64,000 bases of DNA from Phoronis australis (taxonomy: Eukaryota; Animalia; Phoronida). The position numbers and the translations under genes were made by a program. The DNA is taken from positions 1,090,855 to 1,154,854 of the forward strand of contig NMRA01000011.1 in NCBI GenBank assembly GCA_002633005.1, in the 5' to 3' direction. Positions 1 through 64,000 of the stretch are shown here, piece by piece. The notes beneath the pieces are model-generated. The model saw only the letters and a list, made by a program, of their open reading frames with translations. It searched no databases and was not told the origin of the DNA. Positions within the stretch are counted from its first letter, which is position 1, and the number at the start of each line of letters is the position of its first letter.

Positions 1-1215
1 CCTTTGCCCTTTCCCTTTCCTTGATATGGTTGTGCATGCGGTACCTCAAGTATGTTGGCTGGAGACACTACGTGGTTTCATGACTTGTTCTCGGGGAGTT
101 TATTGCCAAACGAGTCATTGGCCGTTTCATTTAAACCTCTCTCATCGTTTTCCGCCGACTGGAGGCTGATATCAGCTGGTGCTTGCTCATCAGATTGGTG
201 GTCAACAACAATGAACTCTTCTTGGTGGCAAGTATTGTCAGTGAAAAATGAAGGTGCAAAATGTCATTATATGTTTAGCAGTATAGACCCTTCACAAAAT
301 GTCGCACAGCTCACGCATGCAGTTAGAGAGACTTTGTACCCTTGTGTTGTGTTGTGTAGCTGCCCATTTGTCCACAAAATAATTTTCTCTGTACTATTAG
401 CACAGGTAAAAAATAAGATTATACTTGTAACCGTGCTTCAATGCACTTATAAAATCCTGTTTCACTCTGTCATACAGTGGACGTATAGGGCCAATGGAGT
501 TCCAATCGTTTCTGAGGTTGTAAATTATTCTAGTTTGGAGTAGTCGATTTTGACTTCTCAATAATTCATTCCAGAATGTGGCAAATAACAACGTGTGTAT
601 TTATTGTCGAGTAAAACGCATCAAGTATACAGCGTATCAGGTAGTTAGTGCATGGAAACTGGTATACTATTATTGCAAGTAACATCATGTCAGTTAATAA
701 TGATGACAAAGTTATGATGCATTTCCTGTATGTACATACGTCCGTGACGAAAGAACGCCTTGATCTACTTGTGGGCACCAGGAAGGTAAAGGGTGCCATT
801 TTTCACTATTGGCCTATCAGAACTTCCCGGTTGCAGTTAATAATCACGTGACATTGTTTGAAATTAGAATGGAGTACATTTAGCTCGCGGGCATGTGTAA
901 ATTAAACTGTTTCTTTAATCAACTTCTCTAGCTTTTCTTGTGTTTTGCAAAAGCGTTTCGAAATTTTCTTGTCAAATAATTGGTTAATAAATATGTGCAC
1001 GACAGATTTGCTTTTGTGTTTCTCGATCAGTTTATGTAAACTAATGTAGACACGTTTTGCCATTTTTCGAGGATGACTTACGTCAGAGCCACGTAAATCC
1101 TTTCACAATGTCATCGCACTGTGCGCTGGACTCAACAACCTTTCCAGTTTCTAAGGATCGTCATCTTGATTACGCGTTCTCTGCAGCAGACGACAAAATA
1201 TAAAAATGGACAACA

Positions 1216-2891
1216 ATGATGTGCAGCAACTGCAACCTTCTATCATATCTTGTCTCACTCTTGCTCTTGTTTTGGGCAAAGGTCGTTGAATCTGGATCCG
1301 TCTGCGACCAATGGATGTCGTGTGCGCAAAGGTGTTCTGTTCTCGCACACCCAGACACAGACACAACGAAATGCTCTTGTGATCCTGGTTACGTAATAAA
1401 GAGTGACAAATTTTCATGCAATTTCAATCACTCAATTGACAAACCTTACGTAAGTCAGGAACTCTGGGATATTCTAGATGACCAAGTCAACTTTTTGATG
1501 GTTACCGTTGAGGACTCGAAATCTAGCTTCTCGATCCTTGTTGAAAATTTACATTCGCAACACCTTTTTAGTATTTCCTCTGAAGTTGAGGACGCAGTAC
1601 CATTCGGCTCCGACGTGTCACGGACGGAGTTCTTTTACTCTGCTAAAGACGAGAATGGCATTCGAAAGCTCTATCGACGAACGAAGGTAATGTCGTCTGC
1701 GATTTGTTACTCTGTCTTTTTAAGATTCAGTCATTTGTTACCTCTCTGTGGATGTACAGGTGGCTGGTGGTCTGTATTTGTCCGGGTTAAGATTTCCTAA
1801 AATTTAATTTTAAACGCCCGTACCTATTTAAGGGCCCACAGTCGATGCTTTTGGTTCCGGCATCGGACAATTTCCGTTTCGTTCCATTGACAAGCAAACA
1901 TTACATTGTCTACATTTTAACCAGTTTTAAGCAATTTTTTTACGTGAAGTGGCTGGTCGCGCAAATGACCGCCGGAACGTTACAAAAATTTCGCTTTTAA
2001 AGGTTAAATTGGGTAACTGGTTTCTTGTCTTCGATATTTCCTCCAAAGGACACAGAAACGGAGATAAAAGTGGTCGTTGCACAGCTATACACGTTTACTG
2101 TCGACTGGTGGGACGAGAGGTTATTCATACAAGATGGATACCTTAAACGACTCTCTGTGTGTGATTTTAATGGCATCAATCATGCAATCCTGCTGTCCAA
2201 TGTAGACATAAAACATTTGTTGGTTGAACCTCGCGTGAGTTTGATATTTTGGTCCAACGTCGCCACCGACGGCAACTATACCATTGAATTTTTAACTCTA
2301 AACTGCAACTTCCGGAAGATTCTCTACCGTTCACCGAAGCCAATCTCTTGTATGACGTCCGACTTTGAAATGAGGCGATTGATGTGGGTTCACGAGATGT
2401 TCTCAGACGAGACACGAATACACACCATGACTTACGCGGGAAGAGGTCGAAGTCATATTGACGTAACGCTGCAAGCACCTTATAATATTAAGTCCATCAT
2501 ATCATTTGCGAATTTCATTTTTCTTGAGTTGTCCTCACCAGCATTTCGTGCAGGTTACTCACAGATATCGAAAATTAATAAATGGAGACCACAAGAATAC
2601 AACATAATTCGCGACACGTATAACCGCATCAGCGCGTTTGAACTACTAGACAGAAGAGCCCAAAGGAAAACATTCCGTGATTTCGTCACTGTACCAGAAG
2701 CCAGGTGCATACCTGCTGGTAATGACACGTCAGCAAGCAACGAAACCGCGGCCCTCCCGCTACTTTTCGTATCGGCCGAAAAACAGCGAGCTTCGAACCC
2801 GCGCCATTCCGGGTCAAGTGGTCAGGACATACTCAATTTGGTCTTGTTTGGAATAGTGCAAGCGCTGACTGTCATTTTAGTAACTGTATGA
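1216..2891 (+). CDS. Secreted or GPI-anchored EGF + LDLR class-B (YWTD-like) beta-propeller protein; exons 1216-1686 and 2049-2891 (437 aa)
   Basis: Hydrophobic N-terminus (LLSYLVSLLLLFWAKVVES). LDLR-type EGF CDQWMSCAQRC...CSCDPGYVIKSDKFSC. Donor AAG|gtaatg at 1687 and pyrimidine-rich acceptor cctccaaag|GAC at 2048, both phase 0. Exon 2 has degenerate YWTD-like blades (TVDWWDERLFIQD, LVEPRVSLIFWSN, TSDFEMRRLMWVH). Hydrophobic C-terminus runs to the stop; AATAAA at 2914. Confidence 0.8.
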
Positions 2892-2913
2892 GAACTAATG
2901 ACGAAGTAAAGAA

Positions 2914-2919
2914 AATAAA
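2914..2919 (+). terminator. Polyadenylation signal of the EGF/YWTD gene
   Basis: AATAAA about 22 nt after the TGA ending at 2891. Confidence 0.55.
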
Positions 2920-3391
2920 TCAAGTTTGATCATCATTGTTATTTTTCTGTTGCCTACCTGCACAAAACTAAACATTTAGGCACTTGTACAGATGTTGTTC
3001 GATGGATCAAAAGTTGCTCAGATACCACGTGACATAAGTACTTAAATGACAAACACCACCCAACTTTTGGACTTCTACTTATCAGCCCCAGTTCTCATTT
3101 AGAATATCACAAAGAAATAAAGGAAAGTAAAATTCAGGCCCATACATCAAACTGCAGCAACGGTTTTCAGGGGCCACTGTTATTTTTAGACGGAAATTAT
3201 GCAAACCGTGAAATTTTCATAAAACCATCAAGTGTACATTTTCGTTGTCCAAAGCAGTTCTTGAAATATTGTACAGTAAAGTAATCCCAGTTCCTAAACA
3301 TTATACTAGTTTACCTCCGTGAAATAGTGCATATTTTCAAATGACCAAATAAATCTACGTGAGCAGCGTGAAAACGTGAGATTTTCCGATG

Positions 3392-3532
3392 CTAATCCCG
3401 GCGTTTTTCATACATTTCATCGATTATGGACTTGAAGTACTTTCGTAAAACAGGTCGCTTCAGCTTGAACGTTGGGGTCAATAGAGAATTGTCGATGCTG
3501 AACATTTCGGGAAAGAGATAAATGTCTTTGAC
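3392..3532 (-). CDS. ACSL1: ACSL exon 20, terminal ([11 protein letters not shown]...EKRRD*)
   Basis: [10 protein letters not shown] catalytic-Lys motif; TAG at 3394-3392. Confidence 0.93.
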   Translation of the reverse strand, partial: VKDIYLFPEMFSIDNSLLTPTFKLKRPVLRKYFKSIIDEMYEKRRD

Positions 3533-6500
3533 CTGAAACATGAAAAATACATGTCTTTAGACCGTGCCTTTTTACATCTTTCATAAATATGATACTCAAT
3601 TGTTTTGATTGTCCTGTTGGCGCTTCTAGGTGGAAGGTGTCTTCTCCGGCAGAAAGTCATTTAGCACTGTTTCAATTCGTTCCGTCGTGCAGCTTCGACG
3701 AGTGGATTGAATTTACAAGACCACAGACGACCTAACGGCCACCGTTAACAGTTGCCAAAGTCACAAATTCACTTCCGTTATTTTTTTTGTAAAATAAATG
3801 GTAATGAAGGGAGCGCTCGTGCGTTTTTAAATTAATTGAAATGTTTTACCGACTGCCATTTGACCACTAAGATGCAAACACCTATAAGGTCAAAAGGCGT
3901 AGTTGGTTCTGGTCTTTACCCTGACTCAGTCCGACACCTGCGCTCACCCACAGAAAATAAATATCCCGCTCGTATCAATTTCAGCAGCGGTTGATCTTTT
4001 TGAAAAGCTTCCGCATCATATTTACTCTTCTCCGGTGGACTTTCTTTTTTATCAAAGTGAGCAACTAAAATACCGCTTCACCGACTCTGTTTTCAAAAAT
4101 AAAGGAGCAACTAAAATACCGCTTCACCGACTCTGTTTTCAAAAAAAACAAAACAGAACAGAACCAAGTACGGTATGCTCAGGAGTCTAGTCTTTTCTCA
4201 AGTTTATGCACAGGCTCATGTCTTGGCACGTGTTCAATAATACCTACACAATGGACAGATAACACAAATATTTTTCCGCTCAATGATTACCTGTTCAAAA
4301 GATTTTAAGCCAGATTCTTTTCCCTGCTTCACAATGTCATCCAAAATCATCTGCTTCAGCGCCTGAAAGTAATCCGACATGGAGTCTAAAACAAAAGGCA
4401 ACAGTGTTGGGCAATGCCCTTAACTGTTTAACGCGCCAAAACTATCACCCAGTGAGCTCTACCCTGGATGCAGTGCTGACATAGAAATTTCAAATCACTT
4501 CCCGACTTAATGTTTGTATATAGCACTTGAATGCCCGAAGTGTGCTCGAAACTGACCGTAACATCACCTTTACTAAATAAACGATAATCGCAAGAATTAC
4601 CTCACTCTTGCAAAGTTCTTCCATACTCCCCGTTATACCATTCTTTTGGGCGACTCCTGGTAAGACCTCTGGGTCAGGTACAACAATGGCGACAAGAAAC
4701 GCCTGAAAAAGAAGCCGGTTTTGCGTCNCCAAAATCATCTGCTTCAGCGCCTGAAAATAATCCGACATGGAGTCTAAAACAAAAGGCAACATTGTTGGGC
4801 AATGCTTAACTGTTTAACACGCCAAAAATATCACCCAGTGAGCTCTATCCTGGGTGCAGTGCTGACATAGAAATTTCAAATCACTTCCCGACTTAATGTT
4901 TGTATATAGCACTTGAATGCCCGAAGTGTGCTCGAAACTGACCGTAACATCACCTTTACTAAATAAACGATAATCGCAAGAATTACCTCACTCTTGCAAA
5001 GTTCTTCCATACTCCCCGTTATACCATTCTTTTGGGCGACTCCTGGTAAGACCTCTGGGTCAGGTACAACAATGGCGACTAGAAACGCCTGAAAAAGAAG
5101 CCGGTTTTGCGTCCATGTTCGGTTTTGGCCTATTCTCCCGTGCCTTTCACCGGGCATGCTTCAGGTTCAACCTACCTTGTTCTAGCAGTCTACGCAACAG
5201 GCACGTGCTCGTGTCTAAAGCAGTGGTGTGTTTATTATCGTTCTTCAGATATCCTACCGTCCTGAAATTGGTCTCGCATTGTCACTTAGTCGAATTCATG
5301 GAATTAGAGGTGACTTCTGGGATCGAAAAAGAACTGGTCGCATAAGACCAGGCTCTACAAGTAGGCTGATCACAGCGAGTCATTTTATGTGCCTAGCATA
5401 ATCTCAAAGAATAACGAACTGTCACTCCTTTGTAACCTCAGAAATCGCTTCCCGTCCAGTAAGGAATACATTGAGAATGAGACAAGTGATATAAATCAAA
5501 AATTAGTTTCTTCGACGCAACCACGGCCGTTGCTTTTAACAGAATATTTTCTATCCAGACGTGCCTTGCTATCGCTTTCACGTAAGGTAAGCAAGAACCA
5601 AAGAGCAACACTTAAAAGACAAAACGAAGAGCCCATTTGTATGCAGCCTTGATTATGGCGGGACGGCTGTAATCTCCGGCCGGTCATGTGCACTTACCCG
5701 TAGGCTGTTGCCGTCAACGAACACTTGTGCTACCATACTACTGCGGGTGTAAATATTTTCAATTTTCTCTGGTGCAAGATATTCTCCCTGGAAAATAAGA
5801 ATTACTAATCAAGTGTTGCTAAGACCAAAGAACCGAAGAAAATTACCAAAAGGTTTGTTTCTGTTAAAGGGTATTTATATGCTCTTCAGTATGCTAAGAT
5901 GTGGCGAGAACAAAGGACAATGCCACTCTAAGACATTCTGCACTAACGAAGCTACAGTTGTATTCACAGATAACTTGTGTGAAAATGTAAAATCTCCAGA
6001 TGGATTCCGTGCATTCTACCTCGCGGGCATGCACCGTTGCCTGTATAATGCAGTGTTATTCCCCAACACCACCTCACGGTACTTACGCGGCGAATCATGT
6101 TCGTCACAAAACTCGTCCTTAAAAACGGGTAGCAATTAAGAGCCTGCTGACCAAATGACAGATATAAGACATTAGCACGCAAATTTCACTTTGAGGAGTT
6201 CGTATCTTGCGAGAAGGCGAGATCATGCAATGTTCTACTAGTGACGCAGCCAATCTCGGAGCACCGACTTGACTTCACGACGTCATGCCTCGTGAGGTCA
6301 ATGACACTTAGACTCCATGAGATCCTTCTCCGTTCCTAGGTCGAGAATTCAACTCGTAATGGACATCTGGAGTGTCCTGTTCCGGAAAACAGATCGAAGC
6401 ACTCTCGGAGAACTACACTAACCTGACCCTATAGAACTCCACGAACTTGCATGACCCTATAAATTTCCAAAGAGAGGCTATAACACATACTCTCTTATCG

Positions 6501-9500
6501 AGAATAACCTTCTCCACAGACATATTTACGCTTCCAAAACGTCACTTATTGCTTTCTTGACATTAATTAGGAGTGAATTTACCCTAAGTTATTCGTCTAC
6601 ACAAATCCAATTTGTCAGTACCTCGAACTTTCAGTCCGACTCTCGGGGGTGAGACGTTCACGTAGTGACCGTTTGTCAGGCCTGGTGTACTGAAGCAATA
6701 ACCAGCCTAGAGATCACATCTAAGCTGATTACGGAATAAAGCCTTGTTTAATGCTGCTTCAAAAGTCAAGAGTTCTACTAAGACAATGCACTGACAGTCA
6801 TCGAACTATAGCCGGGAAGCCAAACACCAAGAAATAATGACAGTGATCGGTGCGTTTTGTGTTTAGAGAAAAGGAAAAAGACAGTCAAGTAGTTTTCAAC
6901 CGAAAATGTCAAACACACAGGTGGATGACAGAACATGGAAATTGAAAACACCTCATAAGGAAAGGTTGACACAACAAAACAATGGGCCAATGAAGAGACA
7001 TTATAATGATAGGGGTGAGTTAATACCACGATTACCGAAATACGTGATAAAGTTGAATCAACGAAAGCAAGTTTCAACTAACATCAAAATTTATGAATTC
7101 CGTTACCCTTAAAACTCACCGTGCTCTGATATCGGTCAAACATAAACTGAGAAAATATGTCACAAGATCGTTGGTTACGAACACGGTGTTCCTTTTACTA
7201 CATCATCTTTCAAACTTTGATGCCAGATTTGATCTCAATTGAAATAAAATTGCAATAATGACGGTTTCATTGCTACTAGCCTCTAGTTGTACACAGATGT
7301 ATCACAAACTATAATCTGCAATACACGTGAATTATTCTTTGAGTATTAGTCAGCGCCTACAAGTCTATGACTAGTCTGCGGCTAGTAGTCTACGACGACA
7401 GTGTAACACAATAAGTCGAATCCAACCGGGCCGAAGGATTTTATGAGACTCAGGCAAACTCGACTTATGAATGGCCAAGAGCGCGAACTAGAATAACCAT
7501 ACAATGCAACTTTTTCCCGACTCCTGCGAGTCTTACTGTAATTGACTACAGTATGGTTGCAACGGGACTGAAAACTACAACTCACCTGAGCCAACTTAAA
7601 GATGTGCTTCTTTCGATCGATTATCTTCAACGTTCCTTGCTACAAACAAATGATGATTCTGTAGGTTTAATAGTTCACTAACGACATCTTTCTTTGCCAT
7701 CAATTAATAAGTCTATTGAGATTTCTATGTGGAACACAACGATAGCTTCCAAAAAACCTCCACACAGTAGAATAATATAAAACTTCAACACTTTTCAATG
7801 AATCCCTTTATCATAGTACATTGCTTGAAAACCTTGTCTACACACTCCAAGTTTTAGTATACGACTCTTCGGAGGATGTATACTCGTGTTCCGAAAATAT
7901 TTTTCTGTCTTTGAGTTACTAGCTCCTAGTATACAAAGTCGTAAACGAAAAATGGGAAGATGGGATTAAATTTAATTCTCTCTCAGAGTGCTAAAATTCA
8001 ATGTCTTTTACCTTGGTCCACTCGCCGACATCACCCGTGTGTAGCCAGCCGTCCTCGTCGATGGCTTCTGCCGTTTTGGCCGGTTGTCGGAAGTAGCCCA
8101 CCATTACATTTGATCCCTTGGCGCAGATCTCGCCTTTGCCTTCGCTTACGTAATACTCCATCTCGGGGATATCTACCAGTTTTACAGCCACGCCTATTAC
8201 AGGTGGACCCACGTGACCTTAGACAAAACGTGAAACATTCGTAACGTTCGGGCAGTTTTCGAGAGCCAAAAATTGCATTTCAGGGAATTCCCACTCAGAG
8301 GACCACACACACACTGGCCGATTTGTCAACAAGTATTCTCGAAGAAGTTCCTAGTTACTACACTGCATACATTGTTGTCGTGAAATTAAACTGAATTATT
8401 AATTAAACAATCCCCTGCTCTAGTCACAAATACTGGCAGTCCGCAAGATCTCCATCGTTAAGTAACACCAATTAAAAATCCGTCACAGACAGTCCTCAGT
8501 GAGACGAACGAATTCCAGCATTCAAAACTGAGGTGTCAGTGTGCTAAAGTTAGTTACAGAAGGCTAGTAAATAATAATGGCGCCACCTGAACAGAATTGT
8601 CAGTTAATAATTCGAATGAATCATCCATTTCACGGTGAAAAACACGCCCCATCCTTTGCTACCATGCTCAAGAAACGTTTTCTTTCGGAAAATTTTGGCA
8701 AAATTGTGTTCGACTATCTACTTGTAGCCCTGTTTCTGCAAATACTTATTTACCGCCAGGTTAAGTGCCTATCTTAAAAAAGTGTCCACTCTTACAAAGC
8801 TCCCATAGGTCTCTTTTGGCATCCAATGTACGGACCCCCGTTCCGGGTCCCAGTTTTCAAAGAGGCACCAATTCGAAGCCCATTTTTGAGCAAATTGATA
8901 ACCTTTCTGCCCTGCTAAGCGGAGTCGCGGGGTTGCAAAGGTTCGCAGATACGTCACGACATAACGTCTCATCAAATAAAATAGCGAATAGCCACAGATA
9001 TAGGAAGTAATTGGGAACATTAATCGATATCCATATACATGTGTGTACAAGAAGCAATTTATTAAATTGTTAGTGATTAGAGTAAATGTTACCTGGCGTT
9101 GACTCTCCTGGTACGGTTAATGTGATAGCGGCGTTGGCTTCCGTTTGTCCGTAACCTTCCAGAATCTATGAAACAACAGTGTGATGTAATGAGCGCGTAG
9201 TAGTGCAGTGCATGGAAACCAAACCGCCAGAGGGTGTTGGTGATCACCCTCCAAGATGTTACATTCTTTCACCACATGTCTCGGCCATATAATTGCAGTG
9301 CCGGATTACCTAGCTAAGCTACAACTTATCATGGTTTCCTATGAGGAGTTCCAACGAACCCGTAGCCAAATGGTCCCCTCCAAAGTTAGGGATAGGAAGT
9401 GATTAAATTGTGTCGACAGACAGGGTGGCTCGAAAACTGGGTTGACGGAGGGCAGTTCAAATTACCTGGACCCGTATTTTTTTATAGCTTAGGGTCGTGA

Positions 9501-12500
9501 CAAACCAGCGGTTTTCAGCATGTGTGACGACTATCCTGTTCCCGTTCACACTTTACAAGAATTAATGCTTACGGAGAGCGGTTTGACCAACGTTACTCAA
9601 TACACTTTTTTACCTAGACAACTTTATATCAGAGTGGGCGGTCAGGCCAGTGTCAACAGTACAAGGCCGGGAAGGCTAACACAGACCGCTCTGGTGGCAT
9701 CCCATAAAAAGAATGGTGCGGAACTGGTAACGGCTTTAGTAACATAAAAAAATATTTTGCGCTACGTTTGTCAAGTTGAGGCTCGCGTTTGAGGAAGTTA
9801 TTTGCGCGTTTAACACCTGCTTTCGCAACACTATTTACGTCACTAAATCACGTTATTTTGCACACAAGCATATCAGTCTTACCGGACAACCGAATGCACA
9901 TCTACAGAAGGACAACACATTTGAGGCGAGCGGAGCAGAGCCCACCAAGATCAATCGCACTCGTCCGCCTAACGATTGCTGAATCTTGCTGAAGATCAGG
10001 TAATCCCAAATGCTGTCTCGACGAATAACTCCTCTTCAAAAAAAAAACAATGTACTAGATCACACTCTCACAGCAGTAAAATGAGAAATTATTTTCCACT
10101 ACAGAAAAAGTAGTTATCAACTGTCATAACTATAACAATAACAACAGTAACAATAATAATAATTAATGTAACAGTAGATATGGGATTACACAAGTATGAC
10201 AAATATGATAAACAAACGTATTTACCTGTCTACTTCACTTTGTTTGCTTCTTAGTCCTATTTTCAGCAGCAGCGATTTCAATCGACTTTCGCTTACTCCC
10301 GCCATAACCTGCACAGGTTGGAAACGGAGAGCAAATTATTTTGCACTTATAGATTAACATAATAATTAGTTTCACTGAGCAGAACGGTCGAGCTAAAAGT
10401 ACACGGAATTTCTGGAAGTTAATTTCAGGGCGTATATTCAGAACACGGCACGCTTTTACCTTAAAGTTCTGGCACCATAAAAATAAGCTCGGGCTTACTT
10501 CCGGAAACGTGGCGGGTACTTGCCCAGTTGACCTGCTTTCTTAGTTGACCTGGCGTGCGTTCAGTAGACGCTAGGACCTACGCTAGGACTTAGTTAAAAC
10601 CTAGTCAATGTCACGTGCTCTCATTTAAAATACACGGCAATATCTCACGTAATCTCGGGAAGTCTTGCTTTTTAGCGAGGTCCTAGCGTTACTGAACGGG
10701 AGGATGTTCTTCAAACACCATTAGCTATTACGTTTATCAAGCGTTATCAAAATTATGACTTTAATAGTGTTTACTAAGAATTACTTAAAACGAACACTGA
10801 GATTTCATCATGGATAGGTGTATCAAAAATTGCTATTGAAAGTGATGTATTGCTGAGAGCGTAGTCACGGGACAGTTAACGGTGGGGGGAGAGGCCGGGG
10901 TATCAGGCTGTACATATATAAGCATATTTTACACCCAAAGGCCGAGCAAGGCTGACGTGGTTAGGTATCGTGTTCTTACGCTGCATACATTTTAGAATTT
11001 TATGGTATATTATTTTGAAGCAAGAGCACAAATGAATTACCTTGTCGTACATCCTGTTGAGAAGTCGCGGAACCGTCGGGAAATATGAAGGCCGTAACAA
11101 TTTCAGGTCGTCAACTAGCTTCTTCACGTCGCCACTGAAGAAGCCTATCTTGACACCATTCATGAACAGAAATGCCTATGAACACCAGGACACAATGAAT
11201 TAAGAAGACACAGCGGCAATCTTTGATTGACGTAACGTACTTTTCAAAATAAATGAGAGTCAGACTTTGCCAAACTTGGATGAACACCTTTGACCGTTTA
11301 TTTGAAATATTTTTGTTGCAACGAAATAGCGTTTTTGTTGAACCTTTGTCGAAGTCTAATTTGACGTTATTGCGCTTAGCAGCAAATTGTCTACTTATGA
11401 ATGGACTTGCGCTGTAAGTTGTTGCTATTTTGACAACGTTGATGGAGTAACACTGGTCGATATTTTGTCGAGATTTAGCCAGAGTTGAAAGGGTAAGCAG
11501 TCGAAAAGAAATTGAAACTTCGTCGTGGTTTTGTGTACCGAAACTTAGTCGAATTTCGACATTGTCCGGTTTATTTTGAAAACTGCTTCATACGATAGAC
11601 TACCATTTTGGGTGTAGTCGCGGCTCATCTCAGAGCACAGTATTGCTGATATGTCATGTGATCTATTCAGACCATCCAAGCTCATGTCACGCGAGCATGC
11701 AGTGATACGCCATTATTATCTATTCAAACCATTCCAGTCTCTTGACACATAAGCAAGCAGTGATTGGCCAGAGAAGAAACGAGTCGTAGGATTTGCCGTA
11801 TAGCAACCATGCGTAAACGACGCTTATCGTCTCGTACTGCTAATACGTACTGCTAGTACGTATACGACAATCCGAGTGTGTATTATACAAGTTCGGTTGT
11901 TGACTCCAATACTTTCCTTTCCAAACAGGAAACATCTTGAACATGAATGTCTTGGAGAGTTGCATAAGAAATAAAATTTATAAACTTTTATTTCTGCATA
12001 TCGTTTTCGTACATCAGTATCGAAGGGACAGATCTATGTGTTTCTTCTTTGGATTTTGGATAGAAAGTGAATTCCTTCAAAAACCGCCATGGGGACTATT
12101 GTTGGAATTGTTCCACGTGTATTTTTTTCTTAATATAGTCGTTCATTAAGCGTGTTCTTACTACTGCCTAGCATACAATGTGACACTACACACCTGTGAG
12201 GACCGTTCAAAGTTATGTGCCAGAGGAAGGTATGACAAGTGACAGTCGTCGGGACAAAGTTCAATGCACTGAAAAAAACACAACATCATTACAGCCTTTC
12301 ATCTAATTGACTATTTTACATAGAAACAACATTTATTGTATTTGTCCTACGGATCATTAATAATTTAGAGCGCCTCAGATTTCTACTGCACAAAATTTGA
12401 GAAGCCCGTGTCCTCGTTCCTCCATCCGCAACTTTCCTGCAGCCCGGTCAGGTTGCAGGTGAAGACGAAACACAAGCACAAAGATGGCGAAGTTTGGAAA

Positions 12501-15500
12501 TGTCACGTTATTCTCATTTTCCGCAACCTTTCCATGAGTTTTCCAAAATGCAATTTTTATGATCCTGTGACGTGTTTCCGAAATTATGCCAATATTTGCA
12601 CCCGCCAGACACCAATTTTTAAAGGGCTTGCATGAGCTTGGGTGAAAGTTGCCAGGGGTTTCTATATCTTCGATTTCTCATGAGTTTCTCATGCCAAGAA
12701 ATATAACATCTAAGTTACCACTGATAAGTGTGAACCATCGATGGAGACTGAAGGAAAACGCTTGCTTCGAATCACAGGATCCACTTTGTGATTAACAGGA
12801 GGCGTTTCAGCTGAACAATGTTAATCTCTGTCAGAAGATCCCCTAATTGTACCATACCAATTTTTTATAGCAGCTGACAAAAATTACGAAAATATGTTCT
12901 AGTTCAGAGATGATACTTTAAGAAGACCCTTATCTTAACATAAATGAAACACCGCTTGAATATATGCAAGTATTTGAAGAGAGTGGTGTTTGTTTGATAA
13001 AATCTGTACACACAACCGAGAAACTCTTTACCTGGCGTACTCACTTAGCTGTACTTCTACACTAACCTTTGTATCTATCAACAGCTTCTGAACGGCACAG
13101 GCATTGGTAACGATGTTAGCATGGCTAATTAGCACACCCTTCGGATCACCTTGAATGAGATTAGTACAGGGCAACTGAAGCAGATGCGGTCCTATTAGGC
13201 GGTGGCATATCCTAATATGCCATGTACATGAACGTAACTTTCTGCAAATTATTCTCCACACTGGTTTAACTATGAAAGTCATATCGCTAGAGGTACCATT
13301 AGAAAGGTACATCTCAGGAGGCCGTCGGTCTCTTTGAATCATTTTAATGGAACGACGTACTCGGATTTCTCTCCGACATGGCATTCCTTCGTCAACAAAA
13401 TCGTGAGTTAGACATTTTTGTTGAGGTTGCATAAGTGTGCATGTCTATCGCCTGCAAATTTTTAATCACATCANTGCCTTTATAGCCAAATAGGTCATAT
13501 CTCGGTAACCAAAGGTCATTGAGTGCAAATATTGCAGCAGTGTACTTTGGGCCAGCATCCCAACACATGCACAAAGTATTAGCTCTGTATGAATTTTTGA
13601 GTATATAGTGATTTTTCATTTTCATGTGGTTTTTATATGGAATCATTCTTAAGATGACACAGCATGATCCGACGGCAATCTTTGATTGACGTAACGTAGT
13701 TTTCAAAATAAATGAGAGTCAGACTTTGCCAAACTTGGATGAACACCTTTGACCGTTTTCTTGAAATATTTTTGTTGCAACGAAATAGCGTTTTTATTGA
13801 ACCTTTGTTGGAGTCTAATTTGACGTTATTGCGCTTAGCAGCAAATTGTCTACTTATGAATGGACTTGCGCTGTAAGTTGTTGCTATTTTGACAACGTGG
13901 ATGGAGTAACACTGGTCGATATTTTGTCGAGATTTAGCCCGAGTTGACACGGTAAGCAGTAGAAAAGAAACTGAAACTTAGTCGTGGTTTTGTGTACCGA
14001 AACTTAGTCGAATTTCGACATTGTCCGGTTTATTTTGAAAACTGCTTCATACGATAGACTACCATTTTGGGTGTAGTCGCGGCTCATCTCAGAGCACAGT
14101 ATTGCTGATATGTCATGTGATCTATTCAGACAATCCAAGCTCATGTCACGCGAGCATGCAGTGATACGCCATATGATCTATTCAAACCATTCCAGTCTCT
14201 TGACACATAAGCAAGCAGTGATTGGCCAGAGAAGAAACGAGTCGTAGGATTTGCCGTATAGCAACCATGCGTAAACGACGCCAATCGTCTCGTACTGCTA
14301 ATATGTACTGGTAGTACGTATACGACAATCAGAGTGTGTATTATACAAGTTCGGTTGTTGACTCCAATACTTTCCTTTCCAAACAGGAAACATCTTGAAC
14401 ATGAATGTCATGGAGAATTGCATAAGAAATAAAATTTATACGCTCTTATTTCTGCATATCGTTTTCGTACATCAGTATCGAAGGGACAGATCTATGAGTT
14501 TCTTCTTTGGATTTTGGATAGAAAGTGAATTCATTCAAAAACCGCCATGGGGACTATTGTTGGAATTGTTCCACGTGTATTTTTTTCTTAATATAGTCGT
14601 TCATTAAGCGTGTTCTTACTATTGCCTAGCGTACAATGTGACACTACACACCTGTGAGGACCGTTCAAAGTTATGTGCCAGAGGAAGGTATGACAAGTGA
14701 CAGTCGTCGGGACAAAGTTCAATGCACTGAAAAAAACACAACATCATTGCAGCCTTTCATCTAATTGACTATTTTACATAGTAACAACATTTATTGTATT
14801 TGTCCTACGGATCATTAATAATTTAGAGCGCCTCAGATTGCTACTGCACATAATTTGAGAAGCCCGTGTTCTCGTTCCTCCATCCGCAACTTTCCTGCAG
14901 CCCGGTCAGGTTGCAGGTGAAGACGAAACACATGCACAAAGATGGCGAAGTTTGGAAATGTCACATTATTCTCATTTTCCGCAACCTTTCCATGAGTTTT
15001 CCAAAATGCAATTTTTATGATCCTGTGACGTGTTTTCCGAAATGATGCCAAATATTTGCTGCCGCCAGACACCAATTTTTAAAGGGCTTGCATGAGCTTG
15101 AGTGAAAGTTGCCAGGGGTTTCTATATCTTCGATTTCTCATGAGTTTCTCATGCCAAGAAATATAACATCTAAGTTCCCACTGATAAGTGTGAACCATCG
15201 ATGGAGACTGAAGGAAAACGCTTGCTTCGAATCACAGGATCCACTTTGTGATTAACAGGAGGCGTTTCAGCTGAACAATGTTAATCTCTGTCAGAAGATC
15301 CCCTAATTGTACCACACCAATTTTTTATAGCAGCTGACAAAAATTACGAAAATATGTTCTAGTTCAGTGATGAGACTTTAAGAAGACCCTGATCTTTACA
15401 TAAATGAAACACCGCTAGAACATATGTAAGTATTTGAAGAGAGTGGTGTTTGTTTGATAAAATCTGTACACACAACCGAGAAACTCTTTACCTGGCGTAC

Positions 15501-18500
15501 TCACTTAGCTGTACTTCTGTACTAACCTTTGTATCTACCAACAGCTTCTGAACGGCACAGGCATTGGTAACGATGTTAGCATGGCTAATTAGCACACCCT
15601 TCGGATCACCTTGAATGAGATTAGAACAGGGCAACTGAAGCAGATGCGGTCCTATTAGGCGGTGGCATATCCTAATATGCCATGTACATGAACGTAACTT
15701 TCTGCAAATTATTCTCCACACTGGTTAAACTATGAAAGTCATATCGCTAGAGGCACCATTAGACAGGTACATCTCAGGAGGCCGTCGGTCTCTTTGAATC
15801 ATTTTAATGGAACGACGTACTCGGATTTCTCTCCGACATTGCATTCCTTCGTCAACAAAATCGTGAGCTGGACAATTTTGTTGAGGTTGCATAAGTGTGC
15901 ATGTCTATCGCCTGCAAATTTTTAATCACATCAAGATCGACTTACGTGACCTCGGAAATGAGCCAATTGGTAACGCACTACACTGGTGATCAGCTGAGAC
16001 AGCTAGTGCACGAAATTTGGCCACCATTATTTGCTACTCCCGTACCCAGTGTTTAGGAATGAAGAGACGTACCGAAAAGAAATCTGTTACTGTATTATTT
16101 GTTCGATTTGAAAGAATTTAATGAAATCGGAGGCCTCTAAAGGTGCCTGCCCTCTATGCTTGAAAGTTATTTACGCAGAAAGATATCTTTGACAGTTTAG
16201 CCAATGAGGCATAATCTGCCAAAAAAATCCCCGAGTACGGATGACCTATGACATGCAAGTGGCCATCGTCACTGAGCCCATCTCGGAGACGGTAACACTG
16301 TCTACGGTCATACTGTACGTTATTATAAATCCCCGTGCTGTACAATCTTCGAAAACCATTAGGCTGGTTCGTGCTTTGAAGCCTGTCCCTTTGTTCTGGT
16401 GTTCTATTGCGGCTATTTAGCGTCCCTATTTACACACGATAACATTATGTATCGAATAAGCAAATATATATATATATATATATATATGCTAGCTGGACTC
16501 CACGATTAGCATAGCAAGAGCTGATACCAAAATAACGACAAAAATGGAATGACTCAGTTGACAAATAACAAAAACACATACCTGTAGTTCCGCTTGTGTA
16601 ACATATAGTCACAATTTCGTCTGGCGTAGGTGGCTAAAACAATTAAAAATGAGCGAAAGAATTGTTTTACTGTTCTTGTCAATCGCATTCGTGTTTGTGT
16701 CAATAATACTCACTAACTATTTTATGACGAATTATGCTTGTTGTTTAAGAAAACTGCTTAATGATATCTTATGCAAGTTTCACGTCCACAACAAGTTTCA
16801 TAACGAAATTTCTAAAAAGTAATTTCGGAAGTAATCTTTGAAACGTAAATCAGAGCATACGGAAGCGGAAGTTTTAGAACAAAACTTTTTGGTTAGTGAC
16901 AAAGACTTACAACAGGTTCACGCAACTTTTCTTTTCCGCCTTGCTGCAAATAAAAATCATCACAAAATTAACGTACCAAAGCAAAATATGTCTTAATAGG
17001 CCCCTAAACACCAAAGCAAAATATGTCTTAATAGGCCCCTAAACACTCTGACACACTGTCTACTACCCAGGGACGCTGTTAATGAGCGGACCTACCTTTA
17101 AATGTGTGCTACAGGACTTTTTATTATTTTTTGAAAGACGCACTTGTTCATGCCATCTTTTTCTAACAGTCGATTACAGTGACAATTGGACGTTCACACA
17201 TACACAATTAGGACGATTCAGTTCACAGCGTCTCCTCGAACGTAAGAACGATGCCACTGGATGTGTCGAAAGCGTCTACTTTTAGAACGTGTTTCTAGTT
17301 AGCTGCCATACTAGTTATTCGTCTTTCGGGAACGTAACACACAGTAACTACGCCTGCTACACACGACTAAAACATAATACGGGCAAATGTTCAACAATAT
17401 GTTACCTATTCTATGAGCACAGGCGAAAATAACTGCCTCTCTTTAGAAGCGGACTTAATATTACCATCCTGGCGGGAATCAGTACTCACCAAACTATCAG
17501 TAAAAGACGTTATTTTCACTCCGTGCTGCTGTGCTCTTGACAATTGTTCCTTGGTTACAGTTTGCATGTCCATCACAATCAAATGTTTTAGAGAAGGGGT
17601 CTGGTCAATGAAAGGAAGAATTGACGAAACTTTGTCCCCGTTGTCACAAACCAGAATCTTCATTTCGGCTAGAAGAGCGCCATTACTACATCATACTTTA
17701 AAAATTGTGAAAGGAGACAACGTGAAGACCATGTAACATAAATACGACCGACAGTATGTGCAAGGGGAAAATGCGCAAGTGCGTCCTAGGAAATGCATCA
17801 AATATGTGATATAGCGCGTGGATTTCTTGTGAGTTCTTGGCTTACAATTTCCATCTTGTCCAATCAAAACACTGAGAACACGAAGCCCATAGTGGAAGTA
17901 CAACTGTCATCATATTAACTAGTTGGCGCGTAGGGACTTGAATGAGGTATAAATCACCATTTGAATTAAAAGTGGGTATGTAATGAGATATGAGTGAGTT
18001 TCGCAATTTTCGATTTTTACTGCTTGACACTTGCGCACATAAATATTTATTAAAGCGGAAAATTAATAAATCTATATAATCAAGCTACATGGACGAAAAG
18101 TGCCTAGTGTGCAATGAGAGTAGAGATCTGAGGAATCTCCAACCACCCTGACACCTGGTGACAAGAGTGGTTTTATTTGCTTCAAAGCCTCGATTTCCCA
18201 TAATCCATTGCACATACAACGTTCACGTTCATGAGCAAGAGAGGTCTACGCTAATGGTCACTCTACAGAAAGTGACTGCAAGTGAGGTATCTTCGCTTAT
18301 GTAACGGGGGTAAAGAACACTATCGTCCTAAAACGCGAGAGCCACTGAATCAATCGCCAATTCCACGCCAGAAATTCAAAATTAACTTTAAAAAATCCCA
18401 TTTATTTAACTTTTACCGGTATTTTATTTGCAACAAATGATATGTTCAAAAGGCATTATTTGGAAATAAGTTTTGAGTAAGTTGCTTTGCAATAAATTTC

Positions 18501-21500
18501 CCTAACTTTGCACATCAGTTAATGTCCACCTCTTGTAGAGAAATGAGGGTACACTTAGCCTCGTTATGGCCTCTAGCGCGAAGACAACTTCGTGTACGCC
18601 GATAATACAGTCAAGTTCCTGACTGTATGGACTTCCTTATTTGGAATAGTCACGCGAGTTTTCTAGCCTGATAAGTGTCATTACTCTCGTATTTAAAAAA
18701 GGCTCCAGAGAATATTCCGTTATTTTTCTGCGCAAAATTAATTATTCTGAGTATCTTGTAGCACCAAAATACGAAAACAAGTGTAGTGAGTAGAATAAGG
18801 TTTGCATGAGAGCTGTGCACTTACTACGAACTAAAACCAGCGCAGTATACGGGGAGAGAGATCTTATAAATATGTTGCTGCGAGCGGGTGGACATCAACG
18901 TGGAATTAAAAGTAAAAGTCAATTAGTGGTGAGCTGCCTTTGTTGGGAGAGCCAGCATTCGTTGGTAAGTTCCTGGATCGTCATTTTTATGGCGAACCCT
19001 GCTGTATGAGTCATCGGAGCCACCTAGCGCCAGCTAGGAACAAGTCCAGGGGAACGTTCAGTAACGCTAATGTCACGCGAGAAAATCAAGATCTTGTGAG
19101 ATATTTTCAAAGGGAGCACGTGATTTTGACTAAATTTTCTGACCGCGAGACACTTATTGACACTCTATCATACTGTCATCTAGCGGTGGAGGTATCTCCA
19201 CCATGTGATACCGTGTGAAGCTGCAGGTTGGAGGTGTGCTATCACTTACTTTGTTTTGCTATGAACTGGCATGCTTGAATTCCAAGAGTGTCATACAGCG
19301 GTACTAAGACAAGGGAGAACATGTTGGCAGCCTGTTCTGTAACCACCCACTGAAAGATATACAATGTGAATGTCGTATCTAGAGATATTGATGAGGCAAA
19401 CGTGAGGAGTTCATGAGAATTATATATCAGATATGTCGCACAACGACAACATTGCATTAGATATCCGGAAATATCACAAACGTTTTACACATACGAGACG
19501 ACTAAATCGTAGAACTGTAAATGCCGAAAACACTTGTTGAGCTTAACAGTACACTGACGGCATTTAACGTAGGAAGAATTTCGTTTGACTGAGCTTCGCT
19601 ATGGCATAAAAGCCAAAATTAAAATCCAGTGTTGCTAAGACATACTTTGTCATGCTGGGGGAATTCGTACAAAATGTTTCCGGAGCTGGGCTCCACTGTA
19701 TTTTGAGAACGAATCCCGATTTCTTGTTTGTTGCTCAGAGTCCCATAAATACACCAATTCACTACAGGCGCAAGAATGCCCAACTCTCATATTTAGAAAC
19801 CATCAAAGCCAGTTTGCCATAGTAGTATTTTTTCAAATCAATGGAAAAGCTTTCAGGTGACAAAAACGTGTATTTCACGTTTGACTACGACTCATTGTCC
19901 TCGAGTTGCATTCATAGATCAGAGACACGAATGATTAAAACAGCAATCAATAAAAAAGAGACACACCTCTTCCCTATTTTGCGAGAAAATTCCCACAATA
20001 TTCTCCGGCTGTGGATCCTGTCCTGGGTGAGGCTTCAAGCCGAGACTGAGTAACTCCGACCCCAGTCGCTGGGCTCTATCGAAGACCTGGAACAGAAGAT
20101 TTACTACAATATCAGTTGACATCGAGAATGTACTAACCCAACATCAATGTGACCATAATAATATACGTACCTATTTGTTTCAGTAATCACATGAAATAGA
20201 GTTGTCAAAATTGAGAAAGATTGGCCAACAAATTTCTCGACGTTTTTTCAAGCATAAATACTCATGACGACGTCCTGTTATATTCAAGACCATCTTGAGA
20301 CCAGCTTTGCACAGGGAAATGAACTAGTTTTGGTTTTGGGTCTTCGGACAATCAAACAGGTGGTAACGTAGTTTGAACTACAGATAAGTAAAAGTAAGGC
20401 TAAACTTCCTGTAAAATACATTTATGGAAAATAATTGAAATTAATGCTACCTTGTTTTTCAACTTTCGACTACTGTAAAACAGGGTCTGAGAACAAAATA
20501 ATCCATGAACACGGATCTCACTGTTCAAAGTCTAACCATATTTAACGCCTTAGAAGGTTGCTATACATACCTCTTGATATGACGTCCATTCGAAGCCCGA
20601 CCTGTCTTGTTTTATTGTTCCTAAGCAAGGTCCGTTTTCTGAAGCAGATTTTGTGAACACATGAACCAATTTGCGTGTTTAAAAAGAATACTTTGGGCGT
20701 ATATTTTTAATATTGGAATAGGTTGCAATGGATCTTACGTCACTATACAATATTTTGACGTTGGATCTATTTCAGATACCGAAAGTGGCTCCTGCGTTCT
20801 GCGTGAAGTTTGCACATGCATAGTCAGTGTAACTTTCACTCCCGAAAGAAAAGTTGGGACTACGAAAATACCCGAAAAATTTCGAATGCCGCTGGCGTGG
20901 ATTCGTTGTTGTTGCTTGCTTATGAGCTTGTGCAGCTGCGTAATTACAGGGGTGGATCCCGGATTTCTCAACAGGTTGGCAGGATCAAGGATTTTTTAAA
21001 AAAGGTGGGTCCAAGTCAATAATTTGAAAATTCTAGATTTGATATCACTAAAATCAAGGGAAAAGAGGAGAGTCCGGACCCCCTTGACCCCCTGGATCCG
21101 CCTATAGTAAAATAGAATAAAAAAGACATCAAGTGACATGGTGGTGACTCTCAGTTGAGTTGTAAAAGAGTAAGGGAAACAAGTCCTCTTGTAAGATATC
21201 ACGACCTCCGGACGCCGGAACATGAAGGCTAGGAAGCTAGCGGGTAGTAAATTCTTTGAAGATGATAGGCTAAACAATGGAAACGACGCAGGACTTCACC
21301 TATATGACACCCACCTACGTGCAAATACCAAAATTTTGTTGCGTTCCGCACTATTTTGAGGCTTTACAATACTATTATAAAGCCTCAAAATAGTGCTGAA
21401 TAATTTTACACAATGTAGTTCAGAACCAAATGCAGTTCATAGGCCATAACTGTGATCAGGTATACTTAGTTGTAAACTTGTTTAAGACCATTTGAAGTTG

Positions 21501-24500
21501 GCAGTTTCTGGCCTTAGATATGGCGCACGGCGTACCACTTGACAATGAATACGACCTCATAGCTTACATGAAGTTCGCGTATGAATTTTGAACGTTTCAA
21601 ATAACCTTATAACTTTTAATACGAAAGTAATTTTTATCTTTGTTTCGATGTTCTTTTTTCTAAGTGATACTTTTTTGTTAAAAGCATTCACACATTGAGC
21701 TACGCTTCTTACTTGATTGGATGATTCCTCGTTTGAACCCTTCGTGTAGAGTGAGTGGGCCTTCCGTCGCCGCAGAGAAATGAGACACTCGGGAGCCATC
21801 CTGAAAATAGCGCATGAACTTAGTAAGTGGTGACGTGGCGTGAATAACAGTGTATTTGAATTTCTCTTGGTCGTTAGGGAGAACCAAAAGAATTGCTAGG
21901 ACATTGTGGTTCTAGCAGCAACAAAGATACAGTCATCTCTGCTTCCACAACAACTACGTTGTGTGAACGGAGCCTGGTTTACTTGCACAATAAAATGACC
22001 AGTGGTTCCATAATGCAGTCAGAGTCCCAAGTGGAACACCGTTGTTATCGGAAGTAAGTTACTCCGGGCAAACATTCTCACATGCTCAACTTTTCTCTTA
22101 ATTCGAGGATATGTGAAGAATTTTCAATTTCAAGCAATTTCTAAATGCACCAAAAGTAGGCCTACTCTGCAAAATTGATTAACAACGAGGCCTTAAGTTA
22201 AACCTGCTTTTCGCCCTGTTCAGCTGGCAATAAACGGAAATATAATCCAGCTTTTTACTTTCATAACATCGGTCTTATACTATCGCTAACTCTGATAGGA
22301 TTCTATTTCCGTTACCAACAACAACTTCGAAGTCACCGGCGACTCGAGAAAATAATCTGAGTTTGTTGGGATTGGCAAGCCCTATTGCCAGTTCAAAAAT
22401 GACACCATGGACGCATTGCTGTGACAATTACCGTATAGCCAGATAATTAGGACAAAATTTAGGACTCAATTGGGCTCTAGGCGAAATGCAGCTCTAACTA
22501 AGTTAACAAGGCAAACTTATTGGCCTACTGTTTTCCGTACTTCACTTACTGGGTAACTTATTTTCCCACCTGACACGGGCCGGTGCATATACTCGGGTGA
22601 GAAACAACATGACCGCCGGTCCTCTTAAATCGGACCAACTCACCCAAAACAGGACCTCCGGGGACCGCCGCACCAGAAAATGGGACTGGCGCACCTAAAA
22701 ACATGACCTCCCCACCAGAAAACAGGACTGCCGGGGACTGAACATGACCGCTGGGAATTGAAACCGCAATGACAAACAAGCTAAGATTTATTACCGGTAG
22801 GCCTACACAGATCATACAATGGAGCTATACACGTATGCACATGCAGGTCTTGTGCCGATTAATCCAACGAAATCTTTTTTGTGCTACAGGACACTTCGCT
22901 TTGTAACACGCGGCGCTTTTGAGTTTTAACCACAAACCAACCACGTTGCACGCTTTTGAGCTAAATAATTATAACTTTATCCAAATGCGTAAGTTTTAGA
23001 ACAAAATGAAAATCGTTTTCTCCAATTTGACGTTTTAGTCAAGAAAAAAAATGAGCGTTCTGGTTCTCGGGTGAAGCATCATAACTAGCCTTTGTGCGGC
23101 GAAGCAGTATACTAAATATACAGCTTGTCGCCGATGTGGGTAAAACACTGAAAATATAAAATCTTCACCGAATTAGTGTTATTAACGACACTCTTCCTTG
23201 AGTAAACTAAATTATTTATCGGCGCTCGCCGGGAAAATTGTCGTTCTGTCGCTATTCTGATGCTAAAATTTACTAGGTTGGCTTACATTGACCAGTTCCT
23301 TTTTTCACAGATTCTTCAGTCAGGTCTTCTTCTCTTCTACAAGGTTGCGTACATGGCACAACAAATTATCGGAACTGGTTTCATTTCGTCATAAGTTTTT
23401 AGCATTTCAATACCGGCAAACCGAATTTCAGAACAAATCGTGCTGCTGCGAAATTGAGTCATCATCTTCCGAAAGATGTCGCAAAATTTTAAGAGATGGC
23501 GCGTGCTCTTGTCACGAGTGCGACAGACTTTTTTACAATAGACAAACAAATAACGTTCATTAGATTGTTTTTCACTCACGCGGCTGCAACCTGCAAGGTG
23601 AGTGTTGATTGACTCCTAGATTTTGCATGCGCCTGCTCCGCTCGCTAGATCTACATGTTGATATAAGTTTCACGACTAGGTGACGAGCAGAACTATACCC
23701 GGGCTGTGGGAAATTTCGGGGATGTTATTGTAACGGAGCTCAATAACGCAGTGCTACCAAGCTTTATTTTGGCGAGTCTACACTGCTAGCTGACCGGTTA
23801 CGTCATAACCCGCAGTATCATACAACGGCCTTGATACCTACATTTTGTCCGGCGGTCATGTTCAGACCCCGGCGGTCCTGTTTTGTGGTGGGGTGGTTTT
23901 TAGGTGCGTAAGTCCCATTTTCTGGTGCGGCGGTCCCATTTGATCTCCGCCGGGAGGTCCTGTTTTGGGTGAGTCAGCCCGATTTAGAGGACCGGCGGTC
24001 ATGTTGTTTCTCACCCGTGATATACTACACAACTAATAATCGTGGCTTTTGAAACTAACCGTGCGTACATCCGGGCAAAGAAAAATATGTGTAGCCTACT
24101 ACTAGTACTTGCTATAGGCAACAACCAACGGGGTATGCAGGTAGCCATATTGATTTAAAAATGAACATACCATGGGCGCACCCGAGGGGGGTGGAGTGGG
24201 AGGGAGGGCTCGAACGAGCCCACCAATTTGGCGAATTGGGCAAAATGGTCCGCTTCAGAGAAACAAAGAATCCAAGTAATGGAGACAAAAGTCCACTCAG
24301 CCAACGGGAATTCGGCACGGATGTACAATCCGTAGTAATAACCTGAACCTCGGTCCCCGTTTTTTAGTCCTCGCAGATTTTTTCATTTTCAGTAAAAAGT
24401 CCGTATACTGAAAAATTTGAGCCCCCCTATATTTTAGGCTGGGTGCGTGCATGCTTACGGCAAATGAATAAACTTAAAAACACGTGACTCTCAGCCTAAA

Positions 24501-24988
24501 AAGAGCCGGGGATGTTTTGCCCAGTCCATTCATCAATATGTGCTGTTGACATAAACAGTGATATCAGGCATTGGACAGAATTAGTGTCGCAATGCTATCC
24601 AAGAATGAAGTCGGACTAACGTGATCACTTATATGATTAATGGCTGTTCAGAAAACGGTTAATGTTATGAACTGAATCCTAGTTGCCTGGACCCGATAAT
24701 TCAATTGTGAAGCACTCGAAGTGCGTTCAGACGCTGACGCTGAAACTTGGTCGGGTTGGGCTTGCCACGGCTGCTCCCCACAGGGGAAGGTATTGTGTAT
24801 GTTAGGCCTACCTCCAACAGTCGTGACTGGCTTTCCATATCCACGCAGTATTCCACAGGTTTTGGCCTCGACATCATATAAGTTACGGCAAGTGCTGATG
24901 CGGCGGCTGTCGCTGCTATGCCAATCGCCGTTGTAGACGAGCAGTTAAGATGACGTACATCTTCCATATAACGTCTGAAAGCTTCCAT
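3392..24988 (-). CDS. ACSL1: Long-chain-fatty-acid--CoA ligase, ACSL1/5/6-like; 20 coding exons, 2082 nt, 693 aa
   Basis: Phase-consistent GT-AG exons: 24988-24812, 21800-21713, 20638-20571, 20086-19967, 19349-19250, 17668-17490, 16943-16911, 16633-16582, 15609-15527 (or 13149-13067), 14726-14652 (or 12268-12194), 11175-11041, 10308-10226, 10033-9883, 9165-9093, 8217-8012, 7639-7586, 5787-5698, 5088-4987 (or 4702-4601), 4362-4291, 3532-3392. Motifs: AMP-binding [13 protein letters not shown], gate [63 protein letters not shown]. The symbol denotes the ACSL1/5/6 clade; one-to-one orthology is not established. Confidence 0.95.
4059..4147. repeat. Two-copy ~46-bp tandem repeat
   Basis: gagcaactaaaataccgcttcaccgactctgttttcaaaaa occurs twice. 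Confidence 0.85.
4291..4362 (-). CDS. ACSL1: ACSL exon 19 (ALKQMILDD...LKSFEQ)
   Basis: GLKSFEQ motif; splice sites present. Confidence 0.92.
4601..4702 (-). CDS. ACSL1: ACSL exon 18 copy B
   Basis: Same peptide as copy A; next to the n at 4728. Confidence 0.75.
4987..5088 (-). CDS. ACSL1: ACSL exon 18 copy A ([12 protein letters not shown]...CKSE)
   Basis: Splice sites present; duplicated at 4601-4702. Confidence 0.85.
5698..5787 (-). CDS. ACSL1: ACSL exon 17 ([13 protein letters not shown]...GNSLR)
   Basis: GEYxAPEKIE motif. Confidence 0.93.
5900..6778 (+). mobile_element. Candidate solo LTR in an ACSL intron
   Basis: Starts TGT; flanked by 5-bp direct repeat TAAGA (5895-5899, 6779-6783); AGAAC/GTTCT near the ends; TATA-like CCTATAAAT about 6456; AATAAA at 6735. 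The 3' end lacks the canonical CA. Confidence 0.4.
7586..7639 (-). CDS. ACSL1: ACSL exon 16 ([18 protein letters not shown])
   Basis: FACS signature motif. Confidence 0.95.
8012..8217 (-). CDS. ACSL1: ACSL exon 15 (HVGPP...[14 protein letters not shown])
   Basis: FACS signature motif. Confidence 0.95.
9093..9165 (-). CDS. ACSL1: ACSL exon 14 (ILEGYGQTE...)
   Basis: GYGQTE adenine-binding motif. Confidence 0.93.
9883..10033 (-). CDS. ACSL1: ACSL exon 13 ([10 protein letters not shown]...[14 protein letters not shown]...GCP)
   Basis: LGGRVR/GSAP motifs. Confidence 0.92.
10226..10308 (-). CDS. ACSL1: ACSL exon 12 (VMAGVSES...SEVD)
   Basis: Splice sites, phase 0 to 2. Confidence 0.87.
10558..10699. 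mobile_element. Short MITE
   Basis: Inverted termini cgttcagtagacgctaggacc / ggtcctagcgttactgaacg; related fragment near 19055-19130. Confidence 0.6.
11041..11175 (-). CDS. ACSL1: ACSL exon 11 (AFLFMNG...[13 protein letters not shown])
   Basis: VPRLLNR motif; splice sites present. Confidence 0.93.
12194..12268 (-). CDS. ACSL1: ACSL exon 10 (gate) copy B
   Basis: Identical to 14652-14726. Confidence 0.7.
13067..13149 (-). CDS. ACSL1: ACSL exon 9 copy B (...IDTK)
   Basis: Within the duplicated segment; one I/V difference from copy A. Confidence 0.7.
14652..14726 (-). CDS. ACSL1: ACSL exon 10 (gate) copy A ([25 protein letters not shown])
   Basis: Gate motif; identical copy at 12194-12268. 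Confidence 0.85.
15527..15609 (-). CDS. ACSL1: ACSL exon 9 copy A ([12 protein letters not shown]...VDTK)
   Basis: Second half of the P-loop; duplicated at 13067-13149. Confidence 0.85.
16465..16487. repeat. (AT)n microsatellite
   Basis: Direct reading. Confidence 0.9.
16582..16633 (-). CDS. ACSL1: ACSL exon 8 ([17 protein letters not shown])
   Basis: First half of the AMP-binding P-loop. Confidence 0.93.
16911..16943 (-). CDS. ACSL1: ACSL exon 7 (33-nt, [11 protein letters not shown])
   Basis: tttgcag acceptor, gtaagt donor; bridges exons 6 and 8 in frame. Confidence 0.8.
16975..17044. repeat. Two-copy 35-bp tandem repeat
   Basis: accaaagcaaaatatgtcttaataggcccctaaac occurs twice. Confidence 0.85.
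17490..17668 (-). CDS. ACSL1: ACSL exon 6 (EMKILVCD...SFTDSL)
   Basis: [11 protein letters not shown]; splice sites, phase 1 to 0. Confidence 0.9.
19250..19349 (-). CDS. ACSL1: ACSL exon 5 (WVVTEQA...VPLYDTLG...)
   Basis: VPLYDTLG motif; splice sites present. Confidence 0.92.
19967..20086 (-). CDS. ACSL1: ACSL exon 4 ([10 protein letters not shown]...GIFSQNREE)
   Basis: GIFSQNR motif; splice sites present. Confidence 0.9.
20571..20638 (-). CDS. ACSL1: ACSL exon 3 (NGPCLG...WTSYQE)
   Basis: Conserved NGPCLG motif; splice sites present; absent from the ORF track. Confidence 0.9.
20947..21105. mobile_element. GGCGGATCC-type MITE
   Basis: caggggtggatcc...cctggatccgcctat termini; similar G/C-rich termini at about 24171-24453, 30653-30810, 30930-30970, 41395-41600 and 48107-48256. 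Confidence 0.6.
21348..21396. repeat. Near-perfect 49-bp palindrome
   Basis: gcactattttgaggcttta...taaagcctcaaaatagtgc. Confidence 0.85.
21713..21800 (-). CDS. ACSL1: ACSL exon 2 (DGSRVS...GFKRGIIQS)
   Basis: ttttcag acceptor, gtaag donor, phase 0 to 1. Confidence 0.85.
22592..24019. mobile_element. ~1.43-kb non-autonomous TIR DNA transposon (CAC-type termini)
   Basis: About 165-bp imperfect TIRs C(T/A)CGGGTGAGAAACAACATGACCGCCGG with internal subrepeats; ATATA on both flanks (22587-22591, 24020-24024). Confidence 0.8.
24812..24988 (-). CDS. ACSL1: ACSL exon 1 (MEAFRRY...RLLE), N-terminal membrane anchor
   Basis: ATG at 24988; hydrophobic [19 protein letters not shown]; donor GAG|gtaggc. 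Confidence 0.85.
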
Positions 24989-25058
24989 TGTCAAAGTGCG
25001 CAGTTTCTACATCAAACTGAAACGACACCCAGCATTTGTGCAAGTCAAAGCAAACGAC

Positions 25059-25160
25059 AACTGACCGTTGACTTCTGCTGCCGTTCGGTTCAGTAAACAA
25101 GCGAGACCTATAGCACCGTGACCCTGCATGACCTCACCCTTTCCCAATGAGTCAACTGTT
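25059..25160 (-). promoter_or_regulatory. Cluster of nuclear-receptor direct repeats upstream of the ACSL ATG
   Basis: DR1-like AAGTCA-A-CGGTCA (25074-25062), DR4 AGGTCA-TGCA-GGGTCA (25134-25119), forkhead-like GTAAACA (25093), AP-1 TGAGTCA (about 25148). Confidence 0.35.
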
Positions 25161-26279
25161 TAGAGTAAAGGGGACAAAACACCTATAGGTGTCGTGTTAA
25201 TCCTTTTCTGTCCTCAATCTCGTACTGAAACTGGTGCAGGTCCCGGCGGGGCGTCGTAAGCCGGCTAGAATATTGCAACCATAGACATATTAAGATGTCT
25301 ATGATTGCAACTAACTTATTGCGACCTGCTGTCATTTTTTTGGCCATGGCCGGAGGGAGACCGAGTGACCGTGCTCCCGGCTCCAACGACCTGTGCATGA
25401 CACCAGAGTTCTGCAGTCACACCCACAGTCTGTAACCTTTTGTAGGACTTAGAATATAGGCACACGTTCGTATAGAATTTTGTTAAAAAAGACACCCTTT
25501 CATGGGGAAACTGGTCAGCGAAAAACTCACCCTATCAGCGGCAGACGCCTCCGCGCTCCGTCGCAGGGTAAGGGGAGTTATCACTGTGCAGGATATTCAG
25601 CCGGAGTCTACCCTTGTGAGGCCTGTTTAGGCATTATGATAAATTCTTGTCTTGGTGCAAACGCGGATCTGAGAATGTCCGCAAGGTAGTGGGGGTCGGG
25701 TAACCACAACAATCGAAGCGCCTGAAAGCGACATACCGGAGAGATTTTTTGGTTGTGTCCACGGAAAGGAGTCCTCAATGAATCCGCCTGTGTGATGTTA
25801 ACTCAAATATATAGTGAATTCTCCAGTTAAAACCTGTCACTAAAAGATGAATGCTGTACCACTACAGGTTGTGAGGTCAAATCTAACTTCGGGTGCAATA
25901 TTATAGGAGCCGGAGAGACTACGTGACTACAAATAATCATGAAGATGGTCAGTAGATGTCACATGTCGAAGCTATGGGTGACTTAATCATCACAACCGTC
26001 AGGTCAGTACATGTGTATTAAATGTAATGTAATCATAATGTTATGTAATAATTCAGTGGTAATGCCTAGCTGGCAATCGCTGCGAAGAAAAAATCTTACA
26101 CTAAAGGTTCTCGAAAATTTTAGCCACTGCGCTGATTTTGATAAGCCATTCAATGTCCAACGCCTGAGTCTGCAAATTTATGTAACGTTGACCCCACGAG
26201 GGTGCGTTGTAAGATTATGATCTCTTCAAACGAAGTTATTTTGTAGCGAAACAGAGCGCAGTCGTGCAGGAACTCTTAC

Positions 26280-26330
26280 CTTAACGCGCAGACGACAAAA
26301 AGGCAGACAGTTCACGCCTTCTCTCACTGA
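26280..26330 (-). other. Candidate non-coding 5' exon of ACSL
   Basis: Inr-like TCAGT at 26330-26326, strong donor AAG|gtaaga at 26279, and acceptor gatgtag at 25007, 18 nt before the ATG. Confidence 0.45.
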
Positions 26331-28924
26331 CGCCTCAGTGTACCAAATTCTCTTGAGCATGTCATTGAAATCGACCTTTACTCAAAAGTGTGCAGCGCAT
26401 CACAGAATCCCTTGTGACCAAAGATAACGTCGTCTATCTCACCATGGACTATTTACACTCATTTGAACATTAGGTTATCATCAAGCGGCCTTTTCCTTTG
26501 ACAAGATTGGTCTCATTATTATATTCCTTACCGGGATAGGATTCTACTTCCGATACCAACATCGTGTGGAAGTCGATACAGTTAGACCGTAGCCGCGTCC
26601 AATTTGTACTGTAGGCTCTCAGAAATGAAATATTTTGGGTAAGCCAAGTTTGACGGCAGTTAATTTTGAGTTAGACATTTCTAGTAGATTCAATGAATCT
26701 GACTTTCTAGCATTTGTGAACATATTGGGAATGAGAAAAGTCCACTAGTTCGGTTAGAGATACGTTTTTCATTGAAAATGAGACCTCTATAGCTGTGTTG
26801 TGTAGCGACTGAAATATCTGTTGCGATTTCAATTAGTCCTTGAACAACCCAGAATTGCAAAAACTCTAGTTTCATGGCAGCACTTTTGAACTGTATTTTT
26901 GAAATCAGCTGGAAATTTGCTTGCAGAATCTAGTGGTAACATGGAAGTGACGGTTTGAAGCTGAAACTCTCAATGTTGTGTTTCTATCCTTTTTCATAGC
27001 TTCGCTTCCTTTTTTGGTGGAAGTGAAAGGTCAAAAATACGTGACAGAATAAAGTTTCTATGGTCATGTGTAACGATTTTGGTGTGAAGCGAATCACAAC
27101 TTTTCATTTTGTTCGCAGATTTTCAACACAGTAGCAGAAAAGCAGCAAGTCCAGTGACGTGTGTACAGTGCCCGGTCAAAGCTAGCGACAACTGCGTAGC
27201 GTCTCCTCAAGTCTCAGGCGATGCGTACAAGCGCTTTTTTCGAATTCGTAATTTTGGTGTTGGCGTTTTCTTGATAGTTTCTATATGTTATGGTAACGGA
27301 AACGGAGCCTTATCACGGTAAGGAATATTACGAGACTGATTAAATGACAGTAAAACACCTAATTAGAATTTCGTTTTTTAGCCAACTTATCAGGGCCAAG
27401 TGGAATTTTAACGTAAGGTCGCTTGTGGTCGAATGGTAAATTCAGGTTATGATTTAACTTATAATCAAATGCGCAAATACTTCATTTAATATTCATTCAT
27501 ACAAACACTTGCCGCTCTGTGAGTGTTTCTACAGCATTCTGTTTGAAACATAAATAAATTGGGTTTCGAGGAGTGATAGATATTCACTTCGATGTTTCAT
27601 TTTTATTACAGAGCGTTTACAAATTGTTGAGAGGACGCTCGCGATGGTATCAAACCTTAGCAAGATCCGTCCAAGTAAAAACCTTCAATTTAGGAACACG
27701 TTTGGAACAACGGAATGATAAATCTTTATTTTCAAAAAGTAGCGCACGGTCGATCCTCGACTTCAAGTTTCTCAAATTCTGAACATCGTTCTTAAATGTA
27801 AACTGAAGTTATAACATTTCAAAAATCGGTAAATTAAAGTGTTAATTCTCCGCTGTTTAGCATTCAACGAGGGAATCTTAACCGAAACGCCCTCGGGTCT
27901 AAAGTTCAAAATCAGTAACTCGCTCATCATTGCCGAATGTGCCGACAACTCAGGTCACAGGCAAAGGGCACATGCGTCACTCTCGCATTCGCAATTTTTT
28001 GGGTGGTCAACCCCAATAATCTCTGAAAAGCTGATGGTTTCGATGTTCTTATTGGTATTGGAAACCACGTTCTATTACGTGGCTGACTTTATGTTGTAAG
28101 CTAAAAACCGAGGAAATACAGTTTCTAGAGTGTTTTTCTTATTTTGAGCAGCATACATTGTACGATTTTGAAACAACTTCCAATCTTGATATTTTTGTCT
28201 GCCCAATATTTCTTTTAATCTTTTTCAATTAAATTTTATCAAAACATAGTCATATCAAATTTGCCTCATTGCATCAAGGCTCTGCACAACAAGCCCAGAA
28301 GATACTCCACACGAACCACTGCTAGGATTTTTCGTTGACGTCTGCAGCGTCTATCAGCCTGTGAACGTACGTGAATGAGAACATCACGTGACTCTTGACA
28401 AAATGTCAATAATCTCGTGGCATTTCCTTCCAAATTTACAATCACTGCCGACAGTGATCCGCAATTTAAACGATTCATGGTACTAGTCACAAACAATGCA
28501 TATCTCATTCTTCGGCGTTAGTCAACTCACCTACAAAATGTCAACCCTCATAAAGTCCAGACAAGCGATTTACATGTCGGCTTAAATGTTGCTTGACGTG
28601 CAGTCCCCGTTGTTAGTAACTTTCGTAGAAAATGACACGAAGCAGCAGCCTCGTACATTTACTACGTAAGCCAAAGTTTCCGTGCAAAGAATTACGTTAT
28701 GGTCAAAAATGTAGTCTCGTTGTGAATAATGAGAATAAAACAATTTATGTGACATTCATAAATTTCATGAATGGCAAAATGGCGCCGGAAACAAAAACAG
28801 TGAAGCACTAGATCAAATCTTATTTCAGTTCTACAAAATACAATACTTCTAAACCAACAAATGATCTAATACATATAAATAATATAAAGACTTGGATGCT
28901 ATCATTGTCAATCGGTAAAAAGAT

Positions 28925-30609
28925 CTACTGCACGAAATTTGTGCTTTGTATTTCACCATCTAAGAGAACCAACACGAGGTCTGCAATACAACCGGAAGCG
29001 GAAGATGGAAACTCATAGTCACCTCCAAGACGTTCTCTGAAAACATGTAAATATGGCCGCAGCCTTCCGTGCCAACTGGCAGCTGGGTCTTCCCTACAAA
29101 CATTATGCAGCATTTCCCGGCAGCTCCACAGCCAATCCAGAGCATGATTTTTCTCAAGTCCGTATGCTCCATTTTGGCGAACGTGCGCGTCAGTCGACGA
29201 CTTCATACCCGATAGACGACTAATGACGTTGTTTAGTCGACTGCTTTGATGTCGTTTTCCCGGCGCCACGGCAGAAACAGCACTTTCATTCTGAAACGGC
29301 AAAACGGGTAACGTCTTTTGTTTGCCGTGCTGAGACATCGCGTGACCAGACAGTGCCACGTTAGTTTGAGAGGGCACCTGCGCAGAACTCGTGTTGGAAG
29401 ACTCGGCATCGCTGTTACCAGTTTTGGTTTCATTAAGATCCATGTTTTCCTTGACAACATTGCGGTGGCGGTATTTCCCGGAGTGCTCGCGCCACAAACG
29501 TCCTGCCTCGCTACGCACGTGACACATATTGGAGAAACCTCCTTGTTCAGGTTCTAGCCTAAGGCGCGCGCGAAACTGCTCAGCCCACTCATCATTTCCT
29601 TCCATAGCAAACTGCAAATTGGAGTCGTACTTCATAGCATTACGGTGGCAATATTCTTTGTATCTTTCCTTGGTTACTAAAACCTTTGGTCTCACAAGTG
29701 GGTCTAATTCATTGATCTGTTCTTGCGTCCAGTCAAGAAAGTAGTTGTTCTTGTGTCGTGTAACGATTATACTAACCTTTTCCCACAAAGTTAGCGGTTG
29801 ATCCGATATACTCGGAAACAAAAACGACATGCCACGTTCAGATTTCTTCCATTCCGTGTTCGAGCCGTACTTTCCGCGCCAACTTTTTGGTGCCCACTTC
29901 CAGTCGCGACCGCGGTTAGAGCGACTCCCGCTTGGCGAATCTCCGACGCCAACAGACGTTTGGCTCTCGTCGGACTCCGAAGGTTGTCGAAAAGCATCGA
30001 AGCTGTTTTGATCCGGGGACGAGGTCATGTGTCGTTGAAGATGAAGAGGTGAATGTGTAAGGTAATACCCAGCGGCCTCCAGGGACGGATTAAATGGGAA
30101 CACGGGGGCGGTATACGTTGCGAAATGGTGCGGTGGGAAAATGTGCCTGTCTCCATCGTCGCCGTGTGGCCCAAGGATGTTCGTCACGAAGTTATTCAGC
30201 TGCTTTATACTGTCTGAATGGACGGCGTTATCATTCCGATTGGTCGTCTCACCAGGACGTTCATCCCGAGCGCTCGTAGCCACCGCGTTAAAAGCGGATG
30301 GCTCAGAATCACCTTCGTTCTTGATTGCCGGAAGCATTTCAGTGCGTTGAACAGCAGTAGGTTGTCTCAAGTCCATAGCACCGAATTGGCATGAGTCAAC
30401 ACTTTCTTGTTTGACAGTAGTGCCGCCTTTTGGAGACGACGACCAATCAGTATCGTTTGATTCCAGTTTGATACTTTTCGCAGCGATTTCGTCAGGACTA
30501 GATGATTGTGACGAGCGTGAAGACTTGTTAGAACTTGACAGACAACTACGGTAGTCGGCGCTGTGCTGTCTCCAAAGGTCTGTCGCAACCACTTTGGCCT
30601 GGTTAAGTC
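28925..30609 (-). CDS. Tandem-domain gene terminal exon (1685 nt)
   Basis: Acceptor cttatttcag at 30610; long open frame to TAG; contains linker, repeat 2 and C-terminal domain. Confidence 0.9.
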
Positions 30610-33600
30610 CTGAAATAAGCCAAGTGTGATTCCTGCTTAGTACACTACAAACATAGGCGGATTTAGGGGGGAGGGGGGTCCAAGAGGCCTGGCCGCCCCT
30701 TGGCTGCCGCAAAAGAATAAAACAGAAAGCGCGAGGACATACTAATTGACGTCGGTAATTAACATGCATCTCGGGGGCCCAGAACCTCATCGCAAGTGTC
30801 CGACTGAGACCGCCGGCGCGATCCTTCACAGTTTTTTTTAGTCCCCCGACTGTATATTACTAGAAGGTCCACATCCACGGAAATTAGAAGTGCACGCACG
30901 CAATCGTGCTTTGTGGGTTTGGCCCAGAAAAATTGTTGCCCCCCTTATGATATCCTAGATCCGCCACTGACAAATACCTTAGCGCAACGCAGCTGTTCAG
31001 ATAATGGGATATTGGAAAAAATGTATGGGGTGAGCAGGGTTGAGTTTCGCAGATGCAAGAATTTCACGAAGGAAGCCAGGGTGATTGTGTGCTTCACTTG
31101 CCGGTATCTCGCCAAGTCTTGCATGATCTTGCATTTTCGCGAGATTCTCGCGTCAATGGAACGCAATTCAGGATTTTACGTCATAAATCTTACTCGCAGA
31201 GGCTGGAATGACTGAGTTTCAGCTTGCGATGTGCAATTGTTAGGCGAAAACTATTTTCATGTGTTAAAGAGTTTATCAAAATTAATTGTCGGTGTATCTC
31301 CACAGAATCACACCACACCAAAGGCATATCTTGTCATTTTCTGTGATCTCAATGGTGTCTAGCCAAAATTACAGCAGAAACAGGTTGAATGGGGAGAAAA
31401 CAGCATCTTGCAGTGATTTTAAAGTTCGTATTCACGTGAAAAATCAAAATTACGTCATGAAAAGCTTGGCTCATTTCGTGTATCCCCGCACTTTGAGAAT
31501 AACTTTTCTTCACTAAGTGACGGCCACTGGTTCTGAAAATCGGGGATTACTCTAAGCGACTGTTGTCCTAACGTCTTGTTTATGACACTATGTCAAAATG
31601 TCAAAACATTTCTGTTGCCGTAGTCAATGAACAACCATCCGCCGCGTCATCAGTCGACAACTTTAGCAGAATGGGTGATGTAGGGTTCAGTGCCCGGTTG
31701 CATGAAACAGTGATGTCCCAAATAGAGACTCAACTAAGGTCCCTAAGTCCTTTTGCGTATTTGTGTCTTTATGGACTGCCAGATGCAATATTTTTCTATC
31801 ATTTCATCTTTATTGAATTTGATTAATGACATTTTCTAATAATATAACTAAAAACTGAGCCCAGAGTTCATTGAAAATGAATAGGGACTCAATCCTTAAA
31901 TTGGGGGTGTTGCATGAAAAGATCCCTAATTATTTTCGATAATATTGACAACTCAACGTAGAATTCACTCTCGATTTGTATCAAAGTCAAGAGTTGACTT
32001 AGTAATGAAAGTAAAACAATACAAGAAAGGGCAATCGAAGCTTTCACAAGTTCAAAGATACGCAGTAGATTTAGGGAACTCAGCTGAGTCCCTGTTTGGG
32101 TCTGTTTCATGCAACCGGACACTGAACAACATCCGGGTCACAATACCTGCGAATCCACCATATTCTGGTGCCGTGCTCAGTCTGCTTCTAAATTCCTCCG
32201 CCCAAGGTTCGTCCGTCTCCAGACAGAACTGTAGATACTTCATGCGATTGAATTCATTCCTGAAGTAAAACAACCAAAAATGTTGTGAATCAGAATCCAA
32301 ACCTCGCAAGCGCTAGCGAAATACGACATTCACCAGTTCGACAATGAACGACAATACAAAGTGGACATTATTACTCTCTTTATATTACGTACGCGTTCCG
32401 TGTTAGCATCATTAAACGACGGGAATAAAAGAGATAATGACGACCACGATGACAGCCTGGTCGTGTCAGCACGCGGGCTGTTGTGGTCTTTATTATCATA
32501 ATGCCAATAATAACGAACAGCGCGGAAGATGATGATGATGATGGTGGTGGTGATGATGAGAAGAGAAGCACTGGCGCAGATAATGATGATTAAAGTAATG
32601 GAGGTGGACGGAGATGATGACACTGTTAATAACTACTAATTTTAGAAGTAATCGCTATGAGATCGATATCTATATACGTCAAATTAACCTTTTCATCCAC
32701 TTCAATTCCATTCTATGTCCATAAAGTGCGATGTATAATCACCTACTTAGTCATCAATCACACCTGAATAGGACGGCTGAGAGTAAAAATTACAAGGTCA
32801 CGATTAAAATTTCAAACGAACACTATTGTGTGACATGATCAAGAAGTTTTAAAAATAAGGATTATGCGAACAAATCGTCACTATATTCATGACGATTACC
32901 ATTGGAGTGCGACCCTGTCGGGAGACAAGTGCGACACGTACGGCGATACATGGCGTGACTAAGTCGAACGTTTCAACGTAAGGCTGATACTTTAAAAATC
33001 AATAAAACAGAAATTTATAACAACATTTCATCGAATGTTAAGACCAAACGTAACACTTTATTCAGAAACATGGACATTTTTGAACTGGAGTGTGCCCTCA
33101 GAGTCAGGGGTCAGTACACGACAATGAATTGTTGAAGAACTCGTGAGTGACGTTGCGAATGACCCCGAACACATTGTTCTCGTCTCGTGACACAACAGAG
33201 CGGTGAAAACCAAATGACTTGTATCTACATATGTACTTCTCGAAGATAACAGGACCGTATGAACGTACTCACTGTTTAGCCACGAGCGATTATGTCAACG
33301 TGTAACCAACACCGAGAGTCAACATCAATTTACTATAAACATTTATGATAAAGGTGTAAAGACCAGCGCAAACCGAGAGCAACGAGCTCAGCTGGCTGCC
33401 TCAAGCGAACTAGCTGAGTTCACAGATCACGTCAAGGCGCCATGTGAAGGTCGCCTATAACAACAAGAATACCGGTATCAAGGTTATGTAGGACCTTGTA
33501 TACACATCGGTATAACTCTGTAAAAGTATACATTTTTTGAAAGTAGAAAGCCTGTAGAATCAGGTTTTTGACTATATACCAATCTGCTGTTAATTCTATC

Positions 33601-36600
33601 CCGGGACCATGTGTTTATAGTAAATTTTAGCCAAAAAGAACGGTGCAGCCGTAGCAAAACAATGGTATCAATTATATGACCATATTGTGTTTGATACAAT
33701 GTATAATTGTATGAGACGGAATCTCAAAAACGATGCTACAGTTTTCTAAAATATCACTTAGTTTTCGTTTGATGCTTCTTTTGACTTTTTCATAAAAATC
33801 ATAAAATTACTATTTTTGATACCATCTCATGCAAAAGTGGAAAATATTAAAAACAAAATCAGTGCATCACGTATAGTGTGTGTATGTTTCATAAGAATTC
33901 GATCATCCATTTCTGAGGTATGATGTTCCAAAGTTTGCCAAGTTTGGACATTTTTCGAGGGTCCTACATAACCTTCAGGTCTGCTAGGTAAACTTAAGAG
34001 GTGAAAAGTTTTGGTCCGTCTGATGCCTGGGGCATTGCCAGTTTGGCCAAAGTGCGAAACGTCCAAGCATTTACCTGAGTGTCCCACAAACGTTAGCACA
34101 ATATTCGGAAGTATAAAAACCAGAAAATGGTTCTGTGCAGAGAACTAACGATTTTTTGTATTCCAGGAATCGCAAAGTTTCTTTTGCAAGGCAAAGAAAT
34201 TAGGAAAATTGACAGTCTTGGCTCTTAAACCTAAATGCAGTGAAACGACGACAGATTTTCAGACTGTGCACATCTGATTTCACATTTTTCAAAGAACAAG
34301 CACTTGTGTAAGGATATGTAACTGGGGCCATCCAAACCCAGGTATAGCCAAACATCAGTTATAATATGATATCTGGGTAAATAAAGTTATCTTGATCCCA
34401 AGTCAACGAACAACGCGGCTATTGTCGTTTGAAGCGTGACTACGCTTTTGGGACACACTGTACAACTTCCAGTGGTGCACCAACAAAATGGCCGCTACAT
34501 TTGTACTCATGACACAGAAATTCGCTTTTATGAACTGTGATAGTAAAAACGGAACATACGAGTTGTAATTGTCCGAAATTTTTCCGAGATGGCCATGGTT
34601 GTGAACTGGGAAAAACAAAGGGATAAGTAATTTGACGCTTTCTCAAGTTACATTGTGAAATTCGGCAATTTGTCAACATTTTCCCTTGTCAGAAACCGAG
34701 CCATCAATGGTAGCTTAAATATTGTTTAAATAACAATAGAATTTGTGACGTTGTTCACGTTAGAATGTCACAGTATTTACTTATAGGTCCATACTGCCAG
34801 GTATGTACGCTCAGACATTTCGTCTTGTTGTGCCTTTTGATTTTTAAATCCGTGCTGGTGGCGTTTTTTACTTTGAAGGTTGCGCGACGAGTGGGCACTA
34901 GTCATTAAACGATTTGCTAGATCATGTAGATATATAGCCAACAGTGGCTAGTGTTTCGGAGTCAATAATCGAGGCAGGGACACGGGTCATAGCTATGAAA
35001 ACAATGGCAAAGATAACAGAAAAATCGAATAGGAATTTGGAACGAATATACCCTTGTCTTTATCTGCAGCCCTCTTAAGTACTGCGTGCTTGACCTACTT
35101 TCCCAGTAAGCCAGGGTCCATTAGTTCTTGAAGCCCAATTCAGCGCCACCTGGCCATTTTTGGGATGGAACACTTTGCTTTATATTCAATACGGCCTAAA
35201 GCCATGGGCCGAGTGGAGTTCCAAGATTACTCCAAGGGAAAAAGACTCACCGCGGCTAACTTAATTTATTCCAATCTGAAGTTCGTGAATTCTACTTAGC
35301 AATGTGTAGGTCTTTAGATACCGTTGTTTAACTTAAAACAACGCAACCAATTCAATAGCAGATGCGCTTAAGCACCAGTGGTCATGGCGGGAGCTGTTAA
35401 AAGAATAAAACGAAACAAAAACAGAGAAGATAAGCCCAGTGTAGTAAAACACAACGTATTCTGGATATGGGTATATACCAGAGCTATTGTACATTCATTC
35501 ATAAGTGAGCTGTTTTGCCACCAGTTCAATTTGATTTTAGACTGAATTCTTATCTATTAGATTTAGTCTGAACAGGTGGGTGTCAAGGTCTACACAGCAG
35601 TTTGATTTTCCCAACACATTATGAATATTTGATAACTAAAACCGGAAAACTAAAAAACCTTCACACGAACGACATAGTCTACCACTCACCTGTTCATATG
35701 AAGCTTATACAGGTCTTGGTCTATCAGATCTAACGGCCTAACCAGAGGGTCTATGTCTTCCAGCTGTTCCGCTGTCCAGCCAACGAAGTATTTGTGTTTG
35801 TGCCTCTCCACCCAGACGCGACATTTGTCCATAATAGATCGGCCGTCGAGACTTGGAAACAGTAGCCGTATGCCAATAAGCCTCTTGGCATGTTTCACCT
35901 TACCTGTCAATAATAACACACAGATACCCACAATATCAAGCATTGTTTCCGTCATATTGTTTGCAAGTCACAATTTTCCTGTGATGTCACCGGATGTTTA
36001 CCAGCCGACAATTGTCCCACAATATATTTGAAAATCGACACCAGCGTCGCTAATTCAGTAAGTTTTCCGCAAATAAAATCCCCGTATTGTATGAGGATGA
36101 GCTGGGCTGCGCTTAGAAATGGAAGACACCGAAACGAAAGAAAATTCTATTCAGGAAAAACAAACCGTATTTTTTCCATAATTCAACATCACATCCCCGC
36201 CAACCAATCACTTCAGAGGCGGCAATTTTGCTAGTAAACGTGATCCACCACTTACGAAACACTCGTCTTGTGTGATCCCGCCAAACTGGTGAGAACCTCG
36301 CGTTCATTACGGAACGCATACCTGGAGTGCGTTCCATAGACGCAAGAAATCGCGAAAATGCAAGATCATGCAAGACCACGTATGGAAGAGGAGTGCTTCA
36401 GAAGATTACTAATGTATTCTAGCAAAACGGCGATCACAGAAGTGATTGGTCGGTGAGGTTGGAATGTTGAATTAACAGAAAACTTCTCGCCACAAATGGT
36501 TTGCGAGTGTCTTGGGACTATGGAACGCACCACTTTGCAGGTGTCACATGTTTCGCATCATTTTGATACGGCGGGAGAAATTAGACTTCCAAAGGTTGTG

Positions 36601-38695
36601 CAGACTCTTCCAGTCCAAAGGAACAAAACGGAAACCACTTATGCGCAATGTCAGTGTAACGCGTGTCGCCTTCGTCTTAAAAACAGTATTTCCGTTTCTC
36701 TTCAATTAAAAATCATGAAACGAATTTGACCGCAAACCAGCCAAAATGATAGTATCTCAACACAAAACGAAAAGGTTTCAAAATAACCACAATTAAATAT
36801 GTCCTTTTCAAATTGTTTTAGAATTCAGGTGGTGCACCAACAAAATGGCGACCACAGTTGAATGGCATCACTTTTTATGAATTGTCGGAAAGCACAACTA
36901 AAAGCAGGACATGACCGTAATTTACGAAACGTTCTTATTTCAGTGGTGTCTATCGGTTGATGAAACTCTTTCAGTGTTTTGAATTAGAGAAAATAACGCA
37001 AACGATCTCTTTGAGGCGTTTTATCCCCATAGTTCGGCTTGTCAAAGTCTTCTATTCTTCAAGGAATGTCGACGTCTTAATATTTGACAGCAGAGTTCTT
37101 TGGCTAACAACCATTAAAAATCACGGAAACACGATTGTAGCAAATAGAACAAAGAAACAAAACATGTAGTTAACTACATGTAGAAGATATTAACTTTAAA
37201 CGAGATACGAGAATGGTCTTCCTGAGGTGTGCATGCGTGAATGAATGGTGTACTTATTTGTTTGTTTGTTTTTATAATTGTTTGTAAATGATAATAAATA
37301 CATAAAAAACATGTTTCATGCGAAAAAATCATGTTTTCGAAAATTATGGCGATCTCTGTGAAAAATCAAGATTTTTATTAAAAACGAAATCTCGTAATTA
37401 CGAAAAATCTGAAAATTGTTTCTGCGCTCATAATATGATTATGCAATCAACATGGATTTTAAATATGCACAATCAAATTAGTCTACAGTTAAAACTGTGC
37501 CACCCTTGTGTTCTCTCGGTCAGTCCGCGGATTTTGATAAAAATACACAAATGGTGAAAATCCTTGAAGTGTCATTCTTCAAACTCACGCCGGGTACTTT
37601 AGCCTTGGTTCGCAATTCCACTTTACAAATCTGCAGCTAAAGGGAGAACTGTAAGTCACGTTGCGCTAGTTTTAAGGATTGAAGTATAAAAATTGAAACG
37701 AAATTCAATTCGCTGGACAAAACTAAATCGTCACAACCGTATTCAGCTGACGAAACATTCTCGCAGTGACTTGAAACTCATGTAAACTGTCACAGTGCGT
37801 GACCACAAACTGTTTGTGTAGCGGCCGTTCAAGTTTTTTACAATAACAAAATCTCATTTTGGTAGAGTTAGTTCCCACCTGTTAGTCGAGTTGTGATTAG
37901 CAACTAGAATGCCACTGATAGCTTTATCACGCGATAAAAGTAACGTTGTAGATTAAAAGTACTATAAATCATCCTTCTGTTCAAAAAACTAATTTATGAT
38001 TCATCCACTTACCGCTATATCAAAAGTGATTCCTGAGCTTGTCAAAAGAGAGAAGGCTTATACGTTCACTGCTTACTTAGCACAGTGGCATGACTAAGCT
38101 GGTCAGTGATGTGGCGCGTCTGGTCTCAGGCAGTAACGTAGGGCCAGGGTGCTTCAAGCCAGGGACTCGCCAATAATCTGAGTAATTTGAGACTAGGGGC
38201 CCGTTTCAAGAAACTGACTTAAGTTCATTTTTGACATAAGTCTAAGATTTGTCTCAAATTCCAAACTTAAATCAAACTTATAAGATCTCTTTCTGGAAAC
38301 GGACTTGAGACAAATTTAAGTTTATCGAAAAATTGGCTGAAATTTAAGATTTGTCTTAACAAAGTCAGTTTTCTTGGAACAGGTCCCAGTTTTACAACGG
38401 TAAGTGGTTTAATCAAAACTTGTTTTTTTTTTCGACAGAAGACGCGTTTGCACATTTACGTTTAACAAAATTCGCTTCAATTACACACGGAAAAAATTCC
38501 GCGGAATTTCACTTTTCGCATTATAATATCACAATCGGTTCTCAAAGGTCGAACAAGTCACAGGAAATGGCTTTACACGCGCCATTTATACATTTTCTCT
38601 AAAACTCATGATTTTCAAGAAAGCAAATTAAAATAAAGCAAACAATTCTTACCAGGCCGCGCATTTGCACCTTCCACTTGGACGTCGGCATCCAT
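28925..38695 (-). CDS. Uncharacterised 684-aa protein with two copies of an unassigned ~125-aa domain; exons 38695-38653, 35903-35690, 32259-32147, 30609-28925
   Basis: Phase-consistent GT-AG exons (phases 1, 2, 1) give a 2055-nt ORF. The spliced N-terminal part aligns with an internal segment of the last exon (HKHKYFVGWTAEQLEDIDPLVRP / HKNNYFLDWTQEQINELDPLVRP; WAEEFRSRL / WAEQFRARL; LWRQHSADYR / LWREHSGKYR), which independently supports the splice model. Confidence 0.82.
32147..32259 (-). CDS. Tandem-domain gene exon 3 (NEFNRMKYLQF...GGFA)
   Basis: Acceptor tttacttcag, donor CAG|gtattg; second half of repeat 1. Confidence 0.88.
32527..32620. repeat. (GAT/GGT)n low-complexity tract
   Basis: gatgatgatgatgatggtggtggtgatgatga, intronic. 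Confidence 0.75.
35690..35903 (-). CDS. Tandem-domain gene exon 2 (KVKHAKR...LHMN)
   Basis: Acceptor ttgacag, donor CAG|gtgagt; first half of repeat 1. Confidence 0.88.
38196..38388. mobile_element. MITE with PIF/Harbinger-like termini
   Basis: ggggcccgtttcaagaaactgactt / aagtcagttttcttggaacaggtccc inverted ends; AT-rich interior. Confidence 0.6.
38653..38695 (-). CDS. Tandem-domain gene, first coding exon (MDADVQVEGANARP)
   Basis: gcaATGG context; in-frame upstream TGA; donor CTG|gtaaga in phase 1; acceptor ttatttttag at 38718. Confidence 0.6.
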
Positions 38696-41600
38696 TGCGT
38701 CTCAGGTTACCAGGTAACTAAAAATAAGCCAAGCACTTTGAAAGGTTCAATTTTATACGAAACGACAAGGAAACACACAACATCTTCGATGAATTTTGCT
38801 CCGAGGCAATCCTTAAACAACATTATGAAACAGATATTACAAAGGCTTTGTAATTACGAAGCTATTTTTATATTGCACAAAGATGTAATAATTATGGCAC
38901 CAGGTCTCAGCCAGGGTTGAATTGTATGTCACTGATAGAGAACGCGTGACGAAGACTTCATCAAAAAATAATACTGCGTATCCCCGTGTTTTACAAGACC
39001 ACGAGAAAGTCATGACAATATCTTTGGGAAAACGGTCAAAATACCTCGATTCCCACGCAATTTAGGCTCTGCCTCGTCTTAGCGACTAAAAAGGTTTTAG
39101 CGTTTACTGACACGTCTGTATAATACACAAGCACGACACAAAATGACTAAAAGCATGAAATCGACACCGAAAACTAAGGAAAATAAGGCGAGACCTCCTA
39201 CACAGAGTGTCCGTAACAATCTTCCTAGCTAGCACTTGTCATAATAAAGTACAGTAACCACCCTTGTCATCGGCAGCCGACAACCAAAGGGCATTCGGTG
39301 CAACTGCTGTTAGAGCGCGCTTTTTGCACTTGCCATAATCAGTTTCAGTGTTGTCTGCTGACAGCGGTTAGAAAAAGCCTGACCAAAAGCGGTCGCGAAC
39401 AGGAAACAATTCATTAAAAACTTGCGAGGTGGTGGTACAATGACTGCACTGGTCAGCTTGTTGTCATTTGTACGAGATGGTCCAAATGCGATACGTACAC
39501 GAGTGTTACGGCGAAACTCGGCTGGAGTGAGTCAACGAGGGCGTTTTATATCATGTAACCTGTTTTTAGTCATAATTTACCATGTATCATCAAAGCCAAT
39601 TTCGGAGACCTAGCGAAAACCAGAAACAGAATATGATATGTGAAGGAACAGACATTTGTTTCCTTTCCAGTTTTTCAAGGAACCACGTGGTACATGAAAC
39701 GTAGAGAGCCAAATATAAAAGTCGAGTTTTTACAACGGCAGAAGTTTCTGTAGTTTTTGACCCCCAAGCATTGCAATTCTCGCAAAGCAAAACACTGTAT
39801 ACACGTACTTAAAGATACCACGCAGTGAATTTAATCACGTTACACGACGGCGCAGCATCGTGCATCTGTCATTTTCGTTTCACGTGTCCTCAATGACCAA
39901 TACAGGTCCTAACTTTTTAAATTGCATATATATATTCAGGATTTTTCCAGAGACTGTTAGCAGGGATTTTAATGAAAATAACAATATCCCACAAACTAAC
40001 CAGCGTTCCATAAGATTACAGAATTTTTTGGCGTATAGAGTATAAATACAAAGACATGAAAGACAAATAATACAAGGCATTCTAAATCTCATCACACGGA
40101 CGCACGCACGCACGCGCGCACAAACACACACACCCACCCCTCAACATACCCACCCACTTTAGCTAGGATGTTGTCAGGAAAAGTTAGGGTTAACCGGCAT
40201 TAGTTTAAGTCACAAGGTTAACTAAAAGTATTCTTTCCATCAAAATTGCAAGAAAAATAGATGCACAGTTAACAAAGCACCACCTGTCGTGTGTAAAAGA
40301 AAAAAAAATCGGAACCTGAAGCCGACGTATTAATTATACTCAATATGCTTGCAAAGGTTTATCGCATTCACATTTTATTTGAAAGCAGCACCTTTTTGTG
40401 GTTGAAAGGTACATATTTGAGCAGGTAGAGGCCTCGAGCCAAAGCTCAGGGTCACTGTTTATTTTTTGTATCTAAACATACTATATACAAGGAACACTTT
40501 CTTACTTAATGACAGCATCCTCCAATGCTGTTCCGCGAGTAGATTAATTGTAAGCGTGTGAACGCGACCTCGGCCAAAAACGAAGTAGAAACTCAGAACT
40601 TGCATGCAGCGATCCTCAAATGAACCGTGAACCTACCGCAAGCTGGGATTAACCCGCATGGTTTTAGGCACATTGCCTTCGCATTTTATGCATTATATCT
40701 ATCAGACAATCAAGAAACATGTTGACTTAAAACGTTACGTGGGGTCTTATCGGCTAGTCTATGTCTTTAGCCAAATAGCTACAAAACTATAGATTTTAAC
40801 TCAGAAAATGTACATAATTGTCTGAAAGTACAAACCCTGAAGGATTTGAATTGTGGGATTTGTTTCCGGTCCACGAGTGAAAAAAATAAGTGCAAGTACA
40901 AGCGGATGTCTTTTGGTCCACGAAAAGCAAAACGATATGCTTGGAGACGAACATCTTTTGTCTCATGGTGTGGGAACACTTGCGTGGCCGTGAAGTATTC
41001 ATTACTGTCCACAAAAAAGTTAGTGACAACCGACGTTAAAACGCTATACCAGGGTGATACAAGAGTCCTCGATATCATCTGGGTGCCTAGTTACGAGACT
41101 ATAAATGACGTAAACAATAGTTACTAATGCGGAATAGATATTAGTACTACAATCACCATCTTAAAATAAATACAGGTTCATTCCCGCAGAACATAATTTG
41201 CTTCCAGCATTTACAAAACGTAAGCGAAAGCGCTCAAAGGAAACTGTCATAAATCCAGTTTTCTCATAAGACAGCTGCCAGCATTTCATAGCTAAACAGT
41301 AACAAAGAATACATAAAACAACGAGCGCCTGGGGCGAGACACATATCTTCGACACACTTTTTAAGATTTGCAACCAGCTAGTTTATAGCTATACAGTGGC
41401 AGATCTACGTTTTCAGTAAGGGGGGGGGGGCGTTAGGATTCGAGCGAATCATAGGCGCGTAGCGCCGAGCGGAAGGAAGGTCGGGAGGAGGTTCCCCCCT
41501 CTCGTGTAAGATTTTTTTTGTGGTTTTTAGAAGCTGATTTCGTTTTTTCTGGCGAATTTTTTTTTTCAATTTTTATTTTTGATCCTGTCCCGAGGGGGGN

Positions 41601-42038
41601 ATTTCACATCATAAAGAGTTCCATAGCAACTCGAGTATGAGTGTCAGATTTGAGTACGTTTGGAGTCTACTCGAAATACGACATTAGATACACTTTTTTG
41701 AGTACGACTCCAGTGAGCACGATTTTGAGTATGAAATCTCGAGTATGAGTATGAGTCTGAGTACGGAGATTGGAGACCGGGCCCAGATGTCGTGTCTCCA
41801 TGACGGTCAACAATGTACAAATCAATTTGACTTAAACTCTGAGCAACCGCGTCACAGCTGTAGGAGCACGTGTGAATATGTACTAGTTACTCTCTCGCAT
41901 TACACGTGTTGAACAACTGGGAAACCGACCGTAGGATGTTTTTGAGGCGCGGCCATGTTGGTTACGCCTCCGCACTTTCGTGTATTTTTCGATGCAGTCG
42001 CCGCAAAACTACACCCTATCGCAGCGCCATCTGTGCTC

Positions 42039-42098
42039 GGGAGGGAGGGAGGGGGGAGGGAGGGAGGGAGAGGGCGGGGGGAGGGAGGGAGGGGGGGA
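42039..42098 (+). repeat. (GGGA)n polypurine tract, G-quadruplex-prone
   Basis: gggagggagggaggggggagggagggagggagagggcgggggg... Confidence 0.8.
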
Positions 42099-44114
42099 GA
42101 GCGTTTAGCAAACATCATAAATAAGGGGCCTCAAACTGGTTCTCAAAACCCAAGCTTTTTAGATAAAGTCTCCTAACTGCAGCTGAAACGAGACGGAATC
42201 ATTTTTACACCTGGCGCACCCACTTGACAGCCAACTGAAATGGGTCGAGATCCTTCATTTTCTTTCTTTTACCCAGCGCTGCCTGCTGGCATGCGTGAGG
42301 CGCTGGTTTCAAAATCAGTCGGGCGCAGACCAGAATCAGATATGGTATTTTTGGCATGCTACAGAAGTTCTCTGGCCTTCTTGGCTATAATCACGTCATC
42401 AACAATAAGTGAAGCAGTTATTCCGATTTCACAAACGAAACCGCTAAGGTGGAAATCAAAGTTAAGTGTTTTTCCTTTCCCGCGCGACAGATAGTTAAGC
42501 ATGAGCACCACTCAAAATGTAGTGTTCGCCCTCAGCTTCCAAACACTGGGGCCCAGTGAACCCATTTTCCAAAATTTTTTATGTCCACTTCCAAATTATT
42601 GGAGTCCGTGAAAACCATCCAGAAATCCGACGATTAAAGTCGGCCTGTTGGTACTATCATCAACAGAAAACATTAAAAAGAAGACCACGGTAGAAAACAG
42701 AGTTTTTTTATTTATTTGATGTTATTACTCAAAACTTAAAATTGCGTCCAAGGTCACGCATCGATCAACTAAATATGCGCCAGACGACGGGAAAAACGCT
42801 GCCTCGACCGAACATAGAAAATAGTTTATTTGATATGCGAAAAAGTGTCGAATGCGGCATAGAATATTCGTTGCATCCAAAATGAGTCTGCGCCGACAAT
42901 GAAAAGTGGAAATTTTTTTTACCTACCGGGAGCGACCCGCTCCTTTCCTGAGGAATGGTTTCAGCGGGACAGACGGAGCTTCCCGCTGTACTCTCGCGAA
43001 ATACTATCTATTGTGCCTTCGGAGAGGTGTACAGAGCGAACTATACAACAGACTCCAAAATCTTTTCAAAATGGGTCTCCGATGATCAGTCATGGAAAAC
43101 CTGTGCCGAATGAGCTGTTCACATGTGTTTGCCGCAAGCTGGCTCTGTTCCGTGATCTTCCTACCGAGCGGTGCTTACACTCTGTATGATGTCGCTGTTT
43201 ATTTCACTGCATATTTCGCTACCGTCATGTTCAATTTACCAAGTGCCTGAGGATGAGACATGCGCTCTCGAAATACAACTATTTTAACTTATTTGTAATG
43301 CCCATTAACAATTTACTTTACAACTGCACGTCTGAAAGTTGTAAATAGTACAAAGTGTTTTGAGTGTCCAATAGAAAGTTCAATCGTATTTTAAATCACG
43401 TTTGTGTTAATGAATGGCTGCTACTGAGTGTTACGTGGGAGTAATGTGACCCTAGAACTCACGCATTGGCACTTTCAGTAGCCTCGTTTTCAGGTTCTTG
43501 TCTTTCATGCAAAAAAAAACAAAAAGCTGGTGTAATCTTTCAACTCTGGAAAAGTGGCACTGTGCAAGGAAGATGCTGGGACACGGCGGAGATCCCGTCA
43601 GTGGGCATCAGTGCGCAGGTCACATTGGACGTTTGTTATACACAAACAGTTAGGGAATAAGCTAGACAAACATAGTACACCGTTCTGTTATTTTGGCTGT
43701 TTATTAACTGAAGCGGAATGCATCAATGTAGTCCGCGTAGTTGTTGCAGCAGCCGCAAGTCACAAACACATGCTCTCAACTTCCAACAAATTCCGGGTAT
43801 TTCATCTAAGGCGGTGATTTAGTTTTTCAAATGCATTATGGGGCGGCTGTCGGCTCGTAAGCATCCGGTGACATCACAGAAACTTGGTGACTTGAAAGCA
43901 TAACGAAGGAAACAGCACTTGTCACATGAGCTCACCATAATCAAAAGCACGGGTCCACTGTAACATGCTCTTTGGTGCGAGTATCGCCAAACAACAATTA
44001 ATATGTAAAACCTGTGGTTGGAAAACTGAAGTGGCGACCAATGTATTGATTGAATACATAGACTTTCAGTAAATCGTTTGCGAGAAAGATTCGCTACATC
44101 CGAAAACGCTGAAG

Positions 44115-44860
44115 TTAAAGGGGAAAGCAGCCGTTTTTTATATTACCTTTGATGACAACAGCAACGCAGAGCGTTGAAATGCGCCCACGAATGCACCGCA
44201 AATGGTGTTTTTAGGGCTGTTTATTTGTATCATAAAAATGGCCACTAGATGGCGCAAAATACGTCCAATCCATCCGAAAACGGGGACATGACACCGTTTT
44301 TTAATAGAAAGCTATTTTTTGAATCTCATAACAATCCATGAAGAAACTTCAAAGAAACAGAGGAAAATGAAAATGAAATTGCCTCTAGGGGGCACAGCGT
44401 TCGTCAGATACGTCTGAAAGTCGTCGTCGTTCGTTGTAAACTTCATATGAATACATTTGCTAAATTTAATTGAACATCCTGCAGAGTGTTTAGGAGATAC
44501 AGCTATGAGTGCAAAAAACTGCCACTAGGAGGCGCCACAGTAGTCGAAGTCGTAGGAAAATCGTCAGCCCTCCTCTTTGCATTAGTAACATATATGCCAA
44601 TTTCCACAATCATCCTTAGATTGGTTTGGTAAACAGAGGGGCAGATGCCAAAAAAAAGACTCGAAAACAGTAAAAATGGTCACGGGGTGACGCAAAATAC
44701 CTTGAATTCAACCGAAAACCAGAGGATAGCGTCACCTCACTACTAGATGCCTATTTGTTAAATTTTATGAAATTCCGTTGAGAACCGTTGTAGATACAGA
44801 GGTAAACGTAAAAAACAAAAAAATGCCACTAGGGGGCACACCGATAGTGTGATCCAAAAT
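44115..44860 (+). repeat. Repeat element with ~140-bp diverged tandem units, each carrying a CTCF-like motif
   Basis: GCCACTAGATGGCGC 44241, GCCTCTAGGGGGCAC 44381, GCCACTAGGAGGCGC 44521, degenerate 44679, GCCACTAGGGGGCAC 44825; begins TTAA-AGGG. Confidence 0.65.
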
Positions 44861-45400
44861 TATGTATTGCACCACGCAAGTAAGTATACCGCCGATTAAA
44901 ACTTTTATGCCGCGATCTAGTGAATCGTGCAGGCAGTTAGAGTGCTTGGTTCAACAACAATTAATGGATTCTCAATGGAGAAAAAACACGTACGTTTCAC
45001 AGACATAACAATGAGGCCCCGATTGGGTGAAAAATTAACGTGTCACCGCATGTGTTTACACTTAATTTAATTATCCAAGAGGTTATCAAGTTCAGATAAA
45101 GCGTGTGTAACTGAAAATTACAGGCCATCTCTTGACCATGATTGAACGCGTTCGTTCGCAGGAAAAATGTTCGCGTAACTCTTAAAATCCCCATGACGAT
45201 GGCGTTTTCCAGTTGCTTCCGTGGGGGGGGGGGTGCTCCCAAAAATTCGCTAATGGTCAACTCAAATTTTACGCAAAAGTTGCAAAGTTTTACATTCACT
45301 GTCGTTAGGAAACCATCCTCTGTTCTATTCACTTGATATTCAGAAAATCTCGAAGTCCGAACTTACATAATTAATGTTCTGTTTACGAATTACGAGTGCA

Positions 45401-46031
45401 CCAAGCCTCAAGATTGCGCGGACCGGTTTAGCCATTTGAGGCTTGATGAGGAGATATCCTTTCTGCGCGCTGATTGGCCGTAGACGACGTTCACCGCTGA
45501 CAAGAGCGACACAAGAAACCCTCAAACACTTGAATCTCTGAACACTTAAATACCAGTTCTGGAAGATTCTTGTCTTTACTTTTTGATGCGATGATTTGAT
45601 TATAATAATATTTTTTCCAGAAACTGAACAAAATCTAAACGTAGATTTGAAGTATTGTCACAGGCGCTGTAGTTAGTACCATTCGTGATTCGGAAGCACA
45701 CTATACTATTTTCGTTATTGTGTGAAATAAGGTGCACGCATACTTATTGTCAAGTCTAATTTATCGAAAGCACCATAGAAATTATCCTGCTTTGGAATTC
45801 AAATGCATCATTTTTCAACGATCTAATTCTGAGCAGCTGCATAAATACCGTTCGTTTTGATTTTTTGTATTATACCACAGCAATTTCACAGGTGATATAA
45901 CTTAATGTCACTCGCGATATTCCTGCGATTTCCGTAAAAACGTCTCCGAATTCTAAAACACGCAAGTGAATTTTAATTCACGTCAACAAGCCTCAAATGG
46001 CTAAACCAATCAGCCTCATCTTGAGGCTTGG
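45401..46031. mobile_element. ~630-bp MITE, copy 1
   Basis: TIR ccaagcctcaagat...atcttgaggcttgg with internal ggtttagccatttgaggcttg / caagcctcaaatggctaaacc; diverged inverted copy at about 59585-60080. Confidence 0.75.
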
Positions 46032-46267
46032 GAATGCGGCTGGCGAGCACCTTGATCCCCTGCCACAATCATGTGCAAAATAGCCCTATTCAATAGTGCG
46101 GAATGGCGTCACAAAAAAGGCTATCGCGAAATTCTTGCGGCTCGTGGAATGGAAATACCATTTTTACTAGCAGCTCATCCCCAAAATTCAACATTCCAGC
46201 CGCACCGACCAATCACTCCTGTGACAATCATTTTGCCAGTGTAGGGTCGCGCGAAACACTCGCCTTT

Positions 46268-46394
46268 CACTTGCATGATCTTATGTGATTTTGCATGGCC
46301 TTGCGCCATTTTGTATGGCCTTGCGTGATTTTGCATGGTCTTGCGCGATCGTGCTTTTCTTGCATAAAATGTGCTCCACGGAACGCAGTCCCAG
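46268..46394 (+). repeat. Dispersed repeat with 10-bp subunits (TTGCATGATC)
   Basis: Related copies ending in GGAACGCA at about 31095-31166 (+) and 36322-36378 (-). Confidence 0.65.
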
Positions 46395-47830
46395 TTAATA
46401 AGACATTAAATATGCAATGCCTCATTAAGTTGTGAATATGCAAATGAAGTACTAGTTTATAAAATACCCCGGGTCTTCTGGTGTGCTGGAAACCATCCGA
46501 GAACCAGTTAACATTACAATCTCGAGAAAGTCTCGTTTTCATACGCGCACCCAGCCTTTAATATGGGGGTGACTCGAATCTCTGACAACGTGGACCTTTT
46601 GCTAGCAAAAAAGCGGGAGCACAAAAAAATGTAGTACCACCTTCAGGTCTGTGAACTGTGCGTCTGCGCCTTTTTAGTGGACTTTCGTCTCCTTTTCTCG
46701 AACTTTTTGTTTCTCTGAGGCGGACCTTTTACCACTTCGAGTCCCCCTGGGGACGCGCATGGTTTTGCTAGACTATTTTTATGTAAATGTGTATGGTAAT
46801 ATGTCATCGTTACCCAAATGAAACAAGGCACACTTTTTATTATTTGTTCACTATCAAATAACAATTGCATAATATTTGGAATTACTAGCGTTTTCTGTAA
46901 GGTTCCACGTGTTTTTAAATGTATCAGTTATGGTGTTTTCTTTAAACCGCAATTTATTTACACATTGTTTCTTTTCCCGATTATACTTGTACACACTATT
47001 CTCCAGGAAGTCACAAGGTGGCGCTTGCTACAAATTTAAATATTCATGGTTTAATGAGACACAGCTTCTTTAACTGGCATTGTGCAACTAAATCTCGTGT
47101 ACAATGGTTGCGGCTGAGTTCTGTAGACGCAACAATTTCGCGTGTAAGGATTGGTGTTATAGCGTGCTTCGCTTGACCATATTTCAGGAAGTCTTGTGTT
47201 TTCATGTATTGTTGGCCGCTGGAGGAAAGTGTCACCCTTAAATTGCGATAATAAATTTTGGAAGTAAAGACACTTTCTCGCAGCTCATATGAAAAAGTTC
47301 ACTCCCACCCATGACAGGAAAATTCTTTCTTGAATACAGTTGTTGATGACCACAGAGGCGTTTATGTAACACAGTGACAATATCTTTGGGGTGCATGCCA
47401 GTGAAGACAGGGGACATGTCGTTGGATGCGAGCACCAAGCCTTCTTCATGCAAAAAAGCTCTCACTTTGTCCACTAAGTCCTGGGTGTTGACAACATGGT
47501 GAGTGTCTAACTAGTGGTGACAAAACGTCTGCAACAAATTTAGCAACACAATATATGACCAAGTCAGTGCTACTGATAACGAGTTGTATTGGCACAGATG
47601 TTGGCTTGGGGATTTTGGGAGACCGTAGAACAGTGCGATGTTAGCTTCTGTAGCTGGAGTTAGAAACCTCTCCTAATTATCGCTGTTCTTATCTAGCTGT
47701 TCACTTTACTCACAATCTCCTAAAACGTAGATCACGTTCTTGTAAGTTGTTGCGTGATGACCAAGACGTTTGTTCTTGTAGCGTTACTCATAAAACAGTA
47801 TACAACACATTTGCCTTAAATATATGTTGG

Positions 47831-47989
47831 CAGTGGTCGATTTAGCGGGTGGCCAAGGAAGCCATGCCTCCCCCCTAAAATTCCCCCAGATTCCATTTGG
47901 CAGTTCGGGGGTGCGAATGTCCGACAGGCAAAATCCTGGCAAATACCCTGCCCTGGGCCTCCTAACTAAAAATCCTGGACCCGCTCCTG
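47831..47989 (-). mobile_element. ~160-bp MITE with CAG termini and 5-bp TSD (GTTGG)
   Basis: gttgg|cagtgg...ccgctcctg|gttgg; interior is the reverse complement of 56035-56190. Confidence 0.75.
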
Positions 47990-50900
47990 GTTGGTGAGTT
48001 CTTAAGAACAGTGCTAGAGGTCAGATCAACAGCTTTGCTTTCTTCTTTGCTTAGATGGGACTCTGGTAGCCTACAATCCGCTAATTTGTGGTATACTTGA
48101 CGTATCCATGGGCGGCGCACCATAGGGGGCTAGGGGGCTGTAGCCCCCACTTTTTTCAGTGCTACGCCGCACGTGGTCTATAGGAGGTGGACCGCAGGGG
48201 GGGGGGGCTGAAGGGGCTTTGGCCCCCCCACCTTTTTGCAGTGCTGCGCCGCCCATATCAGATAATCCACCTTAGCTTGTTCAAGTTCCGTTCGTTTTAT
48301 AGACGATTCAGCGACAGTAACGACCTGGATCTGCAGCGATTCCGAGTGTCAATAAAGGTTAACCACAAAGGTCAGGGCTCTTTTGAGCAATCATGTTTCA
48401 TGTTTAGTGATTGTTTGGGCACACTGAGATTCGGCCGACAACATACGCGTGACCTGTGCGATTCTAAATTTCCCACAGTTTTCCTAAAAACCGACAGACA
48501 CCACCAGATGTCTCAGAAGCTGGAAAAAGTCGCTAATAGTCGACGAACCACAGCCGACTTCTATTTGGCATGTGACAAATGCTCAGCCGAGTCCTGGGAC
48601 GCCCAAAGTTTCAGTGGTCCACCTAGACACCTGCAGAGGCCCAGCCAGTCCGAAACACGAATAGAATTTATAATTAAAATGAACTGAGAGTGTCGCAAGA
48701 ACACAAAAAAGCAAGACACCCGTTGAGAGACCAATTACCGGGCCCCTCTCGAAAGTGCTAAAAGATTACTTGGGAAGACATCGTTTTAACCGTTGCTGTG
48801 ACAAGCTAACCACTGAGTTTGTTGCGGTTAGCCAAGCCTGAAATTCCAAAATTGAAAGCAGTGGCGAAATGTCTCTTTAAATTTACATTTCCTAGTAAAA
48901 CCAGTGAAAATGGCAACAAGTCTCAAATGAAAAACAAAAGTAAACTACACACGTATACATGCAGTTCCCCCAAGTGCATTATGCCAGTCTAAAATCATTC
49001 ACAACATTTTTTTACAATATTCCACGAGCCAAATACCTGAAAACGTCAAAAATAATAAACCGGGTGCGCCCACGTCCGAGGCATGATTTTGCTCAAATGG
49101 TGCATGTGCTTAGTTCCGGAAACAGACACATCTTCGAATAGAGGCGCGTGGCCTCAGAACACGCGTATACATGTACGGTAATGCACTATAATTAGTTTTC
49201 ACTCGAAGTGTTCTTGTTTGACTTACTCCTGCAGAGAACAACGACGGGATGGCTATTTGAGCCCCTCGGATTACTAATTTTCACCCCCCCCCCTCCCATC
49301 CGGTCTTCACAATTCCTTCAGTCTCTTGATCGCCACACGTTTTGGGCTACCACACCAGTGCGAGATTAATTCCCTCTCTGAAAATGCCTTTTGACAAGCT
49401 GTCGCAAAGGTTCAGAGCGACATCTAGCGACCATGCTGTTGTTAATATGATCTTTGCAGTTGCGCTGCAGGCGAATTTCAACACAGAATTTCCAACCCAA
49501 CGATGTCTGACACTTGACGAGACCTCTACTCTCGACAGTGAATTTAATCACACCTGACGTCTTCCGGTAGGCTTTACTGTTAAGGTTAGCAAAACGTCGT
49601 CAGCACTTCGCCAAGACTAGTAGACAATATAGTCCAGCAGCAAATTAATGTATTGCATATTTGTATACGGATACTTTCCTAATTGGTCACTCTATGCACT
49701 GCCACATCAGTGATCTGAGAAAGATAAGTATTTAGTCAGACGAAATACGTCAGCCGCCAGTTTCACACTTAATATCAATTTTAGTTTCTTTTTCCTTCCG
49801 TTTTCAATTTAAAATTTTATAGTTTTAATTAGAAGTCGATGAGATCAGCTCTAAACTGCTGGAGTCATTATAAAAATTGTCGGTATGGGTGAATTGGCTC
49901 ACAAGGCCTCAAGTCCATGGGCCAATTTGAAGGACCAGTGGGTGATGTTATTTTTGTCTTTTTCGCTTCCAATTTTAATGGGCGCGTTGGCCCGAGTTAG
50001 CAATCACAGTGCGTCAATGAAAATATTTTTGCGCCAATGACACGGGGCGCGCTTTTTTGTAACATTTATACAAGGACTTCAGGCTTTTACCAACGCGCGA
50101 GATAGTGAATGCTACGTCACTAATCAGAGCCTTAGTGGACTCAGTTCAGGTAAATCCCTGAGCTGTCCCATTTGATGACTAGAGTTGAACTTGTGTCCCT
50201 ACGCACATAAATAGCGCACTGATTGCAAAAGACAGTCCGTGTTTGACATGTTACCTCCTTGTCTGCCTACTCGGTAGCGCCCAAGCTGCAAGCACGCACG
50301 TCAAAGTCTTCACGACAACCCAACATACATGTATCCGGAAAAGTCGTAACGAATTGGTCGAGTTAGTGAAGATGGTAAAGGCAAAACATTTGTTCTACTT
50401 CACCGTGTATCATACTGTCCATTGAATGGTTAGCCGACATGTACAAATAATTTGCCGAGGTTGGGACACAAAGAGCCTGTCTCACTAAAACGTCGTAACA
50501 TTACAACTGTCTTTTTAACTGACGCCATAATTTCAAATTAACCTGTGCTTCGATCGACATGTAAGTTCACGGGTTTTCTGAATTAAACGTCTCGCTTATA
50601 CCAGTATAAAGTCTCAGAAAAGAAGCGACAACTTAGCTTCCAGTATGGGCTAAAAGTTCGTCCTTAGAATTGAGTTCTCGATCATGCATCGCATAAGATG
50701 TAAGACCAATACAAATACAAACTTAATTTCAAACTTATCGTATGGTAAGGCTCACTTATTGAGCAACATATGTTTTCAAAAATCCCATCGTAAGGCCTTC
50801 AGTACTCGTTACATCAGCTAGAACTACAACTGTTCACAACATGGTCAATTTGAAAAACAATCTCTGAAATAAGAATTTAGCAACAAACAATTAAACAAGT

Positions 50901-53734
50901 AATAACATACGCACAAGAACAGCATGCTAAAAATGAGCACGTCAGGTCTACGGATATTATCATGTCTTCAAGCAGGTACAGATGATGCCTTGAAAACACA
51001 AGGCAGAAGTATGTGAACGATTCTCTTACTGTTTCACTCCATTCCGGCGCAAACTTTCACGTGACGAGCTCGCAAAATTGCAGAAAATTTAAAAATGTTT
51101 CTACAACTTTTTGCGATGGTAAATTCGCTTACCAGACATGGTTTCAGGTTATAATTATTAATGACTCATTGCGGACCAGTAAAACGTTCAATTTCAGAAA
51201 CGTACTATTTTCTCATGTGATGTCCAGGTAACAAATTCAACTGTCGACCATGAAACACTAATGTGACGTTTCGAGAGTTTTACTTACGTCTGCAGATTAA
51301 AATAAGCGATTAAAGCAAAATAAGACGCGTTTACTCCTCAGCCGATACATTAGAAACAATAAACTGAAATTCGTAAAAAAACAACTTCAGATTTTTCATG
51401 TCGCGACTCGTAAAACATTTGCATTAGCTATTACCACGTAAGCAGACTTCGAGAAATAAGTAAGCCTTAGGATATGACGATCAAGCTGTTATTGGCAGAT
51501 AGCTGTGACCGGGTTACCAGCTCATACCGTAACCTGGATACTATGCCAGTGCGTGATGGGAATCAGACCCTGTAATGACGCTTGTTTCGATCAATCAACG
51601 CTGTGATTTAATCTGAAACTTGAAATAAGAAATCGTCTGGCACCACCCGAACTGCTTCTCAGACTCGACCATGGATGGATTGCGTCTGACCACAAATGTA
51701 CGCGAAACGGTTAAACGAAGGTCACCTACACCAATACAAGAGACTTACTTCTAGAGACTGTCACGACGAGTTTTGGCACTTCAATTTTCGAGACGGAACC
51801 ATTACGACGGCACTCACTGCACGCTGCTGAACATGATTGAAGAGACGTCAGGTTTACTAGGTGCGGTTCGACTTTGAATAGAACCGAAACAATAATAACA
51901 GCGTCGCTCCATGTAACCACGATGTCACGACAAACGTGATGACTCACCGCCACAATATGAAAACGTCACAATCGCAATGACGACGCAGTAAAGATAGCAT
52001 TTCTATACTTACTTCAATCCGCGCTAACAACTTGAGGCCATAGAAAGGTCGCGGTGTATGATGGCAGTGGTACACTGACACTGTGTGCCCCAACAGACTG
52101 GTCATGAACGACATTTGGCATATGTAATTCTAGCACGCGCCGGTGCAATCAGTATTAAGTTACATACTCATGATGACATGAAGAGTTTATCTGTCATCCT
52201 GGAGGGGTGTTGGGTAGCCAGTGGTGATGGACGAGTTCATTTCTCAAAAATTCTCATCACACGACTAGTTCAAAAAGTGACAAAAGAAATGCTTTTGTTA
52301 CATACGACTGTTGTCTGTTGAATGCGTAACGATATATTTTTTATTCTTGCAATTCTATATGCTGAGACAAATGACCAATTAACAAGATTTTTGACCACAT
52401 TCTTAGAACATTGACGGAAAATTGAAGTATTTGCACTCATAATCAAAAACAGGAGTGCTGGATTGAACAAGTCTCGAGAACATGTGGCCGTCTTACCCTG
52501 GAAACACCTGCCCACACGTGTAACGAGTGATGCGCTTGAGTAAAAATCGTCTCGTCAACAGAATGTGTCAAACGCCAGAGCTGACGATCTGTCACAAAAC
52601 AACAAAGAGCAATTCATTGGTTAAAACGCAAATGAGACATACATCTTGTCAAAGATATTGTCTCGTCTGCTTCTACGGCTGCATTTTAGACGCTTACGAT
52701 ACGACAGCCCTCTCTTGCTCAAAATGCAGTCGTAACAGGAACTCTCAACGACGATGGCGGTCGACAAGAACGTGCCTCGCTATTGTGCATTTACCTGAAA
52801 GCAAATATTTCCGGATTTCTCATATCCACATCCCCTACCTTGTTAAAATGTAATACGGTTTTTATATCTGTGATAACAATGCTCCCTTCTATAATTTATA
52901 AGCCTTGTAGGCGGAACGGACACGATTGTTTGCTAAGGCAGTTTTGACTGTGGCTTGTCAAGAATTGTCTCCATGGCGACATGATGACGGAAAGCTTGCT
53001 TTATCAATTGTGACGTCGACATGGAGTGTAATGAAATAAGTCCGTTAATTTGTTTTTATCGATAACTGTGTAGACCGACTATATGTTACAGCAGACATTT
53101 TCATAATCTTTGATGGTGAGTTAAACCGCGGATCACAACCTTATAAAAGGTTATTGCCTCCGTGGTAAGCTCTCGTCGGAATACAACTACTGTGGTCAGT
53201 CGGCTTACGCGTACTATTATTTACTATGAAATTCAAATATTCGATAAATTAAGCTTTTAAAACGTTTTTTTATTTAAAGGAGTGCAAACTCACCTCCCGT
53301 CACAAAATGACATTTGGTTTAGAATTGTTATTCGGAGTGTTATGAAAGTGTTCGCAGTTTATTCCTTAGTCAAATTAGAAGCGATTTCTGAACTCGGAAA
53401 GAACTAGCAGTTCGTTATTGCTTGAGGCCGCACTACAAAAGACTTGTCACGGCAGGCTATTTCAAACCTCCAGCTTGGTCTTAAGCAATAGTGGACTGTT
53501 CAGGAACCACTTCTAATATGAGTTAAGAACAAGTTGAGATGAGGCCTAAAGCAGAAAGACGACTAAATTATAAGTCATTTACTTTGACGGCTCGCGGGAA
53601 TCTAGACGCCATCAGCAAACATTTCATTGTGAAAACTGATGCCTGTATTCGGCTCCCTGAGTCGCCCTGTCTGCACACTACGATTTTTCTTGGCGATTCC
53701 GTACTGCGACTATCGTATCGGCTTAATTACGACT

Positions 53735-55006
53735 AACAAGAGTGTAGACAGGTGCTTCGATACGACTTTTCTTTCTAAGCCTACGGGAAGTCGTTTTGAA
53801 CTTTTTAGCTCGAAAAATCATGTCCGAACTCCTGTCTGCCAATTCCGATTAATATGGTATGCGACGAGTCCGTACACGAAAAATTGGAGAGTAATTGACC
53901 ATATAGTTATGTAACAGTGGAAATCGATTGCAGGCGACACTTCAATGTTCCACCCTGAGCAGAAAAAAGGCGAGCACTAGTGGCGCCTTCTATTGACAGT
54001 AATCACCCCCTCTTGCCGTAACATTATTTCCCAGTGCTACCTGTAACTAATTATTTACAGACAGTGTTAGGGGGCGCACTACAGTTATTACAGGGTTTTG
54101 GCTGCCGACGCACACCGAAGTAGAGATGAGTCCTTTCCTGACGTCCTAATCAAGAGTCTGAAAAAAGCAAAGGGTTTTGTAGCGTTCCCAACTCACAATC
54201 ACTACTCATGATAACTGAAATTTAATTACGCTACAGATTTTTAAACGGTTAATTCACATTGGAAAAAAATCCCGACACACAAAAATATTACCAAAAACAT
54301 CAAATTTGACAGTTTTCTCCCAAAAATTACCACTTGCCTGCAAGTGCAAGAAAAATCTGACTACAGATTCAACAAGAGTGTAGACAGGTGCTTCGATACG
54401 ACTTTTCTTTCTAAGCCTACGGGAAGTCGTTTTGAACTTTTTAGCTCGAAAAATCATGTCCGAACTCCTGTCTGCCAATTCCGATTAATATGGTATGCGA
54501 CGAGTCCGTACACGAAAAATTGGAGAGTAATTGACCATATAGTTATGTAACAGTGGAAATCGATTGCAGGCGACACTTCAATGTTCCACCCTGAGCAGAA
54601 AAAAGGCGAGCACTAGTGGCGCCTTCTATTGACAGTAATCACCCCCTCTTGCCGTAACATTATTTCCCAGTGCTACCTGTAACTAATTATTTACAGACAG
54701 GGTTAGGGGGCGCACTACAGTTATTACAGGGTTTTGGCTGCCGACGCACACCGAAGTAGAGATGAGTCCTTTCCTGACGTCCTAATCAAGAGTCTGAAAA
54801 AAGCAAAGGGTTTTGTAGCGTTCCCAACTCACAATCACTACTCATGATAACTGAAACTTAATTACGCTACAGATTTTTAAACGGTTAATTCACATTGGAA
54901 AAAAATCCCGACACACAAAAATATTACCAAAAACATCAAATTTGACAGTTTTCTCCCAAAAATTACCACTTGCCTGCAAGTGCAAGAAAAATCTGACTAC
55001 AGATTC
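53735..55006. repeat. 636-bp head-to-tail tandem duplication
   Basis: 53735-54370 matches 54371-55006; I see only two substitutions; no n at the junction. Confidence 0.9.
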
Positions 55007-56034
55007 AGAATGCTCGTCCTCTCTAGATTATAAAAATGTGGTCATAGTATGCCTCTTACCAGCTACTTTTTTGGCAATTTTAATCTGTTTGACAGCCACC
55101 TGAAATCGCGCCCGGTTTCTCAGACACGGGTTGAAAGCAAATGGCAGCCACCATTTTGCATCAAAAGTACGTCATGGCGTATTTTGTATTGTCGTTTGAC
55201 TTTCTGACGTGCGCTTAGACTCAGCAATATATTTAGCATCGGATTTAAAAAATAAGTCTTTTTCTGCTTATATCTCTTTGATTAGTGCGTCACAAATTTG
55301 GGAACATCAGCTGAAGTCCAGCTGAAAACCGAAATCTCCTCAAACTGAAATGAATCAAGTCAACCGCGTGACTCGATCCCTTGAAGTAATTAACTTAAAT
55401 TCAATCCAATCCGTGATAATTAGGAACGCAAACTGACCGTATTAAAGAAAGAAAAGTCACAAAGGCTCCAGCCCAAGAGATGAACGAAAAGAAAGATTTT
55501 TTAAAGATGGAGCTGCAAGGAGCTTTAGGGGGCTACACCGTGGACGGGGTATGTTTACGAAACGCGAGTGAACGCCGGGGTCGGACACAGTTTTAAATTA
55601 TCATTGATTTTTTGTTTAAAATTTTGATATTTTGTATTTTGGTGTTGCGTGGTACAAGTCTGCATAACAAAGTGAAGGTCTCCGAGTCCGAATTACTTTT
55701 TCCGTTGCAGCTGCCTAAACGGTGCTCCAACAAAAAAATGCAAAATTTATGTGGGTTATTGAAAAGCCACCTCTAATTACATTAATTCGTTCAACATTCT
55801 ATTCCGACACACGTGGCCGTTTGTTTCATTATATTTTAAAAAAAGCATCAAGTCGACCCATGTACTCTGAGACCCAGACACGGTATTCCGTGTATTAGGA
55901 TACCTCCACTGCCAGACATAGTGTAGAATGCCGCGGCAGAGTTGGTTTCCTTACACGCAAAACTCGCGAAAGAAGCTAGTGTGATCAGAAACTTCGTTCA
56001 TTATAAATGGGGAAATCTCCCGACGCTTTGCGTG

Positions 56035-56190
56035 CAGGGGCGGATCCAGCATTTTGAGTTAGGGGGCCAGGGCAGAAAATTAGCCAGGATTTTGACCGTC
56101 AGACATTCGCACCCCCATACTGCCAAATGGAATCTGGGAGAATTTTAGGGGGGCCATGGCCCCCTTGGCCCCCCTCTAAATCCGCCACTG
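56035..56190 (+). mobile_element. ~156-bp MITE with CAG termini and 5-bp TSD (GCGTG)
   Basis: gcgtg|caggggcggatccag...ctaaatccgccactg|gcgtg. Confidence 0.8.
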
Positions 56191-56737
56191 GCGTGATCTT
56201 ACGCTCGCGAAATTCTTGCTTTTACAGAACGCATAATTTAATAACAAACAATAGATGGCACTGTTCTATTACATGAGAATATCAGAGCTCACCAACACAG
56301 TCCGAACTAGGTATTCTGTCTGTGTCAGTACCATTCGTAAACCAAATAGGTAGTTCTGACATGTCATTGAAGCTATATTTCCAGCCCAGCAAGAGAAAAT
56401 GTAAACACTATGATCGCCCTCCACCTTGGTCTACAGACATTCGTTCCTACTGAAATCAGATGCTTTTTGGATGAGTTTGCGTCATGTACACTTAAGGTGC
56501 AAATCAACGATTTACGGAGAACAAACAAGAAAAAATCTTTGGTGCATAAAAGCATGCAGTAGACGTCACGATCATCTGAAATTACGTCCGGTAACATAGA
56601 TCAGAATTGACCAATCTTTCTGAAAGTAAAATTAATTCGCCTTCCTAATGTGACGCAAAATTTAATGTTTTTCTGTATTACACTATCTGATATGAATTTG
56701 TGTATCTTGAACCGGCGTGAAAGTATAAATCGCAAAC

Positions 56738-56895
56738 GTCTGGTTTGCACGCCCCCTGTTGGCCACATCACGTGACCTAATGAACATAAGTCTGAAAAGA
56801 TTTCTGTTCCGGATTCGAGTTCCGGTCGGGGCAGAAATCCTTTCAGACTTCATTAGGTCACGTGATGTGGCCAACAGGGGGCGTGCAGACCAGAC
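56738..56895. mobile_element. Palindromic (foldback) MITE
   Basis: About 65-bp near-perfect inverted arms gtctggtttgcacgccccctgttggccacatcacgtgacctaatgaa. Confidence 0.8.
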
Positions 56896-59584
56896 CTAAG
56901 AAAGTTTGTGACACTATATGTTGAGACTAAAATTTAGCTAACAATAAAAATGTGGAACATTTTTTGGTTAGAATGTGACTTTATGAAACCATAGACTGTA
57001 GTTCATGGACCGCCAACTCCGTATACTTTCAATGGACGAAATCTGTGCTGTTTCGCACAACGTTACGTCATTATTCACTAGCGACACCTGGCCCAATTAT
57101 CTGGTGTTATTTCCGGCAAGTACGTCGTCTGCTAATTTTGGTCGGCTGTTGTGTGGTCGGGTGGTAGTAGCATTGCTAAAAGTACTCACGATACCAACAT
57201 TACTATTTTGAGATTTTGAACGGCGTTTGAATGCCGAAATTATTATTTTGTTTTCATTGTACTCGACAGTAAAACATATGCGAGAATTTCCCGTCACAAT
57301 ACACTAACCAGAAAATGAATCAGATAATTTAGGAGAGTGGCGCCGCCTCTAGGATAGTGCGGAAGAAAATGTCTATAATCTATGATGAAACGTGACCTCT
57401 CCGACAAGACCCCTGCATTCTTATTTCCATGGGGCAAACTACAAGTGACCACCAACAAAACTTTGCGCTGTCTAATCGTGTCAAGACAGTTCTTCTTCAC
57501 CAGCCAAGGAATAGCTTAGATAGCGTGCCCAGTGTCAAGCACGATACTAGCAGTTTCAATCGATCATTCAGCTGAATGAAACTCTAATGACGTGAATCTG
57601 TGAGTATTCGTGGCTCAAAAGGCACGTGAAATCATAGGCGTGTATATCTTCCAACAGGACGCTTTGTGATTGTACGGCTCCGCGGCTGTAACACGTATCA
57701 CTAGAAATCTATCCATGTGCATATTTTCATTATCCACAACCCTCCAAACTGACTTGAAGAATCATTAGGGTGATACCTACTCTCAACTATTCAAAAGGTT
57801 CCTTCAGATAGTCGCCCCTGTTATGTGACGAATTTGTTCACTGCAATTTTCTTTGTAAGTCCTTTTGTAACACTTCCTCATCTCTATAGTTCATCTTTTC
57901 TGTCATGTTATGCGACGAATTAGTTACTTGGAAATAGTTGTTTTTCTAATAAAAATGTGGCATTTATGTCGCGAATACTTAAAAACCTAAAGGTTAGAAA
58001 TAGCGGAATCAATAAGTGTTTGCGATTTCTGTATCAGTCATGTCATTATCTGAAATATGATCATAACAGTGAGATGTTTTGTTTCTTTCGATTTTGCCGT
58101 GAAATTGCTGTCAACGTGACATATAAATCGACCAGCGTTCGCATCATCCAAAGTCCACAAAAATTACACCTTTATAGAGATTTACAGATTACTTTAAAAA
58201 TCAGTGTACGAGATAAGTACTTATCGTTCACCAGCCTCTTTCAAGGAAATCTGTATCCCCGATTTCAATGTGCAAGCATTTCAACCGGAGTTATGTGCTT
58301 TTGCTACAACATTTATGGCGTCATGCTCGAGTTATTGTTGGATTTCAGGTTCGCGACTGAGTGAGCAACTGTTCGTTTGTGTATGTGTGTGAAACATTTT
58401 CTGCTGTAAAGTACGTGATGTAGCAGTATATTTTTATACTTTATTGTTGTTGGAATGACGGTCGTAAGTCTTACACAATGTGTTTTAGAAGCACTAATTT
58501 TGGTTTCACATAAAAAATGTTCCATTAAAGCACACAGTTAGCTGCAATTACCGCAAACGATGACATAAAACAGATTAGACGTGTATTCGTGGAATCTTAG
58601 AATGTCATTTGTGGCAATACGGAGTATTCATCACGATAAATTTTCCGAAATCTAAAACACTTCAGAGACACATAGCTTGTATAGCAAACTACCACCATTT
58701 CTACAATCACAGGACGATGCTAGCTCGCAGCCACTTCATACACTCAAAATGATACAAGAAACTACATGTCCGCTCAGTTTTGATTCTATGGCATCCAAGA
58801 TCTGTTTAGATGTTAAGTACCGGTATGTGTCGGAGACGTGTTATAGCTCCGTGCATGGACTGTGCAAGGGTTTCAGGACTGTTTGAGGTCCGGTTTCATG
58901 TATAGAGTCAGTGGACCAACTGAGCTGGGTTTCATGGGTGCTTTTACCTGACAAGTTTGTTTTAATGATTCCTCCTAATTCATAAGTGAACTTTCCGAAT
59001 TTAAAAAAAATCCCGGATTAATAGCTGGTAAAAACGATAAATTGTTGAAATTTAGCGTTCTTGTACATTGCATCAATATTGCTGAAAATTATTGCATCAG
59101 GCATGGTAACTGGCACGTTTAAACACTGTTGATAACATTGAATAAAAGAAAGGAACACAAAAACAGAAAAGAAGCTTTTTGAAGACGCAACACTTCCATC
59201 TAATGGTAAAATATAAAACTTCATTTAATTGAAACTTTGGAATTTAAAACACAGGATGAAAAACGTATTTCATTGGGATTCTTTTCATAAACAGATTTAA
59301 GATCTGTAACTTAGGTTTAACCGTTTAAACGCTACTTAAAATTAAGTAGTCTACACATGGGTTTCCGACACTGGTGCCCACGATATATTCAATCTGCACA
59401 TAACACGGGTATCAGAAATAAATTTCTCATGGTGTGATTGGCAAGGGCTGTTGTTTACAGCGCCATCTACTGTTCAACGTATGTGGCAGTTTAATCAATA
59501 AAAACTTGTCTCGAGAAACTAGTTACTTATCACGGTTCCTCTAGAAACCGTTAGCTTCAGTAGGGTTTGTCAATAGCCTCGTCC

Positions 59585-60080
59585 TCAAGTCTCAAGATGG
59601 CACTGATTGCTTTACCCAACTGAGACTTGATGAGGAAAAATCGCAGGGATATCACGATTGCTGTTAAGTTGTATCAACTCTGAGATTTGCTGTATTATAA
59701 TACAAAAAATCAAAATGAGCGGTATTTATGCAGAAGCTTAGGTTTCAAATTATTTAAAAAATTATGTATTTGAATTCAAAAGCAGGATGATTTCTAAGGT
59801 AAATTTAAATAAAACAGAATTGACAATAAGTACGATAGCACCTTTATTTCAAACAATAACGAAATAAAGTCAAGTTAAATCTGCCTTTGGATCTGATTTA
59901 GTTTCTGAAAGAAAATACTCAAATTAATCTCATCAAAGAAGTGGGACAAGAACTGGTATTTAAGCACTCAGTGATTCAAATGTTTGAAGGTTTCTTGTGT
60001 CGCTCTTGTCAGTCGTCTACTGCCAATCAGCGCGCAGAAGGGATACCTCCTCACCAAGCCTCAAATGGCTAAACCGATCA
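59585..60080. mobile_element. Same MITE family, copy 2 (opposite orientation)
   Basis: Reverse complement matches about 45425-46020 (e.g. ggtttcttgtgtcgctcttgtcag, tgccaatcagcgcgcagaag). Confidence 0.75.
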
Positions 60081-63000
60081 TCGCTGTTTTAAAAGAGGCC
60101 TGGACTACATGTTTCAACATTTTAATATGAATTTTGAAAGTATAAAGGTTGGCACAGTATTTTTCTTTTTTACTTTGAAAAATTTTAAAAACTTATTTGT
60201 TCCGTAAAGCCCCACTGCAAGCGCTGTTTTTCGTAACGTCACTGAGGCTGTACAGCACAAAGAGATATAGGTCATTAGCCGTGCGAGTATGTAGTCCGTC
60301 GACTGGAAAATGTGCTCACAACCTTTTTCGTTTTTCTTTCCTGTGACTTTGATTCATCCCAGGGCCTAGCTAGCCAGCTAGCTGTATGAACAATATCTTC
60401 AAAATACAATTAGGTACCAGTAGCACTGTGTGTTGAGCTCCGTTAGACTCCGAAATTTCACATAGCCCGGGTAGTTCTGCTCGTCACCTCGTCGCGAAGA
60501 CTTAAATCAACATGTAGAGCTCCAAACCGGCAGGGGAGCATGCAAATATCTTGGGTGTCAACCGACACTCACCTTGCCCGCGCTGGAGCCATTTAAGTGA
60601 AAAACAATGTAGTAAACGTTATTTTATTTCAAAATTCTTCTGTAACAAAGAAAACAGTACGCTGAACACACACTATTTCCTAAAGCTTTGCGACATCTGT
60701 CGGGAAATGATGACAGCTTCGCAGGAGCTGAAAATTTTTTTATGAAATTCGGTTACCTGCTACAAAAACACTAAAAACATGAAAGGAAATGAAATCAGTT
60801 CTAGTAATTTGTTGTGACATGTACACAACTTCGCAGAACAGTTCGATCGCTTGGAGAAGACCAACTCGGGGAAAGAACTGGCCAATAAGGCAACAGGTGA
60901 CGGCGCCGAAAGCCGACCTTGAGCGCACCCAAATTTCTTAGCAGCAGAGTGAACAGCAGAACGCCAATTTTTTCAACACCTGTCAATAATTTATAGTTTA
61001 CTCAAGGAAGAATGCAGATTTTATTTGATCAGTTTTTACCCACGTCGGTGCAACGGCCGTTGTATATTTACTATACAGCTTGCACCAAGGCAAGGCTACG
61101 CAGTCGGGGCCGATCCTCGCCTGTGCCGAGAACCATGGGCATCGTTCCACTGACTAATATAGTCAACACGACACGGCAGTAACTTGTATTATGAACTTTT
61201 GAGAGCCAAGATCGCAGACGAATTATACACTGACATGAAGCACAGTTCTGTAGCCGAGAGGCATCCCGACCCAGTAAGCTATATAGCCTATTGTATAATA
61301 AGCTTGATTTATGTTATTGCCTTCACCCACGGTACAGCCTCAGTGACGCCAGACGCACTTTAGCCAATAGGAATTAACCTTGGAAAAACGCTTTTTTACA
61401 AAAATATGAAAGAGTAACAAAGTTGTGATTTCTGATATAGACTTTATTCACCAATTAAAATACATTAAATATACATGTTATTAGTACTTCAGGAACCTTT
61501 TCAAAAGTTCCCCCATGAACTGTGTCCCAAAAAGAATTTCACAACACACCTTAAGCGATTTAATACTGAGCTTGTAGTATACCTATTGCTAAGAAATAAG
61601 TCAAAAATTAAAAAAAAATCTGTTATCGGGGTTGTACGTAATTGGAAGAAGGTCCTCTCCGCCGTTGTTGTTTTTACCAGTGCGATACTGAGGAGTTGTG
61701 AGGAATGTCCACGGAGAGCTGCTTTTTCAGGTGCGTTTGTGGAGGCTGTAGTAACAGAAACTTGACTGAGACGTCTCAGTGCTCAAATTTCCTAAATACG
61801 TGAAAGTTACACAGAAATGGCATCCGTTTGTGCAACGCACGAGAGTGTAGAAAGTCAGTGAGGAACGTGCGATTCTGGCGGAAGCCATAATTTGTTCGGC
61901 ACATTTCAAGGAATCGCGTTTCGACCAAACACAAAAGCGGCGTTACGATGAAGGATTCGCCACCTTGTATTTGGGCGAGTGATGCCAGGCCCTCGACCCC
62001 CTGCTCAGATTGAGTGCTACGACATGTAGGCTTTTGAATTGTGTTTAAACCGTGCTCATTCCATCATGGCAATAGTGAATACGAGTCACCCAAGTTTATT
62101 GTGGCCTTTGTCAGTGACTATCAAGTGTCTCTTTTGTGAATATTGACCAACCATTGGTTCTGTTCGTTGTGGCTCACATATGTCTGCAGCAATACTCGTG
62201 CAAGTGAGTCGAGTTTATATGGTCTCAAAGCCGGCGAAAAATCGCTAAGTGGGAAATCGAATGCATTGTCTGATTCTTCAAGTACTTGAATGTGATACCC
62301 GTATCCACCCTCCTTCCTGTCTACATAATAATTGTCCAGTTCCCACTCAAAATCGTCCTCGACTTCTGATCTGCTGCTGTATTCCGCCATTGCAAGGATT
62401 TTCAAGTGACCAAACGTCTTCTACCCATTACATTAGTTGGCGGGAAACTTGGAACTAACTAATTTTTATTTAAAGTTAAAAGATTCTTAACTATTTGACA
62501 TAAAAGTACTTATTTAGTTAGATATTATGGTAGTCATTTCATATAACTAACTGAAACCTCAAAAACTAAGAGAATTGCGTGGTGGGAACTCTTTAAGGCT
62601 TGGGGACGAGGCTGGGTTTGTCCTCTGCCGTACCAAAGAAATTAATGTTAAAATTAATATTCTGTATTCACCAGGCATGCGCGGACATTTTCAAGACTTA
62701 TCATCACAGAAGATGACATAGATGTTATGAGAACATAGTTTCGACAGATCGAAATTTGCCAATATTTTTTTTACAGTTGAGGCTTCATGAAAGGATAGCC
62801 TGACGGAAATAACACAAAGACTGCGGTTTACGTGTCCATTAAATCCATTACTAGTGTTAATCATTTCAGTTCAAATCAATTGAAGACGTCCTTTGAAATC
62901 TTCAAACTCTAGCTATGCCTTGAAACCTAACCCAATTACTTGCGTAGATTATAGCCAATGCTCAAGTATATTAATAGCCCTTTATCACTTAGGGTTATAT

Positions 63001-63704
63001 TAAATTACAAGGTACAAATAAATGATACAAAATGCAACTGTAGATGACAAAATTACTCGCATTTTGTCGTGTTTTGGGTCCCAAGAATTCCCTGTGAACC
63101 CCGAGGCCCAGATTCTGTTTTTTATGAGAAAGCAGCTTTTATAACAACGCCGACTAAATATCGTGATATTTCTGTTAAGTGCTACTGTCAGTTAGAAAAC
63201 GCTATAGAACTGCATGGACTGCATTGTGAACAAATGTCTGCACTTAGGTCAGTTAGCATAAGTCATCAGCACTGGGCAAATTTGTTAAAACTTACAGTCG
63301 ACCATGAGAAAGAGACAACAGTTTTTTATTTATTTTCAATCGACAAAATGTATAAATTACACCAAAATACTGTTTTTCATACCCAATTTCCATACACGTA
63401 TGTCTTACTGATTCGTTAGTCAGGAAACGAAAGTCGCAAAATGAATGATTTAAGCAGTGCGGGACGCCGGTTTCAGAAACTTTGCTTTAACTCTTGTCAA
63501 AGCAAATTTCGTCCCTTAAAACTGACTTCTGTTCTTAGCCATTATGCTCAATATGTCTATTTTCACCCATTAGTTAGTTTGTTTTTTTGATCCATTAGTG
63601 TATTGTTTTAACATCTAAAAGAATAATTTATATTTTACAAAGATGGATAAGAATGGTCACTAATTTCGTTTTGATGAATTCTGCTGAAATGACCACGGTA
63701 GGTT

Positions 63705-63776
63705 GGATATTCTTGACCCAATATGTCCATTTTGACCCATTATATCCGTTTTGATCCATATTACGTCCATTTTTGA
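63705..63776. repeat. Degenerate ~20-bp tandem repeat
   Basis: tatgtccattttgaccca / tatatccgttttgatcca / tacgtccatttttga. Confidence 0.6.
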
Positions 63777-64000
63777 ATGCAAGGTTTACCGTTACCTTTG
63801 AGTCCAAATTTCTCTCGCTAGGAAGTTTTGATTTATGTATATTTCACAAAAGTGGATTAAAACGGATTTTACTTAGGTTTTAAACAATTTTCCGAAATGA
63901 ACATAAAGGGTTAGAACTGAAGTGTCCGTTGAAAATTTTCAAAATTTTGTTGGTGAAAACTCGAATAATCCTCTCCAGTTCCTGATCCAAATAATTCTAA

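Follow-up and report, generated by a model that had tools for sequence, protein, structure and literature searches.

A spliced and expressed Phoronis australis gene encoding two copies of an undescribed, predicted helical domain: a likely nuclear repressor of possible mobile-element ancestry

The gene described here lies on the minus strand of a 64,000-nucleotide stretch of Phoronis australis DNA (contig NMRA01000011.1), hereafter the window, to which all positions refer. It is spliced and expressed, and its protein contains two copies of a new domain followed by a conserved C-terminal domain (CTD). The best explanation at present is that the protein probably acts as a repressor in the nucleus, that its repeats likely bind DNA, and that the domain was possibly captured from a mobile element, a composite reading in which we place about as much confidence as doubt.

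Four coding exons (38653-38695, 35690-35903, 32147-32259 and 28925-30609, minus strand like every feature of the gene given below) join into a single open frame of 684 aa, each of the three introns being of the GT-AG type and compatible in phase. The exon at 38653..38717 contributes 22 nt of untranslated region (UTR), the start codon and aa 1-14; ATG 38695 is taken as the start because, on reading the sequence by eye, an in-frame TGA stands three codons 5′ of it. Coding exon 2 (35690..35903) encodes the N-terminal half of repeat 1 and ends in MNR, at an intron position that looks shared with homologues, while coding exon 3 (32147..32259) encodes the middle of the same repeat (helices 4-5). The last exon (28898..30609) holds the end of repeat 1, linker 1, repeat 2, linker 2, the CTD, the stop codon (28925-28927) and a short 3′ UTR; molecule ends cluster at 28898-28899, ~26 nt beyond the stop codon. 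The first-pass annotation had obtained repeat 1 by splicing separate frames, and its model is borne out by RNA. In X3 and X4, two runs of raw stranded RNA reads chosen by their species label, each of the three coding joints is crossed at the exact predicted bases (X3/X4 = 35/61, 78/56 and 53/69), and assembled RNA contigs contain two coding joints in X1 and one in X2. An artefact or chance splice is ruled out by the reads over the joints. The first mate lies on the plus strand for all joint-spanning X3/X4 reads, which in most stranded libraries means minus-strand RNA.

The transcript extends past the interval first annotated (28925..38695) through 5′-UTR exons at 51749 and 52013, which a 13-kb intron separates from the start-codon exon. 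The main 5′-UTR exon (51749..51826) reaches at least 51826, where depth is 84/65, and its joint (38717-51749) is crossed by 62/45/0 reads in X3/X4/X5. The minor alternative exon (52013..52061, the latter position being its upper limit as seen and not its fixed end) is joined by 4/6/4 reads (38717-52013). Run X5 has ~ten-fold lower depth than X3/X4 at 38400-39053 and 51480-52133, exon 1 included, and among its detected joints only the minor first exon is used. Because of this low depth and the lack of any read on the main UTR joint, expression of the gene may be regulated, as judged from three samples of one study.

Short inverted-repeat elements occur within the introns (31685-32127, 36179-36530 and 45401-46031), the first two of which attract numerous partial reads originating at other genomic sites, as MITEs would; none of the 12 inverted-repeat pairs found encloses the gene. 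The downstream neighbour (7618-25006, minus strand) gives an AMP-binding match below cut-off (E 0.003) and is, by its motifs, presumably a long-chain acyl-CoA synthetase gene. Since PKGVLISH (15604 and 13144) and YLPLAH (14690 and 12232) each occur twice in it, tandemly duplicated and possibly mutually exclusive exons are suggested. Two plus-strand ORFs at 1204-2888 (198 and 296 aa) have hydrophobic ends and contain an EGF-like piece that scores below cut-off (E 0.0013); they are perhaps a degenerate LDL-receptor-like gene.

Repeat 1 (aa 21-144; 30548..35886, over three exons) and repeat 2 (aa 379-504) share 51 identities in 122 aligned columns. The alignment score of 273 compares with 27.9 +/- 4.8 in shuffled controls, whose maximum was 50 (n=2000), and all core motifs first listed as common to the two copies were found, so the claim of a duplicated domain of ~125 aa stands. 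With its conserved tail, repeat 2 spans aa 379-516 (29432..29845). The fold is confidently predicted as six helices with no solved relative, in agreement with the earlier proposal of a folded domain under conservation. A six-frame profile search of the window returned only repeat 2 (R2) and two exon pieces of repeat 1 (R1), and thus no third repeat. A third conserved domain had been overlooked: the helical CTD (aa 616-677; 28949..29134), which is weakly SAP/HeH-like. The 684-aa protein has no transmembrane-length hydrophobic stretch (top 19-residue mean 1.33).

The domain family is undescribed, and no catalogued family or solved structure matched it. At family gathering cut-offs, Pfam-A (including BEN, MADF, Myb/SANT, THAP, BED, HTH-Psq and CENP-B, as well as transposase-type families) gave no family over the repeat in four window pieces, 35 homologues and 62 distant matches, nor, among the best 25 of 58 families, in the 43 members of alignment A2, in keeping with the initial impression of an unrecognized domain. 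The only Pfam passes among the sequences tested were the C2H2 fingers of P0111 and P0115. No PHROGs or NCBIfam family occurred in more than 2/43 members, the best phage record had E 6, prokaryote genomes gave 0/49 pattern matches, and an ESM Atlas search with P0122 gave no usable feature match (TM by query <=0.30, from a poor model). No description of the family was found in the literature searched, whose coverage leaves out most subscription papers, bioRxiv supplements and repeat databases, and a named element or unpublished domain entry may exist.

Against the PDB, sequence queries with R2, A1 and A2 reached best E values of 0.27, 2.5 and 0.52. Whole-domain structural hints were to DNA-binding domains only, the best match being the LEAFY DNA-binding domain (PDB 4bhk). 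The domain could therefore be a highly diverged form of a known helix-turn-helix fold, nearest to LEAFY; we regard this as improbable, and no LEAFY chain appeared at E<=10 in any of the three sequence searches.

The gene was initially called an orphan, a description that does not hold. Repeat 2 matched 35/78 candidate proteins at 62-67% identity, as well as 2/12 short and 4/61 long ones. A divergent further copy (R3), absent from the window protein, lies downstream in 35/35 homologues, and the conserved CTD of ~60 aa, common to the window protein and its homologues, ends 33/35 of them. The full order R1-R2-R3-CTD is found in three full-length proteins (P0050, P0070 and P0093), while a mollusc set (P0099, P0100 and P0104) has two repeats, the second divergent. 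Annelid and mollusc relatives carry two or three domain copies plus the CTD, three in most, and the domain family is, from these sequences, strongly conserved in both groups. Intron positions also look shared between the window gene and its homologues: 16/18 R1-type fragments in the library end at the window's exon-2 end, and 22 ORFs, near-duplicates included, start near its exon-4 start. The motif V-L-x-W-Y-G-L, common to the N-termini of P0050, P0070, P0093 and P0163, is not encoded in the window.

Searching 1.84 billion proteins with a profile of 36 sequences extended the family to 141 matches at E<=0.001 (77 at 1e-10, 30 at 1e-30), including ~230-aa single-domain proteins of amphioxus and a rotifer, members of a large family in these animals. 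Among 30 proteins looked up, species names are attached to seven clusters, namely Dimorphilus, Lamellibrachia, Potamilus and Solemya for the multi-repeat form, and Branchiostoma (two clusters) and Brachionus for the single-domain form. A tree of 162 rows separates R3 from the remaining repeats with high support; it was built by a quick method with a midpoint root and leaves 71/154 branches open, and the direction of capture is not readable from it. On different branches of this tree the domain is fused twice to C2H2 zinc fingers, in P0115 (669 aa) and P0111 (621 aa): in one fusion a single R1-type copy lies inside a zinc-finger protein, and in the other two standalone-type copies precede two fingers.

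In repeat 2, aa 442-454, which span the turn into helix 4, are invariant in 36/36 aligned R2 sequences, many of them closely related, and aa 444-457 (29609..29650) form a candidate recognition helix. R1 has its own, different conserved sequence at this site, and R3 has lost the helix-4 sequence. In standalone domains K/R is found at five helix-4 positions (i, i+3, i+5, i+7 and i+8) in 62-94% of 50 sequences, and is kept at a median identity of 28%. The absence of any acidic residue conserved in all domain classes speaks against a metal-dependent nuclease. The domain has no conserved cysteine set.

Signs of repression come from the linkers. Linker 1 of the window protein (30314..30472) contains three psi-K-x-E SUMO-type sites (aa 170, 189 and 219) and the degenerate motif AMDLR (aa 201-205), its only CtBP-type motif. 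In 27 non-redundant multi-repeat proteins, the linkers contain 24 psi-K-x-E sites where shuffles give 5.1, and 8 documented CtBP motifs where shuffles give 0.64, with reversed controls at background in both cases; the broad CtBP motif was chosen post hoc, and sequence relatedness inflates shuffle tests. The strict form PxDL[ST] was not enriched in these linkers. Seven of the eight CtBP motifs are ALDLS or VLDLS, located 15-48 residues before the CTD in 7/27 family members. In EBNA3A both ALDLS and VLDLS bind CtBP, as does ALDLS in RAI2, according to the available portions of the published accounts (PMC2883600 and PMC11187106). The earlier proposal of a nuclear regulator is thus supported indirectly, by the SUMO and CtBP enrichment, the C2H2 fusions and the conserved basic helix, but no classical nuclear localization pattern was found in the window protein. 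From these sequence features we lean slightly towards a DNA-binding repressor, with recognition of specific sequences as the simplest reading.

The same SUMO and CtBP motifs fit equally well a nuclear co-repressor scaffold that makes no DNA contact of its own, in which the domain would be a protein-interaction or chromatin-adaptor module like BTB, SCAN or ZAD. A conserved protein partner would also be in line with an exposed helix that does not vary, the zinc fingers of P0115 and P0111 could provide the DNA binding, and the net charge is modest, with R3 acidic; the R1 tail of the window protein is likewise non-basic. We nevertheless consider a scaffold unlikely: the divergent standalone members retain both the helix-4 K/R residues and a basic tail, a pattern commoner for nucleic-acid contact, and the sole whole-domain structural hints are to DNA-binding domains. 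RNA binding, with a role after transcription or in the silencing of mobile elements, is given little weight, since the CtBP and SUMO motifs and the C2H2 fusions indicate transcription and no RNA-binding family was matched in the Pfam searches.

The standalone-type class, assigned from the tree and a nearest-neighbour search, comprises 79 proteins, of which 37 are 200-280 aa long, 39 are shorter and three are longer. In intact members the domain lies near the N-terminus and is followed by Y-x3-[KR]-A-[TV], a KRK cluster and a helical tail. Aligned over 28 columns, the tails of 34 standalone proteins matched 50 CTDs at 81.6%, against 0.6% in the reversed control; the rotifer-type subset alone gave 5.5%. 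Because of the domain-then-tail layout and the match of tails to CTDs, the standalone protein looks like a one-repeat version of the window protein.

Many standalone copies are broken. Twenty-five fragments end at scattered positions, and 16 of these fragments continue into at least 12 unrelated residues; two groups (of eight and seven copies) are >=75% identical with break points mostly differing at the protein level, and amphioxus-type copies have internal deletions. Scattered breaks in near-identical copies would be typical of decaying multi-copy elements. The free relatives of the gene are therefore multi-copy and decaying at the protein level, as expected for the source of a domesticated transposon gene, and the host copy has the features expected of domestication, being intact, expressed, conserved, interrupted by introns and free of flanking termini. 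A mobile-element origin of the domain is, on this sequence evidence, marginally favoured.

Two near-identical Branchiostoma belcheri gene models, P0143 and P0231, carry an N-terminal fragment of 150-200 aa upstream of the domain, in which DxxH is followed by a His/Cys cluster and which is joined to a standalone ORF copy that bears a deletion. From its motifs we take this fragment to be transposase-like, of the Kolobok/MULE kind. It matched no Pfam family, and a motif search of four supplement files of PMC9587614 gave no match, where wrapped or gapped alignments could mask one.

It is quite possible, if not favoured, that the ~230-aa standalone genes are instead an ordinary, fast-evolving host family with birth-and-death pseudogenes, which would be compatible with either function. 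Three standalone clusters have annotated host gene models (Brachionus and two Branchiostoma), no transposase or terminal repeats have been shown, and context scans for loci were empty in viral (0/65, 0/34 and 0/5) and metagenome (0/225 and 0/176) sets; the fragment in P0143 and P0231, which matched no Pfam family, could be a nested insertion. Such a family accounts less well for near-identical copies that break at different points, for the 39/79 standalone-type matches shorter than 200 aa, and for the internal deletions of the amphioxus-type copies.

If the gene does encode a DNA-binding repressor, the predicted helix 3-turn-helix 4 would play the part of a helix-turn-helix: helix 4 would read the major groove through its basic face, and the tail that follows helix 6 would contact the backbone in addition. 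The two repeats, each with a conserved helix-4 sequence of its own, would recognize different sites. Repression would come about through the disordered linkers, by SUMOylation and by recruitment of CtBP. The CTD could serve as a SAP/HeH-like tether or an oligomerization module. The ancestor would have been a ~230-aa protein consisting of domain, basic tail and CTD, whose capture was followed by tandem duplication of the domain.

Since the DNA-binding domains used by animal transcription factors form a limited and well-catalogued set, the discovery of another conserved one would be rare. A new animal DNA-binding fold from an unrecognized kind of mobile element, domesticated early as a CtBP-recruiting transcription factor with two to three repeats, is a rather doubtful but not negligible reading; the fullest version, in which this fold is also the missing non-plant relative of the LEAFY DNA-binding domain, is very improbable. 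Because the 126-residue domain is encoded in one exon, it can be expressed and tested directly. Should the standalone ORFs prove to be element cargo, they would mark an unclassified mobile element and show clearly how a domain is captured and tandemly duplicated and how co-repressor motifs are gained.

Among known systems, the SAP, LEM, Rho-N and EndoVII C-terminal domains, which are of the helix-extension-helix type, match the CTD only below noise level, and neither the window CTD nor three CTD-only proteins gave a Pfam family at E<=10. The ALDLS and VLDLS motifs in the disordered linkers of 7/27 members recall the CtBP-recruiting repressors RAI2 and EBNA3A (PxDLS-type), whereas the window protein bears AMDLR only. 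LEAFY, in the available part of its description (PMC8287900), combines a helix-turn-helix fold with a separate oligomerization domain; its DNA-binding domain (4bhk) is, like the domain reported here, helical and of similar size, a likeness that does not extend to the sequence. KolX, the Kolobok accessory protein, has a zinc-binding ballast fold with seven conserved cysteines, as far as the accessible text of PMC9587614 describes it. The standalone proteins would resemble it as a second ORF of an animal DNA transposon, P0143 and P0231 having a transposase-like fragment before the domain, but identity with KolX is rejected, the domain being without the seven-cysteine set. The closest parallel may be the transposon-derived transcription factors covered in the available part of PMC10027918. 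No Pfam match links the domain to theirs, and the presumed donor here is a ~230-aa ORF rather than a transposase, but in both cases a small, probably DNA-binding domain occurs in decaying multi-copy ORFs as well as in a conserved, intron-containing host gene, and has been repeated and shuffled into zinc-finger proteins.
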